A stretch of DNA of 64,000 bases from Pelosinus propionicus DSM 13327 (lineage in GTDB: Bacteria > Bacillota > Negativicutes > DSM-13327): assembly GCF_900114615.1 (NCBI RefSeq), contig NZ_FOTS01000012.1, positions 1-64,000 of the forward strand. The letters are read 5' to 3'. Below are positions 1 through 64,000 of the stretch, piece by piece (positions within the stretch are counted from its first letter, which is position 1; every line of letters starts with the position of its first letter). The notes beneath the pieces were generated by a model. The model was given only the letters and a program-made list of their open reading frames with translations. It was not told the origin of the DNA and made no database searches. A program made the position numbers and the translations under genes.

Positions 1-282
1 TGATTTTACTCCGTATTTTTTACAAAGATCCATATGAGAACCACTACCAGATAGATAATCCATCACGACTGTTTCTTTCAACTCCCAAGAATAGGATAGG
101 TTTTTCGAGGTTTCCTGTAGCCCTTCTGGTCCTAAAGACTGATACCTTGCTAACCATCGCCTAATGCTTGTATTAGCTACCTTTAATTGCTTTGACAGAT
201 CGTTCATGGAGTATTCATTCCGTAGGTACTTTTCAACTGCATCAATGCGTTCTTCATATGAAACCGTAAATTTGCTTCCCAT
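1..282 (-). mobile_element. IS3-family transposase OrfA (helix-turn-helix), N-terminal 94 codons; gene continues beyond window start
   Basis: Minus-strand ATG at 282-280 preceded by GGAAGGAG RBS (rc of 291-298). Translation starts MGSKFTVSYEERIDAVEKYLRNEYSMNDLSKQLKVANTSIRRWLARYQSLGPEGLQ...MDYLSGSGSHMDLCKKYGV, resembling IS3/IS150-group OrfA HTH proteins. The ORF track misses it because it is open-ended. Confidence 0.55.
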
Positions 283-305
283 AAAAAATATGCTCCTTCC
301 TTGCA

Positions 306-338
306 ATAGACAGTTTTATTATTTCAACTGTCTATTAC
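306..338. repeat. Perfect 11-bp inverted repeat AATAGACAGTT-N10-AACTGTCTATT immediately upstream of the IS orfA start (possible IS end or operator)
   Basis: Read directly from the sequence at 306-338. Confidence 0.5.
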
Positions 339-552
339 AAGGGGAGCATATCACTTCGGGTGAGGCGGCTTTTGCTTTATTAGCGCTGTTAACTATAGAC
401 AGCATAGAGGATCGGTACATACCCCTGGAGCTGCAACGTAATTTAGTAAAAACTCTGTTTAAAACGTCCCAGGGACGGCCGTAAAAAAGTAAGTTAAGCT
501 ATCCACCAATTAAAGCTGCATTACCTTTGGCAGAGCGATTTGTATTTTTTTA

Positions 553-1176
553 TTATTCATCTTCGTCTTCATGTTTATCTAACTGTTTAAACGCTGGATG
601 CATCAAGGTACTTCCCAAAGGACTAGGCTTTTGTTTTCGAGCTGCATTTTGAACCTGTATGATCAAATGAAAAGCTGCGCGAGAGAGGGTTGCTATCAGA
701 TATGAAGTGATAAAACCATTTAGGTGGGTCCATTTTATTAATTGTACGATGTCTAGTACAGAAAGTATTTGTACAACGATCACGGTAAGGAAGAATGTTC
801 CTACAGTATTCCAGATTAAGAACTGTCGCCAATTAGGACTATATTGTTGTACAAGCATGTAGGTGAGCGGTACTAAAGTCCAGTCCCGAAGGAAAACACT
901 CGTTATAAATGGTTCTAGTCGAACCTTATAATACCATAGTCCTGCTGTCGTTCCGTAAAGGTCAACAAGGCTCGTCATAACAGTGACTAGAGAACCGTAA
1001 AATAATAAATAAGCTAACCGCGTTTTATCCGTAAGATGATACCAAACAATATAAGCTATTATGATGATTGCGACAAGGCCCCAATACTTCGGGGTTGTTA
1101 TGGCAGTTTGCCATTGGGCGAGTAACGTATCCCACATATCCGCCCTTATCTGGTAAAGCATATAGTTTGCATCCAT
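553..1176 (-). CDS. Polytopic membrane protein of unknown function (207 aa, about 5 hydrophobic helices, acidic C-terminal tail)
   Basis: ORF with hydrophobic segments (VAIIIIAYIVWY, LLFYGSLVTVM, GTFFLTVIVVQIL). No recognisable catalytic motif. Confidence 0.45.
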   Translation of the reverse strand: MDANYMLYQIRADMWDTLLAQWQTAITTPKYWGLVAIIIIAYIVWYHLTDKTRLAYLLFYGSLVTVMTSLVDLYGTTAGLWYYKVRLEPFITSVFLRDWTLVPLTYMLVQQYSPNWRQFLIWNTVGTFFLTVIVVQILSVLDIVQLIKWTHLNGFITSYLIATLSRAAFHLIIQVQNAARKQKPSPLGSTLMHPAFKQLDKHEDEDE

Positions 1177-1732
1177 ATATTAACCTCCATATTACATATT
1201 AAGATTAGGTTACTCATATCTAATAAAAAAGATTCAACGAAAAGTTAGTTATGGAAAATATGATATATTATTAAGTGAGTTCCAAACAGGGTACAGGCCT
1301 AAGATATACTTGTAAAATCAGGTAAGCAAGTCTATTTATTTGACGATAGTTTAGCTTATAGTTACTATAGAATTGAATATAATGATGATAACAATATTAC
1401 AACGTTTTGTGAGAATTTGTTAAAAAAAGAATAAGGTTGATATTACCTTATTCTGGATGATTTTATTATGTTCTCGGATATCTAACACACAAGAGGACTT
1501 ATAATTAATAATTTTAGTGAAGGTTTTTTTGAAATGTATAATTGTGAACTAAGACCAACCATGAAGAAAAATGTGACAATATAGCGATAAGTAGAAACTG
1601 GTTATGGACGCCCTGAATCATCTTCTGATATATTGTTTACAAGATATCAGAAGATGGCATTTGTCACTATGCCTTGCTAGTTTATGATTTTAATTAGTTC
1701 TTTACTATTATCCTTGTTCTATTCAGTTGACT

Positions 1733-2251
1733 TTAAAGTGATAAATCGTATTCTTCAGAAACCCATAGCTGCACATAAGATAAAAATTTTTCGGTTGAAG
1801 AAGAAATTAGACTTTTATCCTTTATTGCAATTCCCAAGTCTCTGTATGCAGGAATTTCTAATTCTTTGCATATTATTTTTCGTGAAGTATTTTCTAATAC
1901 TAATTTTGGTAAAACACTGATTCCTAATTCACTTTCAACCATAGCGATGATTGCATAATCATCTTTTTCTGTAAAATGAACAGTAGGCGTAATTTGATGA
2001 ATTTCAAATATCTCTGAAATCTCATCATCAACGCCTTCATTTAATTTGATATAGGGATATTCAGATAATGCTGATATAGGAAAACACACTTCTTTAGCGA
2101 GTATATGTTTTTCCGGCAAGACAGCGACTAGAGGATCCCTTTTAAGGAATGTGGCTTTAAGCTGCTTGCATGTAGGTATCCTTATGAAAGAACAATCTAC
2201 ACGTCCCTGCATAATCCATTCTTCATTTTCTTCGTTTGTACCATGTAGCAA
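1733..2251 (-). pseudogene. LysR-family regulator remnant: substrate-binding domain only, N-terminal HTH missing
   Basis: The 172-aa ORF matches the LysR substrate-binding domain pattern (...LVAVLPEKHILAKE...YPYIKLNEG...ISVLPKLVLE) but lacks the roughly 90-aa HTH/linker. It abuts another gene fragment at about 2255. Confidence 0.55.
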
Positions 2252-2260
2252 TTCAAGCTG

Positions 2261-2542
2261 AATTTTTGGATTAGAGATGGTATTATTGAAGAATTAAAAT
2301 CAAAGAAAATAAAGAATATCTATATTCATATCGATGTCGATGTCATGGATCCGTTGGAATTCCCTTATCAGCCGGTACCGGCTGAAGGAGGATTAAGAAT
2401 TGATATTTTTTCAAATATATTGGGAGAACTGGCAAAGGAGTTTCATATTGTTGGAGTATGTCTTCTTGGATGCACTGCCTTAAGTAATCAAAGAATCAAG
2501 ATTTTACACGAGATTATAAATTTAGGGACAAAGATTTATTGA
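2261..2542 (+). pseudogene. Arginase/agmatinase-family C-terminal fragment
   Basis: Open frame from 2261 reads ...IKNIYIHIDVDVMDPLEFPYQPVPAEGGLRIDIF...HIVGVCLL, the C-terminal metal-binding block of the ureohydrolase family (DxDxxDP...GG). There is no N-terminal two-thirds and no start context. Confidence 0.5.
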
Positions 2543-2702
2543 CAGTAAATTTTGTTCATTCAGTTTTATAGATTGCTTATGGGTAACCCGTGTGGATAGA
2601 AGGAAAACACAGAGGTAGTATGCCCTTGGTCAGAAGGTAAAGTAATGCGTGCTTGTAGCTTTGTATGTATTTATGGTGTGTGAAATTTTTCTAAAAAAAC
2701 AA

Positions 2703-2735
2703 TTGACAACGATTATCATTTTCATGTATCATTTA
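2703..2735 (+). promoter_or_regulatory. Promoter TTGACA-N17-(G)TATCAT with an embedded Fur-box-like half-site ATTATCA; 18/21 identical to the element at 6000-6020
   Basis: ttgacaacgattatcattttc compared with ttgacaattattatcatttag. The Bacillus Fur 7-1-7 half-site ATTATCA is exact in both. Both precede iron/heme uptake genes. Confidence 0.35.
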
Positions 2736-2751
2736 ACTAATAACATATTTA

Positions 2752-2807
2752 ACAGAGGGCCAGGAGCTCCGTCACTAACTAGTTTAGAGACGGAGTTTTT
2801 TTATTGA
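2752..2807 (+). terminator. Leader intrinsic terminator preceded by conserved motif AGAGGGCCAGGAGCTCCG (candidate attenuator or cis-regulatory RNA)
   Basis: Stem CTCCGTC/GACGGAG followed by a T7 run. The same 18-nt motif plus hairpin plus T-run recurs at 6101-6148. Confidence 0.5.
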
Positions 2808-2885
2808 GTACTAATTTTGCTCAATTGCAGCAAGCAGCAGCAGTATGGCTTCAACTATTTGTTAAACTTACGGGAGGAACATATT

Positions 2886-5009
2886 ATGAAAAAGAAAATG
2901 ACATGCGCTGTTCTTTCGACAGCAATCGTGATAGGAATGGGCGGATCAGTGTCTCCAGCGTATGCAGAAACGACTATTGAACTGCAGGATCTGTATGTAA
3001 ATCCGGATTATGTAGAGATTGAACGATTAAGAGATACTAAACAAATTATTGTAATTACAAAAGAAGATATTCAGAATAAAGGATATAAAGGAGTTTCTGA
3101 TATTTTAAAGGATATTCCAAGTATCTCTGTAGGTGCAACGGGTATGGGCGATATTGATATTCGTGGGCAAGGATCGGATCAGTCAGTAAGAAACATCCAG
3201 GTTTTGTTGGATGGAGCCCCGATAACAACCTTTGTCAATCACCCGTTAAGTACAAATTATGATGTGGTTCCAGTTGAACAAATTGAAAAAATTGAAATCA
3301 TTCCGGGCGGCGGTTCGGTTCTTTATGGCTCAGGAGCTTCCGGCGGGATTATCAATATTACAACAAACTTGCGTAGTATGAATAAGCCGAACAAGACAAT
3401 TTCAACAGAATGGAATTCAGATGGCTATCGTGCTAATTTTAACTATGGAGAAAAAATCAATAATAAAATAACAACAGAAATCGGATATTTCAAGCAGGAC
3501 AGAGATTTATATTTTAAAGATACATATAAAAAGAGTGAGTATTTTTCTGCTGGAGTTCAGTATGATGCTGGTCAAGGTCAACGATTAACGTTTCGCATGA
3601 GTCATTTAGAGGAAGAAGGTCAATATATTGCTAATATCCAGCCTGCGAAAGTGGCGAAGGCAGGAAGAGATTATGTGCCTGATTATGAAACATATACCGT
3701 TGGCTTGGATGCAGATGGACATAAAATAACAGAAACAAGAAGACCGTATCTATTTGCTGACAGGAGAATGGATTCATACAACATTGGGTATCAAAAGGAA
3801 TTAAGCACTACATGGAAATTTAGCAGTGATCTTTTTTATAATACTGGCTATTTCATGAATAGCAAGTATGAAGATAAAAAAATGGATCATGAAACCAAAG
3901 GGGTAAAACTTAAATTTGACCACTCATATGGTAAAAAAAATAATATTTTGATCGGTCTGGATCTTTATGAACAAGACGCAGAAATTGGATATAACGATTA
4001 TAAGCTTGTCAGCTCCGCACAGAAAACGTATAAGATCGTTCCTTTATCATTTAACTATAATAAAAAAACAAATGCAGTTTATCTATTGAATAATATGTCC
4101 AGAGGGAAATATACGTTCACTCAGGGGATACGGAGAGAAAAGATAGATTGGAGTTTTGATAAAGTCGGCAATAACATCAATGGTGCTGGAACATCCGAAC
4201 GCTGGAATACTGCTAAAGAGCTTTCGCTGGCTTATCATTACAATGATACGGGAAGAATTTATGCACGGTATGAAAGAGGATATACTACTCCGGATGGAAT
4301 ACAGATTACGGACGAAATTAGAGTAAATGGAAGCAAACGATATGTTGGAACATCTGCGAAAGATGAAATCTTTGATCTCTATGAAATTGGTTTACGTGAT
4401 AAGGTAGGTATATCAACTGTTAATTTAACTTTATTTAATTCGAATACGGATAATCAAATGAATCGTATATATCTGTTTGATAACAATGGGTCTCTGACGA
4501 TGCAGACACTTAATATGTTGAAAACCAGACGGAAGGGTTTAGAACTTTCACTGCGCCAAAATTTTGGTAAGCTAACGTTACAGCAAGGCTATGCTTATTT
4601 GCATGGGGAAAGTGATTACACTAATTTTGGACGCAAATTCCTTGAAGAAAATAGCGGAAGTATTATTGATTGGACTAAAAGCGGACTTAAAAAAGTTCCC
4701 AAGCATAAAGGAATTTTGAAAGCAGACTATTCATTTAATGATAAGTTCACTGTAGGTATTAAATACACATATTTTGGAAAGTATAACAATTTCCTTGAAG
4801 ATGCCGATAAAGCTGATGGAGGAGTTATGCAGCCCCATTCATTGGTTGATCTGGATATGAAATATAAGCTTAATAAAGAGATTGAATTGTACAGTGGTGT
4901 AACAAATCTTACAAACAGAAGACACTATGAATATGTAGGAGATTCTTTTGGAACGATTATTCCAGGATCTGAACGTACGTATTACTTTGGCATGAAATAT
5001 GCTTTTTAA
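2886..5009 (+). CDS. TonB-dependent outer-membrane receptor (heme/siderophore class)
   Basis: ATG at 2886 after a GGGAGG RBS. Signal peptide MKKKMTCAVLSTAIVIGMGGSVSPAYA, plug-domain motifs, about 700-aa barrel ending ...YYFGMKYAF (C-terminal Phe). The ORF-track start at 2817 is an upstream in-frame extension. Confidence 0.85.
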   Translation: MKKKMTCAVLSTAIVIGMGGSVSPAYAETTIELQDLYVNPDYVEIERLRDTKQIIVITKEDIQNKGYKGVSDILKDIPSISVGATGMGDIDIRGQGSDQSVRNIQVLLDGAPITTFVNHPLSTNYDVVPVEQIEKIEIIPGGGSVLYGSGASGGIINITTNLRSMNKPNKTISTEWNSDGYRANFNYGEKINNKITTEIGYFKQDRDLYFKDTYKKSEYFSAGVQYDAGQGQRLTFRMSHLEEEGQYIANIQPAKVAKAGRDYVPDYETYTVGLDADGHKITETRRPYLFADRRMDSYNIGYQKELSTTWKFSSDLFYNTGYFMNSKYEDKKMDHETKGVKLKFDHSYGKKNNILIGLDLYEQDAEIGYNDYKLVSSAQKTYKIVPLSFNYNKKTNAVYLLNNMSRGKYTFTQGIRREKIDWSFDKVGNNINGAGTSERWNTAKELSLAYHYNDTGRIYARYERGYTTPDGIQITDEIRVNGSKRYVGTSAKDEIFDLYEIGLRDKVGISTVNLTLFNSNTDNQMNRIYLFDNNGSLTMQTLNMLKTRRKGLELSLRQNFGKLTLQQGYAYLHGESDYTNFGRKFLEENSGSIIDWTKSGLKKVPKHKGILKADYSFNDKFTVGIKYTYFGKYNNFLEDADKADGGVMQPHSLVDLDMKYKLNKEIELYSGVTNLTNRRHYEYVGDSFGTIIPGSERTYYFGMKYAF

Positions 5010-5205
5010 TAGAGAAAAAGAGCAAGAAATAGAAATAGTGAGTCTGCTTTTTATAGACGGGAGCAAATTAGAAAAAACTTAATGCTGGAAAAACGCAGCA
5101 ATGAAAGAAATTCTTACGGTAAGATTGTTCGTGAATAGATTTGGTAAATAAAGCAGGAATAATAAAAGTTTCAATTACTGCTGATTGTGAGTAGGTGATG
5201 TGTTT

Positions 5206-5988
5206 ATGGTAGAGCGTGGATACTGGAATAAATATTTTTTAATTTCATTCGGGATACATGGTTTGGTTATTCTATTGATCTCCTGCTTTGGCTTTCAAAC
5301 TTCTCCGGCTAAAATGAACAACACCGGTGAGTTCAGTGTACAGTTTGTCAATTTGAGTGAGGGAAACATGCAGGACAATGGCAGTCTTTCTGAAAATGCA
5401 GCAAGCTTTTCAACTTCAGTTGCAGGTGAGAGTGCTTTAGCGCAAAAGGATACTTCTGTATATGAACCAGAAAGAAAGAAACCATTTATCAAATCAAGTA
5501 AAGGAATGGAACCAGCTCAGCTGGAAGAAATAAATACAAACAGCAGCCAGATGACTGGAAATAGTACAAGATTATCAGAGGTAACAGGCCTAAATACCGG
5601 TGGGCAAGCAGGTGCAGCAAATCAATCCTTGGGACAAGGAGCGGGCAATGGGATTTTTAGCAACGGCAATTTTTTGTCAAATGGCGATGGCAGTTATACT
5701 GCGTTAAATGCAGAAGGAATATCCTATACGATTCTTCGAGATGCCGATGCTAGGTATCCCGAAGAGGCCCGTTCTATTGGTTATAATCGTGTGGTAAGTG
5801 TACAGGCTAAAATATTGGTAGGGTTGGATGGATCTGTGGAAAGTGTTGAAATCTTAAACTCTGTTCCCAACCTTGGATTTAAGGAATCCGCAACACAAGC
5901 CCTGCGGAAAATGCAATTTGCACCGATTTACTACCAAAGTCATAACGTGAAAATGTATTTTACTAAAAGAATATATTTTCAGCCTTAA
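5206..5988 (+). CDS. TonB-family energy transducer (N-terminal TM anchor, Ser/Gly/Asn-rich linker, C-terminal TonB domain)
   Basis: TM segment YFLISFGIHGLVILLISCF. C-terminal block YPEEARSIGYNRVVSVQAKILVGLDGSVESVEIL...ALRKMQFAP matches the TonB C-terminal domain. Unusual feature: the linker is not Pro-rich. Confidence 0.65.
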   Translation: MVERGYWNKYFLISFGIHGLVILLISCFGFQTSPAKMNNTGEFSVQFVNLSEGNMQDNGSLSENAASFSTSVAGESALAQKDTSVYEPERKKPFIKSSKGMEPAQLEEINTNSSQMTGNSTRLSEVTGLNTGGQAGAANQSLGQGAGNGIFSNGNFLSNGDGSYTALNAEGISYTILRDADARYPEEARSIGYNRVVSVQAKILVGLDGSVESVEILNSVPNLGFKESATQALRKMQFAPIYYQSHNVKMYFTKRIYFQP

Positions 5989-5999
5989 AGTCCGGTTAT

Positions 6000-6032
6000 T
6001 GACAATTATTATCATTTAGTATTATACTGTTA
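6000..6032 (+). promoter_or_regulatory. Second copy of the TTGACAA-ATTATCATTT promoter/Fur-like element
   Basis: See 2703-2735. Followed by a 9-bp-stem hairpin (6039-6068, AGAACTAAT...ATTAGTTCT). Confidence 0.35.
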
Positions 6033-6100
6033 TTATACAAGAACTAATGTAGTAATATATTAGTTCTAATGGAGAAAATGTTTTGTTTTTTATTTAAAAG

Positions 6101-6148
6101 AGAGCCAGGAGCTCCGTTGCGTAAATAAATACGCGCGGAGTTTTTTTT
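6101..6148 (+). terminator. Second leader terminator with conserved motif AGAGAGCCAGGAGCTCCG
   Basis: Hairpin CTCCG..GCG/CGC..CGGAG followed by a T8 run, 23 nt upstream of the ATG at 6171. Confidence 0.5.
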
Positions 6149-6170
6149 ATAAATAAGGAGTGTGAGTTGT

Positions 6171-7247
6171 ATGCTTGGCTATGATGGAACTGTACAGGAT
6201 TTATGGAATGAAACGCCGGCGGCATTGCGCTCCGTTCGGTGTGCCTTTTGCCATAGCATGTTATTTCGCGGTGCAGTAGAAAAAATTGAAATTAAATGCT
6301 CTAAATGCGGTACCGTTCAAGTTGTGCAGCGGAATGGCGAATCTTTGATCAAGGAACGGGACTTGTCACGGAATGGACTTAGAAGAATCAGCGGCATGCA
6401 GAATCGTATGGTAACTGACAGCATGGGAAGGCTTGTAACAATCCCCAGTCAACCGCAGCGTGTTATTATTTTAAATTCATCTAACTTAGGGCTGTTTATT
6501 GAAACAGGTGGTGAGCCGGTTGGGAGAGGAACTTGTGAGATATTGCCGGCTGCGTTGCGGGATAAAATTCAAGATATTCCTACTGTAGGGTTGCCTTGCA
6601 AGCCTGATTTAGACCGTATTCTGGCGATAAAGCCGGATTTGGTTATCGGGATGGCTTTTCCGGCGCATCAGTCGCTGGCAGCTGTTCTGGAAAGGAAAGG
6701 TATTCCAACAATGCTGCAGACATTTGCTCGCTATGCAGATGTTTTGGAAGCTTTACATTTTTATGGAGAGCTAAATGGAAAATCAAACGTTGCTGCCCAA
6801 AAAATTGCTGCTATTGAACAACATCGACAGGCATTAATCGAACAAACTAGCGGGCAGCCTTCACCAAGGGTTCTCATTGTATGGGCGATTGCGGATGGAT
6901 TATATGCAGCATTATCAACAAGTTTCATCGGTGATATGGTAAAACGGCTAGGGGGAGTAAATGTGGCTGATTTGCTAATACCTATGGATGAAAAAATAGC
7001 GTATGCACCATTGGATTACAAAGGAATTCTTGCAGTTCAGCCTGACGTTGTTTTAGTAATTGACCATCGTTTTGATGAAAAAGCGAATCAGGGTATTCAG
7101 CTGTTGCACGATTCACTGTGGCAGGGACTCCACGCTGTTCAGCAAAATTACGTGTACTCTCTTCCTTTTTCCCTGTTTGCAGTGAACCCAGGTGCGCAGG
7201 TTGAGGAAGCCATGAATATTTTGGCTGATTTTCTTTATAAAAGGTAG
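6171..7247 (+). CDS. Cytoplasmic periplasmic-binding-protein-fold (FecB/BtuF/ChuT-like, class III) protein with an N-terminal CxxC...CxxC zinc ribbon; no signal peptide
   Basis: ATG 6171 with AAGGAG RBS. N-terminus CAFCH-(17)-CSKCG; body matches iron-siderophore/heme/B12 binding proteins (LVTIPSQPQRVIILNSSNLGLF...KPDLVIG...). No hydrophobic leader. Confidence 0.6.
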   Translation: MLGYDGTVQDLWNETPAALRSVRCAFCHSMLFRGAVEKIEIKCSKCGTVQVVQRNGESLIKERDLSRNGLRRISGMQNRMVTDSMGRLVTIPSQPQRVIILNSSNLGLFIETGGEPVGRGTCEILPAALRDKIQDIPTVGLPCKPDLDRILAIKPDLVIGMAFPAHQSLAAVLERKGIPTMLQTFARYADVLEALHFYGELNGKSNVAAQKIAAIEQHRQALIEQTSGQPSPRVLIVWAIADGLYAALSTSFIGDMVKRLGGVNVADLLIPMDEKIAYAPLDYKGILAVQPDVVLVIDHRFDEKANQGIQLLHDSLWQGLHAVQQNYVYSLPFSLFAVNPGAQVEEAMNILADFLYKR

Positions 7248-7318
7248 AACAGAATAATAAGTTTTCATTTGTGAACTTTGTGTTGGTTATATTGATAAGA
7301 TGAAAGGAATGATCGTGT

Positions 7319-7843
7319 ATGAAAAAATATATAGTTTTGTACTCATCCCGGACTGGAAATACAAAAAAGATAGCAGAAGCTATTTGCAGTGCCTTGCCTG
7401 CAGGTACTCCCTGCCAGTCGATTGGCGAAGCGTCGGCTGATTTGAATGGTTATGATTGTTTATTTATCGGATTCTGGGTTGACAGGGGGACAGCCGATCA
7501 ACAGACGCAGCAGTTTCTGAAGCAATTAAGTCATCCTCATATTGCATTGTTTGCCACTTTAGGGGCTGATCCGTGTTCTCAACACGCCGCTGACAGCTTA
7601 TGTAATGCGACGGCTCTTTGTCCTAGCGAAAATCCTCTGGTACATAGTTTTATCTGTCAGGGAAAAGTTGATCCGCAGCTGATTGAACAAATGAAAAGAA
7701 TGTTTCCTCCCGGACATCCTCATGCGGTGGATGAAAAACGAGAAGCCACTCATGAGGAGGCGAAAAAGCACCCCAATGAAGCAGATGTGGCAGCTGCTAA
7801 AGCCTTTGCCGCGGAGACCATTAAGCGAGTGGAGAACATGTGA
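7319..7843 (+). CDS. Flavodoxin-like protein
   Basis: MKKYIVLYSSRTGNTKKIAE... carries the flavodoxin FMN-binding T/SxTGxT motif. It is translationally coupled to the next gene. Confidence 0.75.
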   Translation: MKKYIVLYSSRTGNTKKIAEAICSALPAGTPCQSIGEASADLNGYDCLFIGFWVDRGTADQQTQQFLKQLSHPHIALFATLGADPCSQHAADSLCNATALCPSENPLVHSFICQGKVDPQLIEQMKRMFPPGHPHAVDEKREATHEEAKKHPNEADVAAAKAFAAETIKRVENM

Positions 7844-9315
7844 TGATGAAACTACAAGACTTATTTCAAACACTATCGGCGGAAGATAAAGCCCTGCAGC
7901 TGGGATTTGAAAAGGCAGATCCTCTGACGGGAGCTTTTTCTCAAAAAAGGGTAGTGCATGCAGGTACGCAGGGTCGTCCAGTGTCACCCGGTCAAGCGCA
8001 AGTGTTGTGGTGTCAGGTTATGGAGCAGACGCCGGCAGAAAAAACGGAGCGAGCAGCTTATATTCATATTCCGTTTTGCCAGACCAAATGTTTGTATTGC
8101 AACTTTTTTCAAAATGCAGTCAATCAAACAGCAGAGGACTACTATATTGACTGTCTGATTCGAGAGTTAGAAAACGATGCCGATTTTCCTCAACTAAAGG
8201 ATGGGCTGATCCATGCCGTCTTTATCGGCGGTGGAACTCCTACCTCATTGTCTCCGCATAATGCTCGCAGGTTGCTGAAGACAATTCATCGCTGTTTGCC
8301 GCTGGCTGGCGATTATGAATTGACTCTGGAAGGCAGAAGCAGCGATCTAATACCGGAAAAAATGGATGTTTGGATGGAGAACGGTGTCAATCGTGTATCG
8401 ATTGGCGTGCAATCATTTCATACGAAAATTCGCCGTCAATTAGGACGGGTAGATGATCAGGAAACTTTACTGAAGCGGTTGGCTGGGTTGAAAGCGTATC
8501 ACCAATGTTCTGTTATTGTTGACCTTATCTATGGCTTGCCTAATCAGGATATGAAGGCATGGGAGGAAGATTTGCAGATTTTAACAGATTCTGTGGTTGA
8601 CGGTATGGATTTATACCAGCTCAATGTATTTTACGACAGTGAGCTGGAAAAACAGATATTGGCAGGAAAAATGTCTCCTGCGGCCAGTACTTCTCAGCAG
8701 GCCCAAATGTATGCCTATGCTCAGGAATTTGTAGAAAAACGTGGTTTTTCACGTCTTAGTATTTGTCATTGGCGGCGAAGCAATAGGGAACGGAGCCTTT
8801 ATAATACGTTGGCGAAGAGGGGGAGCACCATGTTCTCCTTTGGCTGCGGTGCAGGCGGCAATGTAGGTGGTTATTCGACTATGCTTCACCGAAGTCTAAA
8901 GCCGTACCAAAGTATGGTTATGGAAGGAATAAAGCCATTCATGGCTATGATGGAACAGACACCGGTGCAGTCTATTATCAATAGCATATTGGAACAATTG
9001 GAACGCGGTTTTTTAGATTTGCAACGATTGATTAAAGCGAATGATCGGCTGGCTGAATTAAAATGGCTCTATGATCTTTGGGAACAAAGAGGGCTTGTGC
9101 ATTATGACGGTGTCTATTCCTTGACTGTTGCTGGTCAGTTCTGGCAGGTTAACATTGCCCAAACTACCGTGGAATGTGTAGAGTTTATTTTGCTGCAAAC
9201 ACACAACATTGCAGTGCAGGGAATCGCTGCACAGAATGGAAAGGCGCAGCTTCCGGGAGGTAAAGTTATGCCTCCGGGGCATCCGGCAATTTCTCTGTCT
9301 GATAGAGGAAAATAG
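7843..9315 (+). CDS. HemN-like radical SAM enzyme, ChuW/HutW-type (anaerobic heme-degrading methyltransferase family)
   Basis: HIPFCQTKCLYCNF is a CX3CX2C radical-SAM motif in a HemN-like context. Position next to a TonB heme receptor plus flavodoxin matches the chuW/hutW/hmuW arrangement. Confidence 0.65.
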   Translation: MMKLQDLFQTLSAEDKALQLGFEKADPLTGAFSQKRVVHAGTQGRPVSPGQAQVLWCQVMEQTPAEKTERAAYIHIPFCQTKCLYCNFFQNAVNQTAEDYYIDCLIRELENDADFPQLKDGLIHAVFIGGGTPTSLSPHNARRLLKTIHRCLPLAGDYELTLEGRSSDLIPEKMDVWMENGVNRVSIGVQSFHTKIRRQLGRVDDQETLLKRLAGLKAYHQCSVIVDLIYGLPNQDMKAWEEDLQILTDSVVDGMDLYQLNVFYDSELEKQILAGKMSPAASTSQQAQMYAYAQEFVEKRGFSRLSICHWRRSNRERSLYNTLAKRGSTMFSFGCGAGGNVGGYSTMLHRSLKPYQSMVMEGIKPFMAMMEQTPVQSIINSILEQLERGFLDLQRLIKANDRLAELKWLYDLWEQRGLVHYDGVYSLTVAGQFWQVNIAQTTVECVEFILLQTHNIAVQGIAAQNGKAQLPGGKVMPPGHPAISLSDRGK

Positions 9316-9347
9316 ATCCTGATCAACGATTATGAGGTGCTAGATTA

Positions 9348-9725
9348 ATGTATCCTGGTAAAATCATTAAAAAATATATTTTGATGGCAGTGGGCTGTCT
9401 TTCATTATTCCTTGGCATTCTAGGTATATTTCTTCCCCTGCTGCCAACTGTGCCTTTTCTTTTACTCACTGCGTATTGCTTTGCTCGCAGTTCTAGGCGA
9501 CTGTATAATTGGCTGATTCACCATAAAACATTTGGCAGCTATATTTATGATTACCAAACTTACCGGGCCATTAAGCGAAAAACGAAGATTATGGCGATAT
9601 GTTTTTTGTGGGGATCGCTGGGGCTTTCAATGAGTTTATTGTCTGACGTGTATATCTGCCTTTTATTAACTCTTTTAGGGATGGGTGTGACATTCTATAT
9701 TCTCTCATTGCAGACTTTAAAATAA
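9348..9725 (+). CDS. DUF454 (YbaN-like) small inner-membrane protein
   Basis: LGILGIFLPLLPTVPFLLLTAYCFARSSRRLYNWL is characteristic of the YbaN family. Confidence 0.65.
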   Translation: MYPGKIIKKYILMAVGCLSLFLGILGIFLPLLPTVPFLLLTAYCFARSSRRLYNWLIHHKTFGSYIYDYQTYRAIKRKTKIMAICFLWGSLGLSMSLLSDVYICLLLTLLGMGVTFYILSLQTLK

Positions 9726-9730
9726 TAAGT

Positions 9731-9775
9731 ATAAAAGGGACTGTCTCAAATGCAAAAGCATGGGAGGCAGTCCTA
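9731..9775 (+). terminator. Hairpin terminator after the DUF454 gene
   Basis: GGGACTGTCTC...GGGAGGCAGTCC stem followed by a T-rich tail. Confidence 0.4.
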
Positions 9776-10008
9776 TTGTTACATAGATGCTATATCAAAA
9801 GTAATTAGTAGTAAAATTTGTAGTAGTTAGAGGTAGAGGAAAGAAATGACTATTTTAGAAGGGATAAGTAGAATATATTATATGTTGTTGAACGGAACGA
9901 AGAGTGGCAGTGATTAGTAGAAACAAGGTCTTAAAGATATATTGTAGTAATAAGAATCCAATATAGAGTCATAGTTTTCGTAGAATAATATTCAGTTGAG
10001 GTGAAGAG

Positions 10009-10797
10009 ATGATTAACGAAATAACCAGTGAATTAACACGGATTGAATCAGAAAACGGAGTTAAGATTTTATATGCTGTTGAATCTGGCAGCCGGGGTTG
10101 GGGCTTTGCTTCAAAGGATAGCGACTATGATGTGCGGTTTATATATATTCGTCCGTTGGCAGACTATCTTAGTATTGAGGACCACAAGGATTTTATAGAG
10201 GTACCCATCAATAGCCTTTTAGATATTAATGGTTGGGATATTCGAAAAGCTTTGAGATTATATCGAAAATCCAATCCACCACTTATGGAATGGCTGAGTT
10301 CACCTATTGTATATAGAGATGAACATTCCTTGGCTGAGAAGCTTAGAACATTGAGCGTGGAATATTTTTTGCCAGTGCCTTCGCTGCATCATTATTTAAA
10401 CTTGGCAAAAAAGACATTTCAGGAAATGCTTATAACAAAGCAGGTTAGAATTAAGAAGTATTTTTATGTGTTAAGACCCCTTATGGCCTGCAGATGGATT
10501 GATACATACCAAACGATGGCACCTATGGATTTTCATAAGTTAATGGCTGGTCTAAGGATTGAAGAGGATATTCGGGCGGGAATAGACAGTCTGATGGAGC
10601 GCAAGCTTATCAGCATAGAATCCGATATTGAGCCAATCAATCAGCAGTTATATCAGTATTTTAGCGAAACCATTGCTTATTATGAGGATAAAATTCGTCT
10701 TTTACCCAGAAAAGATCATCCAGAAAAAGCAGCATTAGATGCATTATTTTGCAAGATAGTAAAGGAGGCCTGGGCTGGAGAAAGTACATCTAGCTAA
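10009..10797 (+). CDS. Pol-beta-superfamily nucleotidyltransferase, RlaP-like (COG3541/PF10127-type), copy 1
   Basis: GS-x10-DxD signature ESGSRGWGFASKDSDYDVRFIY. This family is described as associated with RtcB RNA-repair operons. Confidence 0.6.
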   Translation: MINEITSELTRIESENGVKILYAVESGSRGWGFASKDSDYDVRFIYIRPLADYLSIEDHKDFIEVPINSLLDINGWDIRKALRLYRKSNPPLMEWLSSPIVYRDEHSLAEKLRTLSVEYFLPVPSLHHYLNLAKKTFQEMLITKQVRIKKYFYVLRPLMACRWIDTYQTMAPMDFHKLMAGLRIEEDIRAGIDSLMERKLISIESDIEPINQQLYQYFSETIAYYEDKIRLLPRKDHPEKAALDALFCKIVKEAWAGESTSS

Positions 10798-10804
10798 AGA
10801 CGTT

Positions 10805-11803
10805 ATGGATATTCAAAAGATCAAAGAGAAAATAAATAGCACAGAATATGATTTCCTACGGAAAAACAGGAATCTTGGTGATAGAATGATTCTACTGACC
10901 ACAGGAGGTTCATATGCCTATGGCACTCATGTGGAAACCAGCGATACTGATATTCGAGGGATTGCTGCAGAACGAAAAGAAGAACTGTTAGGGCTGTCAA
11001 ACTTTGAGCAGTTTGAAGACCGTATTACAGATACGGTAATTTATGGTCTCCGCAAGACCGTAAACCTTGCCCTGGCTGGAAATCCTAATATTTTAGAGAT
11101 GCTGGGCACTCGCGAAGATCACCTGTTGATTTTAACCGACGAAGGCAAATGTTTACGGGATCATGCAGATCTATTTCTATCAAAGAGAGTAATTCAGAGC
11201 TTTGGGAATTATGCCACTGCTCAGCTAAGACGGCTCCAAAATGCACTGGCCCGGGACAGTTATCCCCAAGCAGTAAAGGAACAGCATATGTTAAATAGTA
11301 TACAGGGACAGATGCATCATTTTAAGCAAAAATACCATCAATTTATGAATGAAGAAATTAACCTGTATATCGACAAGTCTAACAAAGAGGATTATGAAGC
11401 AGAGATTTTTATGGATATCAACTTGAAACATTATCCTTTGAGAGATTTTAAATCGATTTACTCAGAGATGAGCAATGTAGTTAAGGATTATTCCCAATTG
11501 AATCACCGCAATAAAAAGAAAGATGCATTGAAATTGAATAAACATGCGATGCATCTGATTCGGCTTCTGATTACAGGTTCAGAGATACTTCAGGGTAAGG
11601 GGATACATACCTATAGAGCTGCTGAGAGGGATTATCTTTTAGAGATTAGAAGTGGGAAATTTACCTATGAAGAGATTTTTGCAGCCGTTGATAAATTAGA
11701 AGCTGAATTCAAATATGCGGCGCAAAATACGGTTCTACCAGATGAACCTAACCATAAGGCAGCAGAGGAGCTTCTCATCTGTATTTATGAAAAAATGCTT
11801 TGA
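10805..11803 (+). CDS. Pol-beta-superfamily nucleotidyltransferase, RlaP-like, copy 2 (diverged paralog)
   Basis: TTGGSYAYGTHVETSDTDIRG is the same GS...DxD signature. Confidence 0.6.
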   Translation: MDIQKIKEKINSTEYDFLRKNRNLGDRMILLTTGGSYAYGTHVETSDTDIRGIAAERKEELLGLSNFEQFEDRITDTVIYGLRKTVNLALAGNPNILEMLGTREDHLLILTDEGKCLRDHADLFLSKRVIQSFGNYATAQLRRLQNALARDSYPQAVKEQHMLNSIQGQMHHFKQKYHQFMNEEINLYIDKSNKEDYEAEIFMDINLKHYPLRDFKSIYSEMSNVVKDYSQLNHRNKKKDALKLNKHAMHLIRLLITGSEILQGKGIHTYRAAERDYLLEIRSGKFTYEEIFAAVDKLEAEFKYAAQNTVLPDEPNHKAAEELLICIYEKML

Positions 11804-11850
11804 CGATTTAAGCAGGGAAATAAATATCCTATCTAATAAGGAAACCTCCT

Positions 11851-11882
11851 GTACCATTTCGCATTGAAATTACAGGAGGTTT
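11851..11882. terminator. 12-bp-stem bidirectional terminator between convergent genes
   Basis: AAACCTCCTGTA-N8-TACAGGAGGTTT. Confidence 0.5.
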
Positions 11883-11907
11883 ATATGGATATGATTGTTT
11901 ATGTAGT

Positions 11908-13017
11908 TCATGAATTCTTAATGGCAAGGAGTGAATTCAATTGTTCAAGCAGACTGCTATTGCCAGTTAAAGAAATATGACCAATTTTATCGCAGATCTT
12001 TTCTAAGAATTCGAGTTCCTTAAGACGGAAGAGGGTTTGATTTTCTTCCATTAGCTTGGCGGTATTTAACAGACTCCTGGTTGATGCCGTTTCTTCCCGG
12101 CGTGTAATCACGTTAGCAAGGGCTTTTTTTTCAGCAATAAGGACTGTATTTAAAATATCCTTAATTTCACCAGGAAGGATAATATCTTTCACACCAGCAA
12201 ACAGAAATTCTACACCGTAATTCGGTCCTTTTTCTTGAAGGGCTTTTAATACATAGGCAGCAATCTCCTGTTTCATCTTTAAAAGGTCGTCAAGCTTACG
12301 TGTTCCCACATATTCGCGCAGAATAAGCTGCAGCAGGATGTATAGTTGTTGCTCGTAATCTTTCACTTCTACTACTACTTTTAAGGCATCGGTTATTTTA
12401 TATTGACAGACGAAATTAAACCGTATTGGTATTTTGTCTTCTGTCATAATTTCCTGGCCGTTAATTTCGATCTCGCGTTTGCGCATATCCACCTTAGTAA
12501 TATCGATCTTGCTGAAACCAAGCCAGAAATAATGTCTGCCTGGCTCAAGAGTACGCTGCAGAATGTTATTGAAAAATAGTATGCCTTTCATATGTGGCTC
12601 AATATCATATACCCCGCAGTAAGGTTTAAGTTGTGGTATAGCAAGCAGATCCTTGTCTATATGATCATGGATTTCTGGATCGCTTATCGTAACAACTGTA
12701 AAAGTATGCTTTTCTAAAGGTGTCCAAAAGGCATACTTTCCAGTGTTAAGAACCACTTGAAATTTATCATTGACATAATGGAAGGCAATTTCCTTGTCTG
12801 CTACATCGATAATAGCAAGCTCGCTGCATAGATCAGCGTCTTGCAAGAACATATCTAAATGATAACCAGCAATGTAAAATGGTTTGGTTATATCTAGAAT
12901 CTCTACTTTAGTTTGAGAAAAGGGTATTATAAAATGTTTCCCAGGTTTTAAATTGCCTCTATAGTTACCATCTTTAAAGAGTATGCCGCGTTCATGGTCT
13001 CTAATTGTTATTCGCAT
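11908..13017 (-). CDS. SPFH/band-7 (stomatin/prohibitin/flotillin-like) domain protein, apparently a tandem SPFH architecture, no TM
   Basis: Two GxxxKxGxHFxxPF-like starts (GILFKDGNYRGNLKPGKHFIIPF; LEPGRHYFWLGF). The C-terminal block VVVEVKDYEQQ...ILREYVGTRKLDDLL...ITRREETAS is typical of SPFH. Confidence 0.6.
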   Translation of the reverse strand: MRITIRDHERGILFKDGNYRGNLKPGKHFIIPFSQTKVEILDITKPFYIAGYHLDMFLQDADLCSELAIIDVADKEIAFHYVNDKFQVVLNTGKYAFWTPLEKHTFTVVTISDPEIHDHIDKDLLAIPQLKPYCGVYDIEPHMKGILFFNNILQRTLEPGRHYFWLGFSKIDITKVDMRKREIEINGQEIMTEDKIPIRFNFVCQYKITDALKVVVEVKDYEQQLYILLQLILREYVGTRKLDDLLKMKQEIAAYVLKALQEKGPNYGVEFLFAGVKDIILPGEIKDILNTVLIAEKKALANVITRREETASTRSLLNTAKLMEENQTLFRLKELEFLEKICDKIGHISLTGNSSLLEQLNSLLAIKNS

Positions 13018-13295
13018 AATGTATCCTCCTCCGAATAAAAAATATGAAAAATTTATGAATATTCATTGTTATACCTTTCTCTTAGGAATCCCACAGACTT
13101 TTTAGCGGAACTTTGATTCAGCATCAAGATTTACTGTACTGAAGACTGCAAAGGGTATAGGCATATGCCTGATCTCTTGACGGTCTTGAGTGCAGTTGAC
13201 TTATGCGGTATCCTCAAAATCACAGAGCCAAAGCCTGCTGCGTGTTTGGCGGTTAGCCGCGAAATACGCAGGGAATTCCTTTGATTCAGGTGTTT

Positions 13296-13323
13296 AAAAA
13301 GGAAAGACTTGAAAGGTCTTTTT
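13296..13323 (-). terminator. Intrinsic terminator (minus strand) ending the structured RNA downstream of rtcB
   Basis: On the minus strand: AAAGAC-CTTTCAA-GTCTTT followed by CCTTTTT. Confidence 0.5.
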
Positions 13324-13497
13324 CATGTGGGGAGTCGAACCCCATTCCCAAAGGGAATTTACCAATGAAGACTCTACCTCTGAGTTAACCGTAGCAGCTA
13401 CGGTGGAGGAATCGAACCTCCGACACTTCAGTTCAGACCGTTCCTTTGGTATACCCTGCAGCAGAGCTGTGGGCACCGCCAGGCTTTTGAAACCTTA
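13324..13497 (-). ncRNA. Candidate Y-RNA-like (YrlA-type) tRNA-mimic ncRNA, possibly two tandem modules
   Basis: The minus-strand transcript holds two perfect T-arm motifs, GGAGG-TTCGATT-CCTCC and (U)GGGG-TTCGACT-CCCC(A). Each is embedded in nested helices (UUCAU/AUGAA closing stem; AUUCCC-UUU-GGGAAU; 7-bp ACCGUAG/CUACGGU hairpin). No anticodon arm or CCA acceptor is present. It lies immediately 3' of rtcB and is followed by a terminator. Confidence 0.4.
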
Positions 13498-13553
13498 GCA
13501 TGAAAAGTAAACGGTAAAATATATCGTAAAATATACTTCCAATAGTAAGGGCT

Positions 13554-14789
13554 TCAACCTTTAACTACACCGATCGTACGAAGTTTTTTTACCGGTGTGA
13601 TAAGATCAAGCTCATTTGCAATAACAGTATCAATATCTTTATAGGAATAGCGTGATTCTTCTGCGATATCAGTTTTACTGTTCTTACCGAGAACAACACC
13701 ACCGCTTTTTAAATCTGTTATTACTTCTTCAACAGAGAAGCTTTCTCTGGCTTTGGTTCTTGACATACGGCGTCCTGCACCATGGGAGCATGAAGTAAAA
13801 CTTTCCGCATTACCTTTGCCTTCGACAAGATAACTATAGGAGCCCATGGCACCAGGTATAATGCCAGTATCGCCTTCACGTGCCCTAATGGCACCTTTTC
13901 TGTGAACCCAGACATTTTTGTCGTAGTGATTTTCAATAGCGGCGTAATTATGATGGCAGTTAATATAACTGGAATACTCTGGTTGTACACCTCCGGAACG
14001 GATGACCCATCCGTCTATCATTCTTGTTATATCACTCATCATTCGGTCCCTGTTTTCCCGAGCAAATGATAATGCTAAATTCATCCAATCAATATAGGAT
14101 TGGCCTTCAACACTATTCACAGGTAAAAAGGCAAGTTGGTAGTTGTCTGGTACAAGAGAGAACCATTGTTGGTTATGTTCTCTTGCCACAGAGTGGAAAA
14201 ATTTACAGATTTGGTGTCCCAGATGTCTGCTGCCAGAGTGTAGCATAATAGCTACCATACCATCTGCATCCTCCTGCAGTTCAATGAAATGATTGCCGCC
14301 ACCTAAGGTACCTATTTGGTAGTAGCTCTTTTCTATTTCGGGAATCAATTCTTTTGCAAAAGAGTATGTATCTATATTGGATAGTGCTGTATCTATTGTG
14401 GATGAGGTTTGCTGCTTCTTATGAGATCTGAATCCTAAAGGAATATTTCGTAAAATGTCGCCAACGATGCCTTGCAGCAATGAACCGTTAGGTGTAGTTG
14501 TATTTTTGAGAAATGCTGCTTCAATATTGGTTTGCATATAAGCCATCCCGCATCCGATATCCACGCCGACAGCGTTGGGAATGACTACGCCATCTGTGGC
14601 AATCACACCGCCGATCGGCATCCCTTTGCCAGTATGTGTATCTGGCATTAGGGCAACCCATTTATGTATAAAAGGAAGATTGGATAGATTAGTAGCTTGC
14701 TCTAAGCATCCTTCTTCTAGAATATCCTTATCACTTAGCCAGACCTTTATTGGGTGGCTGTTTTTTTGTTTGTCATAAATTGTATACAT
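13554..14789 (-). CDS. rtcB: RNA-splicing ligase RtcB (3'-phosphate/5'-OH RNA ligase)
   Basis: GGGNHFIELQ and multiple His/Cys metal ligands; C-terminal ...SHGAGRRMSR. Start at MYTIYDKQ (ATG 14789) after an AAGGAGATGA RBS. The ORF-track start at 14819 is an upstream extension. Confidence 0.85.
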   Translation of the reverse strand: MYTIYDKQKNSHPIKVWLSDKDILEEGCLEQATNLSNLPFIHKWVALMPDTHTGKGMPIGGVIATDGVVIPNAVGVDIGCGMAYMQTNIEAAFLKNTTTPNGSLLQGIVGDILRNIPLGFRSHKKQQTSSTIDTALSNIDTYSFAKELIPEIEKSYYQIGTLGGGNHFIELQEDADGMVAIMLHSGSRHLGHQICKFFHSVAREHNQQWFSLVPDNYQLAFLPVNSVEGQSYIDWMNLALSFARENRDRMMSDITRMIDGWVIRSGGVQPEYSSYINCHHNYAAIENHYDKNVWVHRKGAIRAREGDTGIIPGAMGSYSYLVEGKGNAESFTSCSHGAGRRMSRTKARESFSVEEVITDLKSGGVVLGKNSKTDIAEESRYSYKDIDTVIANELDLITPVKKLRTIGVVKG

Positions 14790-14926
14790 GAAATCATCTC
14801 CTTGGCTATAATTTACCATAGGATTGATCAGGCATCATTAAAAAAAGTTTGCGAACTTCAAGGAGTCGTTGACAATTATTGCTAGGATGATATGATTAAA
14901 ACAACCAAAATGTAAGGGTGATAGAC

Positions 14927-16183
14927 ATGGCCGGATTTACGGAATTAATAAAGAACTTCGATAAAATAAGAGACTATACTAGAGATTTTTTTGTGTACGG
15001 TTATAAGTGTAGAAATGATTACACCAGAAAGAGCGGTAGAAGCTACGATAATGAAAGACGAAGAATAGAGAGCTATCTTTCTGGATACATCAAATGGGAA
15101 ACTAATTCCCGGGGGAAAAATATATTTATCAGCACGGATACGTCGGATCTTTCTAGTAATCCTCTCTTTTCCATGTGGGAGGCAAAATCTTTTACTAAGA
15201 ATGATTGCCTGTTGCATTTTTGCCTGCCTGATATACTAAGGGAAAATCCTGGTTTAACAGCAAAAGATGTGGCAGGTATTTTGAGTGAGCAATACCTGTT
15301 TTGTTTTAATGATTATGATATGTTGGATGTCATGACAGTTCGTAATAAGCTCAATGAATATACAGTTGCTGGTTTATTCAGCACAGAAAAAAAAGGTAAA
15401 ACTTTGCACTATTCCATAAATCAAAGCCTATTCGATCAAGCCGATCCTTCTGTAATAAACAACCTTCTATCTGCTTTGCAGCTTTTTGAGAATGTTGTTC
15501 CCGCTGGGGTTTTGGGCTACTTTATTCGACGGGATAGAGGCAAAAGAGAAGATATATTTTCCTTTCGTCATATCTTCATGTCACACACACTGGATGATGA
15601 GGTATTGATTACGATTGCTAATGCAATGGATTGTAAAAAAAGCATACGCTTTGCAAACTACAGTTCTCGGTCTAAGACCCATTCAGTGGAAACTGTACTT
15701 CCGCTAAAAATTGCTACCAATGTAAGGCATGGACGAAGATTTTTGCTAGCTTATAATCTTAGGATGCGCAGGCCGTTTTCCTATCGCTTGGACTATATTA
15801 AAAACCTTGAAATTTTAGAGGTAAGTGATATCTATGAAGCAAAATTGGCAGAACTTGAAAACCGATTGCCTTTTTCATGGGGAGTAGCCCTTGGCAAAAA
15901 AACGCAGATGGAGAAAGTTGAAGTAATTCTTCATATTGATGAGATAAGGGAAGGATATGTTCTTATAAGACTGAAAAGAGAAGGAAAAAATGGCACAGTT
16001 GAAAAAATAGGATATCATACCTTTGCTTACCGGAATGAAGTGTTTGACACTATGGAAATGGTTCCTTGGCTTCGAACCTTTATTGGGCGAATTATATCTG
16101 TCAAAGGATCGAATAAACCAGTCATTCAGCGGTTTATTGATGATATTGACCGCATGGCAAACTTGTACGACGAAGAGCAGTGA
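14927..16183 (+). CDS. HTH-WYL-domain transcriptional regulator (PafB/PafC/BrxR-like), copy 1
   Basis: WYL-like block IRFANYSSRSKTHSVETVLPLKIATNVRHGRRFLLAYNLRMRRPFSYRLDYIKNLEIL and an N-terminal wHTH-like region. Divergent from rtcB, with a TTGACA-N17-TATGAT promoter at 14865. Confidence 0.55.
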   Translation: MAGFTELIKNFDKIRDYTRDFFVYGYKCRNDYTRKSGRSYDNERRRIESYLSGYIKWETNSRGKNIFISTDTSDLSSNPLFSMWEAKSFTKNDCLLHFCLPDILRENPGLTAKDVAGILSEQYLFCFNDYDMLDVMTVRNKLNEYTVAGLFSTEKKGKTLHYSINQSLFDQADPSVINNLLSALQLFENVVPAGVLGYFIRRDRGKREDIFSFRHIFMSHTLDDEVLITIANAMDCKKSIRFANYSSRSKTHSVETVLPLKIATNVRHGRRFLLAYNLRMRRPFSYRLDYIKNLEILEVSDIYEAKLAELENRLPFSWGVALGKKTQMEKVEVILHIDEIREGYVLIRLKREGKNGTVEKIGYHTFAYRNEVFDTMEMVPWLRTFIGRIISVKGSNKPVIQRFIDDIDRMANLYDEEQ

Positions 16184-16209
16184 GAGTGGTGGAGTAGATA
16201 ACAAATTGT

Positions 16210-17256
16210 ATGGTATATGCGATTAGGCGAAAGGGAGAGGTTTTTATTTTGGAGATTTTTAATGAAATACATAGTCGATATTTTTATATTATAAGTGAAA
16301 TTCTAAAAGCTGCTTCCTTAAGTAGCCTACATAGTAAGGATATTGCTAGGATAGTTGCTAAGTTAGGTTTTGCCGAAACCGCAGTGACCCTGCCCGAAAA
16401 ATTAGTAAATGCGAATGGGGAAGGCTATTTTGTACTGAAAGAAGAGTCTTCCAGATATACGCCAGTCTTAAAAGGCGATCCACCCCTTTTATTAACGGAG
16501 TATCAAAAACGGTGGATTCGAACAATTGTAAAGGATAAACGCTTTTCCCTATTTATAGATGAAAGTCAATATCAGCTTTATGAAGAACTGCTTTCCGGCG
16601 TTGAACCTTTGTATGATAGTCAGCACTTTATAACGGTTGACATGGCCAATGATGGTGATGACTACGAAAGCAAGGAATACAGAGGGATTTTTAAATCAAT
16701 AATGCAGGGTATACAAGATAACAAAATTATTCTCATTACATATGAAAGTGGTAAAGGTAACCGCCTTTCCGCATACTTTGCTCCTTATAAGCTAGAGTAT
16801 TCTATTAAGGATGACAAATTTAGACTATGCGGGATACGAGTTAGGCAAGGTAGAATGAGAAGCCTCTATAAACTAAACCTTTCCCGAATCAGTTCGGTGG
16901 AAGTCATGGAATATAATAGACCAGAAAATCTTGCTAGCTATATTAAAAGCCTTCGTATGCCACTACCAGTAGAAATAGAGATTACAAATGAGCGTAACGG
17001 TTTTGAACGAATCTTTACCCAGTTATCCAACTTTGAGCGTGTTTCAGAATACGATGAAAATACTAAAAGATGTCTAATGAAAATTTATTATTATGAGGTC
17101 GATGAGATGGAACTACTCATAACCCTTCTTTCTTTTGGACCGGTTGTCAAAGTGATTGGTCCCGACCACTTCAAGGAGCAATTAATCGGGCGCATAGCAA
17201 GACAGAAACAATTGCTTACAATGCTAGATGAAAGATATGTAGAAGGTAATTCATGA
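16210..17256 (+). CDS. HTH-WYL-domain transcriptional regulator, copy 2 (probable partner of copy 1)
   Basis: HTH LHSKDIARIVAKLGF. WYL-like block ILITYESGKGNRLSAYFAPYKLEYSIKDDKFRLCGIRVRQGRMRSLYKLNLSRISSVEV. The start may be the TTG at 16249 after an AAGGGAGAGG RBS. Confidence 0.55.
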   Translation: MVYAIRRKGEVFILEIFNEIHSRYFYIISEILKAASLSSLHSKDIARIVAKLGFAETAVTLPEKLVNANGEGYFVLKEESSRYTPVLKGDPPLLLTEYQKRWIRTIVKDKRFSLFIDESQYQLYEELLSGVEPLYDSQHFITVDMANDGDDYESKEYRGIFKSIMQGIQDNKIILITYESGKGNRLSAYFAPYKLEYSIKDDKFRLCGIRVRQGRMRSLYKLNLSRISSVEVMEYNRPENLASYIKSLRMPLPVEIEITNERNGFERIFTQLSNFERVSEYDENTKRCLMKIYYYEVDEMELLITLLSFGPVVKVIGPDHFKEQLIGRIARQKQLLTMLDERYVEGNS

Positions 17257-17286
17257 GATAATTAACCAGGAAAGGTATGGATACAT

Positions 17287-18531
17287 ATGCTAGAAAAAGA
17301 GTTTGTAAGAAAAATCAATAGGATTCATGGTGCGGCATATGTTGTTGGTGGATGGGTTAGAGATTGGATTAGAGGAGTTATCCCTAAAGATAAAGATTAT
17401 GTGATTACTGGTGTGCTTGAAGAGGATTTTAATGAATTGTTTCCACAAACAATTAAAATAGGCAAGTCCTTCCCTGTATATTTGCTAGAAATCAATGGCG
17501 AGTCTTGTGAAATTGCATTTGCCAGGCAGGAACGTAAAACGGGTGTAGGTTATAAGGGGTTTGAGGTTTCCTTTGATAAAAGTATCCGTATTACGGATGA
17601 TCTATATCGTAGAGATACAACGATGAATAGTATTGCCTTTGATTTACAAACGCTTGAACTGATAGATCCATTTCAAGGTAAGCAGCACATTGCTGAACGA
17701 AAGATATTCCCCACTTCACATCATTTCAAAGATGATCCAATTCGGGCGCTGCGAGCAGCGAGACAATCAGCACAGTTTGATTTTTCCATTGATGAATCAA
17801 CAATTGCGTTGATGAAGGAATGCCGGGAAGAATTAACGAGCGAGCCTAAAGAACGATTATTTAATGAACTGGACAAGGCTTTACAATCGAATAAGCCATC
17901 GCTATTTTTCTTAGCATTACAACAGGCTAATTTGTTGGATATCACGTATCCTCCAATTCATGCATTAATTGGACAGACACAACCCGTCCAGTATCACCCA
18001 GAGGGAGATGCCTTTAACCATACCATGGATGTTGTAGATCGGGTCTCGGAGCTCAACCCCAGAATTGAGGTGCGATTTGCAGCATTAGTACATGATCTTG
18101 GCAAGGGACTGACGCCAAAGGAGAAATTGCCAACGCATCATCTGCATGATGTGCTGGGGCTTGATGCCCTAAAGGCGTTCGATAAGCATATTGGATTACC
18201 TAATAAGTGGATAGCATGTGCAGAGTTTGTCATCCAGCACCATATGCGTGTCAATAAATTAAAACAAAAAGGTAAAATCGTTGATTTTATCCTTGCGTTA
18301 CATAAAAATCCAATTGGTGATAAAGGATTTAGTGATGTTTTGCTCGTTGACAATGGAAGTCTGCCAGATTGCTTGCTGAATTTCGAGAAATATATTACTG
18401 CAATTAAGACGGTAAAGGGCAATGATGCACCGAGTGAGTTGCAAGGGAAAGAGATAGGGGATTGGATTAGGCAGCAACAGATTAAAGCATATGGTCAGCA
18501 AAAATGGCTTTCTAAGATTAATGATAGATAA
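17287..18531 (+). CDS. cca: CCA-adding tRNA nucleotidyltransferase (class II Pol-beta NTase with HD domain)
   Basis: N-terminal GGWVRD and head motifs (RRDTTMNSIAF); HD-domain HxxHD (HHLHDVLG). Confidence 0.8.
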   Translation: MLEKEFVRKINRIHGAAYVVGGWVRDWIRGVIPKDKDYVITGVLEEDFNELFPQTIKIGKSFPVYLLEINGESCEIAFARQERKTGVGYKGFEVSFDKSIRITDDLYRRDTTMNSIAFDLQTLELIDPFQGKQHIAERKIFPTSHHFKDDPIRALRAARQSAQFDFSIDESTIALMKECREELTSEPKERLFNELDKALQSNKPSLFFLALQQANLLDITYPPIHALIGQTQPVQYHPEGDAFNHTMDVVDRVSELNPRIEVRFAALVHDLGKGLTPKEKLPTHHLHDVLGLDALKAFDKHIGLPNKWIACAEFVIQHHMRVNKLKQKGKIVDFILALHKNPIGDKGFSDVLLVDNGSLPDCLLNFEKYITAIKTVKGNDAPSELQGKEIGDWIRQQQIKAYGQQKWLSKINDR

Positions 18532-19333
18532 AGGTTTTTAATGAAGTATATTTCTAAGAAGCATCAAGAATAGGGGTGAATCAATAGTCTTAAGTATGAG
18601 AAAGTAATAAATGAATGGGACCCAATTAACTTATAGCAAAGAAAATAGTTGATAATTTATAATCCCAAAGATGTGGGAGGATTTATGGCTTGGATATTTA
18701 TATTATAAGGAAGATTGCGATTTCACAAGGTATCAATTAAAATACAAGTTACTTATTATGGCGTAACGACAAAATGTGAGGAATTAATATCGACCTCATG
18801 CGAAGGGGGGACTAAGGATGAAGAATTACTGGTCATCATTCTGAAAAATTTGATCAGTGCTGCCTTCCAGCCGCTTTCCTTGAAGGTTTTTTAAAATAAA
18901 AAATAAGGATAGTATCCTTGGAAGTGTTTTGTTGGCTACTCATAAAATACTAGTGAATATTTCAAATTTATTACCATTAATTCTGCAATAATAATGCTTG
19001 GCAACAATAATATACTTATGGTAATATATTAGCATATCCTTGGAAATCAGTTTGATAAGTAAAATAATAATGAAACATGCAAACTTATTGAAAGGTAAGG
19101 ACGCAAAGCCATGGGTCTACATACTTTTGTATACGGCTGCCAGGTTGCAATTGCAATCTGGCATTTTTTGTTGTGAATAAAAATAGTTATTATTTAAAAA
19201 TTTTAAAAGTAGGGTTACCATAAAAAAGAATAAATGGTAAAATAATACAACGAATATTAATGCCTGCACAGTGGAAGAAATAGGTACTGTTTGCAATTGA
19301 TCATGTATATTTTATCGGGTGGTGAATTATTGA

Positions 19334-20824
19334 GTGAAAAAAAATTTAATACTATGCTTTGCAATGACAGCAATAATAGGTACATCGACTGGGTATCCCT
19401 TTGGGGGTGAGTGGATGGGAAATGTGGCTTATGCTGCTTCAAACCAGCTTGATAATGTTTCTACTGCTAATTCAGAAAAGTTCAAAGTTGACTTTGCCTA
19501 TGAAATGTCTCAAATTACATCCACAATCGTATCTTCTCAAAATACAAATGTTGAAAGTTTTAAGAGTGAGTTTGCATATGCAACTGCTAAGGTAACAGCA
19601 AAAGTAATGCAATTTATACCTGACTCCCAAAAGAAGGACTTTTCCTATGAAATGGCACAAATTACAACAAAGATAATAAATGATCCAAACTTGAATGTTG
19701 AAAAAGCCAAAGTTGAATTTGCGTACAAAACTGCGCAACTTACAAGCAAAATCATAGCAAGCACAGAGCCGATTACCGTAGGTAATACAACTGCAACTGC
19801 AACTACAAATACAACGACGTTGCTTAGGAATAATGCTGATATTGAGCAAAAATTAGTAGGGAAAGCAAATACGATTTCTGCTAGTCCAAAACCAATGATT
19901 CAGACAAGTGATGTTACTCCGGAGACATATACAAGTCTTTTAAATGAATTGAAGCATGTGGGAGACCACAGAAGTAACTTGGATAATAAGATAAATATTG
20001 ATGGTGAAATTCGTTATCACTACGCATTAAACAGTGGTCTTGGACAAATAGGCAAGGATTCTTCGGGTTTTCGGGCACGTCTTGCTATTGATACGGAATT
20101 TAATAAAGATTGGCGTGTTTACGGAGGTTTGGAAGGCAAGAAAAATATAGTGAATTATGATAATGGTTTTGAGTTTTCCCGCTTATATATAGCTGGCAAA
20201 TTAGGACAATCCATGGTAAAAGCTGGTTCTTTTGGCTATCTCATGGCAGAAGGAAATATTTATGATAGTGATTATGATGGTGTTCGGGCTGATTTCGGTC
20301 GACCAATCAAATACACAGTGAGTTATGGATCCACTAATGATACTCAAAAAACATATATTGCAACTGCACTTTATAATGATTTTGATTATAATCTAGAAGC
20401 TGGTGTTTATCGCAATCAGCTGAATGACAGCAGTAATAGCCGAAACACCATTCGTACCCTTGGCGGCAACTATAATTTCAGTAATTTTAGTTTAGGAGCT
20501 ATGGTTTTGAACTCTAGTCTGAAAGATACAAAAGGTAACCGCAATGGATATGTGTTTAGTTTTAACTATGGTGATCTCAAAACATGGAGACCAGGTACTT
20601 ATGGCGTCTTTGCTAAATATTATAATCAGCCTCAATATACTTATATTTCTCATGGTATGAATGGTTCTGGTAGCAAGATGGGAGGCTTTAGGGGTTATGG
20701 TATAGGTATGAGCTATACCGTTGCTGAAAATTTTGTTGCAGGAATTGAATATTATAGTTTAGCAGATAAAATTAACGGAGACAAAGGCGATACTTGGTGG
20801 AGCCAGTTAACTCAGTATTTTTAA
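19334..20824 (+). CDS. Putative outer-membrane beta-barrel protein with signal peptide, 4 x 22-aa N-terminal repeats and a C-terminal ...QYF
   Basis: GTG start after a GGGTGGTGA RBS. Repeats KVDFAYEMSQITSTIV / FKSEFAYATAKVTAKVMQ / KKDFSYEMAQITTKII / KVEFAYKTAQLTSKII. The C-terminal half alternates hydrophobic residues (beta-barrel-like) and ends in Phe. Confidence 0.5.
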   Translation: MKKNLILCFAMTAIIGTSTGYPFGGEWMGNVAYAASNQLDNVSTANSEKFKVDFAYEMSQITSTIVSSQNTNVESFKSEFAYATAKVTAKVMQFIPDSQKKDFSYEMAQITTKIINDPNLNVEKAKVEFAYKTAQLTSKIIASTEPITVGNTTATATTNTTTLLRNNADIEQKLVGKANTISASPKPMIQTSDVTPETYTSLLNELKHVGDHRSNLDNKINIDGEIRYHYALNSGLGQIGKDSSGFRARLAIDTEFNKDWRVYGGLEGKKNIVNYDNGFEFSRLYIAGKLGQSMVKAGSFGYLMAEGNIYDSDYDGVRADFGRPIKYTVSYGSTNDTQKTYIATALYNDFDYNLEAGVYRNQLNDSSNSRNTIRTLGGNYNFSNFSLGAMVLNSSLKDTKGNRNGYVFSFNYGDLKTWRPGTYGVFAKYYNQPQYTYISHGMNGSGSKMGGFRGYGIGMSYTVAENFVAGIEYYSLADKINGDKGDTWWSQLTQYF

Positions 20825-20852
20825 ATCGATAAATAGGTGAGAGGAAATAGGG

Positions 20853-22175
20853 ATGGAAATATTTGAAAGAATTCGAACCCAAAAAGATTTTTTAGCAGTT
20901 GTCGGTCTTGGTTATGTGGGACTACCGATTGCGGTTGCCTTTGCTGAGAAAGTTAAAACCTTGGGATTTGATATTAATCAAGATAAGATTGATACGTATA
21001 AAAAAGGAATTGATCCTACCAAAGAAATTGGTGATGAGAAAATTCAAAGTACAGCGTTAGAATTTACAACAGATCCAACAAGACTAATGGAAGCTAAAGT
21101 TATCATTGTTGCTGTTCCTACGCCCGTCAATGGTGATAAGACACCTAATTTGTCACCAATTATCAATGCAAGCAAAATAATAGGGGCGAACTTAGCTAAA
21201 GGCAGCATTGTGGTTTTTGAATCCACAGTGTATCCGGGAGTTACTGAAGATGTTTGTGCACCTATTTTAGAAAATGAGTCAGGTCTAATATGTGGAAAAG
21301 ATTTTAAAATCGCCTATTCACCGGAACGAATTAATCCTGGAGATCGAGTGCATACGCTTGAAAATATTCAAAAGATTGTTGCGGGTATGGATGAAGAAAC
21401 TGTTGAAAATATTGCGGCTGTCTATGAGTTGGTTATTCATGCAGGTGTCTATCGAGCACCTAGCATTAAGGTAGCGGAAGCGACAAAATTGGCTGAAAAT
21501 GCTCAAAGAGATATTAACATTGCCTTTATGAATGAATTGTCAATGGCCTTTGACCGAATGGGAATCAATACGAAAGAGGTCATTGATGCCATGAATACCA
21601 AATGGAATGCTCTACGATTTTATCCAGGATTGGTAGGTGGTCATTGTATTGGTGTCGATCCGTATTACTTTATTTATCAAGCAGAATTGCTGGGGTACCA
21701 CTCGCAAATTATTGCTGCAGGCAGAAAAGTCAATGATAATATGGGGATCTTTGTCACTGATAACATCATAAAAAAAATGATTCAATCTAATATAAATGTA
21801 AAAAAATCTAACATTTATATTATGGGCATCACTTTTAAAGAGAATTGTCCGGATATGCGCAATTCAAAAGCTGTAGAGGTTTGTAAACATCTTGCTACTT
21901 ATGGAATAAAAGTAAAGGTAGTAGACCCTGTTGTTGATAAAATGGAATTTAAACAAGAGTTCGATATGGAATTGATAGATATAAATGATGTCCGAAATGC
22001 TGACTGTCTAGTATTTTTAGTGGCTCATCAGCAATTTAAAAATTTGCGGATGGCAGATTTGAAAAAGTTGTTTAAACAGCAAAAGTCACAAACAAAATAT
22101 GTTTTTATTGATATTAAAAATATATTTGAACAAAGAGCTGTAGAAGAAGAGGGTTATTCTTACTGGAGTCTTTAA
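20853..22175 (+). CDS. UDP-sugar 6-dehydrogenase (UDP-GlcNAc/ManNAc dehydrogenase family, TviB/WbpA/WecC-like)
   Basis: N-terminal Rossmann GLGYVGLP, catalytic-Cys region GGHCIGVDPYY, 440 aa. Confidence 0.8.
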   Translation: MEIFERIRTQKDFLAVVGLGYVGLPIAVAFAEKVKTLGFDINQDKIDTYKKGIDPTKEIGDEKIQSTALEFTTDPTRLMEAKVIIVAVPTPVNGDKTPNLSPIINASKIIGANLAKGSIVVFESTVYPGVTEDVCAPILENESGLICGKDFKIAYSPERINPGDRVHTLENIQKIVAGMDEETVENIAAVYELVIHAGVYRAPSIKVAEATKLAENAQRDINIAFMNELSMAFDRMGINTKEVIDAMNTKWNALRFYPGLVGGHCIGVDPYYFIYQAELLGYHSQIIAAGRKVNDNMGIFVTDNIIKKMIQSNINVKKSNIYIMGITFKENCPDMRNSKAVEVCKHLATYGIKVKVVDPVVDKMEFKQEFDMELIDINDVRNADCLVFLVAHQQFKNLRMADLKKLFKQQKSQTKYVFIDIKNIFEQRAVEEEGYSYWSL

Positions 22176-22193
22176 TCATAAGGGGTGATATAC

Positions 22194-24833
22194 GTGAAAA
22201 ATAAGAAAATGGTATCATCACTGGTTTTATTTATCGGTGTTTGTCTTTTAGGATTGCTTTTCTTTAAAGATTTTTTTACAACGCCTACTGGTGGCGACTA
22301 TCGAAATATTACAGATTTAGAAAGTTCTTATGATGCCGAGGAAGAGGTTGCACAAGCCTTAGCGAGGATGAAAAGTAGTCAAGAAAAGGCAAATGTTATT
22401 ATGCGTAGCAATAGTGTTCAGCGTCAGGTTGCTCTGACTTTTGATGGACTAACAGATCGTACTAGCGTGCAGCAGATCTTAGACCTATTAAAAAAACATA
22501 ATATGAAAGCAACATTTTTTGTAGATGGGATGCAGACAGCCGAAGACCCGCAAACTGTTGTAAATATTAAAAAAGCAGGGCATAAAATAGAAAACTATTC
22601 ACTTTCAGGCATGAGTAAAATGGAAACTCTACCTGTGGAAAGAGTAGTGAAAGATTTCAGTCGGGCACAAAAAATTATTAAGGTGACTACCGATCAAGGG
22701 CCAAATCTTTTAAAATGTAATGAGACCCAATATACAGATCTTTTACTGCAGGCAGCAAAGGCCTGTGGCTTCAATAGTGTTGTGAAAAATGATGTTTTTT
22801 TGAATGTGAAACAAATGAATTCTCTTTTTGCAGCGGATGTTTTTGTCAGTAAGCTTAAACCGGGAAGTATTGTTTCCGTTAAACTAAAACCCAATATTGA
22901 ACTGATTGTAAATGAACCTGGAAAAACGGATTTACGACCGGCAGTTGACAAACAGCCTGGATTAAAAGAATTGCCGCAAGAAGTAGAATTAGGAGAAAAA
23001 GAAACGATCGATGCGGTAGAAAGACTATTAATAGCTCTTAGTAAGGCAAACTACACTACTGTTTATGTAGAAGATTTCGCAAATAACAATAGTATTCAAA
23101 AGCCAGTGAAAACGACTTCTATTCAAAATAGTATTAACAATGTTAAAAAGAATCTTAATGTCTCTCTTCTTGTTACTTTCCTCCAAGCAGAAGTTATGGA
23201 TTTATTTACTTATCGAACAGCTTATGCTGCAGAGAATGTAGATAACCAGGCACAAGAAATCAAAGTGATTTCAACCACAGAGCCGGCTCTTTCTTATACC
23301 TTTGGAGGATTAGCAAACGAAACGGTCGTGAATGATGTACTCACAAGATTACATGATTTAGGTATTAAAGCGACTTTTTTTGTAGCGGAAGTAGAGATGA
23401 AGAAGTATCCTGAAACACTGCGAAGGATCATTAGAAATGGACATGAAATTGGTATTGCGATCAGACCGAAAGATGGGGAAACCGCTGATGAGACTCGTAG
23501 TACAATTATGCGTGATACTAAGAACCTGCAAGAGACTTTTGGTGTGACAACAAACTTGGTAAAACAGCCTTGGGGGGGAGTATCGGATACAACAAAAGAA
23601 GTTATTTCTAGCTTAGGTTATAAATTGATTGGTCAATCTGTCAATGTTGTTCAAAGCAAACATAAGGATTACACTTCAGCAGATCAAGTAATGGGAGAAA
23701 TTTTTGGCAAATCGATATTTTCTTTATCGCGAGGACAGATTATACATTTTAGAATGGATTATTATACTGATGCGAGGTTAGTTGGCGACTTGTTAGAAAA
23801 AATTAAACAGCATAAAATTGATAATATTGCTTATACAACATTTTACGATAATCCTGCCAGTAACTTGGCAAATGACTCTCAGTATACCATTAAGACGATA
23901 GGTCAAATTCTTAATAATTCCAAATTTACGTATCAATATCCAATAGATGCTTCAAAGATTCCTGCGCACTTGAAACATGATGGGCCAGCTCTGTTAATTG
24001 ATCGGCATAATTTCTTGGCTGAGACCTCTAAGCGTTATCTTGGAAATGCAGACGTAACCTATGAAGATCGTATGCTAGGATTCTCCAGAATGGAGACTCG
24101 CCGTTTTGATACCAGCGGATTAGTTCACACCAAAGACAATGTTATTTTTCTTACTTTTGACGATTGGGGGACAGATGCGGCAGTCAATAAAATACTATAT
24201 GTCTTGCATAAGCATAATGCCTCAGCGACGTTCTTTGTTCTCACAAATAATGTACTAAATAATCCTAATTTACTTCGATCCATTGCTATGCAGGGGCATG
24301 ATATTGGGAGCCATTCTGATAAGCATAAGCCTATGGCAGTTCGTGATCCTAAAACCGGCAGGCAGGTCAAAGTACAGGATAAAGTCGAATATTTTCAAGA
24401 TCTTACCACAGCCTATCAAAAATTAAGAAATGTAACTGGTGATGTAATTGTCAATGGTAAGCCAGCTTTGACCAGATTCTTTCGTCCTCCAACACTGGCA
24501 ATCAGCAAAATGGGGATTGAAACGCTGTTTGAATCTGGTTATGAATACATCATTAACGGTTCTTGTAGCACATATGATTATAAAGCGCAAAATGTTCCAG
24601 AACTTGTAGAGACAATCAAAGAAGGAGTATATACAAAAAACGGTGAAATAAAAAAAGGAGCTATCTTGACGATGCATATGGGCGATAGTTGTATATACAC
24701 TCCAACGGCTTTAGATATACTTCTGACTGCAAATGAAGCCAAGGCAGATTCGGATCCTTCTAAATTTACAGTCGGCAGGTTATCGGATTATTTAATCGAT
24801 GGATATTCACAATCCAATCGAAAATCACTGTGA
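22194..24833 (+). CDS. Membrane-anchored polysaccharide deacetylase with three NodB-type (CE4) domains
   Basis: N-terminal TM; three VALTFDG / FGGLANE...TFFV / IFLTFDDWG NodB signatures. Probable GTG start at 22194 (RBS AAGGGG). Confidence 0.7.
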   Translation: MKNKKMVSSLVLFIGVCLLGLLFFKDFFTTPTGGDYRNITDLESSYDAEEEVAQALARMKSSQEKANVIMRSNSVQRQVALTFDGLTDRTSVQQILDLLKKHNMKATFFVDGMQTAEDPQTVVNIKKAGHKIENYSLSGMSKMETLPVERVVKDFSRAQKIIKVTTDQGPNLLKCNETQYTDLLLQAAKACGFNSVVKNDVFLNVKQMNSLFAADVFVSKLKPGSIVSVKLKPNIELIVNEPGKTDLRPAVDKQPGLKELPQEVELGEKETIDAVERLLIALSKANYTTVYVEDFANNNSIQKPVKTTSIQNSINNVKKNLNVSLLVTFLQAEVMDLFTYRTAYAAENVDNQAQEIKVISTTEPALSYTFGGLANETVVNDVLTRLHDLGIKATFFVAEVEMKKYPETLRRIIRNGHEIGIAIRPKDGETADETRSTIMRDTKNLQETFGVTTNLVKQPWGGVSDTTKEVISSLGYKLIGQSVNVVQSKHKDYTSADQVMGEIFGKSIFSLSRGQIIHFRMDYYTDARLVGDLLEKIKQHKIDNIAYTTFYDNPASNLANDSQYTIKTIGQILNNSKFTYQYPIDASKIPAHLKHDGPALLIDRHNFLAETSKRYLGNADVTYEDRMLGFSRMETRRFDTSGLVHTKDNVIFLTFDDWGTDAAVNKILYVLHKHNASATFFVLTNNVLNNPNLLRSIAMQGHDIGSHSDKHKPMAVRDPKTGRQVKVQDKVEYFQDLTTAYQKLRNVTGDVIVNGKPALTRFFRPPTLAISKMGIETLFESGYEYIINGSCSTYDYKAQNVPELVETIKEGVYTKNGEIKKGAILTMHMGDSCIYTPTALDILLTANEAKADSDPSKFTVGRLSDYLIDGYSQSNRKSL

Positions 24834-24938
24834 TATGTTTAACAGGTAGTATAGGTCTAAATCATCTATAAATGAAATGACGAGAGCGATTTATTATATG
24901 TTGCTTAGGGTAGCAGCGTAGAAATGGCAAGGAAGTGG

Positions 24939-26765
24939 ATGATGGATAAGATAAAAACAGAAGAGGATATTTTACTTATTGCCAAACCTGATCGCAGGCT
25001 AATTTCTAAAGTACCTGATAAAGAAAAATTGCGTACAAATATAGACAGGCGCCGTGTAAAAGGGAATGGTGATCTCAATGATATCTCAACTCTTGTAGAA
25101 AATGAAAAAATGGGCAGACGCTATTTGGTTAATTATGATGTCTCGATCCAATATGTTTCTGCTGGTAAAGAAGTCACTTGCTTTGGAAAAGGGGTAGATA
25201 TATCAACTACCGGTATGTTACTTGATGTTCCTCAGGAAGTGGCTGAGGATTTGAGTCAGGCATCGAAAATCAAACTGAAGTTTGTCATAACTCCTGGCAC
25301 AATGCCAGAGGGATATGAAATGAAGGTTGATATTGCTGCTCGCTATATCCGGTTTGGCACAAGTTCTGAAGGCAAAACCTTGTGCGGAGTAGAATTTTTG
25401 GAATCACTTGCACAATACGCAGTAAAGAAGAAAAATTGGTATATGCTTTCAGCAGCTTCGTTTTTCCTATTCGTTATTACTGCATGCATTTTTCTTATGA
25501 GGGCAGAAAGCGTACTTTATTTTAAATATAATAAAATATTATATATGTACAGTATTATTGCGGCTAGTTTTTTGTTAACTCGATACCTGTTTGGTTCTTT
25601 TTATCGATCTGTTCCTATTGACAAAGATTTTACACCAGGGGTCACAATTATTGTTCCTTGTTTTAATGAAGAACAGTGGATACAAAGAACGATCTTAGGC
25701 TGCATTAATCAAGATTATCCCATCAATAAACTCGAAGTGATTGTTGTAGATGATTGTTCTAATGATAAATCCGTTGAAAAAATTAAAGAAATCGTAGAAG
25801 AACTGAAGGTTAAAGAACAACGCTATGATGTTGAAAACAGGCTTCGCTATATTGTTCAGTCAACAAATGCAGGTAAACGGGAGGCATTGGCAAAAGGAGC
25901 ACTGATGGCACAGCATGAATTAATTGTATTTGTTGATTCTGACAGCTTCTTAGATCCTTTTGCCATTCGAAATATTGTTCAGCCTTTTAAAGATTCAAAA
26001 ATGGGTGGCGTTTCCGGCAGAACTGACGTTGCCAATACCTATACAAATGCACTTACGAAAATGCAGTCTGTTCGTTATTACATTGCCTTTCGTATCATGA
26101 AGGCAGCAGAGAGCTATTTTGATGCAGTCACTTGTCTATCTGGTCCTCTCTCATGTTACAGAAAAGATTTGCTTGTTAAATATATGGATGAGTGGCTTAA
26201 TCAACGATTTTTGGGAGAGAAGGCTACATTTGGCGATGACCGAAGCATGACAAATCTTATACTAAGAGAGAATCGTACGAGTTATCAGGATACTGCAATA
26301 TGTAATACTATTGTTCCTAATACCTATACTGTTTTTTTGAAACAGCAAATGCGTTGGAAACGATCATGGCTTCGAGAATCCCTTATTGCAGCCGGATTTA
26401 TGTGGAAAAAAGAACCTTTTATGGCCTTATCTTTTTATATGGGGGTACTTGTACCGCTATTGGCACCGATTATCGTAATTTATAATTTAATTTACATTCC
26501 GATAACACATCGTGTATTTCCTCTTACCTTTATGATTGGTATTTTTTTAATGGCTTTGCTCATGAGTATGGCTCAATTATTTCTAAGAAGAAGCTCAACA
26601 TGGGTTTATGGATTGTGGTTTTGTTTATATTATGAAGCCGTACTGTTATGGCAGATGCCGATTGCTTGGGTTACCTTTTGGAAAACTACATGGGGAACAC
26701 GCATGACTCCGGCAGATCTTGCGGAATTGTTAAAAAAGAATCGCAAAAAGCAAGAGAGGGCATAA
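24939..26765 (+). CDS. Processive family-2 glycosyltransferase (PgaC/BcsA/HAS-like synthase) with an N-terminal PilZ domain
   Basis: PilZ motifs RRRVK (RxxxR) and DISTTG (DxSxxG) in the first 130 aa. GT2 motifs VVDDCSND, DSD, QQMRWKRSW (QxxRW) and C-terminal TM helices. Confidence 0.7.
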   Translation: MMDKIKTEEDILLIAKPDRRLISKVPDKEKLRTNIDRRRVKGNGDLNDISTLVENEKMGRRYLVNYDVSIQYVSAGKEVTCFGKGVDISTTGMLLDVPQEVAEDLSQASKIKLKFVITPGTMPEGYEMKVDIAARYIRFGTSSEGKTLCGVEFLESLAQYAVKKKNWYMLSAASFFLFVITACIFLMRAESVLYFKYNKILYMYSIIAASFLLTRYLFGSFYRSVPIDKDFTPGVTIIVPCFNEEQWIQRTILGCINQDYPINKLEVIVVDDCSNDKSVEKIKEIVEELKVKEQRYDVENRLRYIVQSTNAGKREALAKGALMAQHELIVFVDSDSFLDPFAIRNIVQPFKDSKMGGVSGRTDVANTYTNALTKMQSVRYYIAFRIMKAAESYFDAVTCLSGPLSCYRKDLLVKYMDEWLNQRFLGEKATFGDDRSMTNLILRENRTSYQDTAICNTIVPNTYTVFLKQQMRWKRSWLRESLIAAGFMWKKEPFMALSFYMGVLVPLLAPIIVIYNLIYIPITHRVFPLTFMIGIFLMALLMSMAQLFLRRSSTWVYGLWFCLYYEAVLLWQMPIAWVTFWKTTWGTRMTPADLAELLKKNRKKQERA

Positions 26766-26769
26766 GACA

Positions 26770-28638
26770 ATGATGATATCAAATGAAATTTTTACTGCCC
26801 AAAAAGATAGAAAAAAAAGAATACGTGTAGTGGTGCAAATTATAATTCTTCTTGCATTAGTTGCTATTTGTATAAATGCATTATTTACTTTAAAAGCATA
26901 TCAGCCGTATACACATCAGAATACAAAATTTTCAGGGGATAAGGGGTTCGTTACCCTTGCTTATTTTGGGGTAGACCGGATTGGCAATCAAAATCTAATT
27001 GGTGTGGAGCGTTTGCGTGGGCACCTGCAAGCACTAAAAGATTTGGGTTATGTGACAGTCACGCAAGAGGACGTTTTAAATTATTATCAAGCAGGTAAAC
27101 AACTACCGGAAAAATCTCTTTTCTTGATATTTGAGGACGGCAGCAGAGATTCAGCTATTTTTTCGCAGAAAGTTTTAGAAGATTTGAATTTTAAGGCAAC
27201 CATGCTAACATATCCGGAAAACTTCGCAAAAAAAGATCCTAAATTCTTAATGCCGAACGAACTAAAAGAACTTGAAAAATCAACTTTTTGGGAAATGGGA
27301 ACCAATGGATACCGACTAGCATTCATTAATGTGTTTGATAGGTACGATAATTACCTTGGCGAATTGGATCCATTAAAACATGCTAGCGTTGCGCCTTATT
27401 TAGGACGAAAATATAATCACTATTTGATGGATTATATTCGTGATGAATATGGTATTCCGAAAGAAAGTTATAACAGGATGAAAGAGCGTATCTCTTATGA
27501 TTATGAAGCTATAAGAGATAGTTATACAAAATCCATAGGGTATGTACCTGAAATGTACATATTGATGCACTCCAATACAGGAAGCTTTGGCAATAATGAT
27601 AAAGTAAGTGCTGTGAATGAATATTGGATTAAAACATTATTTAAAATGAACTTTAACAGAGAGGGTTTTTCATTTAACCAGAGAAACAGTAGCCTTTATG
27701 ATTTAAGCAGGATGCAGCCACAGGCTTATTGGTACACGAATCATTTGCTGATGCGTATCAAATACGATATCAATCAAGAGTTAGAATTTGTCAAAGGTGA
27801 TATGAATAAACAAAAAGCATGGGAAACCCTTAAAGGGGCTTTAGAAATTCAAGAGGAAACGATGATTGTAACCTCTTTACCAAAAGACAAAGGATTGCTA
27901 CGTTTAAAAAATAGTAATGATTTTGGAGACCTGAAACTTTCCGTGAGGATGAAGGGAAATAAACTTGGCCTGCAGAAAGTATATCTCAGGGCAGATGAAA
28001 GCTTAAATCGATTCTTGTCTGTATATATTCTCAATAATTTTCTATATGTTACAGAAAAAAATAGCGGTGCCGAAAAAGAATTGTTTAAATTGAACTTGGA
28101 TAAACATGACGGTAAAGAATGGATATCCGTTCCGGAAGATAAGAAAGCAGCTGAAATTCGGGAATTGGAGATGTTTGCAAAATACGCTGATTCTGCTGAA
28201 AAAGCAAAGATTTATGCAGAGCGTTTAAAGGATAAAAACATAGAGAAGGTGCCTGGCGTGACAGAAGGTGCCGGGGAATATATACCTGACCTTAGTGTTA
28301 ATGCAAAAGGCGACCGTATGCTGGCATTATCTCTCAAGAAAAATCAAATCAGCATTATGATCGATGGAAAAGATGCTGTTATTGATTTACCCATATCTGA
28401 ATCAAAGGCGGGTTCTATTTATCTGGAAACAGCATGGGGCGGTTATGGCTGGAGTCAAAGAAATTTGGCGGATGATGTGTATGATGGTGTATTTGAAAAG
28501 TTAATAATCACCGAAAATACAGGAGCAGAAACCGAAAAAACTTTATTTGACAGCCGACTTCAAGGATTTGATGCTGTTAAATTTAAAATAGGGAAGCTTT
28601 GGGAAGCGCTTATCAATTGGTTTATTACAAAATTGTAA
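26770..28638 (+). CDS. Membrane-anchored NodB/PgaB-like polysaccharide deacetylase with C-terminal extension of unknown function
   Basis: TM after the N-terminus. LFLIFEDGSRDSAIF...ATMLTY resembles the PgaB/IcaB-type deacetylase core. Confidence 0.5.
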   Translation: MMISNEIFTAQKDRKKRIRVVVQIIILLALVAICINALFTLKAYQPYTHQNTKFSGDKGFVTLAYFGVDRIGNQNLIGVERLRGHLQALKDLGYVTVTQEDVLNYYQAGKQLPEKSLFLIFEDGSRDSAIFSQKVLEDLNFKATMLTYPENFAKKDPKFLMPNELKELEKSTFWEMGTNGYRLAFINVFDRYDNYLGELDPLKHASVAPYLGRKYNHYLMDYIRDEYGIPKESYNRMKERISYDYEAIRDSYTKSIGYVPEMYILMHSNTGSFGNNDKVSAVNEYWIKTLFKMNFNREGFSFNQRNSSLYDLSRMQPQAYWYTNHLLMRIKYDINQELEFVKGDMNKQKAWETLKGALEIQEETMIVTSLPKDKGLLRLKNSNDFGDLKLSVRMKGNKLGLQKVYLRADESLNRFLSVYILNNFLYVTEKNSGAEKELFKLNLDKHDGKEWISVPEDKKAAEIRELEMFAKYADSAEKAKIYAERLKDKNIEKVPGVTEGAGEYIPDLSVNAKGDRMLALSLKKNQISIMIDGKDAVIDLPISESKAGSIYLETAWGGYGWSQRNLADDVYDGVFEKLIITENTGAETEKTLFDSRLQGFDAVKFKIGKLWEALINWFITKL

Positions 28639-28659
28639 TCAATAAGAGGAAGTGAATGC

Positions 28660-29694
28660 ATGAGCAGCGTAGGTTATAAAATTATCAAAACAGTTATTTT
28701 TGTATCAGTTTTTATTATCTTGATTGGCTGCAATTATGATCATCAATCTGCTGTTAATGCAGTCGCAAAAGAACCAACGAAAGTATCAGCATGGTTAGCC
28801 TATTGGGATTTAAATGCAGGGGAAAAGGATATGAAAAAGCTAGGAAAAAAGCTAGAGAAACTTTCTTATTTTGGCGCATATTTTGATAGCAATGATCGGC
28901 TTTTTATCCCTCAAGATCTTAGTGATAAAAGAAGTGAATTACAGAAGAAAAAAGGAAACTATGAAACGTACCTTACTTTTGTCAATGATAAGCAAAATTT
29001 TGATGGCTCGACTGTGATGAAAGATACAGAAGTTCTTCGCAGGTTATTTTCTGATGATGCGTCCGTGGAAAAACATATTGATGAAATTATTGCACTGACG
29101 CTGCGGGGCGGATATGAAGGTATTGAAATTGATTATGAAAAAATATGGAAAGACGAAACCATAGGACAGTCTTTTTTGCACTTTACAAATAAGCTGTACG
29201 CAAAATCTCAGAAAAATAACTTAAAGCTAAGGGTTGTTTTGGAACCGAGTACACCATTTTCTTCAGTTAATTTTATCAAAGGACCAGAATATGTAGTCAT
29301 GCTCTATAATCTTTATGGATTGCATAGTACTCCTGGACCTAAAGCCAATAAGGAATTTATTCAAAAAACAATAGCGCGAATGGAAGCTTTACCGGGAGAA
29401 AAATCGGTAGCATTTTCAACTGGCGGATGTTTATGGGGCGAAAACGGTGAAAAAAAGTTTTTGACAGAAATAGAGGCAAAAACGCTTGCTGCGATATATG
29501 ATTGTGAAACCAGAAGAGATGAAGAAAGCCAATGTATTGTTTTTGATTACAAAAGCAAGGGTGTGACCTATCAAGTCTGGTATGCAGATGTGAAAACGTT
29601 AAATTACTGGATAACGATTGCGAAAGAGCAAGGTGTAAATCACATTAGCCTATGGCGTCTTGGCGAGAATGTGGATATTGACAAAATAAAATAA
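28660..29694 (+). CDS. Lipoprotein, GH18-like TIM-barrel glycosyl hydrolase (candidate exopolysaccharide hydrolase)
   Basis: Lipobox LIGC. VSAWLAYWD and GYEGIEIDYE match the GH18 beta-strand 1 and the DxxDxDxE block (catalytic Glu retained). Confidence 0.45.
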   Translation: MSSVGYKIIKTVIFVSVFIILIGCNYDHQSAVNAVAKEPTKVSAWLAYWDLNAGEKDMKKLGKKLEKLSYFGAYFDSNDRLFIPQDLSDKRSELQKKKGNYETYLTFVNDKQNFDGSTVMKDTEVLRRLFSDDASVEKHIDEIIALTLRGGYEGIEIDYEKIWKDETIGQSFLHFTNKLYAKSQKNNLKLRVVLEPSTPFSSVNFIKGPEYVVMLYNLYGLHSTPGPKANKEFIQKTIARMEALPGEKSVAFSTGGCLWGENGEKKFLTEIEAKTLAAIYDCETRRDEESQCIVFDYKSKGVTYQVWYADVKTLNYWITIAKEQGVNHISLWRLGENVDIDKIK

Positions 29695-29704
29695 CTTACA
29701 AAAA

Positions 29705-29745
29705 AAGAACCCCTCTGTTTGAGTGGTTCTTTTTTCGCTTTAATA
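29705..29745. terminator. Hairpin plus T-run after the EPS operon
   Basis: AGAACCCCTCTGTTTGAGTGGTTCTTTTTT. Confidence 0.45.
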
Positions 29746-29800
29746 GAAGTACTAGATGACTATGTAGTAGAACCATTGCTAAAATGGGTGGCTGAGACTA

Positions 29801-29908
29801 TTAGTAGCATGCTGATGAGTCATCTCCACAAAAGGCAAATAATAGGATGATAATGATAATAATCACGGACCAGTTGTTGCCACCATGTCTACCGCATCCA
29901 AACCCCAT
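29801..29908 (-). CDS. Small (35 aa) Gly/Cys-rich hydrophobic protein resembling YjcZ-type sporulation proteins; absent from ORF track
   Basis: GGAGGT RBS 5 nt before ATG (29908). Translation MGFGCGRHGGNNWSVIIIIIILLFAFCGDDSSACY. An upstream AC-N17-CATACTATA motif (29949-29976) follows the sigma-K pattern. Confidence 0.4.
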   Translation of the reverse strand: MGFGCGRHGGNNWSVIIIIIILLFAFCGDDSSACY

Positions 29909-30000
29909 AGCGAGACCTCCTTTTAGAGCGAGTTACTATTTATATTGCTATAGTATGATGCAGGTAATAATTTCGTAGATTGTCTTTTTAGAATAAGTGA

Positions 30001-31077
30001 TTAAGAATTGAATAATTTTTTGAAATACTCTTTATTATAGAGTACGCTAGGATGATTAGGAACATATGATTCTGCCTTCTTATTATGTTCTAATGCTAAA
30101 CTGTTTTCGCCAAGTTTGGAATAGCAGACACATAATTGGAGGTGAGGGAGCCAAGTTGAACATGCGTAGTTTTTTAGAGAAGAATGATCATTTGACTCTT
30201 TGAGATCAAGTGCTAGATTATACCAAAATATGGAATTTGAATATTTTTGGGTATTGAGAAAATGGTAGCCAAGTCGGCAGCAGAAATCAGGTCGTGGCGT
30301 ATCATATTCAAAAGACTTATAGATATATTTTAATTTTTGTTGCTCATCACCAATATGACTGAAGCAATCGGCAAGTTTGCCACAGGCAGAAATATTATCT
30401 TCGATCCAGCCCAATTGAGTATTCAGAAAATCTTGGTAATATTGGGCTGCTTTTTCATACATTTGATGATCTACCAATTCATTCCCGTAATAAAAAAGAT
30501 CTCTAGGTGAGAATACTTCGCCATTTGCTAATCGATTCTCATAGATTTTTAAATTACGATCAGCAGTATCACATCTTTCTTTCTTGTGTGTCACAGTGAT
30601 CTCAGAATTGATAACTTTGCCATTTATGGCTAGATATTCATGTACAGCTCCGATCCATTGGAAATTTCGTGTTCTCTTGACTAATCTATTTCTTCGCAAA
30701 CTAGAGACGATATTGCCATTTTCATCAGAGGCTAAGTTATAATTCATTGTCACGGAATCTACGGCTAAATCCAAATCATGCTTTAAAAGTAAAAGCTTTT
30801 GTAAATCATTTTCAAGAAGGACATCGTCGGCATCCAGCCACATAATATAATCCTGTGTGGCATGGCTGAAAGCAAAGTTGCGCGCTGCGCCAAAGTTGTC
30901 AATCCATACAAAGTCGTATACCTTATCGGTATATTGCAATGCAATTTTTTTAGTTGAATCAGTAGATCCTGTATCTACAATAATGATTTCATCCAATCCA
31001 GGTTTGACTGATTCAAGGCAGCGAGCTAAGGTTTCTTCTTCATTTTTCACAATAAGGCATAAGCTGATAGTAATCAA
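30001..31077 (-). CDS. Family-2 glycosyltransferase with C-terminal TPR repeats (SpsA-like); candidate glycosyltransferase for the adjacent collagen-like proteins
   Basis: LCLIVKNEEETLARCLESV...IIIVDTGSTDST and DADD; TPR-like C-terminal half. Confidence 0.7.
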   Translation of the reverse strand: MITISLCLIVKNEEETLARCLESVKPGLDEIIIVDTGSTDSTKKIALQYTDKVYDFVWIDNFGAARNFAFSHATQDYIMWLDADDVLLENDLQKLLLLKHDLDLAVDSVTMNYNLASDENGNIVSSLRRNRLVKRTRNFQWIGAVHEYLAINGKVINSEITVTHKKERCDTADRNLKIYENRLANGEVFSPRDLFYYGNELVDHQMYEKAAQYYQDFLNTQLGWIEDNISACGKLADCFSHIGDEQQKLKYIYKSFEYDTPRPDFCCRLGYHFLNTQKYSNSIFWYNLALDLKESNDHSSLKNYACSTWLPHLQLCVCYSKLGENSLALEHNKKAESYVPNHPSVLYNKEYFKKLFNS

Positions 31078-31108
31078 AAGTTATCACCTTCTCACATTTA
31101 ATAGATTA

Positions 31109-31143
31109 GAACATTGACAGAGTAACATTCTCTGTCAATGTTC
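31109..31143. repeat. Perfect 14-bp inverted repeat GAACATTGACAGAG-N7-CTCTGTCAATGTTC between collagen gene 1 and the GT2-TPR gene
   Basis: Read from the sequence. No U-run follows on the coding strand, so it is a hairpin, operator or processing site rather than a simple terminator. Confidence 0.5.
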
Positions 31144-31192
31144 TTAAGTTGATTATGGCTAATAAATTCCTTTATAAAGTGTATGTCATCTT

Positions 31193-33052
<1,860 letters not shown>

Positions 33053-33064
33053 CTAACCAATGTT

Positions 33065-33103
33065 ATAATATGATAAGTGCAGTAGATATGTGATTATGTT
33101 AAT
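33065..33103 (-). promoter_or_regulatory. Sigma-K-type promoter ATTAACATAATCAC-N17-CATATTATA for collagen gene 1
   Basis: On the coding strand this matches the AC-N17-CATANNNTA mother-cell consensus. The same 14-nt upstream motif and exact 17-nt spacer recur upstream of copies 2 and 3. Confidence 0.45.
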
Positions 33104-33179
33104 GATATAAAATATTGAGTCAATTGTATTCCATAGGAATTAGTGCTTTTATATAAAAGAAATGTTGAAACAAAGCTGT

Positions 33180-34856
<1,677 letters not shown>

Positions 34857-34930
34857 TAGTGAAAATTGCATAGAGAAAGCAGGCCTACGACCAAAATCGA
34901 GGCCTGCCTTGTTATGACATGCAATTGACC

Positions 34931-36924
<1,994 letters not shown>

Positions 36925-37137
36925 AAGAATTGTTTCATTTAAACTAACTATTCAATTTTTAATCTGAATGATATCACGATAGATTAAGTTAGATTGTATG
37001 CTATATTGAAAGCAACAATAACGAGTATGTTAATGAAATATGATGAAAGACATCAAATATAGATAGAGGAATGGAAGAATGCGCCGTTTTCCATTCCTCT
37101 ATCTTGTAGTGATATTGTAAGGCAGTTTTATAATTTT

Positions 37138-39240
<2,103 letters not shown>

Positions 39241-39491
39241 TTAAGAGTGTCTATTTAAGCAAATCATTAATTATATCGCCAGAGGATAATCAGTCTGCAG
39301 CTATTTTAAAGTAGTCTGTTTAAATTGGAATCGTAATAGAATAAGTGGAGTAAGACCTAATAAAAACAGGTAAAACTTTTGACAAACATAAAAAAGAAAA
39401 GTACAATAAATAAATGCTTGTGAGCGTTTGAGTTTCATGGAATACGACTTATTATTTTGTAGTAAATTATGAAGAAGTGAGGTTGAGAAAT

Positions 39492-39905
39492 ATGATTACA
39501 GTTCGAGAAAAGGTTCGCTTTGTCGAGACGGATATGATGGCTGTGGTACACCATGCCAATTATTTTCGCTGGTTTGAAATGGGGCGTGTAGAATACTTAA
39601 GGCAAGCAGGCATCTCGTTGCTTAAAATGATGGATGATGACATTGTTTTTCCAATTACCAGTGTGGACTGCCAATATCGCTCTTCTGCAAAATTTGATGA
39701 TATTATTCTCATAGAAACATCAATGACAGAAGTAACACCTGTAAAGATGATTTTTACTTATAAAGTGGTTCGTGAGGCTGATGGAGTGTTATTAGCGACA
39801 GGTAATACTCAAAATTTGTTTACCAATAAGCAGGGGAAAATTATCCGTTTGCCCAGTACATATTTTAATAAACTAAAAGAGTATTTTGAAAATGCAGGAC
39901 AGTGA
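39492..39905 (+). CDS. Hotdog-fold acyl-CoA thioesterase (4HBT/YbgC family)
   Basis: VRFVETDMMAVVHHANYFRWFEMGRVEYLR. Confidence 0.7.
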   Translation: MITVREKVRFVETDMMAVVHHANYFRWFEMGRVEYLRQAGISLLKMMDDDIVFPITSVDCQYRSSAKFDDIILIETSMTEVTPVKMIFTYKVVREADGVLLATGNTQNLFTNKQGKIIRLPSTYFNKLKEYFENAGQ

Positions 39906-39959
39906 ATGCATATAAGAAAATAGATTTAGATAGAATATTTTGTTAGGAGGTGCAGTCAC

Positions 39960-40757
39960 GTGAATGATAATGCACCAATTGGCATTTTTGATTCGGGAAT
40001 TGGCGGACTTACTGTAGTGAAAGAAATGATGGATATGATGCCAAGGGAGAATTTGATTTATTTTGGAGATACAGCACGAACTCCTTATGGATCTCGTCCA
40101 GAAGCGGAAATTCTTGAATTTATGCAGCAAATATTAGCTTTTTTTGCAGCGCAGAAGGTCAAAATGGCAGTAGTTGCTTGTAACACCATGACTGCCCTGG
40201 GATTAGAATGGATGAAAACTCAATATTCATTTCCTTTAGTTGGTGTGAACACTGGAGTGGAGTTAGCATTTGCTGCTGGCAAATGTAAAAAGGCAGGAAT
40301 CCTTGCTACACAAGCTACGATTGCTAGTGGAAGTCATAGTCGGGCAATTCGCAGTAAAGATACAACAGTACTCGTTTATCCTCAGGCATGTCCTAAATTG
40401 GTACCATTGATAGAGCGTGAGCAGGTGCAAGGAATAGAGATCGAACAGGCAACTGCTGAGTATGTGCTGCCTATGAAAAAGCTGGCAGTAAATGTCATTA
40501 TTTTAGGCTGTACTCATTATCCGTTTATAAGTTCGGTGATACAAAAAATCGCAGGTAAGGAAATTGAGATTATCGATCCGGCAAAAGAGACTGCAAAAGA
40601 GGCGCAGAAGATACTCTTTCAGAAGGGCCAAGTATCTGAAGAATGTGAAGGAAAAGTTCGCTTGTGTTTTTCTGCAGATGTGGAAAGAGCAAAAAGAATG
40701 GCAGAGATCATGTTTAATACTGAAAAAATAAATTTTGAATTAGTAACGTTAGAGTGA
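39960..40757 (+). CDS. murI: Glutamate racemase
   Basis: IGIFDSGIGGLTV and the second Cys-motif region GCTHYP. Confidence 0.85.
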   Translation: MNDNAPIGIFDSGIGGLTVVKEMMDMMPRENLIYFGDTARTPYGSRPEAEILEFMQQILAFFAAQKVKMAVVACNTMTALGLEWMKTQYSFPLVGVNTGVELAFAAGKCKKAGILATQATIASGSHSRAIRSKDTTVLVYPQACPKLVPLIEREQVQGIEIEQATAEYVLPMKKLAVNVIILGCTHYPFISSVIQKIAGKEIEIIDPAKETAKEAQKILFQKGQVSEECEGKVRLCFSADVERAKRMAEIMFNTEKINFELVTLE

Positions 40758-40837
40758 TTTGTTCCTGTGTGATGCACTTTTGAGGAAAATTTGGTATACT
40801 AGTTAAGGAAAAAACTTCTAGAGATGGGGGCCTTGGT

Positions 40838-41395
40838 GTGGAAATCTTGGTGACGATAGTAATAGTAGCTATAATTATGGCAGTAGCTGTGTGGTTGTTT
40901 ATTGCCAAACAAGGTGATGCCGACTTTGAATTTATGGTGAATGAGCGAACGGAATTTATAGTAATTGCAGAAACCGAAAAAACAGCTACTTTTTCTTGTG
41001 AAGTAGCATTTGTCAATAAGGGTTCACAGGATGGTACGATAATGGATGCTTTTCCTCGTCATTTGCTGCCTTATGAGCAATTTGATGAGGTTGAGGTAAA
41101 TTCTCGAATGGAGCTTGCTACAGCACTCCGAACCGATAATTATTTTGAAGCGGTGATTATTCCTAAAGGAACGGGTGGAACCGTTATTGTTACGGTTACA
41201 TTTACAGCAAAGACAGGCAATATAAAAGATGCTTTACAAAATTTATATGACTTGTCAGTAGATATGCCAATTGATATTGTGTATCAGATTGTGGCTCGTA
41301 CCCCGTGGTATATTCACAAAGCGCGTATGATTATGACTTGCGATGAAATCAATAGGGCTATGCAGGCAAAAGGTACTGCGAAAAGGGAGGACTAG
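40838..41395 (+). CDS. Hypothetical N-terminally membrane-anchored protein, first gene of a coupled operon
   Basis: TM ILVTIVIVAIIMAVAVWLFIA; no recognisable motif. The stop is 3 nt before the next start. Confidence 0.4.
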   Translation: MEILVTIVIVAIIMAVAVWLFIAKQGDADFEFMVNERTEFIVIAETEKTATFSCEVAFVNKGSQDGTIMDAFPRHLLPYEQFDEVEVNSRMELATALRTDNYFEAVIIPKGTGGTVIVTVTFTAKTGNIKDALQNLYDLSVDMPIDIVYQIVARTPWYIHKARMIMTCDEINRAMQAKGTAKRED

Positions 41396-41397
41396 TA

Positions 41398-42075
41398 ATG
41401 GCAGAACTTGAACTCAAACCAGTAGGTACGCGTATTTTAACAGATAAAGATAATATTGTAGATATGATCGAAAAGTATGCCAAAGAGGATATTGGTCCAG
41501 ATGATGTAGTATCGGTAGCTGAGAGTGTCGTTGCGATTACCCAGGGACGTGTGGCAAGGCCTGAAGATTTTAAAGTATGTTTTTTGGCGAAGATATTATG
41601 CCGCTTTGTACCTCAAAAGGGGAGTTTATCTAGTGTCTACGGCATGCAGTCTTTAATGGATGCTGAAGGGAAATGGCGTGTTTTATTTGCTATGATAATC
41701 GGTATGTTTGCTAAAATTGTTGGGAAGAATGGTGTGTTTTATGAGTTAGCAGGTTCGCATGCTGCTCTGGTTGATGATGTGACAGGTACGATGCCGCCTT
41801 TTGATAAATGTTTGGTATACGGGCCTTTGGAGGCAAATAGGGTAGCAGAAGAAATAAAACGACGATTGGGCTGCTATGGTGCAGCTGTAGCAGATGTAAA
41901 TGATTTAAAGCGAGCATTAGTAGTAGGTGCTTCAACAGGTCTTGATCCTAAGAAGTTAGCACATATTTTAATTGATAATCCTTTTGGTAATGCTTCTCAG
42001 CGGACACCAATCGTTATTATTAAAAATTATGCAGCAGTAGAGAGAAGGACAGAAAATCTTCTTTCTATGGAGTAA
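41398..42075 (+). CDS. CofE-like (F420-0:gamma-glutamyl ligase family) amide-ligase homologue
   Basis: DDVVSVAESVVAITQGR...DVTGT...VGASTGLD resembles the CofE fold motifs. No F420 pathway is evident in the window. Confidence 0.45.
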   Translation: MAELELKPVGTRILTDKDNIVDMIEKYAKEDIGPDDVVSVAESVVAITQGRVARPEDFKVCFLAKILCRFVPQKGSLSSVYGMQSLMDAEGKWRVLFAMIIGMFAKIVGKNGVFYELAGSHAALVDDVTGTMPPFDKCLVYGPLEANRVAEEIKRRLGCYGAAVADVNDLKRALVVGASTGLDPKKLAHILIDNPFGNASQRTPIVIIKNYAAVERRTENLLSME

Positions 42076-42180
42076 TTGATTAGCAAAGAGGATAGAATAC
42101 AGCTATCCTCTTTATTATTTTTGCTGTAAAATTAACTAATGAGTCTGCAAATTATGCAATTTATGTTTTGGAGGAATGAC

Positions 42181-43158
42181 ATGGCTAGTATTGGTATTAC
42201 TACAACCGTACCTGTGGAGATTATTTTAGCAGCCGGTAATGTACCAGTAGATTTAAATAATGTATTTATTACTGATAAAGAGGCCAATCGATTAGTAGAA
42301 GGAGCCGAAGATGCAGGTTACCCGCGGAATATATGCGGCTGGATTAAAGGCTTATATTCTGTAGTCGTAGAGAGGGGGAATATCGATACGGTACTTGCAG
42401 TTACCCAAGGAGACTGCAGTAATACGCATGCCTTAATGGAAACCTTGCAATTGGTAGGTGTAGAGACCATTCCCTTTGCATATCCTTTTGATCGGGATTA
42501 TGATCTTTTGAAATTGCAGATGGATAAATTAATTGCAGCTTTAAAGACAGATTGGAATCAGGTTATGGCTGTAAAAAAACGTTTAGATGGGGTCAGAAGT
42601 AAAATTGCTGAAATGGATCGCCTTACCTGGCAGGAAAATTTGGTTAGCGGCTGGGATAACCACTTATTCCAAGTGAGCTGCAGTGATTTTAATGGGAATG
42701 TGGACGAATTTGAGCAGGATATTGATCAGTTTCTACTAAAAACAAAATCTGCAAATGAATTTACAGAAGATATCCGTTTGGGATATATTGGTGTTCCGCC
42801 TATTTTTAATGATTTATATGATCATTTTGAAAAAATGGGAGCGCGGATTGTCTTCAATGAAGTGCAGCGGCAGTTCGCCATGCCTTATCAAGTTGAGGAT
42901 TTAGTAGAACAATATAGACTATATACCTATCCTTATGGTGTATTCCAGAGAATTGAAGATATTAAGGGAGAAATTGAAAAACGTAATTTGGATGGTATTG
43001 TGCATTATGTCCAAAGCTTCTGCTTCAGGCAGATTGAAGATATGATCTTTAGGGAAAAATTAGATATTCCTATACTAACCATCGAAGGAGATAAGCCGGG
43101 TAAGCTGGATGCGAGAACGAAACTTCGAATCGATAGTTTTTTGGAAATGCTGCGATGA
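42181..43158 (+). CDS. 2-hydroxyacyl-CoA dehydratase D-component-like (HgdB/YjiM-type) protein
   Basis: ATG 42181 after a GGAGG RBS. N-terminal region matches the HGD-D family with conserved Cys (GDCSNTH). Confidence 0.5.
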   Translation: MASIGITTTVPVEIILAAGNVPVDLNNVFITDKEANRLVEGAEDAGYPRNICGWIKGLYSVVVERGNIDTVLAVTQGDCSNTHALMETLQLVGVETIPFAYPFDRDYDLLKLQMDKLIAALKTDWNQVMAVKKRLDGVRSKIAEMDRLTWQENLVSGWDNHLFQVSCSDFNGNVDEFEQDIDQFLLKTKSANEFTEDIRLGYIGVPPIFNDLYDHFEKMGARIVFNEVQRQFAMPYQVEDLVEQYRLYTYPYGVFQRIEDIKGEIEKRNLDGIVHYVQSFCFRQIEDMIFREKLDIPILTIEGDKPGKLDARTKLRIDSFLEMLR

Positions 43159-43168
43159 GGTGAAAGAT

Positions 43169-43933
43169 ATGTTTTGTGGTATCGATTTAGGCAGTCGTAG
43201 TGTAAAGTTAGTTGTAATGGATCAAGACGGTGTCAATCATTCTGAAATTTTTGAAACGGTGCAGTTTTATCGAAACTATGGACAGCCTGGGGAAAATGGA
43301 TTAGTTGTTAACTTTGCCTCTGTGGGGGTAGGGGAATTTGACAAGGTGGTTGCTACTGGTTATGGGCGCAATACCATCAATATTGTAGGAGCTACTGTTA
43401 TTGCTGAATTAAAAGCACACGTGATAGGAGCTATATGGCAGACGGGACTTACTGATTTTACCTTATTGGATTTGGGTGGGCAGGATAGTAAAGTAATAAA
43501 AGTCCGTAATCGTAAAATGGTGGATTTTGCGACAAATGATAAATGCGCTGCCAGCACAGGACGATATTTAGAAAATATGGCAACGGTTCTCGGGATTAGT
43601 TTAGCAGAGCTTAGCAGTTATAAGGAAAATCCTGTAGAGTTGTCTGCAACTTGTGCTATTTTTGGAGAATCTGAGCTTATTGGACGCATTGTGGAAGGGT
43701 ATAGCGTTCCACAATTGGCAGCTGGCGTTAATTATACGATTTTTAAGAGAATCAAGCCGATGCTTCATTCTCTTGCAAGTGAAGTGATTGTTTTTACAGG
43801 AGGTGTGGCTTTAGGAAAAGCCATTGGACAAACCATATCTTCGGAACTTGGTGTAGAGGTTGTTGTACCCAAATATCCACAACTTAATGGAGCAATCGGT
43901 TGTGGGGTTTATTCCTGGGAAAAGAGGGGATAA
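43169..43933 (+). CDS. BadF/BcrA/HgdC-type ATPase (CoA-substrate-specific enzyme activase)
   Basis: MFCGIDLGSRSVKLVVMD...ATGYGR (ASKHA ATPase with cluster-helix motifs). Confidence 0.7.
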   Translation: MFCGIDLGSRSVKLVVMDQDGVNHSEIFETVQFYRNYGQPGENGLVVNFASVGVGEFDKVVATGYGRNTINIVGATVIAELKAHVIGAIWQTGLTDFTLLDLGGQDSKVIKVRNRKMVDFATNDKCAASTGRYLENMATVLGISLAELSSYKENPVELSATCAIFGESELIGRIVEGYSVPQLAAGVNYTIFKRIKPMLHSLASEVIVFTGGVALGKAIGQTISSELGVEVVVPKYPQLNGAIGCGVYSWEKRG

Positions 43934-43934
43934 T

Positions 43935-45599
43935 ATGTTCTTAGGGCTTGATGTAGGTGGAACATTTACGGATGGTGTGGTAGTAGCAGATGGGAAGATA
44001 GTCAGTATGGTTAAAGCTCCTACTACTAATGAAAATCTATTGCGATGTATATTGACAGTAGTAGATAAAATGGTGGAGGATATTGGTAGTAAGGCGTTTG
44101 AACGGATTGTATTATCCACAACAATTGTAACCAATGCGATAGTGGAAGGAAAGATTGACCAGGTTGCCTTATGTATTATGCCAGGACCAGGGATGAACAT
44201 AGCTGATATTCTACCAGTTGAGCCTTATATCTTATCTGGTTATATTGACCATCGTGGCCGAGAAATGGCTCAGCCGAGCAAAGAAGAAGTGCTGAGTGCT
44301 TGTCGCCATTTTGCTTCTTGTGATGTATTTGTTGTTTCTGGCAAATTTGCTGTTCGTAATCCTAATTTTGAGTCCGCAGTAGCGGATTGGATACAAGAAA
44401 AAGTTAGCCCTATGCATATAAGCAGAGGAGGAAAGGTTTCAGGAACACTCAATTTTTTAAGACGTACTAACTCAGCCTATTATAATGCAGCGGTATGGCG
44501 GCGCTTTAATGCTTTTGCTACGGCAGTAGAGGAAGCATTAACGATTCGTGGGGTTTACAGTCCTGTTTTTGTGTTAAAAGCTGACGGAGGCACACTACCT
44601 TTATCAGTAGCCAGAAACTGTCCTATAGAGGCTATTTTTACTGGACCCGCTGCCAGTACCATCGGTGTTATGGGTATGAATGGGGATGCTGCCGTTTCTG
44701 GAATTTCTCTTGATATTGGGGGTACTACTACCGATATTGCATTGTGGCAAAAGGGAAGACCTGCTTTAGCAAAAGAAGGGGCAGCTGTTGCTGGACATAG
44801 AACTGGAGTTCAAGGATTTCGCCTTAAGTCTGCCGGAATCGGCGGTGATAGTTTGGTCTTCTGGGAGAATCATGTATTGAAAGTAGGACCAATGCGTCAT
44901 GGCCCTGCTATGGCGGCAGGAGGTCCTAAGCCAACTGTGACTGATGCTATGGTAGCGGCGGGGTTCATTGATTTTGGCGATCGTGCCTTAGCAGTAAAGG
45001 CAATGAAACAGCTTGCTTTACAAGGACAAAGCCCAGAAGAGATGGCGAGTCAAGTAGTAGATAAGGCAGTGAATGATATTTGTCAGGCGATAGCAGATTT
45101 GTTAGATGAGCAAGCTGCTGAACCTTTATATCATGTAGAAGAAATTGTTTATGAAAGAAAATTCGTCTTAGAAACTATAATTGGTGTAGGTGGCGGAGCG
45201 GCTGGTCTTGTACCTCTGATTGCTAAAAAGCTGGGAATTAGCTATACACTTCCTGAGAATGGGAAGGTTGCTAATGCCTTTGGTGCGGCGGTAGCAAGGC
45301 CAACTATTGCTATTACTCTTCGTGCTGATACCGCAGAAGGATATTATACCGTTCCAGAATTAGGGATCAAAAATAGACTGCCTCGAGGGAATTCTTCCTT
45401 ACAAAATATGTATGAGTTAGCAGAAAAACATTTGGCAGAATTAGCCCAGAGAAATAGTATTTTTGCTGGTGAAACGCAAATCGTACAATCAGAGGAATTT
45501 AATATGGTTCGTGGTTTTACTTCAGTGGGAAAAATTATGACCTGCCGCTTGCAGATAAAACCTGGCGTGCTGCAGTATGGTGAGGAGGAGTTATGTTGA
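43935..45599 (+). CDS. Hydantoinase/oxoprolinase-A-like (ATP-dependent, acetone-carboxylase superfamily) protein
   Basis: MFLGLDVGGTFTDGVV N-terminus typical of the HyuA family. 555 aa from the ATG at 43935 (RBS AAAGAGGGGA). Confidence 0.6.
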   Translation: MFLGLDVGGTFTDGVVVADGKIVSMVKAPTTNENLLRCILTVVDKMVEDIGSKAFERIVLSTTIVTNAIVEGKIDQVALCIMPGPGMNIADILPVEPYILSGYIDHRGREMAQPSKEEVLSACRHFASCDVFVVSGKFAVRNPNFESAVADWIQEKVSPMHISRGGKVSGTLNFLRRTNSAYYNAAVWRRFNAFATAVEEALTIRGVYSPVFVLKADGGTLPLSVARNCPIEAIFTGPAASTIGVMGMNGDAAVSGISLDIGGTTTDIALWQKGRPALAKEGAAVAGHRTGVQGFRLKSAGIGGDSLVFWENHVLKVGPMRHGPAMAAGGPKPTVTDAMVAAGFIDFGDRALAVKAMKQLALQGQSPEEMASQVVDKAVNDICQAIADLLDEQAAEPLYHVEEIVYERKFVLETIIGVGGGAAGLVPLIAKKLGISYTLPENGKVANAFGAAVARPTIAITLRADTAEGYYTVPELGIKNRLPRGNSSLQNMYELAEKHLAELAQRNSIFAGETQIVQSEEFNMVRGFTSVGKIMTCRLQIKPGVLQYGEEELC

Positions 45600-46912
45600 A
45601 TGCTCAAAAGTTAGGACTGGTATTTTTTCCAGCTTTTGACTGGGCGATTAGCCCAACTCATCCTGAGAGGGAGGAACGTTTGTTATATACCCGTGACCAG
45701 ATTGTAGAAGAAGGACTTCTGGATATGCCATCGATACGGGAATATAAGCCTAAAATCGCTAACCTTCAGGATATTGAAAGAGTGCATGTGGGAGTTCCTG
45801 ACATATTTTCTTTAATTACCAATGCTCATTTAGTGTCAGCAGGTGGAGCGATTGCAGCTGCTGATGCGGTAATAAAGAAGGAAGTGCAGCGAGCTTTTGC
45901 TTTAGTACGTCCGCCAGGACATCATGCCATGCGCATTGTTCATGGGACTCGTGGATTTTGTACCATTAATATGGAAGCAATTATGATAGAATATTTACGG
46001 AAGACCTATGGTATTGGTAAAGTTGCCATCGTTGATACAGATGTACATCATGGTGATGGCACTCAAGATATTTTTTATCATGACCCTGACACCCTATTTA
46101 TTTCCTTTCATCAGGATGGGCGGACCTTATATCCGGGGACTGGTTTTACCAATGAAATGGGGAGTCCTAATGCTCTTGGTACTACAGTGAACATACCTTT
46201 GCCGCCAGGAACAGGTGACTGCGGTCTTCATGAAGTGCTAGATCACCTGATTATGCCTATTCTAGGAGAATTTAAACCTGAAATAATTATTAATTCCGCC
46301 GGTCAGGATAATCATTTTAGTGATCCTTTAGCGAATATGGCAATTACAGCGCAGGGGTATGCGCGATTAGCCGATACATTAAAAGCTGATATTGCCGTAT
46401 TGGAAGGCGGTTATTCGATTGAAGATGCTTTGCCTTATGTAAATGTAGGGATTGTATTAGCTATGGCAGGAATGGATTATAGCAGAGTCATTGAACCTAA
46501 TATTGTAGATTGTCCTTCTCAAGCCTCTTCTGTCACTCATTATATAAAAGAAATCATCAAGGAACGCCAAGATATGTGGGGGAGAAAAGAGAAACTGAAG
46601 CGTGAAGCAATTATGAAGCATGGTGAATTCTGGCAGACAGAACGCAGTATCTATTATGATGATGAAGGTATTAACGAACAGCAGAAAGAAAGAATACGCT
46701 TATGCTCTCATTGTTCTGGATATGTAACAATTGAAACGAAGGCGCGCAGCAGTCTTCATTATAAAACAGCTTATATTGGTATGATTCCTCAGAAAGCTTG
46801 CCCAGCTTGTCTAAAAGCAGCTTACAATGAGGTACATACAGCAAAGAAAAAAGGAGAATATCAGCACTATATGGTGCAAAATAAACAGGAAGATCGGCTG
46901 GAAAGATTGTAA
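45593..46912 (+). CDS. Histone-deacetylase-family (AcuC/arginase-deacetylase fold) amidohydrolase with C-terminal Cys4 zinc ribbon
   Basis: HHGDGTQDIFYHDPDTLFISFHQ together with the DxH motifs; C-terminal CSHCSGY...CPAC. Confidence 0.7.
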   Translation: MLNAQKLGLVFFPAFDWAISPTHPEREERLLYTRDQIVEEGLLDMPSIREYKPKIANLQDIERVHVGVPDIFSLITNAHLVSAGGAIAAADAVIKKEVQRAFALVRPPGHHAMRIVHGTRGFCTINMEAIMIEYLRKTYGIGKVAIVDTDVHHGDGTQDIFYHDPDTLFISFHQDGRTLYPGTGFTNEMGSPNALGTTVNIPLPPGTGDCGLHEVLDHLIMPILGEFKPEIIINSAGQDNHFSDPLANMAITAQGYARLADTLKADIAVLEGGYSIEDALPYVNVGIVLAMAGMDYSRVIEPNIVDCPSQASSVTHYIKEIIKERQDMWGRKEKLKREAIMKHGEFWQTERSIYYDDEGINEQQKERIRLCSHCSGYVTIETKARSSLHYKTAYIGMIPQKACPACLKAAYNEVHTAKKKGEYQHYMVQNKQEDRLERL

Positions 46913-47080
46913 CAATGTGTATAAAATAGAACTAATACCTTATCTGTGCTAAACTATAGAGTTAGTGAGGAGTTTTTGACTTGTAAGGTGGCACAACGAA
47001 GTAATTCGGAAAAAAGACTGCTGAAGTAGCAGAATTTAAATGCAGATGCAGTACTATATATTGTAGGAGGAGTCAAATAG

Positions 47081-47824
47081 ATGAACCGACCAGATGGCCG
47101 AAAGGCTGATAAAATGCGTCCATTAAAAATAACTCGTAATTATTTAAAATACCCGGAAGGATCGGTGCTGATAGAGGTAGGCAATACAAAGGTAATATGC
47201 GCTGCCACAATTGAGGATAAAGTACCACATTTTATGAAGGGTTCAGGTGAAGGATGGATCACGGCTGAATATTCTTTACTGCCTCGTTCTACGCAGGTGC
47301 GTAATATTCGTGAGTCTGCTAAAGGGAAAATAACAGGAAGAACTCATGAAATACAACGGCTAATTGGCAGAGCATTGCGAAGTGTGGTTGATTTAAAAGC
47401 TTTAGGAGAAAAAACAATTTGGATTGATTGTGATGTTATACAAGCAGATGGCGGTACTCGAACAGCAGCGATTACAGGATCGTTTGTCGCTTTGGTTGAT
47501 GCAGTCAATAGTATTTATACCAATCATGAGAAACCTTTCCCTGTTAAAGAGTTCTTAGCAGCGGTTAGCATCGGTGTTGTAAAAGATGCAGTGGTTGCTG
47601 ATTTGTGTTATGAAGAAGATTCAGCAGCGATAGTGGATATGAACGTTGTAATGACTGGGAGCGGCCAATTTGTAGAAGTGCAGGGAACAGGTGAAAAACG
47701 TCCTTTTAGTAGGCAGGAGCTAAATGAAATGCTGGCCGTTGCCGAAAAGATGGTAGGGGAATTAATTGATTATCAAAAAGATATTCTAGGACCTTTATCG
47801 TGGAAAATCGGACGTGAGCCATGA
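47081..47824 (+). CDS. rph: Ribonuclease PH
   Basis: [21 protein letters not shown]...; GGTRTA motif. Confidence 0.9.
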
Positions 47825-48417
47825 AAGAAGTAGTGGTAGCAACTACGAATAAAGGGAAAGTTGCCGAGATTGCCTTAGCTTTGGCTAACTTGCCTGTCAA
47901 AGTGTTAGATCTAAGTGATTTTAGTGATATTCCTGAGGCTGTGGAAGATGGTGATAGCTTTATGGCAAATGCCCAGCTAAAAGCTAAGCATTATGCCCAC
48001 CATACGGGAAAGGCCTGCTTAGCAGATGATTCTGGACTAGAAGTGGATGCATTAGGAGGCGCACCAGGCATTTATTCTGCACGCTTTGCCGGGGAGGATG
48101 CTAATGATGCTGCAAATAATCAAAAATTGTTAGCAGAATTAATTGGTGTTGTCCCTGAAAAGCGGACTGCTAGATTTCGTTGTGTTTTGGCTCTTGCTGA
48201 CATTGATGGGACGATCATGACTGCCGATGGAGTAAGAGAAGGAATTATTGGTCAAGACTTGCGTGGTTTAGGCGGATTTGGATACGATCCATTGTTTTAT
48301 ATGCCTGAAATGGAGAAAACCATGGCTGAATGTTCAAAGAGTGAAAAAAACGATATTAGCCATAGAGGACAAGCGCTGAAGATTATGACCAAGATACTGG
48401 GAGAGTATTTAAAATGA
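47821..48417 (+). CDS. rdgB: dITP/XTP pyrophosphatase (RdgB/HAM1)
   Basis: [12 protein letters not shown]...FGYDPLF. Confidence 0.85.
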
Positions 48418-48902
48418 AAATAGGGGTCATGAGTGATACCCATGGTGACCAGGCGGCTGTCAGGCAAGGGATAAAAGCAGCAGGTTCTATGGATATGTGG
48501 CTGCATGCAGGAGATTATAGCCAAGATGCAAACTATTTAGCTAAGTTAGTCAATGTTCCTGTATTTGCAGCGAGAGGAAATTGTGATGGGCAGGCAGCAG
48601 CCAAAATTGATGAATTTGTAGAAGTGGCTGGTAAGAAAATATGGATAACCCATGGGCATCGCTATGGTGTAAAGCAAGGTGTTAGTCAATTGGTAGAATG
48701 GGGCAGGCATTATGAGGTGGACATTGTAATTTATGGACATACTCATATCCCAGATAGCCACTGGGAAGAAAATTTACTGGTTTTCAATCCTGGCAGTGCT
48801 GCTGAACCTCGCTCTGGATATGGTACTTGTGGTATTTTAACGATTGATCATGAAGGGAAAATAGCAGGGGAGATTCTTACAGTGGGTAAGAAAGTAAAAT
48901 GA
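48414..48902 (+). CDS. YfcE/YsnB-like metallophosphoesterase
   Basis: [12 protein letters not shown]...GNCD...GHTH motifs. Shares the rph-rdgB-phosphoesterase order with B. subtilis. Confidence 0.75.
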   Translation: MKIGVMSDTHGDQAAVRQGIKAAGSMDMWLHAGDYSQDANYLAKLVNVPVFAARGNCDGQAAAKIDEFVEVAGKKIWITHGHRYGVKQGVSQLVEWGRHYEVDIVIYGHTHIPDSHWEENLLVFNPGSAAEPRSGYGTCGILTIDHEGKIAGEILTVGKKVK

Positions 48903-48910
48903 ATATAGAA

Positions 48911-48950
48911 TGAGGGTCTGTTCTACATCTTGTGTAGAACAGACCCTCAT
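48911..48950. terminator. Strong 16-bp-stem bidirectional terminator
   Basis: GAGGGTCTGTTCTACA-N5-TGTAGAACAGACCCTC between convergent genes. Confidence 0.6.
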
Positions 48951-48982
48951 TACGATAAAAGGTGCTTAGTTTAATGATTTAC

Positions 48983-50233
48983 TCAATCATAATTCTTGGT
49001 ATAAGCTACTTGTAATACTTCATCTGGCAGTTCATTTTCCCAACGCGCTACTACTACAGCAGCTACGCAGTTACCAATTAGATTGCAAGCCGTACGAGCC
49101 ATATCAAGTATACGGTCAACTCCAAGAATAATACCAATACCTTCTACTGGCAAACCAAAAGCTGCTGCGGTACCGGCAATAACGATCAAAGAAGCACCGG
49201 GCACTGCTGCAATGCCTTTTGTAGACATCATCAATGTTACAAGCATAATTAGTTGAGTTTCGATTGGGAAGGGGATATTATAAACTTGAGCGATAAAAAT
49301 GACAGCTAATGCACTATACAAGGTTGAACCATCTAAGTTAAATGTATAACCTGTCGGCAGCACGAAGGTAACAATATGCTTTGGAACGCCAAATTGCTCT
49401 AATTTTTCCATTGCAATTGGCAATGCTGCTTCGCTGGAGGCAGTGGAGAAAGCAATCAAGATAGGCTCTTTTATAGCTCTTAAGAGCTGGAAGAAATTCA
49501 TACGGATAATTAGTGAAGCACAGGCTAATAACAAAACAATAAAAAGTACTAGAGCAAAATATAAGGAACCGATCAACTTCGCTAAAGGAATTAGCATACC
49601 CAAGCCGAATTTACCTACTGTATAAGAAATTAGAGCAAAAACACCAATAGGAGCCAATTTCATGACATACCAAGTGAATTTGAACATAATCTCAGCAACG
49701 CTGATTGCTAATGTAACGGTTGGTTTGCCCTTTTCTCCCATAGCGGCAGCTGCTACACCGAAGAAAGTAGAGAATAAAATGATTTGCAGCATGTCGCCGC
49801 GTCCCATGGCATCTACCACATTGGTAGGTACAATGTTAACGATCATTTGCGTCATATCAATGGTCTTTTTTGCTGCAGCTGCTGCAGAACTCACATCAGC
49901 ACCAGTTGCAATTGCGACACCTGCACCAGGCTGGAATACATTTGCGACAGCCAGTCCAACGAAGAGAGCCAAGGTTGTAGCGACTTCAAACCAAATAATT
50001 GATTTTGCGCCTAAACGACCTAGTTTCTTAAAGTCACCAGTACCTGCAATACCCATAATTAATGAACTGAAAATTAAAGGTACCACAATCATTTTAATCA
50101 TACGGATAAACGTGTCACCGACAGGCTTTAATGCTTGTCCATAGACAGGGAAGATATAACCGAACACAACACCTAGAATAAGAGCAATAAAAATTTGAGT
50201 TGTTAGGCCTATTCCTTTTTTTTCTTTTTCCAT
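48983..50233 (-). CDS. Dicarboxylate/amino acid:cation symporter (DAACS, GltP/GltT family)
   Basis: 416 aa, multiple TM and re-entrant loop motifs (GxxxNxDG-like, VTLMMSTKGIAAVPGASL). Confidence 0.8.
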   Translation of the reverse strand: MEKEKKGIGLTTQIFIALILGVVFGYIFPVYGQALKPVGDTFIRMIKMIVVPLIFSSLIMGIAGTGDFKKLGRLGAKSIIWFEVATTLALFVGLAVANVFQPGAGVAIATGADVSSAAAAAKKTIDMTQMIVNIVPTNVVDAMGRGDMLQIILFSTFFGVAAAAMGEKGKPTVTLAISVAEIMFKFTWYVMKLAPIGVFALISYTVGKFGLGMLIPLAKLIGSLYFALVLFIVLLLACASLIIRMNFFQLLRAIKEPILIAFSTASSEAALPIAMEKLEQFGVPKHIVTFVLPTGYTFNLDGSTLYSALAVIFIAQVYNIPFPIETQLIMLVTLMMSTKGIAAVPGASLIVIAGTAAAFGLPVEGIGIILGVDRILDMARTACNLIGNCVAAVVVARWENELPDEVLQVAYTKNYD

Positions 50234-50290
50234 AAACGAATCCTCCTATAAATTTTGATTACTTGGAAACACCAAGAGATAAAGTAATCA

Positions 50291-50345
50291 AGGGGATTGC
50301 CTTGATTACCTTTACTGCACTGCACAGTAAAGAGAAAATATTTTT
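50291..50345. promoter_or_regulatory. Two adjacent inverted repeats (GTAATCAAGG-N6-CCTTGATTAC; CTTTACTG-N7-CAGTAAAG) in the symporter/kinase divergent region
   Basis: Read from the sequence. Candidate response-regulator operators. Confidence 0.3.
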
Positions 50346-50506
50346 AATGATGAAATACTTTCTTCTCCTAGTATAGAATGTAACCATCTGCTAAACTACA
50401 GAAAACAACTGAAAAAAATTATTATGCAATTCAGAATTATATAAGAATAGCTTTTTAGGACGATGAGGATTATAATGTTGTATGTCGAATTTTGCATTTA
50501 CAATGA

Positions 50507-51904
50507 GTGGCTAAATTGTTCACTAAAGGAGGGAGTTTTCTGTTATCTACTTTGCTAAAAAAAGTGCATGATGTCTTTGGAGGTATACAAGATTTATTTC
50601 ATAAATATAAATCCCTTATCAATACGATATTGCTTGTTTCCTTAACTGGTATTGTATATATTTACCCTTTTGGCAGCTATTTTCGTTTTACCCTAGCGAT
50701 TGTATTGTTAATCGTCTTTTTATTATATTTTGAGCAGTTTCCCATTTTATCTGGTACAATCTTGACAGGAGCAGTGATTGTATTTTTTCGTACGACAACG
50801 GATTTTTTAATAACCGGTCATGATTATAAGACTGCTATCATGTATAACTTACCTTCCCTGGCATACTATATCTCTTTTGCCGTACTATTTTACTTATTTT
50901 CCATTCGAAAGTACAAAGATCACATCTTGGTCCTTATTCTCTTATTGAGCGTGGTTGATATCCTCAGTAATATGGTCGAACTTTTTTGTCGTTCTGAATT
51001 GATTGGTGCAAAATTTGCAGTGGTTTTTCCAAGTATTGTAGTTGTGGCTATTGTGCGGGCTAGTTTAGCCTTTGTTGGGTATTATGCGTTAAAGCAATAT
51101 CAATCCTTTATTCTAGCTAATGATCAGGCAAAGCGCTATATCGAGCAAACTCTCATGGTTGCTAAATTGAAAAGCGAGCTATTTTATCTAGAAAAATCAT
51201 CTCAAGATATTGAAAATGTTATGGAGAAAGCCTATTGGCTTTATAAGCAATTAAACTCTAAGGTACAATTTGATAGAGAGCAAGAACATTTGCCTGCAGA
51301 GAATGCTCTTGCAGTGGCAAGAGAAATTCACGAGATAAAGAAAGATTACTATCGAGTCATAACTGGAATTGAAAATATTCTTAGACCCTCAAGCAGGGCT
51401 CAGAAGATAAAACTATCAGAAATATTGTTTATCATTGAACAAAATACAATACGGTATTTGAATGTAATCGATAAAAAGATTGATATCACCTATGAGTTAG
51501 CGGATGATTTTCTTACAGACAAGCATTATACTTTAGTTTCCATATTAGATAATCTCATTATGAACTCAATTGAGGCCTGTGGTGATGACGGAATTATTAA
51601 GGTAATTGAAACCAGTTCCAATGACATTATCTATTTTTGTGTGGAAGACAATGGAGTTGGTATTGATGAACAAGAATTTGAACTCATTTTTAATCCTGGT
51701 TATTCTACAAAATTTTCGCCGCGCACTGGTAAAATTTCAACAGGACTAGGCTTGGCCCATGTGAAAAATTACATTGAGCTATTAGGTGGAACCATTCGGG
51801 TGGAATCGCAGCCTGATGTATGTACTCGGTTTTTAATTGCGTTACCTCGCTTGGGTGTACTGATTTCTAATAAGGGTACTGATTTTTCTGTACCTTACTC
51901 TTAA
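50507..51904 (+). CDS. Sensor histidine kinase, GlnK/CitA/DcuS-class (SpoOB-type helical dimerisation domain plus HATPase), multi-TM N-terminus
   Basis: C-terminal HATPase motifs (NLIMNSIEA, EDNGVGI, GLGLA). The helical domain before it and the 5-6 TM N-terminus resemble B. subtilis GlnK (YcbA). Confidence 0.65.
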   Translation: MAKLFTKGGSFLLSTLLKKVHDVFGGIQDLFHKYKSLINTILLVSLTGIVYIYPFGSYFRFTLAIVLLIVFLLYFEQFPILSGTILTGAVIVFFRTTTDFLITGHDYKTAIMYNLPSLAYYISFAVLFYLFSIRKYKDHILVLILLLSVVDILSNMVELFCRSELIGAKFAVVFPSIVVVAIVRASLAFVGYYALKQYQSFILANDQAKRYIEQTLMVAKLKSELFYLEKSSQDIENVMEKAYWLYKQLNSKVQFDREQEHLPAENALAVAREIHEIKKDYYRVITGIENILRPSSRAQKIKLSEILFIIEQNTIRYLNVIDKKIDITYELADDFLTDKHYTLVSILDNLIMNSIEACGDDGIIKVIETSSNDIIYFCVEDNGVGIDEQEFELIFNPGYSTKFSPRTGKISTGLGLAHVKNYIELLGGTIRVESQPDVCTRFLIALPRLGVLISNKGTDFSVPYS

Positions 51905-51964
51905 CCTCATATATTGGAGTAAACGATTCATAATAAAGTATTTTTATAAGAAAGTGGTGCGAAT

Positions 51965-52825
51965 ATGTCGTTACGTTTTGTGATTGTTGATGATGATCTT
52001 GTGATTTGTAGAATTCTACAAAAAATTATTGAGCAAAATCAATTAGGTACTGTTGTTGAGCAATGCAATGACGGCTTAAAGGGTGAGAGGATCATTCGAG
52101 AATACCAGCCGGATATTGCATTGGTTGATTTATTGCTGCCAGGCCAAGATGGAGTGGAACTCATTGAAAAGGTGTCTGCTGCAGCGACCAATACTTCGTT
52201 TATCATGGTTTCCCAAGCCACGAGCGAACAATTAATTACGAAAGCTTATGAAGCTGGGATTGAGTTTTTTATTCATAAACCCATTAATGTCTTAGAAACG
52301 GTATCTGTGATTAATAAAGTGCAAGAGCATCGTAAGTTAAAACAGATTATGTCTTTGATGCATCAAACCATTTCTCAATATCCTAATATTCGTCCTGCAT
52401 CTGAGGATGGGACGAAAAATATGCAAAAGACTCGCATTTACAAAGTCTTTTCTGATTTGGGGATTATTGGTGAGGCGGGTGTAAAAGATATTTATCGAAT
52501 GGTACAGCTAATCCTGAAAAAAGGTATAGAAAGTAAGTCCTATCAGTTATGTGATATTTATCAGCAAATGTCAGAAGGAATGGAGCAAGATGCGAAAGCA
52601 ATTGAGCAGCGAGTACGTCGTGCCACAACGAAAAGCTTACACAATCTTGCCAATTTGGGGATTGATGATTATTACAACGAAATCTTTCAATCCCATAGTT
52701 CTTCTCTGTTTGATTTTAAAGAAGTGCGTCAAGAAATGAATTACATTTTAGGAAAAAGCCAATACCGCGGAAAAATTAATGTTAAAAAGTTTATTGAAGG
52801 GCTATTATTTATTGCAGAAGTCTGA
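51965..52825 (+). CDS. Response regulator with REC domain and GlnL/YcbB-type C-terminal domain
   Basis: REC motifs (VIVDDD, ALVDLLLPG, MVSQ). The C-terminal half is not a LuxR/OmpR/LytTR type. Confidence 0.65.
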   Translation: MSLRFVIVDDDLVICRILQKIIEQNQLGTVVEQCNDGLKGERIIREYQPDIALVDLLLPGQDGVELIEKVSAAATNTSFIMVSQATSEQLITKAYEAGIEFFIHKPINVLETVSVINKVQEHRKLKQIMSLMHQTISQYPNIRPASEDGTKNMQKTRIYKVFSDLGIIGEAGVKDIYRMVQLILKKGIESKSYQLCDIYQQMSEGMEQDAKAIEQRVRRATTKSLHNLANLGIDDYYNEIFQSHSSSLFDFKEVRQEMNYILGKSQYRGKINVKKFIEGLLFIAEV

Positions 52826-52841
52826 TGGATAAGATGGTTAA

Positions 52842-52873
52842 GTGGGGGACTACAACATGCCGGTTGTAGTCCC
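52842..52873 (+). terminator. Hairpin terminator after the two-component operon
   Basis: GGGGGACTACAAC-N5-GGTTGTAGTCCCC. Confidence 0.5.
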
Positions 52874-53034
52874 CTTAGGCTATTTGTCAAAAAGAATATA
52901 CTTAAATTAGTAGTTTATTGAATATTCTTAATTTTTTGAGTATGTTGTGGTTTTTTAAAAGGATTTTGGATAGCGTTGTACGAAGTAGCATCTTGATTGT
53001 CCTATGACAATTAAATTTTATAAGAGGTGGTATT

Positions 53035-54114
53035 ATGAAGAAACGTATTTACGGTATTTTTGTAACTCTTTGTCTCTTGGTGCTGTCTTTACAAGTGGTT
53101 GTTTTTGCGGCAGAAACTCCAGAAAAACCTAATGTTGTCATTCTTGCAACAGGAGGAACTATTGCCGGTGCAGGTGTTAGCAGTACTACAACCGTCGGGT
53201 ATACAGCTGCTGTTACTGCTGTAGACAAACTTATTTCGAATGTTCCCGAATTGGCTAAGGTTGCAAATGTACGCGGAGAACAAGTTTTTCAAATTGCCAG
53301 TGAAAGTATAACCATGGACAATTGGTTAACGCTGGCCAAACGTGTCAATCAGCTTCTTGCTCAAGATAATGTAGACGGCATCGTTATTACTCATGGGACT
53401 GATACATTAGAAGAAACCGCATATTTTCTTGATCTGGTAGTAAAAAGTGAAAAACCTGTTGTACTTGTTGGTTCCATGCGTCCTGGTACAGCAATGAGTG
53501 CTGATGGGCCTCTGAATTTATATCGTGCTGTTATTCTGGCTGGCACGAAAGAAGCTGCCGGCAGTGGTGTCATGGTAATGCTCAATGATACGATTCATTC
53601 CGGGCGTGAGGTAACAAAAACTATAACTGATCGTGTTGATACGTTTCAAGCGCCAATCATCGGTGCAATAGGTGTATTTACTGGTGATAAACCTGTATTC
53701 TATCGTCAATCGTTACGCAAAAATACGGTGGCGACGGAATTTGATGTCACTAACCTGACGTCATTGCCTCGTGTCGATATTGTGTATCATTATGCCGGCA
53801 ATGCTGGAACCATGATTGATGCTGCTGTAAATGCTGGTGCAAAAGGGATTGTTCATGCAGGAACTGGTAACGGCAGTATTGGAAAAGCGGAATATCCTGC
53901 AGTTGAAAATGCTCTTAAAAATGGTGTAGTTATTGTAAGGAGTGCCCGTGTTGGCAGTGGGATTATCGCTCGTAATGGGGAAGCGAATGATGACAAGTAT
54001 GGTTTTATTGCCAGCGATAACTTGAATCCCCAAAAGGCACGCGTTTTACTAATGCTGGCTCTTACCAAAACTTCTGATGTAAATGAAATTCAACAAATGT
54101 TCTGGAAGTATTAA
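53035..54114 (+). CDS. ansB: Periplasmic type II L-asparaginase
   Basis: Signal peptide; ILATGGTIAG (active-site Thr), HGTDT. Confidence 0.85.
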   Translation: MKKRIYGIFVTLCLLVLSLQVVVFAAETPEKPNVVILATGGTIAGAGVSSTTTVGYTAAVTAVDKLISNVPELAKVANVRGEQVFQIASESITMDNWLTLAKRVNQLLAQDNVDGIVITHGTDTLEETAYFLDLVVKSEKPVVLVGSMRPGTAMSADGPLNLYRAVILAGTKEAAGSGVMVMLNDTIHSGREVTKTITDRVDTFQAPIIGAIGVFTGDKPVFYRQSLRKNTVATEFDVTNLTSLPRVDIVYHYAGNAGTMIDAAVNAGAKGIVHAGTGNGSIGKAEYPAVENALKNGVVIVRSARVGSGIIARNGEANDDKYGFIASDNLNPQKARVLLMLALTKTSDVNEIQQMFWKY

Positions 54115-54365
54115 AATATTATTGTATTGAATTTGATAAATGCAATGAACCGCAGGGATAGATGGTGCTATGTGTCTGTGAGCACGTTAGCACCGCTAAA
54201 ATCCATGCGGTTTATTTAAAAAAAAGGTAGCAGTAGTTTTTTGAATATTTATAATACTTTCTGTATGATGCTGTGAGGTGGGTTGCATTTTTGCGAAAAA
54301 TATGACATAATTAATCATGGTTAATAAATTGGATTAATGGATTAAGCCAATTGTGGGGTGCAATC

Positions 54366-55322
54366 ATGATTTTACAGCGAGTCGGTATTCCGATCTATTT
54401 GCAAATTAAAACATACATTTTGGACAAAATAAAGTCTGGAGAGTATGTATCGGGTGCTAAAATACCTACAGAAAGAGAGTTGTCTACTGAATTAGGTGTG
54501 AGTCGCAATACTGTCAGTGCTGCTTACAAAGAACTTTTATTGGAGGGCGTGCTCGAAGCGCAGCAAGGTAGAGGGACGTTTGTAAAAACGGCTACGGATG
54601 ATGCGGAAGAGCAAGTCATCGGTGGAAGACGGGAGCGATTGGTTAAAATTATTGATGATGCTATGGCAAAAGTAGTAGAGCTAGGCTTCACAGTAGATCA
54701 ATTTGCTGCAATTGCCAGTATCAGGGCTATTGAAAAGAACCAAGCTGTTAAAGAATTGCGAGTAGCTGTTGTTGATTGTGCCTCTGAATTTATTCAACGC
54801 TTTATTAACCAAATTGGACAAATTGCTAACGTGCGATTTGAAACGGTAATGTTAGCAGATCTAATGGAAGGTCGAACTCCCGTTGAATTATTGCAGGCTT
54901 GTGACTTAGTTGTTACGACGCTGGGGCACCAGGCTGCAGTTGTTAGTCTATTGGGAAAGGCAAGTAAAGTAATTGGTGTGGCAACGGTTCCAAATCTTGA
55001 TGCGGTTATTAAATTAGCTCGTTTGCCCGCAAATACGCAAGTAGCAATTGTGGCAAAGAGTGATGCATTTGTAACTAACCTGCAAAATTTACTGGAGAAG
55101 ACATCAATTAATCAATTGAAATTTAGAATTGTGCAATCAAGTGATTTCTCAGAAGTTAATAGGATGATTGCGAATTATAAAGTAGTAATTGTCAGTGAAG
55201 AGCGTGAAATGCTTGTGCGCCAAATGGTGAATGAAAGTCAAGAAGTGATTACATTCTATTATGAAATTGACCGCGGTTCCTTAAATCAGGTTCTGATGAA
55301 GTTAGTCAGTCAAGCACTTTAG
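54366..55322 (+). CDS. GntR-family transcriptional regulator with non-canonical C-terminal domain
   Basis: N-terminal GntR HTH (KIPTERELSTELGVSRNTVSAAYKEL). Confidence 0.65.
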   Translation: MILQRVGIPIYLQIKTYILDKIKSGEYVSGAKIPTERELSTELGVSRNTVSAAYKELLLEGVLEAQQGRGTFVKTATDDAEEQVIGGRRERLVKIIDDAMAKVVELGFTVDQFAAIASIRAIEKNQAVKELRVAVVDCASEFIQRFINQIGQIANVRFETVMLADLMEGRTPVELLQACDLVVTTLGHQAAVVSLLGKASKVIGVATVPNLDAVIKLARLPANTQVAIVAKSDAFVTNLQNLLEKTSINQLKFRIVQSSDFSEVNRMIANYKVVIVSEEREMLVRQMVNESQEVITFYYEIDRGSLNQVLMKLVSQAL

Positions 55323-55370
55323 ATAGTAGAAATACTAGATATAGATTTTAATAGCAAAGGAGTAGTTAGG

Positions 55371-55787
55371 ATGGAAAACAATAAAGTAAAAGTAGTTTTG
55401 GGGGTTATTGGCGCTGACTGTCATGCAGTAGGTAACAAAATATTAAACTATGCCTTTACTTCTGCAGGATTTGAAGTAGTTAATTTAGGGGTTTTGGTTC
55501 CTCAAGAAGAGTTTGTAAATGCAGCTATTGAAACAGATGCAAAAGCTATTCTCGTCGCTTCCTTATATGGACATGGAGAAATTGATTGTCGGGGTTTGAG
55601 AGAACGCTGCCGTGAATCCGGTCTAGGTGACATTTTATTGTATGTTGGCGGAAATTTGGTAGTTGGCAAAACTGATTTTGCAGAAGTGCACAGCAAGTTT
55701 ATTGAAATGGGTTATGACAGAGTCTATGAGCCAGGTATACTTCCTGATCAAGTGGTCATTGATTTAAAAAATGATTTAGGTTTATAA
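55371..55787 (+). CDS. glmS: Glutamate mutase sigma subunit (B12-binding; MutS/GlmS)
   Basis: DCHAVG (DxHxxG cobalamin-binding) in a 138-aa Rossmann-like protein. Confidence 0.85.
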
Positions 55788-55800
55788 GGGAGTCTTGATA

Positions 55801-57183
55801 ATGAATCATATTTTACTGATTGATTTTGGGAGTACTTATACCAAAATTACTGCAGTGGATATTGAAAAAGAAATAGTATTAGGCACTGCTCGTGGTATAA
55901 CTACTGTAGAAACTGATATTATGAATGGATTGAATCAGGCGATCGAAGCCTTGTTTCTTAAAACGGGTAAATTAAAATTTTCAAAAGTATTAGGCTGCTC
56001 TAGTGCGGCCGGTGGATTGAAAATGGTAGCCGTTGGATTGGTGCCTGAACTTACAGCAGAAGCTGCCAAACGTGCGGCTCTAGGGGCCGGTGCCAAGATT
56101 ATGGGTGTATATGGTAACGAATTAAATGAATATGAAATAGAAGAAATAGCTCAGTTGCAACCGGAAATTATTCTGTTAGCTGGTGGTACCAATGGCGGTA
56201 ATAAAGAAGTAATTTTGCATAACGCTAGAATGCTTACCACTCTTGGTAAAGATATACCTGTTATTGTGGCAGGTAATAAATCGGTAGCACCTCAAGCAGT
56301 AAAGATCTTATTGGAAGCAATGACGGAGGTAGTACATACTGAAAATGTAATGCCGAAGTTAAACGAACTGAATATTGAGCCTGCACGTGAAACCATTCGT
56401 AGTGTATTCTTAAGGCGGATTGTTGAAGCGAAAGGTCTCAATAAAGCCAATCAATTTGTCGATGATGTTGTTATGCCTACGCCGGCGGCAGTATTAAAGG
56501 CTGCAGAACTTTTAAGCAAAGGTACCGAATATGAGTCTGGTTTAGGCGACTTAATGGTAGTGGATATTGGTGGTGCAACCACAGATGTATATTCCATTGC
56601 CAAAGGTGATCCTACTAAAACCAATGTTGCCTTGCGAGGACTCCCAGAGCCCTTTGCGAAACGTACAGTAGAAGGCGATTTGGGAATGAGGTATAGTGCG
56701 ACAGCTCTATTTAAAGCAGCTGGTGCTAAGAGGATTGCAGATTATGCCAATCTTTCTGCAGAAGATGTGGAGGCATATGTGGAAAAGGTTGAAGCAAATA
56801 TTGAATACCTGCCACAAAATGAGGTTGAGGAAAAAGTAGAAATCGCCATGGGGAAAGCTTGCACTTCCTTAGCGGTGGAACGGCATGTCGGACAACTTGA
56901 AACGATATTCACATGTTTTGGTTCTGCTTTTGTACAAAAAGGTAAGGATCTGAGTGATGTCAAGACAGTAGTAGGTACTGGTGGCGTAATTATCCATCAT
57001 GAACAGCCGAAAGAAATCTTAAAGGGTGCAGCATACAGTGAAAGCACGCCTGAGATGTTAAAACCAGAGTGTCCGAAGTACTTGATCGATGAAGAATATA
57101 TTATGGCATCCATGGGTCTTTTGGGCGAAGTATATCCTGATGTAGCAGTAAGAATGATGAAAAAATATATTGTGCGGGGGTAG
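55801..57183 (+). CDS. glmL: Glutamate mutase subunit L (MutL/GlmL, reactivase/chaperone-like)
   Basis: About 460 aa between glmS and glmE. ATG at 55801 after an AAGGGAG RBS. Confidence 0.7.
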
Positions 57184-57188
57184 CAGTA

Positions 57189-58643
57189 ATGGAATTGAAA
57201 AATAAAAAGTGGACACACGATCACTTCTATGGTGTACGCGAAGAAATAATAAAACATTGGCCAACGGGTGCAGATGTAAATTTTGAGGAAGCTGTTAAGT
57301 ATCATGAGACAATCCCAGCTAGAAAACACTTTGCAAAACGCTTGGTAAAGGCGAAGAAAAATGGTGAAACATTAACTCAACCTAGAGCTGGGGTTGCATT
57401 ATTGGATGAACACATTAATCTTTTGAACTTTTTACGTACGGAGGGGGAAGCGGATCTTCTGCCAACTACGATTGATAGTTATACGCGTCAAAATCAATAT
57501 GAAAATTGTGCAAATGCAATTGAAGAAAGTATGAAAGCCGGTCGGTCATTGTTAAATGGTTTTCCAGCAGTAAATCATGGAGTTCATGGTGTACGTAAGC
57601 TGGTTGAAAGTGTAGATGGTCCATTGCAAGTACGACATGGTACGCCAGATGCTCGTTTATTAACAGAAATTACACTAGCAGGTGGCTTCACATCCTATGA
57701 GGGTGGCGGTATCTCCTACAATATTCCTTATGCTAAAAGTGTTTCTTTGGAAAAAACAATTTACGATTGGCAGTATAATGACCGCTTGGTAGGTATTTAT
57801 GCTGAACATGGCATTGAAATTAACAGAGAACCTTTTGGACCCTTAACAGGTACGCTAGTACCACCTTGTATTTCTCATGCAGTAGCCATCATTGAAGGTA
57901 TCTTGGCAGCAGAGCAGGGGGTTAAAAATATTACATTAGGTTATGGCCAATGTGGCAATCTATTCCAAGACGTTGCAGCAATTAAAGCCTTGGAACAGTT
58001 GGCAGAAGAGTATTTGGTAAAACATGGATATAATGATTGTGTGTTAACTACTGTATTCCATCAATGGATGGGTGGATTCCCGCAAGATGAAGCAAAGGCA
58101 TTTGCGGTAATTTCTTGGGGTGCAGCAGCTGCTGCCTTGGCAAAGGCTACAAAAGTTATTGTTAAAACTCCTCATGAAGCATTGGGGATTCCTACCAAAG
58201 AAGCCAATGCGATGGGACTTCGTGCAACCAAGCAATTAATCAATATGCTGGCAGACCAGCCATTCCCGATCACTGCGGAAGTAGATATCGAAGTGGAAAT
58301 GATAAAAGCAGAAACCCGTTGTATTTTGGACAAAGTTTTTGAACTTGGCAATGGAGACTTTGCATCTGGTAGTGTTCGTGCTTTTGAAGCAGGTGTTCTA
58401 GACGTACCTTTTGCTCCTAGCCAATATTCTTTGAATAAAATTTTGCCAGCCCGTGATAATAATGGTGCTGTACGCTTATTTGATGTAGGAAATCTACCAT
58501 TCACACAAGATATTATTGATTTCCATAAAGCTAAAATTGATGCGCGTGCTAAAGAAGAAGGACGTAAAGCAAGTTTCCAAATGGTTATTGATGATATTTA
58601 TGCGATTTCCAAGGGACGCTTAGTAGGCAGACCTAGTAAATAA
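57189..58643 (+). CDS. glmE: Glutamate mutase epsilon (catalytic) subunit
   Basis: 484 aa TIM-barrel subunit in conserved operon position. Confidence 0.8.
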
Positions 58644-58657
58644 ATTATAAAATCAGC

Positions 58658-58692
58658 AGGGCGGCAAAAGGTATTCTGCCTTTTGCCGCCCT
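58658..58692 (+). terminator. Intra-operon hairpin (attenuator or RNA processing/stability element) between glmE and mal
   Basis: AGGGCGGCAAAAGG-N7-CCTTTTGCCGCCCT (14-bp stem). No strong T-run. Confidence 0.45.
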
Positions 58693-58721
58693 ACATAAAA
58701 AAGGAATGGAGAGTGTAACTC

Positions 58722-59972
58722 ATGAAAATTGCTAATGTTGTATGTTCAAAAGGTCGTACTGGTTTTTATTTTGATGATCAACGGGCTATTAAAGCAGGAG
58801 CTCAGCATGATGGTTTTAGCTATGTAGGAGAAACGGTTACTCCTGGATTTCATTCCATTCGTCAAACTGGGGAAGCTGTATCCGTAATGATCGTATTAGA
58901 AGATGGACAAGTGGCTTACGGCGATTGTGCTGCTGTACAATACAGCGGAGCAGGTGGTCGTGACCCTTTATTTTTAGCCGAAGATTTTATTCCTGTGATT
59001 GAAAAAGAAATTAAACCACGTCTCGTGGGTCGTGAATTAACTTCCTTTAGACAATTGGCAGGAGAAATTGACAGTATGGTTGATGCCAAAACAGGTAAAC
59101 TGATCCATACTGCATTGCGTTATGGTGTAACCCAAGCAATATTAGATGCTGTATCCAAAGCAAAACATAAATTAATGTGCGAAGTAGTTGCAGAAGAATA
59201 TAACACGACTGTTAGTGAAACGGCTATTGATATCTTTACCCAGTCTGGTGACAATCGTTATGAAAATGCTGATAAAATGATCATCAAAGGCGCTCAAGTA
59301 TTACCCCATGCCTTGATTAATAATGTAGAAGAAAAATTAGGCAAGAATGGTGAATTGCTGATTGAATATATTATTTGGTTAAAGAATCGTGTATTAAGCC
59401 TACGTACCAGCGATTCTTATAATCCTGTACTGCACATTGATGTGTATGGCACAATTGGTGCTGCGTTTGACTTGGATACAGAAAGAATGGTGTCTTACTT
59501 CCGCGAACTAGAAAAAGCAGCTGCTCCTTTAAAACTTCGCATTGAAGGCCCGATGGACGTAGAAGATCGCGAAAAACAAATGCTAGCGTTAAAAGAGATT
59601 ACGGCTCGTTTGCACGAAGAAAAAATCAATGTAGAAGTGGTTGCTGATGAATGGTGCAATACACTGGAAGATATTAAATATTTCGCTGATAATAATGCGG
59701 GTGATATGCTGCAAATCAAAACACCGGATTTAGGCGGAATTAACAATACTATCGAAGCTGTTTTATATTGTAAAGAAAAAGGCGTAGGTGCATACCAAGG
59801 CGGTACTTGCAACGAAACAGATCGTTCCGCACAGGTTTGTGTACACCTTGCAATGGCAACTAAACCAGTGCAGATGTTAGCAAAACCAGGCATGGGTGTG
59901 GATGAGGGCATTATGATTGTATATAATGAAATGCAACGTATCTTAGCTGTTCGCCAGGCTCGTAAGGCGTAA
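58722..59972 (+). CDS. mal: 3-Methylaspartate ammonia-lyase
   Basis: MKIANVVCSKGRTGFYFDDQRAIKAG is the classic MAL N-terminus; enolase-superfamily C-terminus. Confidence 0.85.
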   Translation: MKIANVVCSKGRTGFYFDDQRAIKAGAQHDGFSYVGETVTPGFHSIRQTGEAVSVMIVLEDGQVAYGDCAAVQYSGAGGRDPLFLAEDFIPVIEKEIKPRLVGRELTSFRQLAGEIDSMVDAKTGKLIHTALRYGVTQAILDAVSKAKHKLMCEVVAEEYNTTVSETAIDIFTQSGDNRYENADKMIIKGAQVLPHALINNVEEKLGKNGELLIEYIIWLKNRVLSLRTSDSYNPVLHIDVYGTIGAAFDLDTERMVSYFRELEKAAAPLKLRIEGPMDVEDREKQMLALKEITARLHEEKINVEVVADEWCNTLEDIKYFADNNAGDMLQIKTPDLGGINNTIEAVLYCKEKGVGAYQGGTCNETDRSAQVCVHLAMATKPVQMLAKPGMGVDEGIMIVYNEMQRILAVRQARKA

Positions 59973-59974
59973 TT

Positions 59975-60907
59975 ATGAGAATGTTAATGCATGAGCAATT
60001 AATGTATGCTAGTTACTTTGCACCAAGAGGACGTAACCGGATGTTTGTCTTGGGGCAGCAGATTAGTGAGCGTTATTTGTCACCGCTGGATAGGCTGATT
60101 GGCATCGTTGGTGGTCCTGGTGCAGGTAAATCTTCCTTAATTAAGGGCATGTTTCCTGGATTAGAATTAACAAATGATGATGATGGTGTAAATGTACGCC
60201 CCTTGCCTTTGCTCAAAAATATTGAAAAAGATTTCTTTTCTAGTCATACGTATCATATTGATATTCGTTTTGAGTTAGCATTTACTCAACTTCATGTATT
60301 AGCAGATGCTATTAAGAAAGCATTATCTCATGATAAACGGGTCATTGTAGAACATTTTGATCTGTTATATCCTGCTCTGGGGGCAAATGCTGACGTGCTC
60401 TTAGGAGTAGGTGGCGAGGTTATCGCTGTTCGTCCTAATGTCTTTGGTCCTTTTCCCCAGGAAATTGCTGACGTGGTTGTAAAGACTTTAAAGTATCGTA
60501 AAATGGCGCATACTGCTGAAGATCTGACAGAAAGTATTTTATTAAAAGATTATGGTGCGATCTTGCCTTTTGCTCACAGAGATGTACATCATGGTTTTGT
60601 TCTTGAATATCCAGTAGAACTTGATGCCGATCTAAAGGAAGTTGAAAAAAAGGTTAAGGGAATCATTGATGAGGGGCTGAAGGTTTGTTACTCAGATGAA
60701 GGACATATTGAAATTGGCGAAGTTTCATGGGCGTGTACGGGACCCCGGACCCATGTACATAATACAGAAGATATTGAAGGTTTTCGTCTGCTCCATGAAT
60801 ATAAATATGACCCAAAAACGAAAACCTACCTTATTATTGGCTTGGTAGGGCCATTAGAAGAAAATCTTGATGGTTTTTCCAGCATGATCTTTCATGCGTC
60901 ATTGTAA
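59975..60907 (+). CDS. P-loop (Walker A GGPGAGKSS) protein of unknown function co-transcribed with the glutamate mutase/MAL operon
   Basis: Walker A only; no other recognisable family motif. Confidence 0.4.
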   Translation: MRMLMHEQLMYASYFAPRGRNRMFVLGQQISERYLSPLDRLIGIVGGPGAGKSSLIKGMFPGLELTNDDDGVNVRPLPLLKNIEKDFFSSHTYHIDIRFELAFTQLHVLADAIKKALSHDKRVIVEHFDLLYPALGANADVLLGVGGEVIAVRPNVFGPFPQEIADVVVKTLKYRKMAHTAEDLTESILLKDYGAILPFAHRDVHHGFVLEYPVELDADLKEVEKKVKGIIDEGLKVCYSDEGHIEIGEVSWACTGPRTHVHNTEDIEGFRLLHEYKYDPKTKTYLIIGLVGPLEENLDGFSSMIFHASL

Positions 60908-61033
60908 AAGTGTATAATTAGCTGTAAATGGGTACTGTTTTCTTAATGAGAAGGCAGTACCCATAAGAGCATCAAAATCCTGATTGCACAAAAAGATTAC
61001 ATATAAAAGAAATTTCACTAGGAGGTTAGAAAA

Positions 61034-61327
61034 ATGGCAAGTATTGCAAAAACTGCTCAAGCAGGAACCTTAGAATCGAGCGATGTTATGATTACTGTAG
61101 CTCCTGGTACCCAAGGAAGCGGTATTATTATTGAATTAGAAAGTATTGTTTTGGCTCAGTACGGTGAAGATATTAAGATCATATTGGAGAAAACTGTGAA
61201 GGATCAGGGGATTACGGATATTTATATTAAGGCGGTAGACCGGGGGGCGCTGGATTGTACCATTTGTGCCCGGACTCTGGCTGCATTGAGTCGTGCAGGT
61301 GCTGTGCTAAAGGAGGAAATCATATAA
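61034..61327 (+). CDS. citD: Citrate/citramalate lyase acyl-carrier (gamma) subunit
   Basis: AGTLESSDVMITVAPG carries the prosthetic-group Ser. Confidence 0.8.
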   Translation: MASIAKTAQAGTLESSDVMITVAPGTQGSGIIIELESIVLAQYGEDIKIILEKTVKDQGITDIYIKAVDRGALDCTICARTLAALSRAGAVLKEEII

Positions 61328-62199
61328 TGGATTTAAGAAGAAGTATGTTATTTATTCCTGGTAATAACCCGGGAATGCTGCAAAATGGCGGTGTATTTGG
61401 CGCAGATTCAGTTATTTTGGATTTAGAAGATGCTGTGGCACCTATGGAAAAAGATGCAGCCCGTTTTTTGGTTGCCCAGGCCCTGCGTACTGTGGATTAT
61501 GGAGCTAGTGAAACGGTGGTTCGGATTAATCCTTTAGATACCTTTGCTGCTGTGGATATTAAAGCGATTGTTCCATGTTGTCCTGATGCAATTTTGGTGC
61601 CAAAAGTAGAAAGTGCAGCTGATATTCATCAAGTAGTTGCTATGATTGCCGCGGCGGAAAAACCAGATCAAACACCTGTGAAGATTATTGCTCTCTTAGA
61701 AACACCTTGCGGAATTGTTGAGGCGTATCATATTGCGAAAGCGGACCCTAGGGTAGTTGCTCTTGCTTTAGGTGCGGAAGATTATACAGCAGGTCTGGGG
61801 GCAATGCGTACTAAAGAGGGTACTGAGATTTTTACTGCACGTACCATTGTTATCAATGCAGCTGCAGCGGCGAATGTTCAATCCATTGACACTCCTTATA
61901 CCGATGCTAATGACGAAGAAGGTTTGCTTGCTGATACACAGCTGGCTAAGAGATTGGGCTTCAAGGGAAAATTGTCTATCAATCCAAGGCAGATTGATGT
62001 AATTCATTCTGTATTTAATCCTAGTTTAAATGATATTGATTGGGCCCAGCAAGTCATTCATGCTATTCGTAAGGCAGAGGCGGAAGGCTCAGGTGTTGCG
62101 TCGTTGAATGGTAAGATGGTAGATTTACCAATTGTAAATCGTGCAGAACGCATCTTACATTTAGCGGAATTGTTAGGTTTGATGGGGGGAGAAAAATAA
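61327..62199 (+). CDS. citE: Citrate/citramalate lyase beta subunit (citryl/citramalyl-CoA lyase)
   Basis: The ATG overlaps the citD stop. HpcH/CitE fold motifs. The ORF-track start at 61255 is an upstream extension. Confidence 0.8.
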   Translation: MDLRRSMLFIPGNNPGMLQNGGVFGADSVILDLEDAVAPMEKDAARFLVAQALRTVDYGASETVVRINPLDTFAAVDIKAIVPCCPDAILVPKVESAADIHQVVAMIAAAEKPDQTPVKIIALLETPCGIVEAYHIAKADPRVVALALGAEDYTAGLGAMRTKEGTEIFTARTIVINAAAAANVQSIDTPYTDANDEEGLLADTQLAKRLGFKGKLSINPRQIDVIHSVFNPSLNDIDWAQQVIHAIRKAEAEGSGVASLNGKMVDLPIVNRAERILHLAELLGLMGGEK

Positions 62200-63740
62200 T
62201 GAAAAATGCAATTGGACGTGAAATACCTGAAACTATTTCCGGCATAGCAGCAATAAAGCCTTTTGCTGGTGCTTTTACTGCCGTACCAGAAATGGCACGT
62301 CAGGCACCTAAAGTTAAAATCATAAAACCTACCGACCGTAAATTGGTCGATAGTTTAGTTGAAGTATTTAAAAAAATACCCGTAACCGATGGAATGACCT
62401 TATCTTTTCATCATCACTTCCGAAATGGTGATGGTGTTGTAAATATGGTTCTGGCAACTGCGGCGCAATTAGGATTAAAAAATCTAACCGTTGCGTTAAG
62501 TTCTGTCTTTCCTGTACATGCACCGATTATTGACCATGTAAAAAATGGTGTGGTAACGGGTCTTGATACAAATTATATGTCCGGTCCAGTTGCTCAGGCT
62601 GTATCGAAAGGATTATTTGATAAACCTGTCATCCTGCGTACTCATGGCGGACGAGGACGGGCGATCGAATGTGGTCAGCTTAAAATTGATGTTGCGTTTA
62701 TTGCAGCGCCGGCAGCTGATGAATATGGTAATCTGAATGGTGTAGAAGGTCCGGCAGCATGCGGCTCACTCGGTTATGCTTTTCCGGATGCTCAGTATGC
62801 AGATTATGTAGTGGCTGTAACTGATTATCTAGGTGAATATCCTCTATCACCAATTTCCATACCTCAGACGAGGGTCGATTATGTAGTAAAAGTAGAGTGC
62901 GTTGGAGACCCTAAAGGCATTGTATCTGGTACAACTCGTATTACTAAAGATCCGGTAGGACTTAAAATTGCTGAAACAGCAGCAAAAGTAATTCAAGCTA
63001 CTGGACTTATAAAAAATGGTTTTGCATTTCAAACAGGAGCAGGTGGCGCTTCATTAGCAACAGCTGCTTTTGTCAGGAAAATGATGGAGAAAGATAGTGT
63101 CGTGGGCAGTTTTGCTCTTGGTGGTATTACAGGCTATATGGTAGACATGTTGGAGAGTGGTCTATTTAAGAAACTTATGGATGTGCAGGGATTTGATTTA
63201 GAAGCGATTCGTTCTTTATCTACGAATCCGAATCACTTGGAAATTGGTGCTGATTTTTATGCAAGTCCATTTAATGCCGGATGTGCCGTTAATCAGCTAG
63301 ATGTGGTCATTTTAGGGGCTACAGAAATGGACACTGACTTTAACGTGAACGTAGTTACAGGCTCCGATGGTGTTATTATGGGCGGTTCAGGTGGCCATGC
63401 AGATGCAGCGGCAGGTGCAAAAGTTACAATCATCGTAGCTAATTTATTGCGTGGACGTTTGCCTATTATTGTGAATAAAGTGCTGACGGCAACGACTCCA
63501 GGTGAAACGATTGATGTTCTTGTCACAGAAAGAGGGGTAGCCGTAAATCCTCTCAGAGGCGATTTAAAAGAAAAATTCTTGGCAGCAGGATTGCCGGTTA
63601 AAGATATACAAGAATTAAAGCAATTAGCTGAGAAAATTGCTGGTGCTCCTAAGGCGATAAAGACAGGAGAAAATATTGTTGCGGTGGTAGAATATCGTGA
63701 TGGCACAATTATTGATGTTGTGCGCCAAGTGGAGGGCTAG
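62199..63740 (+). CDS. citF: Citrate/citramalate lyase alpha subunit (CoA-transferase)
   Basis: 513 aa in conserved citDEF order. Confidence 0.8.
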   Translation: MKNAIGREIPETISGIAAIKPFAGAFTAVPEMARQAPKVKIIKPTDRKLVDSLVEVFKKIPVTDGMTLSFHHHFRNGDGVVNMVLATAAQLGLKNLTVALSSVFPVHAPIIDHVKNGVVTGLDTNYMSGPVAQAVSKGLFDKPVILRTHGGRGRAIECGQLKIDVAFIAAPAADEYGNLNGVEGPAACGSLGYAFPDAQYADYVVAVTDYLGEYPLSPISIPQTRVDYVVKVECVGDPKGIVSGTTRITKDPVGLKIAETAAKVIQATGLIKNGFAFQTGAGGASLATAAFVRKMMEKDSVVGSFALGGITGYMVDMLESGLFKKLMDVQGFDLEAIRSLSTNPNHLEIGADFYASPFNAGCAVNQLDVVILGATEMDTDFNVNVVTGSDGVIMGGSGGHADAAAGAKVTIIVANLLRGRLPIIVNKVLTATTPGETIDVLVTERGVAVNPLRGDLKEKFLAAGLPVKDIQELKQLAEKIAGAPKAIKTGENIVAVVEYRDGTIIDVVRQVEG

Positions 63741-63742
63741 AG

Positions 63743-64000
63743 ATGTTGTGGGGCACTATGGAAGAGCGGGTAATCAATCTGAATAATGTTAGACAGGTTA
63801 GTGCCGTGAGAGAGTTTCTCTCCAGATTTTCCTTAACCTTTACTGAACAAGTAGACTATACCATTGCCTTATATAAAGATGATTCTATTGTAGCAACAGG
63901 CTCGTTTGCTGGAGAAGTATTGCGTAACATTGCTATTGATGAGTCTCTGCAGGGGGAAGGTCTGACGTCAGCAGTCGTCAGCAATTTAATGCAGGAAGCA
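63743..64000 (+). CDS. citC: CitC-like [citrate (pro-3S)-lyase] ligase, N-terminal part; runs off window end
   Basis: Starts 3 nt after citF. The N-terminal acetyltransferase-like region is typical of CitC. Confidence 0.45.
   Translation, partial: MLWGTMEERVINLNNVRQVSAVREFLSRFSLTFTEQVDYTIALYKDDSIVATGSFAGEVLRNIAIDESLQGEGLTSAVVSNLMQEA

Follow-up and report, generated by a model that had tools for sequence, protein, structure and literature searches.

A predicted cytoplasmic fusion of a Com-type zinc ribbon with a class III binding-protein domain as a candidate heme-sensing RNA regulator in Pelosinus propionicus

Results

Genes and features of the heme locus

The window (the whole stretch of Pelosinus propionicus DNA that was analysed, 64,000 nucleotides) carries genes for a TonB-dependent outer-membrane receptor (TBDR) and TonB, followed by the gene studied here, which encodes a zinc ribbon fused to a binding-protein domain, and by genes for a flavodoxin, a ChuW/HutW-type enzyme and a DUF454 membrane protein (Table 1). 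The original prediction had set the fusion in a ChuW-type locus, and the TIGR04107 score of the enzyme bears this out. No FecCD or ABC genes lie within the 64-kb window and no mom gene is found at the fusion's chromosomal heme locus.

Table 1. Features of the Pelosinus propionicus heme locus (positions in the window)
Feature	Position	Strand	Details
Second Fur-box-like promoter copy, near-identical, upstream of the TBDR gene	2703–2732	+	
TBDR leader: candidate Com-type site, then terminator hairpin and U run	2755–2802	+	site GAGGGCCAGGAGCUCC at 2755–2770; −18.3 kcal/mol; covariance model 55 bits
TonB-dependent outer-membrane receptor	2886–5009	+	ATG 2886 likely start; signal peptide
TonB	5200–5988	+	Pfam
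Promoter-like site	5999–6028	+	−35 TTGACA 5999–6004; −10 TATACT 6023–6028
Fur-box-like 7-1-7 element TGACAATTATTATCA	6000–6014	+	1 mismatch to TGATAATNATTATCA, taken here to be the Fur consensus; overlaps promoter
Candidate Com-type RNA site GAGAGCCAGGAGCUCC	6100–6115	+	two GAG(N)2CC half-sites, one CC(N)2GAG
Intrinsic-terminator hairpin and U8 run	6107–6148	+	RNAfold −20.1 kcal/mol
Shine–Dalgarno AAGGAG	6155–6160	+	spacing to ATG 6171 is 10 nt
CDS, Com-zinc-finger/class III binding-protein fusion	6171–7247	+	358 aa; 100% identical to P0001, Pelosinus propionicus
Com-family CCCC zinc ribbon	6225–6350	+	aa 19–60; C24, C27, C43, C46
Cluster A (class III) binding-protein domain	6396–7244	+	aa 76–358
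HmuF/FldH-like flavodoxin (Flavodoxin_3)	7319–7843	+	PDB 8g64, 5e-20
ChuW/HutW radical SAM anaerobic heme-degrading methyltransferase	7840–9315	+	TIGR04107 491.7 bits, cutoff 400
DUF454 membrane protein, last gene of the unit	9348–9725	+	domain scans

Start, cellular location and distribution of the fusion

The ribosome-binding site and the start position common to the fusion orthologues (MLGYD or MxGY) set the start at the ATG that the original prediction had chosen, and no 5′ extension of the reading frame is possible because the in-frame codon at 6150–6152 is TAA. An alternative start, GTG 6162, was dropped as it lies 1 nt past the Shine–Dalgarno sequence and the orthologues agree on the ATG. 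Over the first 90 residues the maximum Kyte–Doolittle(15) value is 0.99, compared with 2.3–3.5 in secreted paralogues, and none of the 34 fusion clusters shows a hydrophobic segment, so that the earlier statements that there is no signal peptide and that a missed leader is unlikely both hold: there is no upstream start, and the orthologues are all leaderless. An internal RR (aa 73–74) was considered as a Tat signal and dropped because no hydrophobic region follows it. The protein is thus predicted to be cytoplasmic.

The same fusion was found in other genomes, in 28 long-form and 6 short-form clusters (90% identity) from Pelosinus, Sporomusa, Anaerosinus and metagenome-assembled genomes; it is retained across genera down to 40% identity, with dN/dS of 0.12–0.28 for both domains (purifying selection), and is real and not an accident of assembly. 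The database name of every copy is ABC transporter substrate-binding protein, which is a recurrent mis-annotation. If the name were right, the protein would be an ordinary periplasmic substrate-binding protein (SBP) with an unrecognised export route or a mis-called start, and the FecCD neighbour that it has in two loci would be in keeping with this, but the stop codon at 6150, the lack of a hydrophobic segment in any cluster, an N-terminal zinc ribbon whose folding is incompatible with Sec, the missing Tat signal, the loss of the docking glutamates from the window protein (see below) and the absence of FecCD and ABC genes from the window all count against it, and we regard it as extremely improbable.

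The N-terminal ribbon belongs to the Com family

Residues 19–60 match Zn_ribbon_Com (PF10122, model positions 2–42 of 52) in Pfam at 29.6 bits (cutoff 22.9, E 4.8e-7) and are followed by a disordered linker (aa 61–75). The original prediction was right about the N-terminal zinc ribbon and wrong about its spacing, as the positions of the four cysteines give C-x2-C-x15-C-x2-C, i.e. CxxC-(15)-CxxC and not 17. Judged by its sequence the ribbon is a member of the phage-Mu Com family of RNA-binding zinc fingers. The standalone Com of S. termitida shares 51% identity with it, and annotated phage Com translational regulators gave weak tblastn matches to it. Its closest relatives among 1.84 billion representatives (exhaustive phmmer) were standalone Com-like proteins of 41–74 aa, and no other fusion architecture containing the finger was seen in that search, which used a single short query of limited reach; a word-indexed protein search with a 69-aa finger query returned 2 fragments only. 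Two of the standalone Com relatives sit on contigs of about 1 kb that show nothing of their gene neighbourhood. Standalone Com genes also occur in the same heme regulon (S. termitida, L003 and L137 among the loci).

Com is an RNA-binding translational activator whose cognate RNA, a short hairpin, carries CC(N)2-3GAG in its loop and a bipartite GAG(N)2CC; SELEX yielded the motif GAG(N)2CC, for the most part as two copies, the GA of the loop is essential, and the site adjoins or overlaps an inhibitory structure (PMC6483171). The phage and Haemophilus Com fingers with known RNA binding are only about 37% identical to the finger of the fusion, which by extrapolation from them probably also binds RNA.

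The binding-protein domain keeps its pocket residues and has relaxed its docking residues

The rest of the protein matches Peripla_BP_2 (PF01497, aa 98–334, 91.8 bits, Pfam), and the AF2 model (pLDDT 81; residues 205–225 form a long helix) has the cluster A (class III) SBP fold, its best Foldseek matches being YfiY, HtsA, IsdE and FecB (TMt 0.79–0.85 for the first three). The body is accordingly of the class III heme, siderophore or B12 type that had been proposed from the sequence; comparison of folds with Foldseek does not discriminate between heme and siderophore as ligand, and the NCBIfam IsdE match (105.7 bits) is far under its cutoff of 298.65. His299, the equivalent of IsdE His229, is kept in 28/28 fusions, as is Tyr278; at the position of IsdE Met78 the window protein has Cys143 and the other fusions are variable. 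The protein is also about 45% identical to the secreted heme SBP paralogue of the locus itself. Heme is a plausible ligand.

The residues that we take to be the permease-docking pair are numbered Glu72 and Glu202 in BtuF (the spacing of 130 was checked on the 1n2z sequence), and the corresponding residues of the window protein are D148 and K284. Glutamate occupies both positions in the secreted paralogues (10/10 and 10/10) and is found in 11/28 and 15/28 of the long fusions, respectively, so that the docking glutamates are relaxed in the fusions while the heme-ligand histidine is kept. This pattern bears on whether the finger binds the leader with the binding-protein domain as a mere vestige of the fusion event, perhaps a scaffold or dimerization module that senses nothing, in which case there would be simple positive feedback like that of a standalone Com. 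An obvious route to such a fusion is seen in L137, where com lies 13 nt upstream of a secreted SBP gene, and the standalone Com genes of the regulon also fit. The standalone Com of L137 and L003 shows that the finger can do its work, whatever this is, with no ligand domain, a point against a ligand-sensing regulator. Against a vestigial domain, the binding-protein domain is under selection equal to that on the finger (dN/dS about 0.12), the His and Tyr of the pocket never vary, relaxation is limited to the transporter-docking Glu, and the two parts have stayed together between genera down to 40% identity, all of which makes this reading quite unlikely.

A Com-type site overlaps the terminator in heme-operon leaders

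In the leader of the fusion gene GAGC (6102–6105) pairs with GCUC (6111–6114) to give a hairpin, P1, with the loop CAGGA. P1 and the terminator are mutually exclusive because the 5′ arm of the terminator includes the GCUC of P1; P1 alone is worth −3.5 to −4.4 kcal/mol (−4.4 in the fusion-gene leader), whereas the terminators reach −14 to −24. The core, GAGAGCC-AG-GAGCUCC, is a bipartite SELEX-type site in a C-G-closed 4-bp hairpin with a C-N-N-G-A loop. As a 16-nt element (GAGAGCC-NN-GAGCUCC) it is present in the leaders of the fusion gene and of the TonB-receptor operon and in 21 further heme-uptake leaders of Sporomusaceae, the first half-site being GAGAGCU instead of GAGAGCC in several of them. 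Two copies of the core are found in the window, where 0 are expected by chance, and the a-priori SELEX pattern gave 3 matches on the two strands of the 64 kb (0.21 expected), including both leaders. The third of these, 18054(−), was set aside as chance because it is antisense inside an ORF and has no terminator.

A covariance model detected 23 instances in 14 loci (just 2 in the 64-kb window), every one of them sense-oriented, with a terminator attached and upstream of a heme or iron uptake unit, the gene below being that for the fusion, a standalone Com, TonB, ExbB, a TBDR or a secreted periplasmic binding protein. P1 is paired in 88/88 alignment cells with 2 compensatory changes (G-C to A-U and C-G to U-A), covariation that comes from three divergent loci (L011, L012 and L137) in a stem of only 4 bp and a set of phylogenetically related loci; in the terminator stem pairing holds in 89% of the cells, with compensatory changes at 6 pairs. 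A contig search with one query sequence gave 5 loci. Matches to an 18-nt element in a metagenome scan were mostly chance in GC-rich coding DNA, with L027, L058 and L106 genuine among the matches listed. L139, a heme locus with a secreted SBP, has only weak covariance-model matches, within coding sequence, and is no clean negative control since its contig is incomplete upstream. Within the loci recovered by these searches the element is confined to the heme regulon. It should be noted that co-regulation alone could explain its association with the fusion, since the fusion gene is among those that the element precedes; L137, which has a standalone com inside the heme operon together with the leader element and no fusion, ties the element to the Com finger and not to the binding-protein domain.

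Alternatively, the leader could be a self-contained riboswitch or be under the control of an unrelated factor, with the fusion acting as a DNA-binding transcription factor or having some other role. Some Com-family proteins are named DNA-binding regulators by NCBI, GAGCTC is palindromic in DNA, and the element has no Rfam family (the sole match of the leader in Rfam 15, at gathering or at E ≤ 10, was atoC at 21.3 bits with a gathering score of 50, attributed to the terminator). However, the start of the TBDR transcript lies only about 10–15 nt upstream of the element, too short a stretch of RNA to form an aptamer, and the element is asymmetric, matches a motif selected as RNA and is joined to a terminator in the sense orientation in all 23 copies. 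A riboswitch or a DNA-binding factor is therefore in our view very unlikely.

Gene neighbourhoods and the case for a heme chaperone

In 7 loci the genes directly 3′ of the fusion gene are those for an HmuF-like flavodoxin and ChuW. The original prediction was of a cytoplasmic chaperone feeding the ChuW-like enzyme, and in a fuller form the fusion would be a heme chaperone or buffer, passing heme from the inner-membrane importer through the binding-protein domain to the flavodoxin or ChuW, with the ribbon as a docking or stabilizing module and the leader element controlled in some other way. Besides this gene order, the invariant His229 equivalent and the predicted cytoplasmic location are as such a protein would require, and the fusion gene of S. 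ovata and of L058 overlaps FecCD, i.e. it stands in the usual place of a transporter binding-protein gene. The fusion is no substitute for the transporter's binding protein, as the FecCD-ABC importer has a secreted paralogue of its own, encoded in the same locus, in S. ovata, L058 and S. termitida. The order fusion-flavodoxin-ChuW, which most loci have, also fits a chaperone.

Several observations speak against a chaperone. The ribbon's family is one of RNA-binding proteins, and every leader has an RNA site to match. HmuF/FldH flavodoxin traffics heme to the ChuW homologue HmuW (PMC10404700), and the gene that follows the fusion specifies a relative of HmuF/FldH, so that a candidate for heme delivery is already at hand. 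In L012 the fusion gene accompanies TBDR and TonB genes without ChuW, in S. termitida and L106 the short form and the heme operon are divergently transcribed (in S. termitida a regulator-like arrangement), and the standalone Com genes of these operons would be left unexplained. Thus the cytoplasmic location and the ChuW locus of the original prediction stand, whereas its chaperone role is not the best-supported one and seems unlikely, although a dual role as chaperone and regulator may exist.

Discussion

A Com-type finger together with matching sites that overlap the terminators of heme operons makes a ligand-sensing RNA regulator the most likely identity of the fusion, and we hold with moderate confidence that a heme-sensing, Com-type RNA-binding attenuation regulator is its best explanation. 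The computed parts of the case are the domains, the cytoplasmic location, the conserved RNA element, the two exclusive structures, the restriction to one regulon and the loss of docking residues. The fusion would act on RNA as a cytoplasmic one-component regulator. Its finger would bind the hairpin GAGC-[YNNGA]-GCUC, within GAGRGYC-NN-GAGCUCC, in the nascent leaders of its own operon (fusion, HmuF-like flavodoxin, ChuW and DUF454) and of the TBDR-TonB operon, and the bound protein would stabilize the hairpin, which is weak at about −4 kcal/mol, in its competition with the terminator, at about −20 kcal/mol, so that RNA polymerase reads through. The C-terminal domain would have arisen by duplication of the binding protein of the heme importer, without its signal, and would respond to heme or a close tetrapyrrole in the cytoplasm by gating the binding of RNA. 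Induction by heme is a guess as to the sign of the response, heme-triggered release being equally possible. The Fur-like promoter boxes would add control by iron, in which case expression would need both low iron and a tetrapyrrole signal.

The finger is of the same CCCC zinc-ribbon family as phage Mu Com (PF10122), the translational activator of mom, and the Pelosinus leader follows the same sequence logic as the Mu target, a C-G-closed hairpin with a CC(N)2-3GAG loop and a bipartite GAG(N)2CC beside or overlapping an inhibitory structure. Mu Com, however, is a phage protein of 62 aa that stands alone, has a disordered tail and lacks a ligand domain, whereas the fusion is chromosomal and joins the finger to a 280-aa ligand-binding fold; and where Mu Com opens a structure that inhibits translation, the competing structure in the leaders of the fusion regulon is a transcription terminator, and the genes controlled are those of heme uptake and degradation. 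In this respect the proposed mechanism resembles AmiC/AmiR of Pseudomonas aeruginosa, ANTAR, LicT/SacY-RAT, HutP and TRAP, in which a ligand-controlled protein chooses between antiterminator and terminator, and the exclusive pair of structures in those systems has its match in P1 (6102–6114) and the terminator. The sensor of AmiC/AmiR is likewise a cytoplasmic periplasmic-binding-protein fold, but it is of the type I, LivJ-like kind and not of cluster A, and unlike AmiC/AmiR the fusion has its sensor and its RNA-binding module, a zinc ribbon, in one polypeptide. No ANTAR, CAT, PRD, PyrR, HutP or TRAP domain was found in it by Pfam and NCBIfam scans.

With the heme SBPs IsdE, HtsA(SiaA) and HmuT the fusion has its fold and the axial His in common, IsdE being the most similar in sequence, but it lacks their signal peptide, lipobox and Met78, and the window protein lacks the Glu pair and has no partner permease in the window. 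ChuX/HutX, ChuS/PhuS and HmuF/FldH are cytoplasmic proteins from the same type of locus (ChuW/HutW/HmuW), and the fusion plausibly binds heme as they do, but their folds are unrelated to it and we know of no zinc finger or RNA element in any of them. PhuS has been reported to be both a chaperone and a regulator, a precedent for a dual function of the fusion.

More broadly, and with confidence just short of even, we propose that in Sporomusaceae the phage Com finger has cellular descendants that serve as riboregulators of heme acquisition, and that the Com-SBP fusion, formed from adjacent com and SBP genes, would be the first heme- (or tetrapyrrole-) responsive RNA-binding antiterminator and the first one-component RNA-level regulator with a cluster A sensor. 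If this is true, a zinc finger joined to a transporter binding-protein fold would be a new architecture for ligand-sensing RNA-binding regulators, and the Com family would have a cellular role beyond the control of phage mom. The 45-aa finger and its 16-nt site would make up a compact protein-RNA switch that might find use elsewhere as a genetic part responsive to heme, and anaerobes with ChuW would couple iron status, through Fur, to the availability of heme at the level of transcription elongation.

The fusion protein is predicted to be cytoplasmic

The predicted fusion protein is 100% identical to database protein P0001, and the source of the window is Pelosinus propionicus. As the original prediction held, a missed leader peptide is excluded, because a TAA codon lies in frame at 6150–6152 upstream of the ATG at 6171, AAGGAG (6155–6160) lies 10 nt 5′ of that ATG and the orthologues share the same start position. 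The predicted absence of a signal peptide also holds, since there is no hydrophobic segment in the protein (maximum Kyte–Doolittle value over a 15-residue span 0.99 versus 2.3–3.5 in secreted paralogues), and export is ruled out to the extent that sequence allows. By profile the protein is a member of both the Com finger family and the cluster A fold. The class III binding-protein body proposed originally is supported by Pfam and by Foldseek, which groups the two-lobe domain with cluster A binding proteins (YfiY, HtsA, IsdE and FecB). The N-terminal zinc ribbon stands too, but the spacing given for its CxxC pairs does not: the cysteines are C24, C27, C43 and C46, and the interval is therefore 15 residues rather than 17. 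In the AlphaFold2 model (mean pLDDT 81, 44 homologues as input) residues 21–62 form a small beta-ribbon and 61–75 a disordered linker, followed by a confident two-lobe domain.

Features of the fusion gene, its leader and neighbouring genes (window coordinates unless given as aa)
Feature	Position	Strand	Details
Near-identical promoters of two transcription units	2703–2732; 5999–6028
Leader element GAGRGCCAGGAGCUCC	2755–2770; 6100–6115		3′ of each promoter
TonB-dependent receptor (TBDR)	2886–5009
TonB	5200–5988
P1 hairpin	GAGC 6102–6105 with GCUC 6111–6114		4 bp, loop YNNGA
Terminator	6107–6148		−14 to −24 kcal/mol
Fusion CDS	6171–7247	+	358 aa
Zn_ribbon_Com PF10122	aa 19–60		Pfam, 29.6 bits (cutoff 22.9)
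Peripla_BP_2	aa 98–334		Pfam
Flavodoxin_3 protein	7319–7843		structure match FldH 8g64, 5e-20
ChuW/HutW radical-SAM heme-degrading enzyme	7840–9315		TIGR04107, 491.7 bits
DUF454	9348–9725

Both domains of the fusion are under purifying selection

A search for the same fusion in other genomes gave 28 long-form clusters (about 350–365 aa) and six short-form clusters (about 320 aa, with the finger directly abutting the binding domain), every one from Sporomusaceae (Pelosinus, Sporomusa, Anaerosinus and MAGs). In the closest non-fused relatives, which are 32–38% identical to the window protein across the family alignment, an N-terminal membrane anchor or a signal peptide occupies precisely the place of the finger. 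Compared with the orthologues of two related loci (L005 and L006), dN/dS of the window gene is 0.12–0.28 in the finger and 0.12–0.13 in the binding domain, and these low values indicate that both parts are functional. In L137, a lower-GC relative (7690–7905 and 9787–10978), a standalone Com-like gene (66 aa) lies just 13 nt 5′ of a secreted heme substrate-binding protein (SBP) gene, which looks like the ancestral arrangement that gave rise to the fusion. This adjacency has suggested a fusion whose binding domain is vestigial, a reading contradicted by selection on the pocket.

In S. ovata, L058 (a metagenomic locus) and S. termitida a secreted paralogue for the FecCD–ABC system is encoded in the same locus, and the fusion's binding domain does not take over from the binding protein of the importer. 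The BtuF sequence was verified against 1n2z and aligned to the family with hhalign. The permease-docking glutamates of BtuF, which we take to be Glu72 and Glu202 (their 130-residue spacing was checked on 1n2z), correspond to D148 and K284 in the window protein; Glu is present at these positions in 10/10 secreted paralogues each, and in 11/28 and 15/28 long fusions respectively. At H299, equivalent to IsdE His229 (identified via the Met78/His229 spacing in 2q8p), His is found in all 28 long fusions and 9/10 secreted paralogues, and at Y278 Tyr is found in 28/28 and 7/10. The residue pattern is one of lost transporter docking and a kept pocket, as expected if part of a transporter had been co-opted to sense a ligand in the cytoplasm. 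In the window protein the loop that corresponds to the one with Met78 in IsdE carries Cys143 (codon 6597–6599, within LPCKPD); several Sporomusa fusions have Cys-Pro (PPCPD) there, which resembles heme-regulatory motifs and is not conserved family-wide. The fold alone does not decide the ligand (Foldseek); we infer heme or a close tetrapyrrole from the locus (ChuW, an HmuF-like flavodoxin and ChaN), the similarity to the secreted SBP of the same locus (about 45% identical) and the best named match, IsdE.

A conserved leader element forms two exclusive RNA structures

Each promoter overlaps a Fur-box-like 7-1-7 sequence, and in both window leaders the element continues directly into a strong hairpin and U-run. 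Chance matches to the leader 19-mer expected in the window are 0. In all related loci that were examined the element lies 5′ of the fusion gene, and it is also found 5′ of exbB, tonB, TBDR, secreted SBP and standalone Com genes. A covariance model trained on 22 copies and searched against 14 loci (about 250 kb) finds 23 instances, only two of them in the window, with the next best matches below 14 bits; all copies are sense-oriented relative to the downstream gene. Rfam has no family matching the element; atoC RNA (RF01733) matched the leader at 6057–6148 (+) below threshold (21.3 bits versus a gathering score of 50), probably due to the terminator hairpin. L137 has a variant element, GAGAGUCUAGAACUCC, at 7742–7757 with a ~130-nt insert between its terminator arms. 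Between the fusion-gene promoter and the candidate Com-type site lies a perfect 9-nt inverted repeat, AGAACTAAT / ATTAGTTCT (6040–6048 / 6059–6067), which the TBDR leader lacks; in S. termitida leaders another hairpin occupies this place.

P1 by itself is worth −3.5 to −4.4 kcal/mol. Its pairing is kept in 88/88 cells of the alignment, with compensatory changes (G-C to A-U in Anaerosinus, C-G to U-A in the L012 locus) at a level reached in 0/500 shuffles, and the U-A variant also occurs in L137. The terminator stem is 89% paired and shows compensatory changes in 6/12 pairs. The GCUC strand is common to P1 and the start of the terminator 5′ arm, and the two structures are mutually exclusive; given this shared strand, termination is the predicted default and P1 would have to be held by a trans-acting factor. 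Element size, orientation and terminator coupling make it unlikely that the leader is a riboswitch in its own right or that control is at the DNA level; the TBDR transcript is predicted to start just about 10–15 nt 5′ of the element, which leaves no room for an aptamer.

The element resembles sites bound by phage Com

Phage Mu Com is a 62-aa CCCC zinc-finger protein that binds mom mRNA beside a structure that inhibits translation. In the SELEX experiments of Nowacka et al. 2019 (PMC6483171) a Com finger selected 5′-GAG(N)2CC-3′, in most cases in two copies. They describe a short target hairpin with CC(N)2-3GAG in the loop, in which the closing pair is always C-G and the loop GA is essential, and give the natural Mu site as GAAUGCCUGCGAGCAUCC. 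The leader core (GAGAGCC-AG-GAGCUCC) holds GAG(N)2CC twice and CC(N)2GAG once, and the closing pair of the P1 stem is formed by the first C and a G, leaving a loop C-N-N-G-A in which A is invariant and G nearly so. The bipartite SELEX pattern, applied a priori to both strands of the window, matched three times (0.21 expected), two matches being the leaders and the third antisense within an ORF. Among 1.84 billion representatives the closest relatives of the finger are standalone Com-like proteins of 41–74 aa, and tblastn weakly matched Com regulators annotated in phage B3 and in a Mu-like coliphage. S. termitida, L106 and L137 all have standalone Com genes within this regulon; as L137 has the element and a standalone Com without the fusion, the RNA element is tied to the finger. 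In the short-form loci L003 (9351–9539, −) and L106 (485–682, −) a standalone Com finger gene (62–65 aa) is the first of a divergent heme operon and has flanking element copies of its own, so that each locus encodes two Com-type proteins.

Flavodoxins of the HmuF/FldH type bind both heme and FMN; they carry heme to HmuW, a homologue of ChuW, and reduce anaerobilin (PMC10404700). The gene order is consistent with the original proposal of a cytoplasmic heme or tetrapyrrole chaperone feeding the ChuW-like enzyme, but a pure chaperone role leaves unexplained the RNA-binding family and its matching RNA sites, the divergent short form, the L012 locus without ChuW and the HmuF-type trafficker already present. 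A dual chaperone and regulator role is possible. FecCD permease, ABC ATPase, ExbBD, ChaN and secreted SBP genes are absent from the 64-kb window. Adjoining the heme locus, an ORF at 1733–2251 (−) has a LysR substrate-binding domain without HTH and is possibly a truncated regulator gene; in L058 a DtxR/MntR-like metalloregulator gene (6875–7303) lies directly 5′ of the leader and fusion gene. Elsewhere in the window are two adjoining ORFs (10009–10797 and 10805–11803, +; 262 and 332 aa), nucleotidyltransferase-type by eye, and a c-di-GMP-I riboswitch (RF01051, 19068–19152, +; 69.4 bits, E 1.6e-11) 5′ of ORF 19334–20824.

A proposed model of Com-finger antitermination

The fusion is annotated in the database as an ABC transporter substrate-binding protein, but differs from one in having no export, docking glutamates or partner permease in the window locus. 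We found no paper describing the fusion or the leader element. The proposed way of working resembles that of protein-dependent antiterminators, although the fusion has no known antiterminator RNA-binding domain, and its RNA recognition would resemble that of Mu Com; AmiC/AmiR comes nearest in logic, since its sensor likewise has a PBP fold and sits in the cytoplasm. Com-finger antitermination with a tetrapyrrole-sensing domain is a mechanism that we consider somewhat probable. Iron limitation would lift Fur-type repression, and transcripts would then end at the terminator of the leader if P1 were not clamped by the fusion's Com finger. The binding domain would make this clamp dependent on cytoplasmic tetrapyrrole, which might either promote or release it, and the candidate site in the fusion gene's own leader implies that the protein would also regulate its own synthesis.

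Follow-up and report, generated by a model that had tools for sequence, protein, structure and literature searches.

RNA-repair systems composed of RtcB, a Band-7 protein, a tRNA-like RNA and RlaP, together with WYL regulators of RNA repair, were described computationally by Burroughs and Aravind (2016), as cited in later papers. A preprint (bioRxiv 10.1101/312249) relays the 2016 prediction of RtcB with Band-7 and a b7a-tRNA and of YrlA occasionally beside Band-7, and PMC9503650 credits the 2016 paper with WYL transcription factors governing RNA-repair pathways. RlaP enzymes add one or two NMPs to damaged RNA 3'-OH ends, and through them over-trimmed tRNA regains aminoacylation (PMC12776372).

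The island considered here lies in the window, the 64,000-nucleotide stretch of Pelosinus propionicus DSM 13327 that was analysed, and its seven genes and its RNA are where the first-pass annotation had placed them (Table 1). It is an evolutionarily conserved RNA-repair gene cluster with a presumed function in repair, and is probably a Bacillota-type WYL-regulated RNA-repair cassette of the Band-7/tRNA-like-RNA class, apparently nested in an RlaP1-RlaP2-CCA operon. The proposal that it constitutes a distinct solution to RNA end repair is supported by its conserved neighbourhood but not as a novelty, since this type of cluster had already been predicted by comparative genomics in 2016. The reported absence of RtcR, RtcA and TROVE/Ro60 stands, none of these families being on record within 10 kb on either side. 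The phrase 'unusual composition' applies to gene content only, as the G+C of the island (0.36-0.42) is in line with its flanks.

Table 1. Features of the island, with coordinates in the window and basis of assignment
Feature	Coordinates	Strand	Basis
RlaP1, Pol-beta-fold RNA 3'-end nucleotidyltransferase, 262 aa	10009..10797	+	Pfam PF10127
RlaP2, divergent RlaP paralogue, 332 aa	10805..11803	+	Pfam PF10127
Soluble Band-7/SPFH protein, 369 aa	11908..13017	-	Pfam Band_7
Multi-helix leader domain of the RNA	13076..13284	-	Alignment A7, covariation
Second T-arm, closed hairpin and U-run (truncated second permuted tRNA-like module)	13296..13344	-	Alignment
5' domain and YrlA-like circularly permuted tRNA-like module	13316..13521	-	Rfam YrlA (sub-threshold), covariance model R1
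Predicted sigma-70 promoter of the RNA/band7 transcript, TTGAAG-16-TATATT	13530..13557	-	Consensus scan
RtcB 3'-phosphate/5'-OH RNA ligase, 411 aa from revised start	13554..14789	-	Pfam PF01139
Putative rtcB promoter/operator, TCGCAAAC-T7-AATGA box and extended -10 TGGTAAATT	14810..14854	-	Cross-locus conservation
Predicted WYL1-WYL2(-cca) promoter, TTGACA-16-TATGAT with TG	14869..14896	+	Consensus scan
WYL1, wHTH-WYL-WCX regulator, 421 aa	14918..16183	+	Pfam WYL
WYL2, paralogous wHTH-WYL-WCX regulator, 348-aa ORF	16210..17256	+	hhalign, PADLOC, AlphaFold/Foldseek
Class II CCA-adding enzyme with C-terminal HD phosphohydrolase domain, 414 aa	17287..18531	+	Pfam PolyA_pol, PolyA_pol_RNAbd, HD

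The enzymes of the island are readily assigned. Both nucleotidyltransferases, annotated as RlaP-like, belong to PF10127: RlaP1 matches over its full length (293 bits against a gathering score of 23, E 2.6e-87) and RlaP2 at 73 bits (E 3e-20). They have in common the nucleotidyltransferase motif G[GS]x9-11DxD, present as GSx10DYD at residue 27 of RlaP1 and as GGSx11DTD in RlaP2, and are 22% identical in the nucleotidyltransferase core (BLASTP E 3e-6). Where both occur, RlaP2 always lies immediately 3' of RlaP1, and RlaP1 orthologues adjoin the cassette at loci L004, L010, L014, L016, L162, L163 and L164. The ligase is RtcB, with a full-length match to PF01139 (383 bits, E 4e-114) and homologues in the PDB at E 1e-42. 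Its longest ORF is 13554-14819(-), but the start is probably ATG 14789 rather than 14819, because a Shine-Dalgarno sequence (AAGGAG) precedes the former by 8 nt, the 'codons' upstream coincide with the conserved extended -10, and 411 aa is also the length called for the Azotosporobacter orthologue. The CCA-adding enzyme with an HD domain was likewise correctly recognised, Pfam matching the PolyA_pol head, the RNA-binding domain and HD (motif at residue 269); its nearest NCBIfam model, 'multifunctional CCA addition/repair protein', scores 267 bits with a cutoff of 451.

The SPFH/band-7 assignment agrees with the Pfam Band_7 match (108 bits, E 5e-31, residues 150-309). The protein comprises N-terminal beta-repeats, the SPFH domain and a ~60-residue helix, and is soluble; it has no transmembrane helix, since Kyte-Doolittle hydropathy reaches a maximum of 1.07. 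Foldseek matches its AlphaFold model (pLDDT 82) to stomatin, HflK/C, prohibitin, erlin and flotillin (E 1e-14 to 1e-9). It has at least 7987 homologous clusters, for which the only names given are 'slipin/HflC'.

The tRNA-mimic RNA of the first-pass annotation is real and shows conservation and covariation across dozens of loci, but its extent goes far beyond a tRNA mimic: it turns out to be a ~500-nt composite that has a predicted promoter of its own and is made up of a 5' domain, tRNA-like modules in circular permutation and a leader of ~210 nt. Rfam 15 lists no family for the composite, YrlA matching only below threshold (13344-13450(-), E 8e-7, with 42.4 bits where the gathering score is 69). 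The YrlA-like module consists of a T-arm, a closed acceptor hairpin, a D-arm and a closing stem, and the window RNA scores 138 bits (E 3e-39) with covariance model R1, which also cross-matches genuine tRNA arrays. The 5' domain and first module contain 42 pairs, 24 of them compensatory, and are 95.4% paired against 38-57% when slid, a value matched in 0 of 500 shuffles. In the second module, the T-arm (13344-13328) with its invariant T-loop GGUUCGA is followed by a closed hairpin (13321-13302; compensatory changes in 5/5 pairs) and a U-run (13300-13296); in Clostridia-type loci this module extends into a D-arm and an anticodon hairpin, the latter present in other lineages and lacking from the window RNA. 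The second module is also terminator-like, its U-run occurring only in the window and in L001. For the leader, which matches no Rfam family, RNAalifold on alignment A7 predicts 52 pairs, 38 with compensatory changes; 89.8% of cells are paired versus 42-53% with partners slid, and shuffling attains this level in 0 of 500 trials. Its nhmmer profile finds matches in 39 sources, every time just 5' of band7, and in the window it ends ~45 nt 5' of the band7 ribosome-binding site. The putative promoter of the RNA/band7 transcript overlaps the rtcB stop codon, and a -10-like GTATACT is conserved ~8 nt 5' of the RNA start in most loci.

At every locus the RNA is continuous with the band7 5' UTR and ends 30-60 nt 5' of the start codon, which would suit an RNA acting mainly as an attenuator or riboregulator of band7, not as a trans cofactor, with tRNA-like parts that sense a tRNA-related signal in cis; in the window, the hairpin and U-run after the second T-arm could be the attenuator. 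Such a role is quite unlikely, however, as the U-run is unconserved beyond the two loci named, the leader helices are clear of the ribosome-binding site, ~500 nt of covarying structure far exceeds the needs of known leaders, and no T-box or riboswitch family of Rfam was matched. Y-RNA-like permuted tRNA modules, moreover, are known as protein-bound cofactors. The modules might instead bait tRNA-targeting nucleases rather than dock enzymes, so that Band-7-bound RNA would absorb anticodon nucleases by competition, or its cleavage products would be the WYL ligand reporting tRNA attack. The canonical 5-bp/7-nt anticodon-like hairpin of Clostridia- and Paenibacillus-type RNAs, with its variable 'anticodons' (CU-UAU-AA, CU-GUU-AA), fits this idea, as do the proposal of Hughes et al. 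that YrlA competitively inhibits an anticodon nuclease and the activation of the analogous regulator RtcR by tRNA fragments (PMC7790460). It is nevertheless unlikely, given that the window RNA has no anticodon hairpin, that YrlA was not cleaved in Salmonella (PMC7790460), and that the ~210-nt leader and the 5' domain are left unexplained.

The preferred reading, a repair cofactor built from the RNA and Band-7, agrees with the neighbourhoods. Of 57 loci anchored on Band-7 and flanked by 5 kb or more each way, 46 have the RNA, 28 the WYL pair, 24 RtcB and 10 the alternative repair ligase Pnkp/Hen1; in a set of 80 loci, the RNA lies 5' of band7 in about 64. RNA and Band-7 are the invariant core, which pairs with RtcB or with the unrelated Pnkp/Hen1, as expected of a ligase-independent repair cofactor. 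Against this reading, 15 of the 57 loci show no repair gene inside 8 kb, so that the core may have a repair-independent function. An independently anchored set, 28 metagenome loci around WYL1 with adequate flanks, contains the tandem pair (WYL2 3' of WYL1) in 27, RtcB in 23 and RlaP in 14, and the link between the WYL pair and RtcB holds with or without Band-7. Calling the island 'RtcB-centred' is therefore debatable: RtcB is present, yet the most invariant pairs are RNA with Band-7 and the WYL pair with RtcB. The gene association thus recurs across loci.

The regulators had been described as two divergently transcribed HTH-WYL proteins. Their wHTH-WYL-WCX identity holds but their mutual divergence does not, as WYL1 and WYL2 are tandem and co-oriented and diverge from rtcB only together. 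WYL1 matches Pfam WYL at 30 bits (E 5e-7) and carries an extra ~90-residue N-terminal region; its profile matches the WYL domain of PafB/PafBC (6e-6) and, over residues 92-178, winged-HTH proteins. WYL2, whose true start is probably near 16246, has no Pfam match at E<=0.01 but is a WYL protein, because the comparison with the WYL1 profile (hhalign, 97.6% probability, E 3e-12), the PADLOC WYL model (7.5e-12), its orthologues (Pfam WYL in 8/16, WCX in 9/16) and its AlphaFold model (pLDDT 88) agree, Foldseek matching the last full-length to PafB/C, DriD, BrxR and CapW (E 1e-10 to 1e-6, 330-360 columns). The solved full-length structural matches (PafBC, DriD, CapW, BrxR) are all wHTH-WYL-WCX transcription factors, and among the entries for PafBC, DriD and CapW are complexes with bound ssDNA or RNA polymerase. 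These known WYL regulators sense ssDNA, not RNA, which counts against RNA-sensing by the WYL pair and would suit a module devoted primarily to DNA damage, in which the pair senses ssDNA, the substrates of RtcB and its partners being DNA ends or RNA damage secondary to that of DNA. We consider such a module very unlikely: the partners (RlaP, CCA enzyme, tRNA-like RNA) are RNA-specific, and the RNA and Band-7 also join Pnkp/Hen1, an RNA-repair system.

A further tie between the WYL pair and RtcB is the TCGCAAAC-T7-AATGA box (14854 to 14835), which stands at fixed spacing from the -10 (TGGTAAATT, 14818 to 14810). Across 9 aligned loci, where WYL1 identity is 39-96%, the box does not vary. Each of 34 loci contains one copy, its orientation fixed relative to RtcB (in L084, to the RNA); the box has a single match within the 64-kb window and is a full inverted repeat in Clostridia-type loci. 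It is absent from loci without the WYL pair, and its strict form is missing from Paenibacillus-type loci despite their WYL pair. Tracking the WYL pair and operon orientation across three gene orders, it is a candidate operator for the pair on purely correlative grounds. The predicted WYL promoter is the region's best (11/12 consensus match), and its -35 appears to overlap a degenerate second half-site, GTTGACAATTATT.

Chance adjacency or synteny would leave cca as a housekeeping gene only. It occurs in 0/57 full-flank Band-7 loci, the Propionispira orthologue (52%) sits among housekeeping genes, and CCA homologues across Negativicutes form a continuous identity series; the gene may just encode the housekeeping CCA enzyme, the only one in the cell. 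Chance is ruled out for the full island by its conservation statistics, which span different gene orders. As for cca itself, four related genomes have the gene 3' of the WYL pair; in one of them both flanks differ, the whole block moving as a unit from one setting to another. It is tied to the WYL pair in L001, L162 and L082, which retains WYL-WYL-CCA without Band-7, and to the RlaP1-RlaP2 pair in L164, where an RlaP1-RlaP2-CCA operon (overlapping ORFs, 75% identity) stands without other island genes. The adjacency is thus beyond mere chance, though clade-limited, and a purely fortuitous arrangement is extremely improbable. That this operon exists alone supports a cassette nested in a nucleotidyltransferase operon.

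From these observed identities and linkages we infer a possible course of repair. tRNA, rRNA or tmRNA cut by ribotoxins or under stress would bear 2',3'-cyclic-phosphate or 3'-phosphate and 5'-OH ends. A PafB/PafC-like WYL1/WYL2 heterodimer, assumed from tandem paralogy alone, would occupy the TCGCAAAC-T7 box, which lies ~45-50 bp 5' of the rtcB start site and about as far from the divergent WYL promoter, and would turn rtcB on when its WYL domains hold a single-stranded nucleic-acid fragment. RtcB would reseal the breaks; where nucleotides are lost, the CCA enzyme would strip terminal phosphates with its HD domain, RlaP1/RlaP2 would restore one or two nucleotides, and acceptor ends would be rebuilt by the CCA enzyme. 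Soluble Band-7 may oligomerise into an SPFH-type ring or cage and, with the ~500-nt RNA (band7's own mRNA leader), form a ribonucleoprotein scaffold whose tRNA-shaped modules would dock tRNA-recognising repair enzymes or hold substrates. Among the points against this scheme, the RlaP product is a 3'-OH end that RtcB cannot seal, a mismatch raised by the RlaP authors themselves, and the window RNA has a truncated second module and no anticodon hairpin.

Relative to the systems predicted in 2016, the locus appears to add the ~500-nt composite RNA, the operator-like box, a soluble MVP-like Band-7 protein and a cassette nested in a three-nucleotidyltransferase operon. The likeness to the major vault protein is one of similar domain order, with a Foldseek match of the predicted model over ~470 columns. 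By analogy, the role proposed here for the Band-7/RNA scaffold may correspond to the one put forward for Ro60 and Y RNA in rsr-rtcBA operons.

The seven open reading frames of the island lie exactly where the first-pass annotation had placed them, as ORF coordinates and Pfam matches confirm, and both presumed nucleotidyltransferases belong to PF10127. The G[GS]...DxD Pol-beta catalytic motif is present in both predicted enzymes, RlaP1 and RlaP2; neither has a solved homologue detectable by sequence in the PDB. The RtcB and Band_7 genes are 536 bp apart on the same strand. The two WYL genes, described as divergently transcribed, are in tandem with each other, and the description holds for the pair as a unit relative to rtcB. 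The G+C content of the island is unremarkable, so that the unusual composition claimed for it can concern gene content only, while the reported absence of RtcA, RtcR and Ro60 stands: no such family is on record within 10 kb on either side. PADLOC assigns the island to no defense system and returns generic WYL models only. The closest relatives of the window are a Pelosinus MAG (96%) and Dendrosporobacter quercicolus (∼91%), which places it in the Sporomusaceae (Negativicutes).

Features of the island and its surroundings, in order along the window
Feature	Position	Strand	Basis or description
Direct repeats	9800-9955	+	AGTRATTAGTAGWAA, TTGTAGTARTWAGA, imperfect
RlaP1	10009-10797	+	RlaP PF10127, 293 bits (gathering score 23)
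RlaP2	10805-11803	+	RlaP PF10127, 73 bits (gathering score 23)
Band-7	11908-13017	-	Pfam Band_7, 108 bits
Leader domain of the RNA	13284-13076	-	Profile and covariation
YrlA match in the RNA	13344-13450	-	Rfam RF02553, 42.4 bits (gathering score 69)
Predicted promoter of the RNA	13557-13530		TTGAAG-16-TATATT
RtcB, longest ORF	13554-14819	-	Pfam RtcB, 383 bits, full-length match
Box (candidate operator)	14854 to 14835	operon sense	TCGCAAAC-T7-AATGA, 20 nt, rtcB/WYL1 intergenic region
WYL1	14918-16183	+	Pfam WYL
WYL2	16210-17256	+	No Pfam match at E<=0.01
Probable WYL2 start region	16210-16250	+	Start codon ∼36 nt downstream of ORF start
CCA enzyme	17287-18531	+	Pfam PolyA_pol head, RNA-binding and HD
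c-di-GMP-I riboswitch	19068-19163	+	69.4 bits (gathering score 35)
496-aa ORF	19334-20824		No Pfam family on record

Genomic neighborhood analysis used two independent anchors: Band-7, for which loci were fetched for 80 of 246 relatives with the other families mapped by profiles and counts restricted to the 57 whose flanks each reach 5 kb or more, and WYL1 in metagenome contigs (28 loci with adequate flanks). The expectation of a neighborhood conserved in relatives is borne out by both, with the RNA near Band-7 in 46/57 loci and RtcB near WYL1 in 23/28. Band-7 is further accompanied by a tandem WYL pair (28/57), RtcB (24/57), both jointly (20/57) or an RlaP (10/57), and in no case by cca (0/57); 10 of the 57 loci carry a Pnkp/Hen1 repair system instead, and 15 have no repair gene within 8 kb. 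WYL1 is followed by WYL2 in all but one of its loci (27/28), half of which also encode an RlaP (14/28); Band-7 plus the RNA is found near WYL1 in eight and cca in one. Gene order varies by lineage, as WYL2<WYL1< >RtcB>RNA>Band-7 (pair divergent from RtcB), WYL1>WYL2>RNA>Band-7>RtcB or WYL1>WYL2>RtcB>RlaP, and conservation despite rearrangement is a standard argument for functional linkage. Two couples are tight, RNA with Band-7 and WYL pair with RtcB, and they are frequently joined. A Pnkp (kinase-phosphatase-ligase) gene with a Hen1-sized gene 5' of it adjoins the RNA and Band-7 in some of the compared loci (L022, L024-L026, L029-L031, L041, L054, L063 and L016), replacing or supplementing RtcB.

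Individual loci show further peculiarities. The Sporomusa acidovorans chromosome (locus L002, 7449-13038) carries a decayed cassette that has lost RtcB and the tRNA-like part of the RNA but keeps the leader and the promoter box; its WYL1 is split into two ORFs, and RlaP1 is followed by a DDE transposase. In two Paenibacillus loci, 19 tRNAs lie just upstream of RtcB (L036, 5102-7175) and seven just downstream of Band-7 (L069, 12444-13076).

The structured tRNA-mimic RNA proposed for the island proves real and covarying, but the tRNA mimic is only part of a composite of ∼500 nt. In 26 loci, a single-sequence nhmmer search recovers an element of ∼190 nt located upstream of band7. The consensus structure of 25 aligned copies comprises 42 pairs, 24 of them with compensatory changes, and 95.4% of cells are paired versus 38-57% when the partners are slid (0/500 shuffles reach the observed value). 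A covariance model, which also cross-matches genuine tRNA arrays, places the RNA directly upstream of band7 and on the same strand in ∼64/80 loci. The window copy folded alone is uninformative (z = -0.84); the structure is seen in comparative analysis only. ARAGORN reports no tRNA or tmRNA in the window, nor at the RNA in any locus, because the topology is permuted: the module runs circularly from a T-arm through a closed acceptor hairpin and a D-arm (UAGCUCAGnGGUAGAGC) to a closing stem. It is followed 3' by a second T-arm and then by a separate covarying hairpin. The conserved 5' domain consists of a D-like hairpin followed by a GCGGUGCC box, from which a long hairpin continues. An acceptor stem formed by the 3' tail after the second T-arm and the 5' end of the RNA was considered and rejected, because the tail folds by itself into a covarying hairpin and the 5' strand is engaged in internal pairing.

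The tRNA-like part differs between lineages. Clostridia-type RNAs have two complete permuted modules, as their second unit goes on through a D-arm to an anticodon-type hairpin of canonical form, and Paenibacillus-type RNAs have a single permuted module with an anticodon-type hairpin. The window RNA has one full YrlA-like module and a truncated second, and is not of the anticodon-hairpin type. Its match to Rfam YrlA is full-length but sub-threshold, and two other loci also score below the gathering score (42.4 bits in L016, 39.9 bits in L045); the tRNA-like core can be aligned and the Ro-binding stem cannot. In two further loci (L012, ∼1700-1740; L019, ∼140-180), an insertion of ∼30 nt breaks the D-arm region of the first module.

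The ∼300 nt between the tRNA-like part and the band7 start codon are also conserved, and contain a closed multi-helix domain of ∼210-240 nt (52 pairs, 38 compensatory). Here 89.8% of cells are paired versus 42-53% when slid, again with 0/500 shuffles reaching the observed value. The sequence profile of this leader domain matches 39 sources, every match ending 30-60 nt before band7. The 5' end of the RNA is preceded by a conserved -10-like box, which suggests that it has a promoter of its own. Given the 5' domain, the modules, the conserved leader and the -10-like box, the RNA is a composite of ∼500 nt that makes up the leader of band7. Neither its 5' domain nor the leader domain matches any Rfam 15 family, in the window copy as in those of two other lineages.

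Between rtcB and WYL1 lies a box that matches nowhere else in the 64-kb window. Nine loci share it without a change at WYL1 identities of 39 to 96%, with no conservation of the flanking sequence. Across 34 loci it occurs once per locus in constant orientation relative to RtcB (to the RNA in locus L084), and lies between WYL2 and RtcB where WYL1, WYL2 and RtcB are co-oriented. An extended -10 element (TGGTAAATT) follows 3' at constant spacing, which puts the box at roughly -30 to -51. This element coincides with the first codons of the longest rtcB ORF, so that the likely start is ATG 14789 (-) rather than 14819; it has AAGGAG upstream and would yield a 411-aa protein, and 411 aa is also the length called for the Azotosporobacter RtcB orthologue. 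The rtcB promoter is sigma-70-like with a poor -35 element, and the conserved box lies immediately upstream of this element and overlaps it. We infer that the box is the operator of the WYL pair. Two other assignments were discarded: as an intrinsic terminator the would-be stem partner is not conserved, and as a -10 element the would-be position reads TCATGA in co-oriented loci.

In Clostridia-type loci the half-site appears as a full inverted repeat, the dyad AAAAAGTTTGCAAC-N9-10-GTTGCAAACTTTTT, at the same distance from the -10 of the RNA, and this repeat is missing in loci without the WYL pair. Across all Band-7 loci, the strict half-site correlates modestly with the WYL pair (Fisher p = 0.012), because Paenibacillus-type pairs occur without the strict motif; these would evidently use another site. 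The strict pattern also yields false matches inside band7. The 283-bp region upstream of RlaP1 contains imperfect direct repeats unrelated to the box. Downstream of cca, a terminator-like hairpin overlaps the 3' end of a c-di-GMP-I riboswitch, and the ORF that follows has repeated FAYE/AQIT-type motifs.

WYL1 and WYL2 are predicted wHTH-WYL-WCX regulators, each chain comprising a winged HTH, an Sm-like WYL domain and a WCX domain. For WYL1, winged-HTH profile matches accompany the Pfam assignment. For WYL2, the ortholog profile aligns with that of WYL1 across both the WYL domain and the C-terminal domain (hhalign 97.6%, E 3e-12), the PADLOC WYL model matches (7.5e-12), and half of the orthologues match Pfam WYL or WCX (WCX in 9/16). 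Its AlphaFold model (pLDDT 88) shows an HTH plus wing in the secondary structure at residues 42-85 and gives full-length Foldseek alignments to PafB/PafC, DriD, BrxR and CapW. The start codon of WYL2 probably lies downstream of the ORF start: homologues are alignable only from query residue ∼13, and model residues 1-19 have pLDDT below 50. A homologous protein from a single 2.8-kb Logan contig (P0174, 589 aa) fuses a WYL2-like region (36% identity, 92% query cover) to a complete RlaP domain (residues 331-578), either as a genuine fusion or as a frameshift artefact.

PafBC of mycobacteria and DriD of Caulobacter are WYL activators, and BrxR and CapW are WYL repressors. The island regulators share their wHTH-WYL-WCX architecture, and like pafB and pafC they are two adjacent paralogous genes; the poor -35 with its overlapping box is reminiscent of activator-dependent promoters. 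A possible heterodimer of the two, controlled by a single-stranded nucleic-acid ligand, is addressed only by their tandem co-occurrence and by the dyad of the Clostridia-type loci. Unlike these proteins, to which identity is only 9-16%, WYL1 has an extra N-terminal region of ∼90 residues, and the genes that accompany the pair concern RNA repair rather than DNA repair or phage defense.

The putative class II CCA-adding enzyme, whose specificity may be for CCA, CC/A or poly(A), combines a PolyA_pol head, an RNA-binding domain and an HD domain, and its best NCBIfam equivalog, PRK10885, scores 267 bits versus a cutoff of 451. The gene lies 3' of the WYL pair in four genomes of the clade, namely the window, the Pelosinus MAG (L001), L082 and D. 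quercicolus (L162), and is missing from most cassettes. In L082 the WYL pair and cca occur without Band-7 and the RNA. All eight parts of the block are kept in synteny in D. quercicolus (2766-11256; 89-96% amino-acid identity), and the flanks of the block differ from those of the window, with an ABC transporter on one side and prophage tail genes on the other; RtcB is there split into ORFs of 185 and 225 aa, possibly a pseudogene or a sequencing frameshift. A further locus, L164 (5204-8269), encodes RlaP1>RlaP2>CCA as one operon of overlapping ORFs (71%, 82% and 75% identity to the window proteins, respectively), with no RtcB, Band-7, WYL gene or RNA within 7 kb. Since removing 11,804-17,286 (Band-7, RNA, RtcB, WYL1 and WYL2) from the window leaves exactly such an operon, the island gives the impression of a repair cassette set inside an operon of three nucleotidyltransferases. 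A more distant CCA orthologue (52%) in Propionispira is located among housekeeping genes.

The Band-7 protein has no hydrophobic segment (maximum 19-residue hydropathy 1.07, versus 2.65 in a neighboring membrane-protein control). Its family comprises at least 7987 clusters, annotated only as 'slipin/HflC'. The structural model (pLDDT 82) consists of N-terminal beta-sandwich repeats, an SPFH domain and a helix of ∼60 residues, and matches all cage-forming SPFH proteins. As in the SPFH/slipin scaffolds (stomatin, HflK/C), the SPFH domain is followed by a long helix of the oligomerization type; unlike them, the protein has a beta-rich N-terminus in place of a membrane anchor, and no NfeD gene is nearby. 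The longest Foldseek alignments are to the major vault protein (∼470 columns, TMq 0.40-0.41). The eukaryotic vault particle is composed of major vault protein, vault RNA and TEP1. The modeled Band-7 protein resembles it in its beta-sandwich repeats, SPFH 'shoulder' and long cap helix, arranged in the same order, and, to judge from genes and model, in being soluble and paired with a dedicated structured RNA. It differs in having about two N-terminal repeats versus nine and no TEP1/TROVE or PARP partner, and the likeness may reflect the shared SPFH fold only.

Taken together, the island is probably an RtcB sealing module controlled by the WYL pair, combined with a soluble SPFH/large-RNA scaffold and a trio of nucleotidyltransferases that rebuild 3' ends, a reading whose mechanistic steps we infer. 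A bolder interpretation, which we regard as rather unlikely, is that the RNA is an undescribed large structured class which with the soluble, major-vault-protein-like SPFH protein builds a cage-like RNP, serving as a general RNA-repair platform for RtcB or Pnkp/Hen1 and governed by a heterodimeric WYL sensor that reads RNA damage. Were this the case, assembly might be co-translational, from the RNA's own mRNA, and the particle would be a bacterial counterpart of vault and Ro-Y RNA particles.

To our knowledge, RtcR-regulated operons of proteobacteria are the only setting in which RtcB repair is understood. The present cassette, of a class widespread in Bacillota including gut Clostridia, would be a compact system driven by sigma-70, in which a candidate operator goes with a WYL sensor of two proteins; whether the ligand of that sensor is RNA or DNA would reveal how Gram-positive bacteria detect RNA damage. 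The part played in repair by tRNA-mimicking Y-like RNAs and scaffold proteins is a further question it could address. Its RNA and SPFH pair swaps between two unrelated ligases. Public annotation names its proteins 'slipin', 'WYL domain-containing' and 'HD domain-containing', and Rfam lacks the RNA, so that the system in effect escapes genome annotation.

The Salmonella/Deinococcus rsr-yrlBA-rtcBA operon combines Ro60, Y RNA and RtcB under RtcR regulation. The island resembles it in placing RtcB beside a scaffold protein and a Y-RNA-like RNA, the permuted tRNA mimic corresponding to the Y-RNA effector domain. Unlike that operon, it has no Ro60/TROVE, RtcA or sigma-54/CARF RtcR within 10 kb; its scaffold is an SPFH protein, and its RNA, at several times the length, serves as the leader of band7. 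The island thus falls outside the RtcR/RtcA and Ro60/Y RNA systems by gene content, and its mode of action plausibly resembles that of the latter. Paenibacillus has 10-11 loci with this RNA and Band-7 pair next to Pnkp/Hen1, which the window lacks, in place of RtcB.

The island shares the RtcB ligase with the rtcBA operons of E. coli and Pseudomonas, and its RlaP and SPFH links with the latter, where an RlaP lies inside the operon (PMC12776372) and the rtc locus also includes an SPFH protein, PaFlo8 (PMC13086221). Unlike these operons, it has a predicted wHTH-WYL-WCX pair and a sigma-70-type promoter instead of RtcR/sigma-54, and two RlaP paralogues and a CCA enzyme without the RtcA cyclase. 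A biochemical study of late 2025 describes how RlaP adds 1-2 NMP at the 3'-OH ends of damaged RNA (PMC12776372), and the nucleotidyltransferase trio may answer the RlaP/RtcB end-compatibility puzzle raised by that first study.

The closest known counterpart is the system predicted by Burroughs and Aravind in 2016, in which, as relayed by Wang et al., RtcB is encoded beside a Band-7 protein and a tRNA-like ncRNA, b7a-tRNA, then without experimental validation, and YrlA occasionally adjoins Band-7 (bioRxiv 10.1101/312249). According to later citations, the same work named RlaP and linked it to repair ligases, and a later Aravind-lab paper credits it with WYL transcription factors regulating RNA-repair pathways (PMC9503650). 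As portrayed in these sources, the island is a member of a computationally described, experimentally untouched class: it has RtcB beside Band-7 with a tRNA-like RNA between them, RlaPs and WYL regulators, its RNA being YrlA-like and not of the anticodon-hairpin type. The first-pass view of a distinct RNA-repair solution is supported, but not its novelty as stated, the class having been predicted computationally in 2016. Four features are nowhere in Rfam, Pfam, NCBIfam or PADLOC annotation and are possibly new relative to that prediction: the tandem WYL pair as an obligate feature, the candidate operator, an RNA that extends over ∼500 nt (5' domain, permuted modules numbering one or two, and leader domain) under a predicted promoter of its own, and the framing of the island by an RlaP1-RlaP2-CCA operon.

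Follow-up and report, generated by a model that had tools for sequence, protein, structure and literature searches.

The intergenic region between rtcB and a Band-7/SPFH gene of Pelosinus propionicus harbours a non-coding RNA of some 430 nt that is conserved (minus strand, about 13515-13084) and that we read, with a probability of roughly 85%, as a Band-7-associated, YrlA-like tRNA-mimic RNA. It lies in the window, i.e., the whole stretch of 64 kb that was analyzed, and consists, in order, of a 5' three-way junction, a permuted tRNA mimic (module 1), a second elbow-like unit (module C), a hairpin with a 7-nt loop, and a multi-helix 3' domain. The original prediction had placed a tRNA-like element of the Y-RNA/YrlA type at 13497-13296, immediately downstream of rtcB. 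The adjacency is correct, with the end of rtcB (13554) directly upstream of the RNA, and both of the T-arm sequences that had been noticed on the minus strand are present (13421-13405 and 13343-13329). The boundaries were too narrow, as the conserved RNA spans ~13515 to ~13084. The features of the locus are the following:

10009..11803, plus strand: two nucleotidyltransferase genes of the RlaP family (Pfam PF10127, E 2.6e-87 and 3.2e-20)
11908..13017, minus strand: Band-7/SPFH gene, the constant downstream partner (Pfam Band_7, E 5e-31)
13084..13282, minus strand: multi-helix 3' domain (long-range pairing and covariation)
13296..13321, minus strand: hairpin AAAGAC-CUUUCAA-GUCUUU (13321-13303) followed by CCUUUUU (-3.7 kcal/mol, z -0.66)
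13329..13365, minus strand: module C, second elbow-like unit, in 36/77 representative loci
13366..13430, minus strand: module 1, a YrlA-type tRNA mimic in circularly permuted order (42.4 bits with Rfam YrlA, model R1, covariation)
13437..13515, minus strand: 5' domain, a three-way junction on which the minimum-energy fold and RNAalifold agree
13530..13557, minus strand: promoter-like site TTGAAG-16-TATATT (consensus scan, weak evidence)
13554..14819, minus strand: rtcB RNA ligase gene (Pfam RtcB, E 3.7e-114; 97% identical to a Pelosinus MAG)
14918-16183 and 16210-17256, plus strand: divergent WYL-domain pair (WYL at E 4.8e-7 in the first, weak WYL and WCX in the second)
17287..18531, plus strand: CCA-adding enzyme-like nucleotidyltransferase with HD domain (Pfam PolyA_pol and HD; NCBIfam CCA-adding models)

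The motif GGTTCRANTCC has only two sites in the 64 kb, both of them the T-arms, where 0.16 would be expected by chance. When related loci are compared, compensatory changes appear in most helices of the RNA across a family of more than 100 loci. This covariation supports the three largest domains (the 5' domain, module 1, and the 3' domain) and is weaker for the second T-arm. Minimum-energy folds of single sequences give back the modules, though their energies are ordinary (z -0.4 to -1.9). The case for structure therefore rests on covariation.

Module 1 is closed by a stem pairing UGAAG (13430-13426) with CUUCA (13370-13366). It contains T-arm 1 (GGAGG-UUCGAUU-CCUCC, 13421-13405, minus strand), an acceptor hairpin of 7 bp closed by a loop (13404-13388), and a D-arm (13385-13371), with a variable-like linker UGUC and a U8-A9-like UA before the D-stem. 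Our own model of this module, R1, matches the window once, with 73.1 bits (E 1.5e-21). All four helices covary: 88% of the pairs are formed, with compensatory changes in 17 of 20, and over 78 sequences these values become 91% and 18 of 20. Alignment A2 was fitted to the model, but A1, made with MAFFT only, leads to the same result. The nucleotides with which tRNA makes its elbow and core tertiary contacts (U8/A14, G15/C48, G18-G19 with U55-C56, U54/A58) are kept, as read from the UA before the D-stem, the D-loop AGAGGUA, the linker UGUC, and the T-loop UUCGAUU.

The nested helices that had been proposed around both T-arms are thus borne out by covariation for the first, and not for the UUCAU/AUGAA helix around the second. 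The latter overlaps the supported closing stem of module 1 and is broken by an A-to-C change in a 97%-related Pelosinus locus (L001). The outer stem of the Rfam YrlA model (ACCAAAGG/CCUUUGGG) was also rejected, as it clashes with helices supported by covariation. Nor do we retain the suggestion of a tandem of Y RNAs that ends in a terminator: R1 has a single match in the window, and both T-arms belong to one larger RNA.

The 5' domain is 79 nt long and made of P1 (13515-13504 paired with 13447-13437), P2 (13499-13478), and P3 (13477-13448). P3 holds GGUGCC (13477-13472) and GGUAUACC (13455-13448), with a 2-nt bulge. When MAFFT was applied to all 76 5' regions, P1 and P2 were poorly aligned, so that a subgroup alignment was used. 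In its 41 sequences, 86% of the pairs are formed against 40-44% when the pairing is slid, and 24 of the 30 pairs show compensatory changes (0/500 shuffles). That GGUGCC/GGUAUNCC and T-arm 1 do not vary is a consequence of the search pattern. The ~30 nt upstream of P1, including the -10-like box of the promoter-like site, are essentially identical in locus L106. There the upstream gene is divergent, which means that the RNA cannot arise by read-through from that gene.

At the other end, the 3' domain is enclosed by the long-range helix S1 (13280-13271 paired with 13092-13084). Inside it are a hairpin, CUGCGU...ACGCAG, and GGAUACCG (13213-13206), which is conserved and has helix S3 on its flanks. 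GGATACCG occurs 114-373 nt (mostly 120-280) past T-arm 1 in 56 of the 74 representatives. The 28 long-range pairs are formed in 88% of cases, as opposed to 36-52% when slid, and 24 of them are compensatory (0/500 shuffles).

Between these domains, module C comprises UUGGUAA (13365-13359), the hairpin AUUCCC-UUU-GGGAAU (13358-13344), and the second T-arm, of 4 bp (GGGG-UUCGACU-CCCC, 13343-13329, minus strand). Pairs 2-5 of its T-stem are formed in 36/36 loci, pairs 2 and 3 covary, and Rfam gives a weak mascRNA-like match (18.5 bits, E 0.42). This unit is better read as UGGUAA plus hairpin plus 4-bp T-arm than as the UUCAU/AUGAA helix. The hairpin that follows has a stem of 6 bp with 2 G-C pairs and an anticodon-loop-like loop of 7 nt, CUUUCAA (pattern CU-NNN-AA). 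Module C is restricted to about half of the representatives, and this hairpin likewise to about half.

The same hairpin had been described as a clean intrinsic terminator. Such a terminator has a stable, G+C-rich stem directly before the U-tract, whereas here the stem is weak and separated from the run of five U by CC. The hairpin is not flagged by the terminator scan, it is internal, as covarying structure continues for ~200 nt further downstream, and no such U-run can be seen in those related loci that were inspected.

The RNA was correctly said not to be a tRNA. ARAGORN finds no tRNA in the 64-kb window, the Rfam tRNA model has no match there in either gathering or E-value mode, and a loop caps the acceptor stem. 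The RNA does not form a cloverleaf with end-paired acceptor stem, anticodon arm, and 3' CCA/discriminator. The accompanying claim that an anticodon arm is lacking has to be amended, given the hairpin with the anticodon-like loop.

The relation to YrlA was likewise captured in part. In gathering mode, Rfam yields nothing at the element, be it in the window or in 14 rtcB loci, while in E-value mode the YrlA family (RF02553) is the only meaningful match (E 3.8e-8, below the gathering threshold of 69 bits). Eight relatives score 30-39 bits against the same model, and its inner stem is unmatched in the window RNA. Hence, the predicted likeness holds for a tRNA-mimic core with YrlA topology located beside rtcB, and ends with the sub-threshold score, the missing Rsr-binding motif, and the Band-7 partner. 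The RNA is not a member of the YrlA family. It is absent from Rfam 15, and our literature search on the large RNA returned nothing beyond Wang et al. (10.1101/312249) and no description of the 5' junction or the 3' domain. Since the YrlA model misses the family, we think that it deserves its own Rfam entry.

To gather relatives, metagenomes were scanned with a DNA pattern derived from this RNA family, which places relatives without the motifs outside the sample and gave at least 120 matches, 3 of them genuine tRNA-Ser(GGA) genes, and thus at least 117 related loci. These 3 false positives, all tRNA-Ser(GGA), were exposed by ARAGORN, which was run on 59 loci and found no tRNA in the elements of Firmicute type. 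The same pattern had 0 matches in viral contigs. Among 14 rtcB loci of Firmicutes retrieved independently of the RNA, 10 have it. A same-strand Band-7 gene follows it in all of the 88 true loci with enough sequence, and rtcB precedes it in 52 of 72. In the loci where rtcB is not adjacent (L024, L035, L083, L106, L125), the RNA keeps with Band-7. Three gamma-proteobacterial loci differ: L017 and L018 have a near-canonical cloverleaf between rtcB and Band-7, with anticodon CAU and ending in ...ACC, and L016 has a less regular tRNA-like call. With a cloverleaf in L017 and L018 and a permuted RNA in Firmicutes, the Firmicute RNA looks like a rewired relative.

The gene set conserved across related loci comprises the WYL pair, RtcB, and Band-7. 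The Band-7 protein has no obvious transmembrane segment on inspection. The WYL genes, usually a divergent pair, are presumably the regulators of the operon. Their products cluster together transitively across 66 loci, although BLASTP within the window does not link the second one, orf348, to its neighbour. We considered orf348 as a hidden Ro60 and rejected it, as it has no PDB relative and only weak WYL/WCX matches. The RlaP genes are convergent with Band-7, and RlaP is known to add 1-2 nt to damaged tRNA ends (PMC12776372). The window had been said to lack a recognisable Ro60, which agrees with our scan: no TROVE domain was found among the 28 ORFs that do not overlap and have 330 aa or more, except five of 339-361 aa and the four antisense ORFs inside the collagen-like genes, which the scan did not cover. 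A Y-RNA-like element without Ro60 is less surprising than was assumed, as tRNA-like RNAs beside Band-7 had already been predicted, according to Wang et al. (10.1101/312249).

As to function, the RNA and the Band-7 gene would be co-transcribed, probably both from a promoter that immediately precedes the RNA and by read-through from rtcB. The RNA may then serve as RNA subunit in a particle whose core is an oligomeric Band-7 protein, much as YrlA and Y RNAs are thought to act with Ro60. Such a particle would present tRNA-shaped surfaces, which could recruit or regulate RtcB, RlaP, and the CCA-adding enzyme in the repair of nuclease-damaged tRNAs. We propose this scaffold mechanism tentatively, at somewhat less than even odds. 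The explanation as a whole, i.e., the tRNA-mimic core of a ~430-nt RNA together with the particle role, is in our view rather probable, a grade that is a compromise over its parts.

The RNA may instead act chiefly in cis, as the leader of the Band-7 mRNA, a structured 5' UTR serving, for example, Band-7 autoregulation or the sensing of tRNA fragments. We consider this unlikely, even if the strict same-strand position directly upstream of Band-7 fits a leader equally well. The Band-7 homology begins 272-613 nt after T-arm 1, the 3' domain ends ~20-70 nt before the Band-7 start codon, the promoter-like site is upstream of the RNA and not between RNA and Band-7, and in the window the weak hairpin and U-run halfway through the RNA could attenuate transcription. 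However, that U-run is the one that the related loci inspected do not show, a conserved expression platform was not found, and the 3' strand of S1 does not cover the ribosome-binding site. Two tRNA-elbow mimics in which the tertiary-contact nucleotides are kept are typical of trans-acting mimics such as YrlA, and Y RNAs are likewise same-strand neighbours of their protein partner. The cis-leader and trans-acting roles do not exclude each other.

A decoy for tRNA-targeting nucleases, either competing with tRNAs for an anticodon nuclease or being cut to signal to the WYL regulators, seems to us quite unlikely. What speaks for it is the 7-nt-loop hairpin, equivalents of which (loop CU-NNN-A-N) occur in 40 of 78 representatives. 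In 20 of these 40 the loop reads CUGUNAA, with the triplets GUC, GUU, GUA, and GUG, which we take to be the anticodon set of queuosine tRNAs. Colicin E5 and tRNA-guanine transglycosylase recognise queuosine tRNAs via U33-G34-U35. Hughes et al. proposed YrlA as a competitive inhibitor of an anticodon nuclease, and tRNA fragments were shown to activate RtcR, which is in line with a decoy (PMC7790460). Yet the hairpin is undetected in half of the representatives, the loop in the window is CUUUCAA and not of the UGU type, the conserved CUGUNAA may be simply a protein-binding sequence, and no nuclease gene was identified in the cluster.

We regard as very improbable that this is a genuine Y RNA for a Ro60/Rsr encoded elsewhere in the Pelosinus genome, of which the window covers 64 kb. 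The core is YrlA-like, but the motif GNCGAAN0-1G, the conserved 5' motif of the Ro60/Rsr-binding module (Chen et al. 2014), does not occur before T-arm 1 in the window or in 73 of the 78 representatives, its position in the other 5 is inconsistent, and the inner stem of YrlA is unmatched. Moreover, YrlA and rsr are same-strand neighbours at most ~4 kb apart, whereas there is no TROVE-like conserved gene cluster among 116 related loci. Finally, remnants of tRNA genes, a motif arisen by chance, or a short ORF (two ORFs of 57-60 aa, 13294-13476 minus and 13325-13498 plus, overlap the region) would account for a tRNA-like T-arm and D-arm, but this reading is effectively refuted by covariation, with the same non-tRNA topology and compensatory changes in most helices in more than 100 loci, a motif count far above chance, and no tRNA or pseudo-tRNA called there by ARAGORN in the loci scanned.

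We thus favour the Band-7-associated tRNA mimic. A bolder form of this reading, which is speculative and on balance improbable, is that an ornate multi-domain RNA, perhaps undescribed, and a soluble SPFH/Band-7 oligomer would form a tRNA-surveillance particle. Its two elbows and an anticodon-loop bait, mostly of the UGU type of queuosine tRNAs, would capture or organise anticodon nucleases or the three repair enzymes (RtcB, RlaP, CCA-adding enzyme), and the WYL pair might have the cleavage products of the RNA as its ligand. Members of the family are found in cultivable genera (Pelosinus, Enterocloster, Lacrimispora, Hungatella), in which it is feasible to ask whether an SPFH protein may take the place of Ro60 at the centre of such a particle.

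Among known systems, the mascRNA/MALAT1 3' end, the tRNA-like domain of tmRNA, and viral tRNA-like structures share with this RNA the mimicry of a T-arm or elbow without a decoding function. They differ by scores that come nowhere near the thresholds, by their unrelated genomic context, and by the lack of a CCA end or messenger part in the window RNA. The resemblance to YrlA is much more detailed: an anticodon-stem-like closing helix, a variable-like linker, a T-arm, a closed acceptor stem-loop, and a D-arm follow each other in the same order, the nucleotides of the tRNA tertiary contacts are kept, rtcB is adjacent, and the RNA shares its strand with the gene of its presumed protein partner. 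In contrast to the roughly 100-130 nt of Y RNAs, the window RNA has ~430 nt, its core has at its flanks, in place of a Ro-binding stem, the three-way junction of 79 nt, the unit with the second T-arm, and a 3' domain of ~200 nt, and the partner gene is Band-7/SPFH, with no Ro60 gene found nearby. In Mycobacterium smegmatis, RNase P cleaves YrlA, to which CCA is then added, and Chen et al. 2014 tie the cleavage to a closed acceptor stem of 7 bp. The closed stem is exactly 7 bp here as well, and the cluster encodes a CCA-adding enzyme, so by analogy RNase P cleavage followed by CCA addition may be possible. However, stems of 7-9 bp are present in only 14 of 78 representatives of this family.

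The closest counterpart is the b7a-tRNA ("Band-7-associated tRNA"), known to us through Wang et al. (10.1101/312249), which presents it as a computational prediction by Burroughs and Aravind (NAR 2016), without experimental validation, that is very similar to a genuine tRNA, and which also reports YrlA-type RNAs occasionally found beside Band-7 in RtcB loci. By this second-hand description, both are non-coding tRNA-like RNAs beside Band-7 and rtcB in a repair cluster that also has RlaP, and they differ in that the window RNA is permuted, does not form a cloverleaf, and is ARAGORN-negative. Within the limits of such a comparison, our RNA fits the Band-7-associated tRNA-like RNAs predicted in 2016, and gives this prediction a concrete form for Firmicutes, with boundaries, a structure model, more than 100 members, and an invariable Band-7 partner.

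The minus strand between rtcB and the Band-7/SPFH gene encodes a multi-domain RNA that is conserved and covaries; it holds two tRNA mimics, one complete and one partial. The features of the locus are the following.

10009-10797 and 10805-11803, plus: RlaP (PF10127) nucleotidyltransferases, a tandem pair of paralogues converging on the Band-7 gene
11908-13017, minus: Band-7/SPFH gene, downstream of the element
13280-13271 with 13092-13084, minus: long-range helix of the 3' domain (one example)
13213-13206, minus: 8-mer GGAUACCG within the 3' domain, framed by long-range helices
13321-13303, minus: hairpin AAAGAC-CUUUCAA-GUCUUU, internal to the conserved RNA
13343-13329, minus: T-arm 2, GGGG-UUCGACU-CCCC
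13370-13366, minus: CUUCA, 3' strand of the unit 1 closing stem, partner of UGAAG
13385-13371, minus: D-arm of unit 1, ACUC-AGAGGUA-GAGU
13404-13388, minus: closed 7-bp hairpin of unit 1, ACCGUAG-CUG-CUACGGU, 3' of T-arm 1 and followed by UA
13421-13405, minus: T-arm 1, GGAGG-UUCGAUU-CCUCC
13430-13426, minus: UGAAG, 5' strand of the unit 1 closing stem, followed by UGUC and T-arm 1
13477-13448, minus: P3 helix of the three-way junction
13499-13478, minus: P2 hairpin of the three-way junction
13515-13504 with 13447-13437, minus: P1, ACCGUUU(A)CUUU with AAAG-GAACGGU, closing the three-way junction
13554-14819, minus: rtcB (Pfam E 3.7e-114), upstream of the element
14918-16183 and 16210-17256, plus: neighbouring genes for two WYL-type proteins, transcribed away from rtcB
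17287-18531, plus: CCA-adding-enzyme-like nucleotidyltransferase with HD domain, sharing the operon of the WYL pair

The T-arm consensus GGTTCRANTCC occurs at only two sites in the 64-kb window, T-arms 1 and 2, versus a mean of 0.16 matches in shuffled sequence. Therefore, the two T-arms of the original prediction are real features and not chance matches. ARAGORN found no tRNA genes in the whole window. Unit 1, the permuted mimic around T-arm 1, is a tRNA whose anticodon loop has been opened and whose acceptor end is closed, and its sequence keeps the nucleotides for the tRNA contacts U8-A14, G15-C48, G18/G19-U55/C56, and U54-A58, all in place. In a MAFFT alignment of 30 sequences, 88% of the cells are paired (38-50% with displaced partners), 17 of the 20 pairs show compensatory changes, and none of 500 shuffles matched this covariation. 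The window gives a single match, of 73.1 bits (E 1.5e-21), to the covariance model built from this alignment (R1), and when 78 non-redundant sequences are aligned to R1, 91% of positions are paired and 18/20 pairs are compensatory. The unit 1 helices thus covary across related loci, the check that the original prediction had proposed, and pairing, compensatory changes, and model score together support the structure well. The nested helices predicted around both T-arms hold for T-arm 1, with its covarying UGAAG/CUUCA closing stem, but not for T-arm 2, where the UUCAU/AUGAA helix competes with that stem and is disrupted in the related locus L001.

The predicted boundaries (13296-13497) capture the central half of the RNA, but conserved structure extends beyond them. 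The 5' domain (41 sequences) is 86% paired, against 40-44% with displaced partners, with 24 of 30 pairs compensatory; the invariance of the two P3 motifs is built in by the search pattern and is uninformative alone. Unit 1 is followed by UUGGUAA, a hairpin (13358-13344), T-arm 2, and the hairpin 13321-13303. The first three elements occur in this arrangement in 36 of 77 representatives, in which the 4-bp stem of T-arm 2 is always paired and two of its pairs covary. Further 3', GGAUACCG is found in 56/74 representatives, mostly 120-280 nt from T-arm 1, and the 28 pairs of the 3' domain are 88% paired (36-52% when displaced), 24 of them compensatory. We conclude that one structured RNA, conserved and roughly 430 nt long, spans about 13515 to 13084.

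The hairpin 13321-13303 had been taken for a clean intrinsic terminator, a description that we abandon: it has two G-C pairs and -3.7 kcal/mol, no better than shuffled sequence, is missed by the terminator scan, lies inside the conserved RNA, and shows no visible U-run in the related loci inspected. It may leak or attenuate transcription in Pelosinus. Its 7-nt loop (CUUUCAA in the window) has the anticodon-loop form C-U-NNN-A-A. Equivalents exist in 40 of 78 representatives (hairpins in L006-L138), 20 of them with the loop CUGUNAA, whose triplets are GUC (8 of the 40), GUU (6), GUA (5), and GUG (1), the anticodon set of the queuosine tRNAs. In four loci (L027, L036, L047, L065), this conserved hairpin lies directly 5' of T-arm 2, in the position of an anticodon arm.

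The RtcB of the window shares 97% identity with its counterpart in a Pelosinus MAG and 58-66% with the RtcB of Clostridia, including Enterocloster, Lacrimispora, and Hungatella. The same kind of RNA follows rtcB in 10 of 14 Firmicute loci, with a common 5' motif (GGUGCC, hairpin, GGUAU(A/G)CC). Joined to the T-arm as a DNA pattern, of which Band-7 is not part, this motif matched at least 120 metagenome loci and none of the viral contigs scanned; three genuine tRNA-Ser genes are among the matches listed. Among these listed matches, 91 loci have at least 1.5 kb of downstream sequence, and 88 of them carry a same-strand Band-7 gene within 1.2 kb, the other three being tRNA-Ser false positives. 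A directly upstream rtcB is present in 52 of 72 loci among the matches listed, and loci without an adjacent rtcB keep the RNA beside Band-7 (e.g. L024, L035, L083, L106, L125). Clustering the ORFs of 116 loci gave only four recurrent families, the WYL-type pair, RtcB, Band-7, and antisense artefacts, with no TROVE/Ro60-like family. This multi-domain RNA is tied to the Band-7 gene inside an RNA-repair cluster, which in the window gains two RlaP genes and the CCA-adding enzyme, the latter also found in L001 and L106. The Band-7 protein has no obvious membrane segment. The WYL-type proteins, the second with weak WYL and WCX hits only, group together across 66 loci, usually divergent from rtcB; the pair recalls the PafB/PafC regulators and presumably serves the operon as sensor and regulator in lieu of RtcR.

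L106 has a divergent gene upstream of the RNA, yet the stretch of 30 nt ahead of P1, with its TATATT box, is kept almost exactly as in the window, which suggests, through a weak consensus match, that the RNA and the Band-7 gene share a promoter of their own. Such an arrangement would also suit a cis-acting leader of Band-7, a reading that we consider unlikely. Many Clostridial members (L025, L045, L055, L113, L133, and others) carry, about 20-40 nt upstream of P1, a small hairpin (e.g. AGGCGUUAAAGCCUU) with a U-run and a TATAAT-like box after it; these may be a terminator of rtcB together with a promoter belonging to the RNA, or else one more 5' helix of the RNA. Just past the 3' end of the RNA begins a 21-codon ORF, MNIHKFFIFFIRRRIHYANNN* (13066-13001, minus), preceded by AAGAGAAAGG and overlapping, in a different frame, the start codon of Band-7 (13017). 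Its ATG appears to correspond to the Band-7 start in several related loci (judged from L048 alone), and the ORF may be a leader peptide, an annotation shift, or chance.

RtcB joins 3'-phosphate or cyclic-phosphate ends to 5'-OH ends, and CCA-adding enzymes restore tRNA 3' ends. RlaP extends damaged tRNA ends by one or two nucleotides (PMC12776372). In keeping with these activities, we infer that the RNA does for Band-7 what YrlA is believed to do for Ro60: as the RNA subunit of a particle, it would offer tRNA-shaped surfaces to enzymes that handle tRNA while cleaved tRNAs are repaired. This reading builds on a proposal by Burroughs and Aravind (2016), as reported by Wang et al. (10.1101/312249). 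That the tRNA-like surfaces serve instead as a nuclease decoy or sensor is more doubtful than the leader.

Elsewhere in the window, a c-di-GMP-I riboswitch (19068-19152, plus; 69.4 bits, gathering score 35) lies upstream of an ORF without Pfam family (19334-20824) and a cluster of exopolysaccharide type, with UDP-glucose dehydrogenase, polysaccharide deacetylase, and a GT2 glycosyltransferase that has a weak PilZ hit. Four large genes of collagen triple-helix repeats (31193-39231, minus), two with the BclA C-terminal domain of exosporium-type proteins, are overlapped by long spurious antisense ORFs. In L011, a Lachnospiraceae MAG, a Clostridiales-1 RNA (RF01699, 126 bits, 2677-2832, minus) sits between the divergent WYL and rtcB genes.

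Rfam has no match at the element at curated thresholds. In E-value mode, the only meaningful one is YrlA (RF02553; 13450-13344, E 3.8e-8), with 42.4 bits for a gathering score of 69; the fit is good at the T-arm, the next hairpin, and the D-arm, and poor at the stems toward the Ro60-binding part. The permuted layout of unit 1 is the YrlA topology (Chen et al. 2014; Wang et al. 2018, 10.1101/312249). The Rsr-binding motif GNCGAAN0-1G is absent from the window RNA, and no TROVE protein was found among the window ORFs scanned (nearly all non-overlapping ORFs of at least 330 aa, minus five of 339-361 aa), in agreement with the earlier remark that the 64 kb hold no recognisable Ro60. The predicted YrlA likeness therefore survives as permuted topology but not as membership, since score, binding motif, and Ro60 neighbourhood all fail; by analogy, the element would work like YrlA, yet it is not a YrlA member. 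A Y RNA serving a distant Ro60 is accordingly very improbable, and the covariation excludes reading the element as decayed tRNA genes or as a small ORF.

The kind of RNA is already known, as the so far purely predicted tRNA associated with Band-7 (b7a-tRNA), and a tRNA-like RNA without Ro60 at such a locus will not surprise a specialist. The flanking domains are described by no Rfam family or searchable paper, the 2016 original lying outside this comparison, and what makes the open question testable is the RNA's size and architecture, its strict linkage to Band-7, and its cultivable hosts. The element occupies the context that defines b7a-tRNA in the account of Wang et al., but it is not a cloverleaf. 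In the gamma-proteobacterial L017 and L018, the gap from rtcB to Band-7 does contain a near-canonical cloverleaf with anticodon CAU, that of L018 ending in ...ACC, and L016 has a less regular tRNA-like call. The same spacers of these Thiotrichaceae/Methylococcaceae MAGs hold a permuted tRNA-like unit (L016 6281-6440, L017 6730-6845, L018 3218-3333), matched by R1 at 28-46 bits and overlapping or abutting the tRNA-like gene call. The cloverleaf-bearing spacer RNA of L017 and L018 is probably what the literature calls b7a-tRNA, and the Firmicute RNA looks like a rewired, enlarged relative.

Follow-up and report, generated by a model that had tools for sequence, protein, structure and literature searches.

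A tandem WYL-protein pair and a conserved asymmetric promoter box associated with RNA-repair genes in Negativicutes and Clostridia

The 64,000-nucleotide stretch of the Pelosinus propionicus genome analysed here (the window) carries two genes, wylA and wylB, in tandem on the plus strand, with the RNA ligase gene rtcB directly upstream on the minus strand and divergently oriented (Table 1). Both are real genes rather than chance ORFs, since relatives at E ≤ 0.001 numbered 3802 for WylA and 158 for WylB. As WylB homologues begin with M-E-[LI]-F-[SN]-E-I at TTG 16249, where a ribosome-binding site (AAGGGAGAGG) is present, this codon rather than ATG 16210 is most likely the wylB start. In the case of rtcB, a ribosome-binding site (AAGGAG) precedes ATG 14789, homologue alignments start at residue 10-11 of the longer ORF, and the upstream ATG 14819 falls within a conserved -10 region; the gene probably starts at ATG 14789. 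With this start, the rtcB-wylA intergenic region, given as 14820-14926 in the preliminary description of the locus, would extend over 14790-14926. Downstream, the nucleotidyltransferase gene cca begins 30 nt 3' of wylB, no terminator was found in a scan between the two, and they are probably co-transcribed. The cca product scores below the cut-off of the NCBIfam model for CCA addition/repair, and the gene adjoins the WYL pair in close relatives only, indicative of a lineage-specific addition. Scanning for promoters and terminators around cca and the rlaP genes gave no informative result.

Table 1. Genes, RNA, promoter elements and protein domains at the wylA-wylB locus (nucleotide positions in the window; residue numbers for the protein domains)
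Feature	Position	Strand	Description
Two tandem RlaP nucleotidyltransferase genes	10009-10797, 10805-11803	+	Pfam RlaP E 2.6e-87, 3.2e-20; convergent with band7
band7	11908..13017	-	SPFH/Band-7 protein; last gene of the leftward rtcB-ncRNA-band7 unit; Pfam Band_7 E 5e-31
Y-RNA-like/tRNA-like non-coding RNA	13344..13450	-	Between rtcB and band7; two T-arm-like hairpins, GGTTCGATTCC and GGTTCGACTCC
rtcB	13554..14789	-	RNA 3'-phosphate/2',3'-cyclic-phosphate ligase; Pfam RtcB E 3.7e-114; ORF opens at 14819
Extended -10 of rtcB promoter	14810..14818	-	TGGTAAATT on the minus strand; from box-anchored column conservation, fixed spacing
Conserved asymmetric 22-bp box	14834..14855	-	TTCGCAAACTTTTTTTAATGAT on the minus strand; putative WylAB operator
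Putative wylA promoter, sigma-70-type	14869..14896	+	TTGACA, 16-nt spacer, TATGAT, with TG; 11/12 matches in promoter scan
wylA	14927..16183	+	418 aa; ATG start with AAGGGTGA just upstream
wylB	16249..17256	+	335 aa from TTG; ORF opens at ATG 16210
cca	17287..18531	+	CCA-adding/poly(A)-polymerase-family nucleotidyltransferase with HD domain; Pfam PolyA_pol, PolyA_pol_RNAbd, HD
WylA domains	1-93; ~91-165; 225-296		N-terminal family-specific domain; winged HTH; helical linker; WYL; WCX-like C-terminal domain (residue ranges for the first, second and WYL domains)
WylB domains			Winged HTH; linker; WYL with invariant DDKFR; predicted WCX

The non-coding RNA between rtcB and band7 scored 42.4 bits (E 1.6e-7) against the Rfam YrlA model, below its gathering score of 69, and corresponds to the predicted band-7-associated tRNA-like or YrlA class (bioRxiv 10.1101/312249). 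A T-arm motif was found upstream of band7 in 33 of 40 loci, and ARAGORN called tRNA-like genes at the same rtcB-band7 position in loci L061 and L080. The same program called no tRNA in the window, for which Rfam at gathering thresholds returned only a c-di-GMP-I riboswitch; nine related loci yielded one borderline tRNA match. The neighbourhood is completed by the RlaP (RNA-ligase-associated Pol-beta) genes, a family whose biochemistry has been described (PMC12776372). RtcB, Band-7, the TROVE-like DUF2828 or RlaP was encoded within 8 kb of the WYL pair in 69 of 80 species-level genomes, with band7 itself co-located in 38 of the 80. The divergent partner of wylA is RtcB or, alternatively, DUF2828 together with DUF7788. 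Nine of the 80 loci had neither a repair gene nor the box described below nearby, five of them being contigs shorter than 10 kb.

By profile search and fold, WylA and WylB are HTH-WYL proteins with a probable WCX domain. The preliminary description of a tandem HTH-WYL(-WCX) pair divergent from rtcB is borne out by WYL matches in Pfam and PADLOC and by DriD- and PafBC-like folds. In the search for WYL and WCX domains it had suggested, WylA exceeded the Pfam WYL cut-off (30.1 versus 21.8 bits) and WylB, at 14.8 bits below it, was recovered with the PADLOC WYL model (E 6.9e-12; 8.4e-10 for WylA), whereas Pfam WCX gave a sub-cut-off score for WylB (16.6 versus 23.9 bits) and no match for WylA. No NCBIfam family covered either protein, no CARF, AAA+, Sigma54_activat or related signature was detected in them with Pfam and NCBIfam, and PADLOC reported only generic WYL and Cas3c matches. 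The AF2 model of WylB is confident (pLDDT 87), including a winged HTH of three helices and a beta-hairpin (residues 13-85). That of WylA is poor (pLDDT 65), with a poorly predicted N-terminus, and places the winged HTH in helices 91-147 and a hairpin at 151-164, a region with weak ArsR-type sequence matches (E 0.08-0.36). Along its length and with probability 1.0, the WylB model matched DriD (1.2e-10), PafBC (2.6e-10), BrxR (1.7e-7) and CapW (6e-7) in Foldseek; the WylA model produced the same match list, headed by DriD (5e-11) and PafBC (1.4e-10). The alignments (~350 columns) covered the alpha/beta C-terminal domain of both models and extended along their length with DNA-bound DriD, from which DNA binding is predicted. 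The WylB profile also matched the WCX region of PafBC (E 0.0013).

The most conserved part of WylA is its N-terminal domain (72% mean column identity versus 56% overall), which comprised 596 cluster representatives; with these 93 residues as query, the PDB yielded no sequence relative up to E 10, and no similarity to WylB could be detected. Profile-profile comparison of WylA with WylB gave E 2.7e-4 (probability 42%, 20% identity) over WYL and WCX only, so that the proteins, earlier called paralogous, are paralogues only remotely. Their WYL cores had also been described as degenerate (FLLAY and FRLCG), hinting at ligand divergence. The quoted motifs are real, forming part of GRRFLLAY in WylA and DDKFRLCG in WylB, but the hint is not supported, because across the family it is not the W-Y-L triad but a group of basic residues that is conserved (Makarova et al. 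2014, PMC4012209), and basic residues are invariant here (R270, R271 and R287 in WylA; K203 and R205 in WylB). The WylB core additionally carries an acidic DD pair, also invariant, that does not obviously suggest nucleic-acid binding.

In 78 of the 80 species-level genomes, wylB directly follows wylA. Three independent proteins of 781-855 aa are natural WylA-WylB fusions containing full-length WylB, one of them from a canonical Band7-RtcB locus that also has the box, and four further candidates were suggested by length alone. The fusions support a heteromer resembling PafBC, the actinobacterial activator of the DNA-damage response (6sj9, 7p5x, 9fnd), which also has two unlike, tandem-encoded subunits of the HTH-WYL(-WCX) kind and natural fusions. 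The earlier analogy with a PafB/PafC pair is apt in view of the adjacency, the fusions and the best, albeit weak, PDB sequence matches (PafB for WylA, PafBC/PafC for WylB); the fold matches of both proteins to PafBC lie at E about 1e-10. The chain in 6sj9, a natural fusion of both subunits from Arthrobacter aurescens, has ~640-660 residues versus 781-855 in the WylA-WylB fusions. The two systems are nevertheless not orthologous (11-16% identity; sequence E 0.001-0.3, with 0.0023 to PafB and 0.31 to PafC): WylA has the extra 93-aa N-terminal domain, the host is a Sporomusaceae-like member of the Negativicutes/Clostridia (relatives of Pelosinus and Dendrosporobacter) rather than an actinobacterium, and the neighbours are RNA-repair genes, with no proteasome/Pup context at the WYL locus.

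All 38 rtcB-wylA intergenic regions contained the asymmetric 22-bp box (consensus TTCGCAAAC-T6/7-AAATGAT), which is unique in the window. Within the rtcB promoter it occupies about -52 to -31, centred near -41.5, and a weak -35 (ATGATG here; ATGATn in general, 3/6 matches) is formed by its 3' end. Exactly 18 nt downstream of the box, TAnnnT was present in 140 of 157 instances, preceded by TGn in 60. The rtcB promoter is accordingly of the sigma-A type (weak -35, 17-nt spacer, TGnTAnnnT), and transcription would start near 14803. As judged from sequence, conserved synteny and the box fixed 18 nt before the rtcB -10 strongly support the regulatory link to rtcB put forward earlier. On the opposite side, the box is positioned at about -48 to -69 relative to the predicted wylA transcription start; a TTGAnn hexamer directly abuts it in many other loci, and in L018, L020, L021 and L023 no more than 13 nt separate it from the wylA start codon. 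The asymmetry of the box fits two unlike subunits, and the strong conservation of the WylA N-terminal domain matches its near-invariance. PafBC, too, has an asymmetric site at a fixed distance from the -10 hexamer, but the arrangement here (TTCGCAAAC-T6-AAATGAT-N18-TAnnnT) differs from the RecA-NDp motif in sequence and in distance to the -10. Part of the conservation could reflect a core promoter or UP-like element, since the box includes the -35 and a T-tract. We rejected a sigma-54 promoter, as the conserved columns before rtcB lack a GG spaced 10 nt from a downstream GC and show an extended -10 of the sigma-A type at fixed spacing. An RNA-level element (AAAAAAG slippery site, or hairpin with U-run) was rejected too, because the box lies between genes and no hairpin is conserved in it. 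A search of the intergenic region for inverted and direct repeats found only weak long-range pairs.

Wherever they are located, including genomes in which these genes are dispersed, the box stays with rtcB, band7 or DUF2828 in fixed orientation, and a band7 separated from rtcB has its own box 380-640 nt upstream. When metagenomes were scanned with the box alone, RtcB, Band-7, DUF2828 or RlaP was encoded downstream at 94 of 114 evaluable sites, and a divergent wylA lay alongside at 85 of 122, counts that overstate independence because many matches come from near-identical gut contigs. A few exact metagenomic matches (L107, L163 and L170), lying 6-9 nt before an unrelated gene and lacking the -10 spacing, were treated as unrelated occurrences. 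The viral contig collection contained no exact box match, and no box was found upstream of the rlaP genes in the window. The box-defined regulon comprises only RNA-repair components (RtcB, Band-7 with tRNA-like RNA, TROVE-like DUF2828 and RlaP), with no DNA-repair gene seen among the box-linked genes, whereas the PafBC regulon is one of DNA repair.

DriD is a homodimer that recognizes a palindrome, responds to ssDNA and governs a DNA-damage regulon independent of SOS, and BrxR and CapW are homodimeric repressors of anti-phage systems. The Caulobacter DriD (8tp8, 9pfq) is the top fold match of both WylA and WylB, shares the HTH-WYL architecture, probably including WCX, and is, by entry titles, a ligand-activated transcription activator; WylAB differs in its two different subunits, asymmetric box and RNA-repair targets. 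BrxR and CapW, from BREX and CBASS defence operons (7qfz, 7t8k, 7tb5, 9c5g), belong to the same fold class (E 1e-7 to 1e-5) and are encoded beside the operon they control, with ligand binding by the WYL domain governing DNA binding, as may be the case for WylAB, but the genes linked to WylAB are those of RNA repair and the PADLOC output was limited to the matches given above. A further parallel is RtcR, the CARF-AAA+-HTH sigma-54 activator of rtcBA (Hughes et al. 2020, PMC7790460), likewise a ligand-sensing regulator divergent from an rtcB operon that also holds a scaffold and a Y-RNA/tRNA-like RNA (Rsr/YrlA there, Band-7/YrlA-like RNA here), with the same expected logic of damaged RNA inducing repair. 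In contrast to RtcR, WylA and WylB are two subunits without CARF, AAA+ or a sigma-54 interaction domain, the rtcB promoter has an extended -10 instead of GG-N10-GC, and rtcA is replaced by RlaP and CCA-type nucleotidyltransferases. The suggestion of a mechanistic alternative to RtcR fits these observations.

Our preferred reading, which we consider reasonably probable, is that WylA and WylB constitute a heteromeric PafBC-like HTH-WYL-WCX factor dedicated to an RNA-repair regulon; box binding, heteromer formation, activation rather than repression and an RNA ligand are what we infer from the comparisons above. The WylAB complex would bind the asymmetric box where it overlaps the weak -35 of the sigma-A extended -10 promoter, which in the window would drive rtcB, the Y-RNA/tRNA-like RNA and band7 and in other genomes also separate band7 and TROVE-like DUF2828 units. 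Because the box lies just upstream of the divergent wylA-wylB-cca promoter, WylAB probably autoregulates this promoter as well. The WYL domains would sense a nucleic-acid sign of RNA damage, most likely RNA fragments, with cleaved tRNAs bearing 2',3'-cyclic-phosphate or 5'-OH ends as candidate ligands, and ligand binding would switch WylAB to an activating form at a class-II-like position, making it a functional sigma-A, WYL-based counterpart of the sigma-54/CARF regulator RtcR.

A centre at -41.5 is where class II activators classically bind, and a site over the -35 is equally typical of repressors. Like the repressors BrxR and CapW, WylAB might occupy the box to repress the same regulon, leaving the DNA once the WYL domains bind a damage signal; we view this as possible but doubtful. 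The box covers the -35 of the rtcB promoter and lies upstream of the wylA promoter, the extended -10 found in 60 of 157 instances would be workable without an activator, as such elements can be, BrxR and CapW are among the Foldseek matches of both models, and the box inside the wylA leader of the four loci named above occupies a roadblock position. Repression is disfavoured, although not decisively, by the weakness of the in-box -35, by the class II position of the box centre and by the closest fold matches, DriD and PafBC, being activators, as which PDB entry titles name them.

The signal can likewise be read differently. WylAB may control the repair genes and yet sense ssDNA or DNA damage, like PafBC, DriD and CapW, in which case RNA repair would be induced within a DNA-damage or prophage-induction response and not by damaged RNA; we judge this unlikely. 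The box regulon, confined to RNA repair, speaks against it, and WYL domains can also bind ssRNA, as WYL1 of Cas13d does. It draws on the ligand-bound WYL-factor structures recovered, which carry ssDNA by title (DriD 8tp8, 7tzv; CapW 9c5g), and on Salmonella, where expression of the RtcR-controlled RNA-repair operon is reported to be connected with Gifsy-1 prophage genes and the SOS response (PMC9879122). Finally, the box might be a core promoter/UP element or the site of another factor, with WylA and WylB serving as post-transcriptional RNA-binding accessories of an RtcB/Band-7 ribonucleoprotein, like WYL1 with Cas13d. We regard this as very improbable: the fold matches include a Cas-associated WYL protein (6oaw, presumably WYL1 of Cas13d), WylB occurs fused to RlaP in one protein (P0174) and the T-tract of the box resembles an UP element, but both proteins retain N-terminal winged-HTH modules and can be aligned over their length with transcription factors bound to DNA, and the TTCGCAA block, for which a generic promoter has no use, hardly varies and is found together with wylA.

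Returning to the RNA-sensing activator, we tentatively extend the proposal to an obligate heteromer that would act as a class-II activator on a sigma-A promoter and control a multi-locus RNA-repair regulon in Clostridia and Negativicutes (RtcB, Band-7 with tRNA-like RNA, TROVE-like DUF2828 with its own RNA, and nucleotidyltransferases), as an independently evolved counterpart of RtcR/sigma-54. Control of RNA repair by WYL factors is not a new idea, having been predicted in print earlier. WYL and CARF factors may sense cyclic-phosphate-ended RNAs and regulate RNA repair, according to work from the Aravind laboratory (PMC9503650, which cites Burroughs & Aravind 2016). As represented in the papers citing it, that survey (Nucleic Acids Res 44:8525) is a reference for WYL transcription factors and describes an RtcB/Band-7/b7a-tRNA repair system, and the window holds precisely such a module, with RtcB, SPFH/Band-7, an intervening tRNA-like/YrlA-like RNA and RlaP. 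Our literature search, in which the 2016 survey was represented by citing papers only, found no experimental study of the tandem WylA/WylB pair, its fusions or the 22-bp box.

The candidate box is conserved across many Firmicutes. To our knowledge, the inducer of bacterial RNA repair has been elucidated for RtcR/sigma-54 in proteobacteria only, and not for the regulators of Firmicutes, many gut Clostridia included. The locus offers a concrete, testable system, with a sensor pair, single-chain fusions that should be convenient for biochemistry and a candidate operator of fixed geometry, and its in-silico regulon ties together the RtcB, Band-7 with tRNA-like RNA and TROVE-like modules. An ssDNA ligand would couple RNA repair in these bacteria to signals of DNA damage or prophages. 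An RNA ligand would take the range known for transcription-factor WYL domains beyond ssDNA and make damage-sensing control of RNA repair a case of convergent evolution.

WylA and WylB, the products of tandem HTH-WYL(-WCX) regulator genes divergent from rtcB, are best read as a PafBC-like heteromeric transcription factor, with a conserved asymmetric 22-bp element in the rtcB-wylA intergenic region (hereafter, the box) as its proposed operator. The coordinates and gene order of the preliminary description, a tandem pair divergent from rtcB, were right, and two start codons were refined. The true start of wylB is most likely TTG 16249, after the ribosome-binding site AAGGGAGAGG, because all homologues begin at that point. 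That of rtcB is most likely ATG 14789, after the strong ribosome-binding site AAGGAG, leaving a 5' UTR of ~14 nt; ATG 14819, which opens the longest rtcB ORF, falls within a conserved extended -10 element. The closest relatives were a Pelosinus MAG (97%) and Dendrosporobacter (91%), which places the host among Sporomusaceae-type Negativicutes.

Features of the window and of related loci (L numbers)
Feature	Positions	Strand	Basis or remark
Two RlaP nucleotidyltransferases	10009-11803	+	Pfam RlaP
SPFH/Band-7 protein (band7)	11908-13017	-	Pfam Band_7
Gap, 536 nt	13018-13553		
tRNA-like RNA, inside the gap	13344-13450	-	Rfam YrlA, below gathering score
rtcB, as ORF	13554-14819	-	Pfam E 3.7e-114
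rtcB extended -10 TGGTAAATT	14818-14810		
Box	14834-14855		Matrix score 33 bits
wylA promoter TTGACA-16-TATGAT	14869-14896		Box at about -48 to -69 from this side
wylA	14927-16183	+	
wylB, as ORF	16210-17256	+	
CCA-adding/poly(A)-polymerase-type enzyme with HD domain	17287-18531	+	Pfam PolyA_pol, HD
c-di-GMP-I riboswitch	19068-19152	+	Rfam RF01051, 69.4 bits, E 1.6e-11
496-aa ORF	19334-20824		
Glycosyltransferase-TPR gene	30001-31077		
Four collagen-triple-helix-repeat protein genes	31193-39231	-	
DUF2828+DUF7788 gene, L062	680-2200	-	
DUF2828+DUF7788 gene, L046	5634-7148	-	
DUF2828+DUF7788 gene, L078	5757-7277	-	
DUF2828+DUF7788 gene, L121, L145, L165, L186			
wylA-wylB fusion, L204	4097-6487		Protein P0257
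tmRNA, L012	14860-15250		
tmRNA, L022	7261-7624		
tmRNA, L058	2701-3063		

Membership of both proteins in the WYL family, proposed earlier, was borne out by domain search and predicted folds. WylA scored above the Pfam WYL cut-off (30.1 vs 21.8 bits), WylB fell under the Pfam cut-offs for both WYL and WCX, and the PADLOC WYL model matched both (E 8.4e-10 and 6.9e-12, respectively). The confident AF2 model of WylB (pLDDT 87) gave full-length Foldseek alignments to DriD, PafBC, BrxR, CapW and a Cas-associated WYL protein (E 1e-10 to 5e-5), and the weaker WylA model (pLDDT 65) yielded the same list. Among PDB sequences, the best match of the WylA profile was PafB (E 0.0023), and those of the WylB profile were PafBC (E 0.0013) and PafC (E 0.31). 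The two proteins had been called paralogous, which holds only as a remote relationship and not as a close one (hhalign E 2.7e-4, 20% identity, confined to WYL+WCX). WylA is ~90 residues longer than typical members and most conserved in its N-terminal 93 residues, a family-specific domain in which RSYDNERRRIE is invariant and for which we found no relative among PDB sequences and no similarity to WylB; the predicted helix-helix-hairpin layout, from a model that is unreliable in this part, could represent a divergent winged helix.

WylA has GRR[FY]L at the place of the PafB GRWYL, and the WylB core contains an invariant DDKFR with an unusual acidic pair. Such cores had been taken as degenerate and as a hint of ligand divergence. 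However, the W-Y-L residues are not conserved family-wide, the conserved feature being basic residues (Makarova et al. 2014, PMC4012209), and these are invariant here (WylA R270, R271 and R287; WylB K203 and R205), so that the motif change alone says little about the ligand.

The suggestion of a PafB/PafC-like pair gained support from gene order and natural fusions. Among 80 species representatives recovered by the WylA profile (at least 581 genomes match), wylB lies directly 3' of wylA in 78. A search of 1.8 billion cluster representatives with the WylA N-terminal domain returned 596 relatives, seven of them 728-855 aa long, and the three of these that were checked (P0243, P0257 and P0260) join WylA to a complete WylB (BLASTP E 1e-48 to 1e-61, WylB residue 2 through the end). 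One ORF encodes the whole P0257 fusion; it diverges from RtcB-Band7, and the box lies between them. Arthrobacter PafBC (6sj9) is likewise a natural fusion, of PafB and PafC. At the genome level, the WylA-WylB fusions argue well for a heteromer, in which the two proteins would interact physically. Four further proteins (P0309, P0315, P0376 and P0377) are fusion candidates by length alone. In addition, the 589-aa protein P0174, from a metagenome contig, consists of a complete WylB-like sequence followed by an RlaP nucleotidyltransferase domain at the C-terminus; it could be a genuine fusion, or else an artefact of assembly or gene calling.

The strongest evidence tying WylA/WylB to rtcB is the box, a sequence signature found as [AT]TCATTTAAAAAAGTTTGCGAA in 38/38 rtcB-wylA intergenic regions, always in the same orientation and reading TTCGCAAAC-T6/7-AAATGAT in the rtcB direction. 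It is unique in the window, where the next best score in 64 kb is 9 bits and the chance expectation is 0.01. When rtcB or band7 sit away from wylA, the box keeps company and orientation with them. It precedes rtcB by 9-140 nt and band7 by 380-640 nt, in the latter case separated from the gene by the tRNA-like RNA; DUF2828 genes are preceded by it too. TAnnnT occurs exactly 18 nt 3' of the box in 140 of 157 distinct instances, 60 of them with a TGn extension, and no comparable hexamer peak was found on the opposite side. By this fixed spacing, the box occupies positions of roughly -52 to -31 in a sigma-A promoter, with its centre near -41.5 and its last bases forming a weak -35 (ATGATn); rtcB transcription would start near 14803. 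No box was found upstream of the two tandem RlaP genes of the window, which are diverged paralogues (Pfam E 2.6e-87 and 3.2e-20) convergent with band7.

Scanning metagenome contigs for the box only (TTCGCAAMYTTTTTTWAATGAW) gave 122 sites in 120 loci, counts that are not independent, many contigs being near-identical. Downstream in the box direction was RtcB at 76 sites, Band-7 at 13, DUF2828 at 4 and RlaP at 1; the contig was too short to tell at 8, and none of these genes followed at 20. The divergent neighbour was wylA at 85 of the 122 sites. At some of these 20 the -10 spacing is preserved, and non-coding RNAs may be transcribed from them. Another three of the 20, exact matches at L107 1195, L163 3081 and L170 297, located 6-9 nt before an unrelated conserved gene (product MKKKIIGRVDKVDFP...), lack this spacing and were rejected as probably an unrelated, independently conserved sequence of another bacterial group. 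The viral contig collection contained no box match.

A recognisable RNA-repair gene lies at most 8 kb away in 69 of the 80 loci, which include RtcB in 50, Band-7 in 38, a DUF2828+DUF7788 (TROVE/vWA-like) protein in 18 and RlaP in 6. Where rtcB is not beside wylA, the divergent partner behind the box is the ~505-aa DUF2828+DUF7788 protein, its gene often 300-730 nt 3' of the box, a space into which an RNA not yet annotated, perhaps a Y RNA, would fit. The gap between rtcB and band7 in the window contains a Y-RNA-like/tRNA-like non-coding RNA with two T-arm-like hairpins (YrlA E 1.6e-7, 42 bits, under the gathering score of 69). The motif GGTTCGAnTCC precedes band7 in 33 of 40 related loci, and ARAGORN called odd tRNAs at the corresponding position in L061 and L080. 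This RNA probably corresponds to the 'b7a-tRNA', a prediction for which experimental validation was then pending (2018 preprint, bioRxiv 10.1101/312249). In three related genomes, tmRNA genes lie a few kb from wylAB, which may be coincidence; tmRNA is reported as a frequent bacterial RtcB substrate, according to a citation in PMC11090510.

Elsewhere in the window, the c-di-GMP-I riboswitch precedes an ORF without a Pfam match, whose product begins with a signal-peptide-like segment and ends in an aromatic residue, as is typical of outer-membrane proteins. The four consecutive collagen-repeat genes, two with an exosporium-like BclA C-terminal domain, adjoin the glycosyltransferase-TPR gene and form a high-GC island (51-54% vs about 36-43% in flanking 2-kb windows).

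WylA and WylB would assemble as a PafBC-like heteromer (WylAB), bind the box as an asymmetric operator and control a small RNA-repair regulon, and probably also their own operon, here including the CCA-type enzyme. Activation is favoured because of the weak -35, the box position at -41.5 and the activator role of DriD and PafBC, the nearest relatives by fold; the WYL repressors BrxR and CapW are also among the Foldseek matches, and repression in their manner is a serious alternative. As to the ligand, an RNA-damage signal is favoured, since the regulon is confined to RNA repair, and by analogy with RtcR, the CARF-AAA+-HTH sigma-54 activator of rtcBA, whose system is induced by tRNA fragments with cyclic-phosphate ends (PMC7790460); ssDNA is a serious competing candidate. 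RtcR has no domain in common with WylA/WylB, and the pair is not orthologous to PafBC, the similarity being remote and host, box and regulon all different. We place WylAB, which in this favoured reading would be an RNA-damage-responsive activator, among the WYL transcription factors of conflict/repair systems, with a PafBC-like organisation. From the earlier interpretation, the WYL pair and its link to rtcB are retained and the degenerate-core argument is dropped.

In gene content the locus corresponds to the RtcB/Band-7/'b7a-tRNA' RNA-repair system that Burroughs & Aravind 2016 predicted, as described in bioRxiv 10.1101/312249. Aravind-lab papers cite that survey for WYL transcription factors, and a passage of PMC9503650 holds it possible that WYL factors, like CARF factors, detect RNAs ending in cyclic phosphates and control RNA-repair pathways; the general idea is thus already in print. 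In the literature, including the 2016 survey as represented in citing papers, we found no experimental work on WylA/WylB and no description of the box, its promoter geometry or the fusions. WYL control of RNA repair will be no surprise to specialists; the WylAB-box system is well defined and widespread, and makes how Firmicutes sense RNA damage a directly approachable question.
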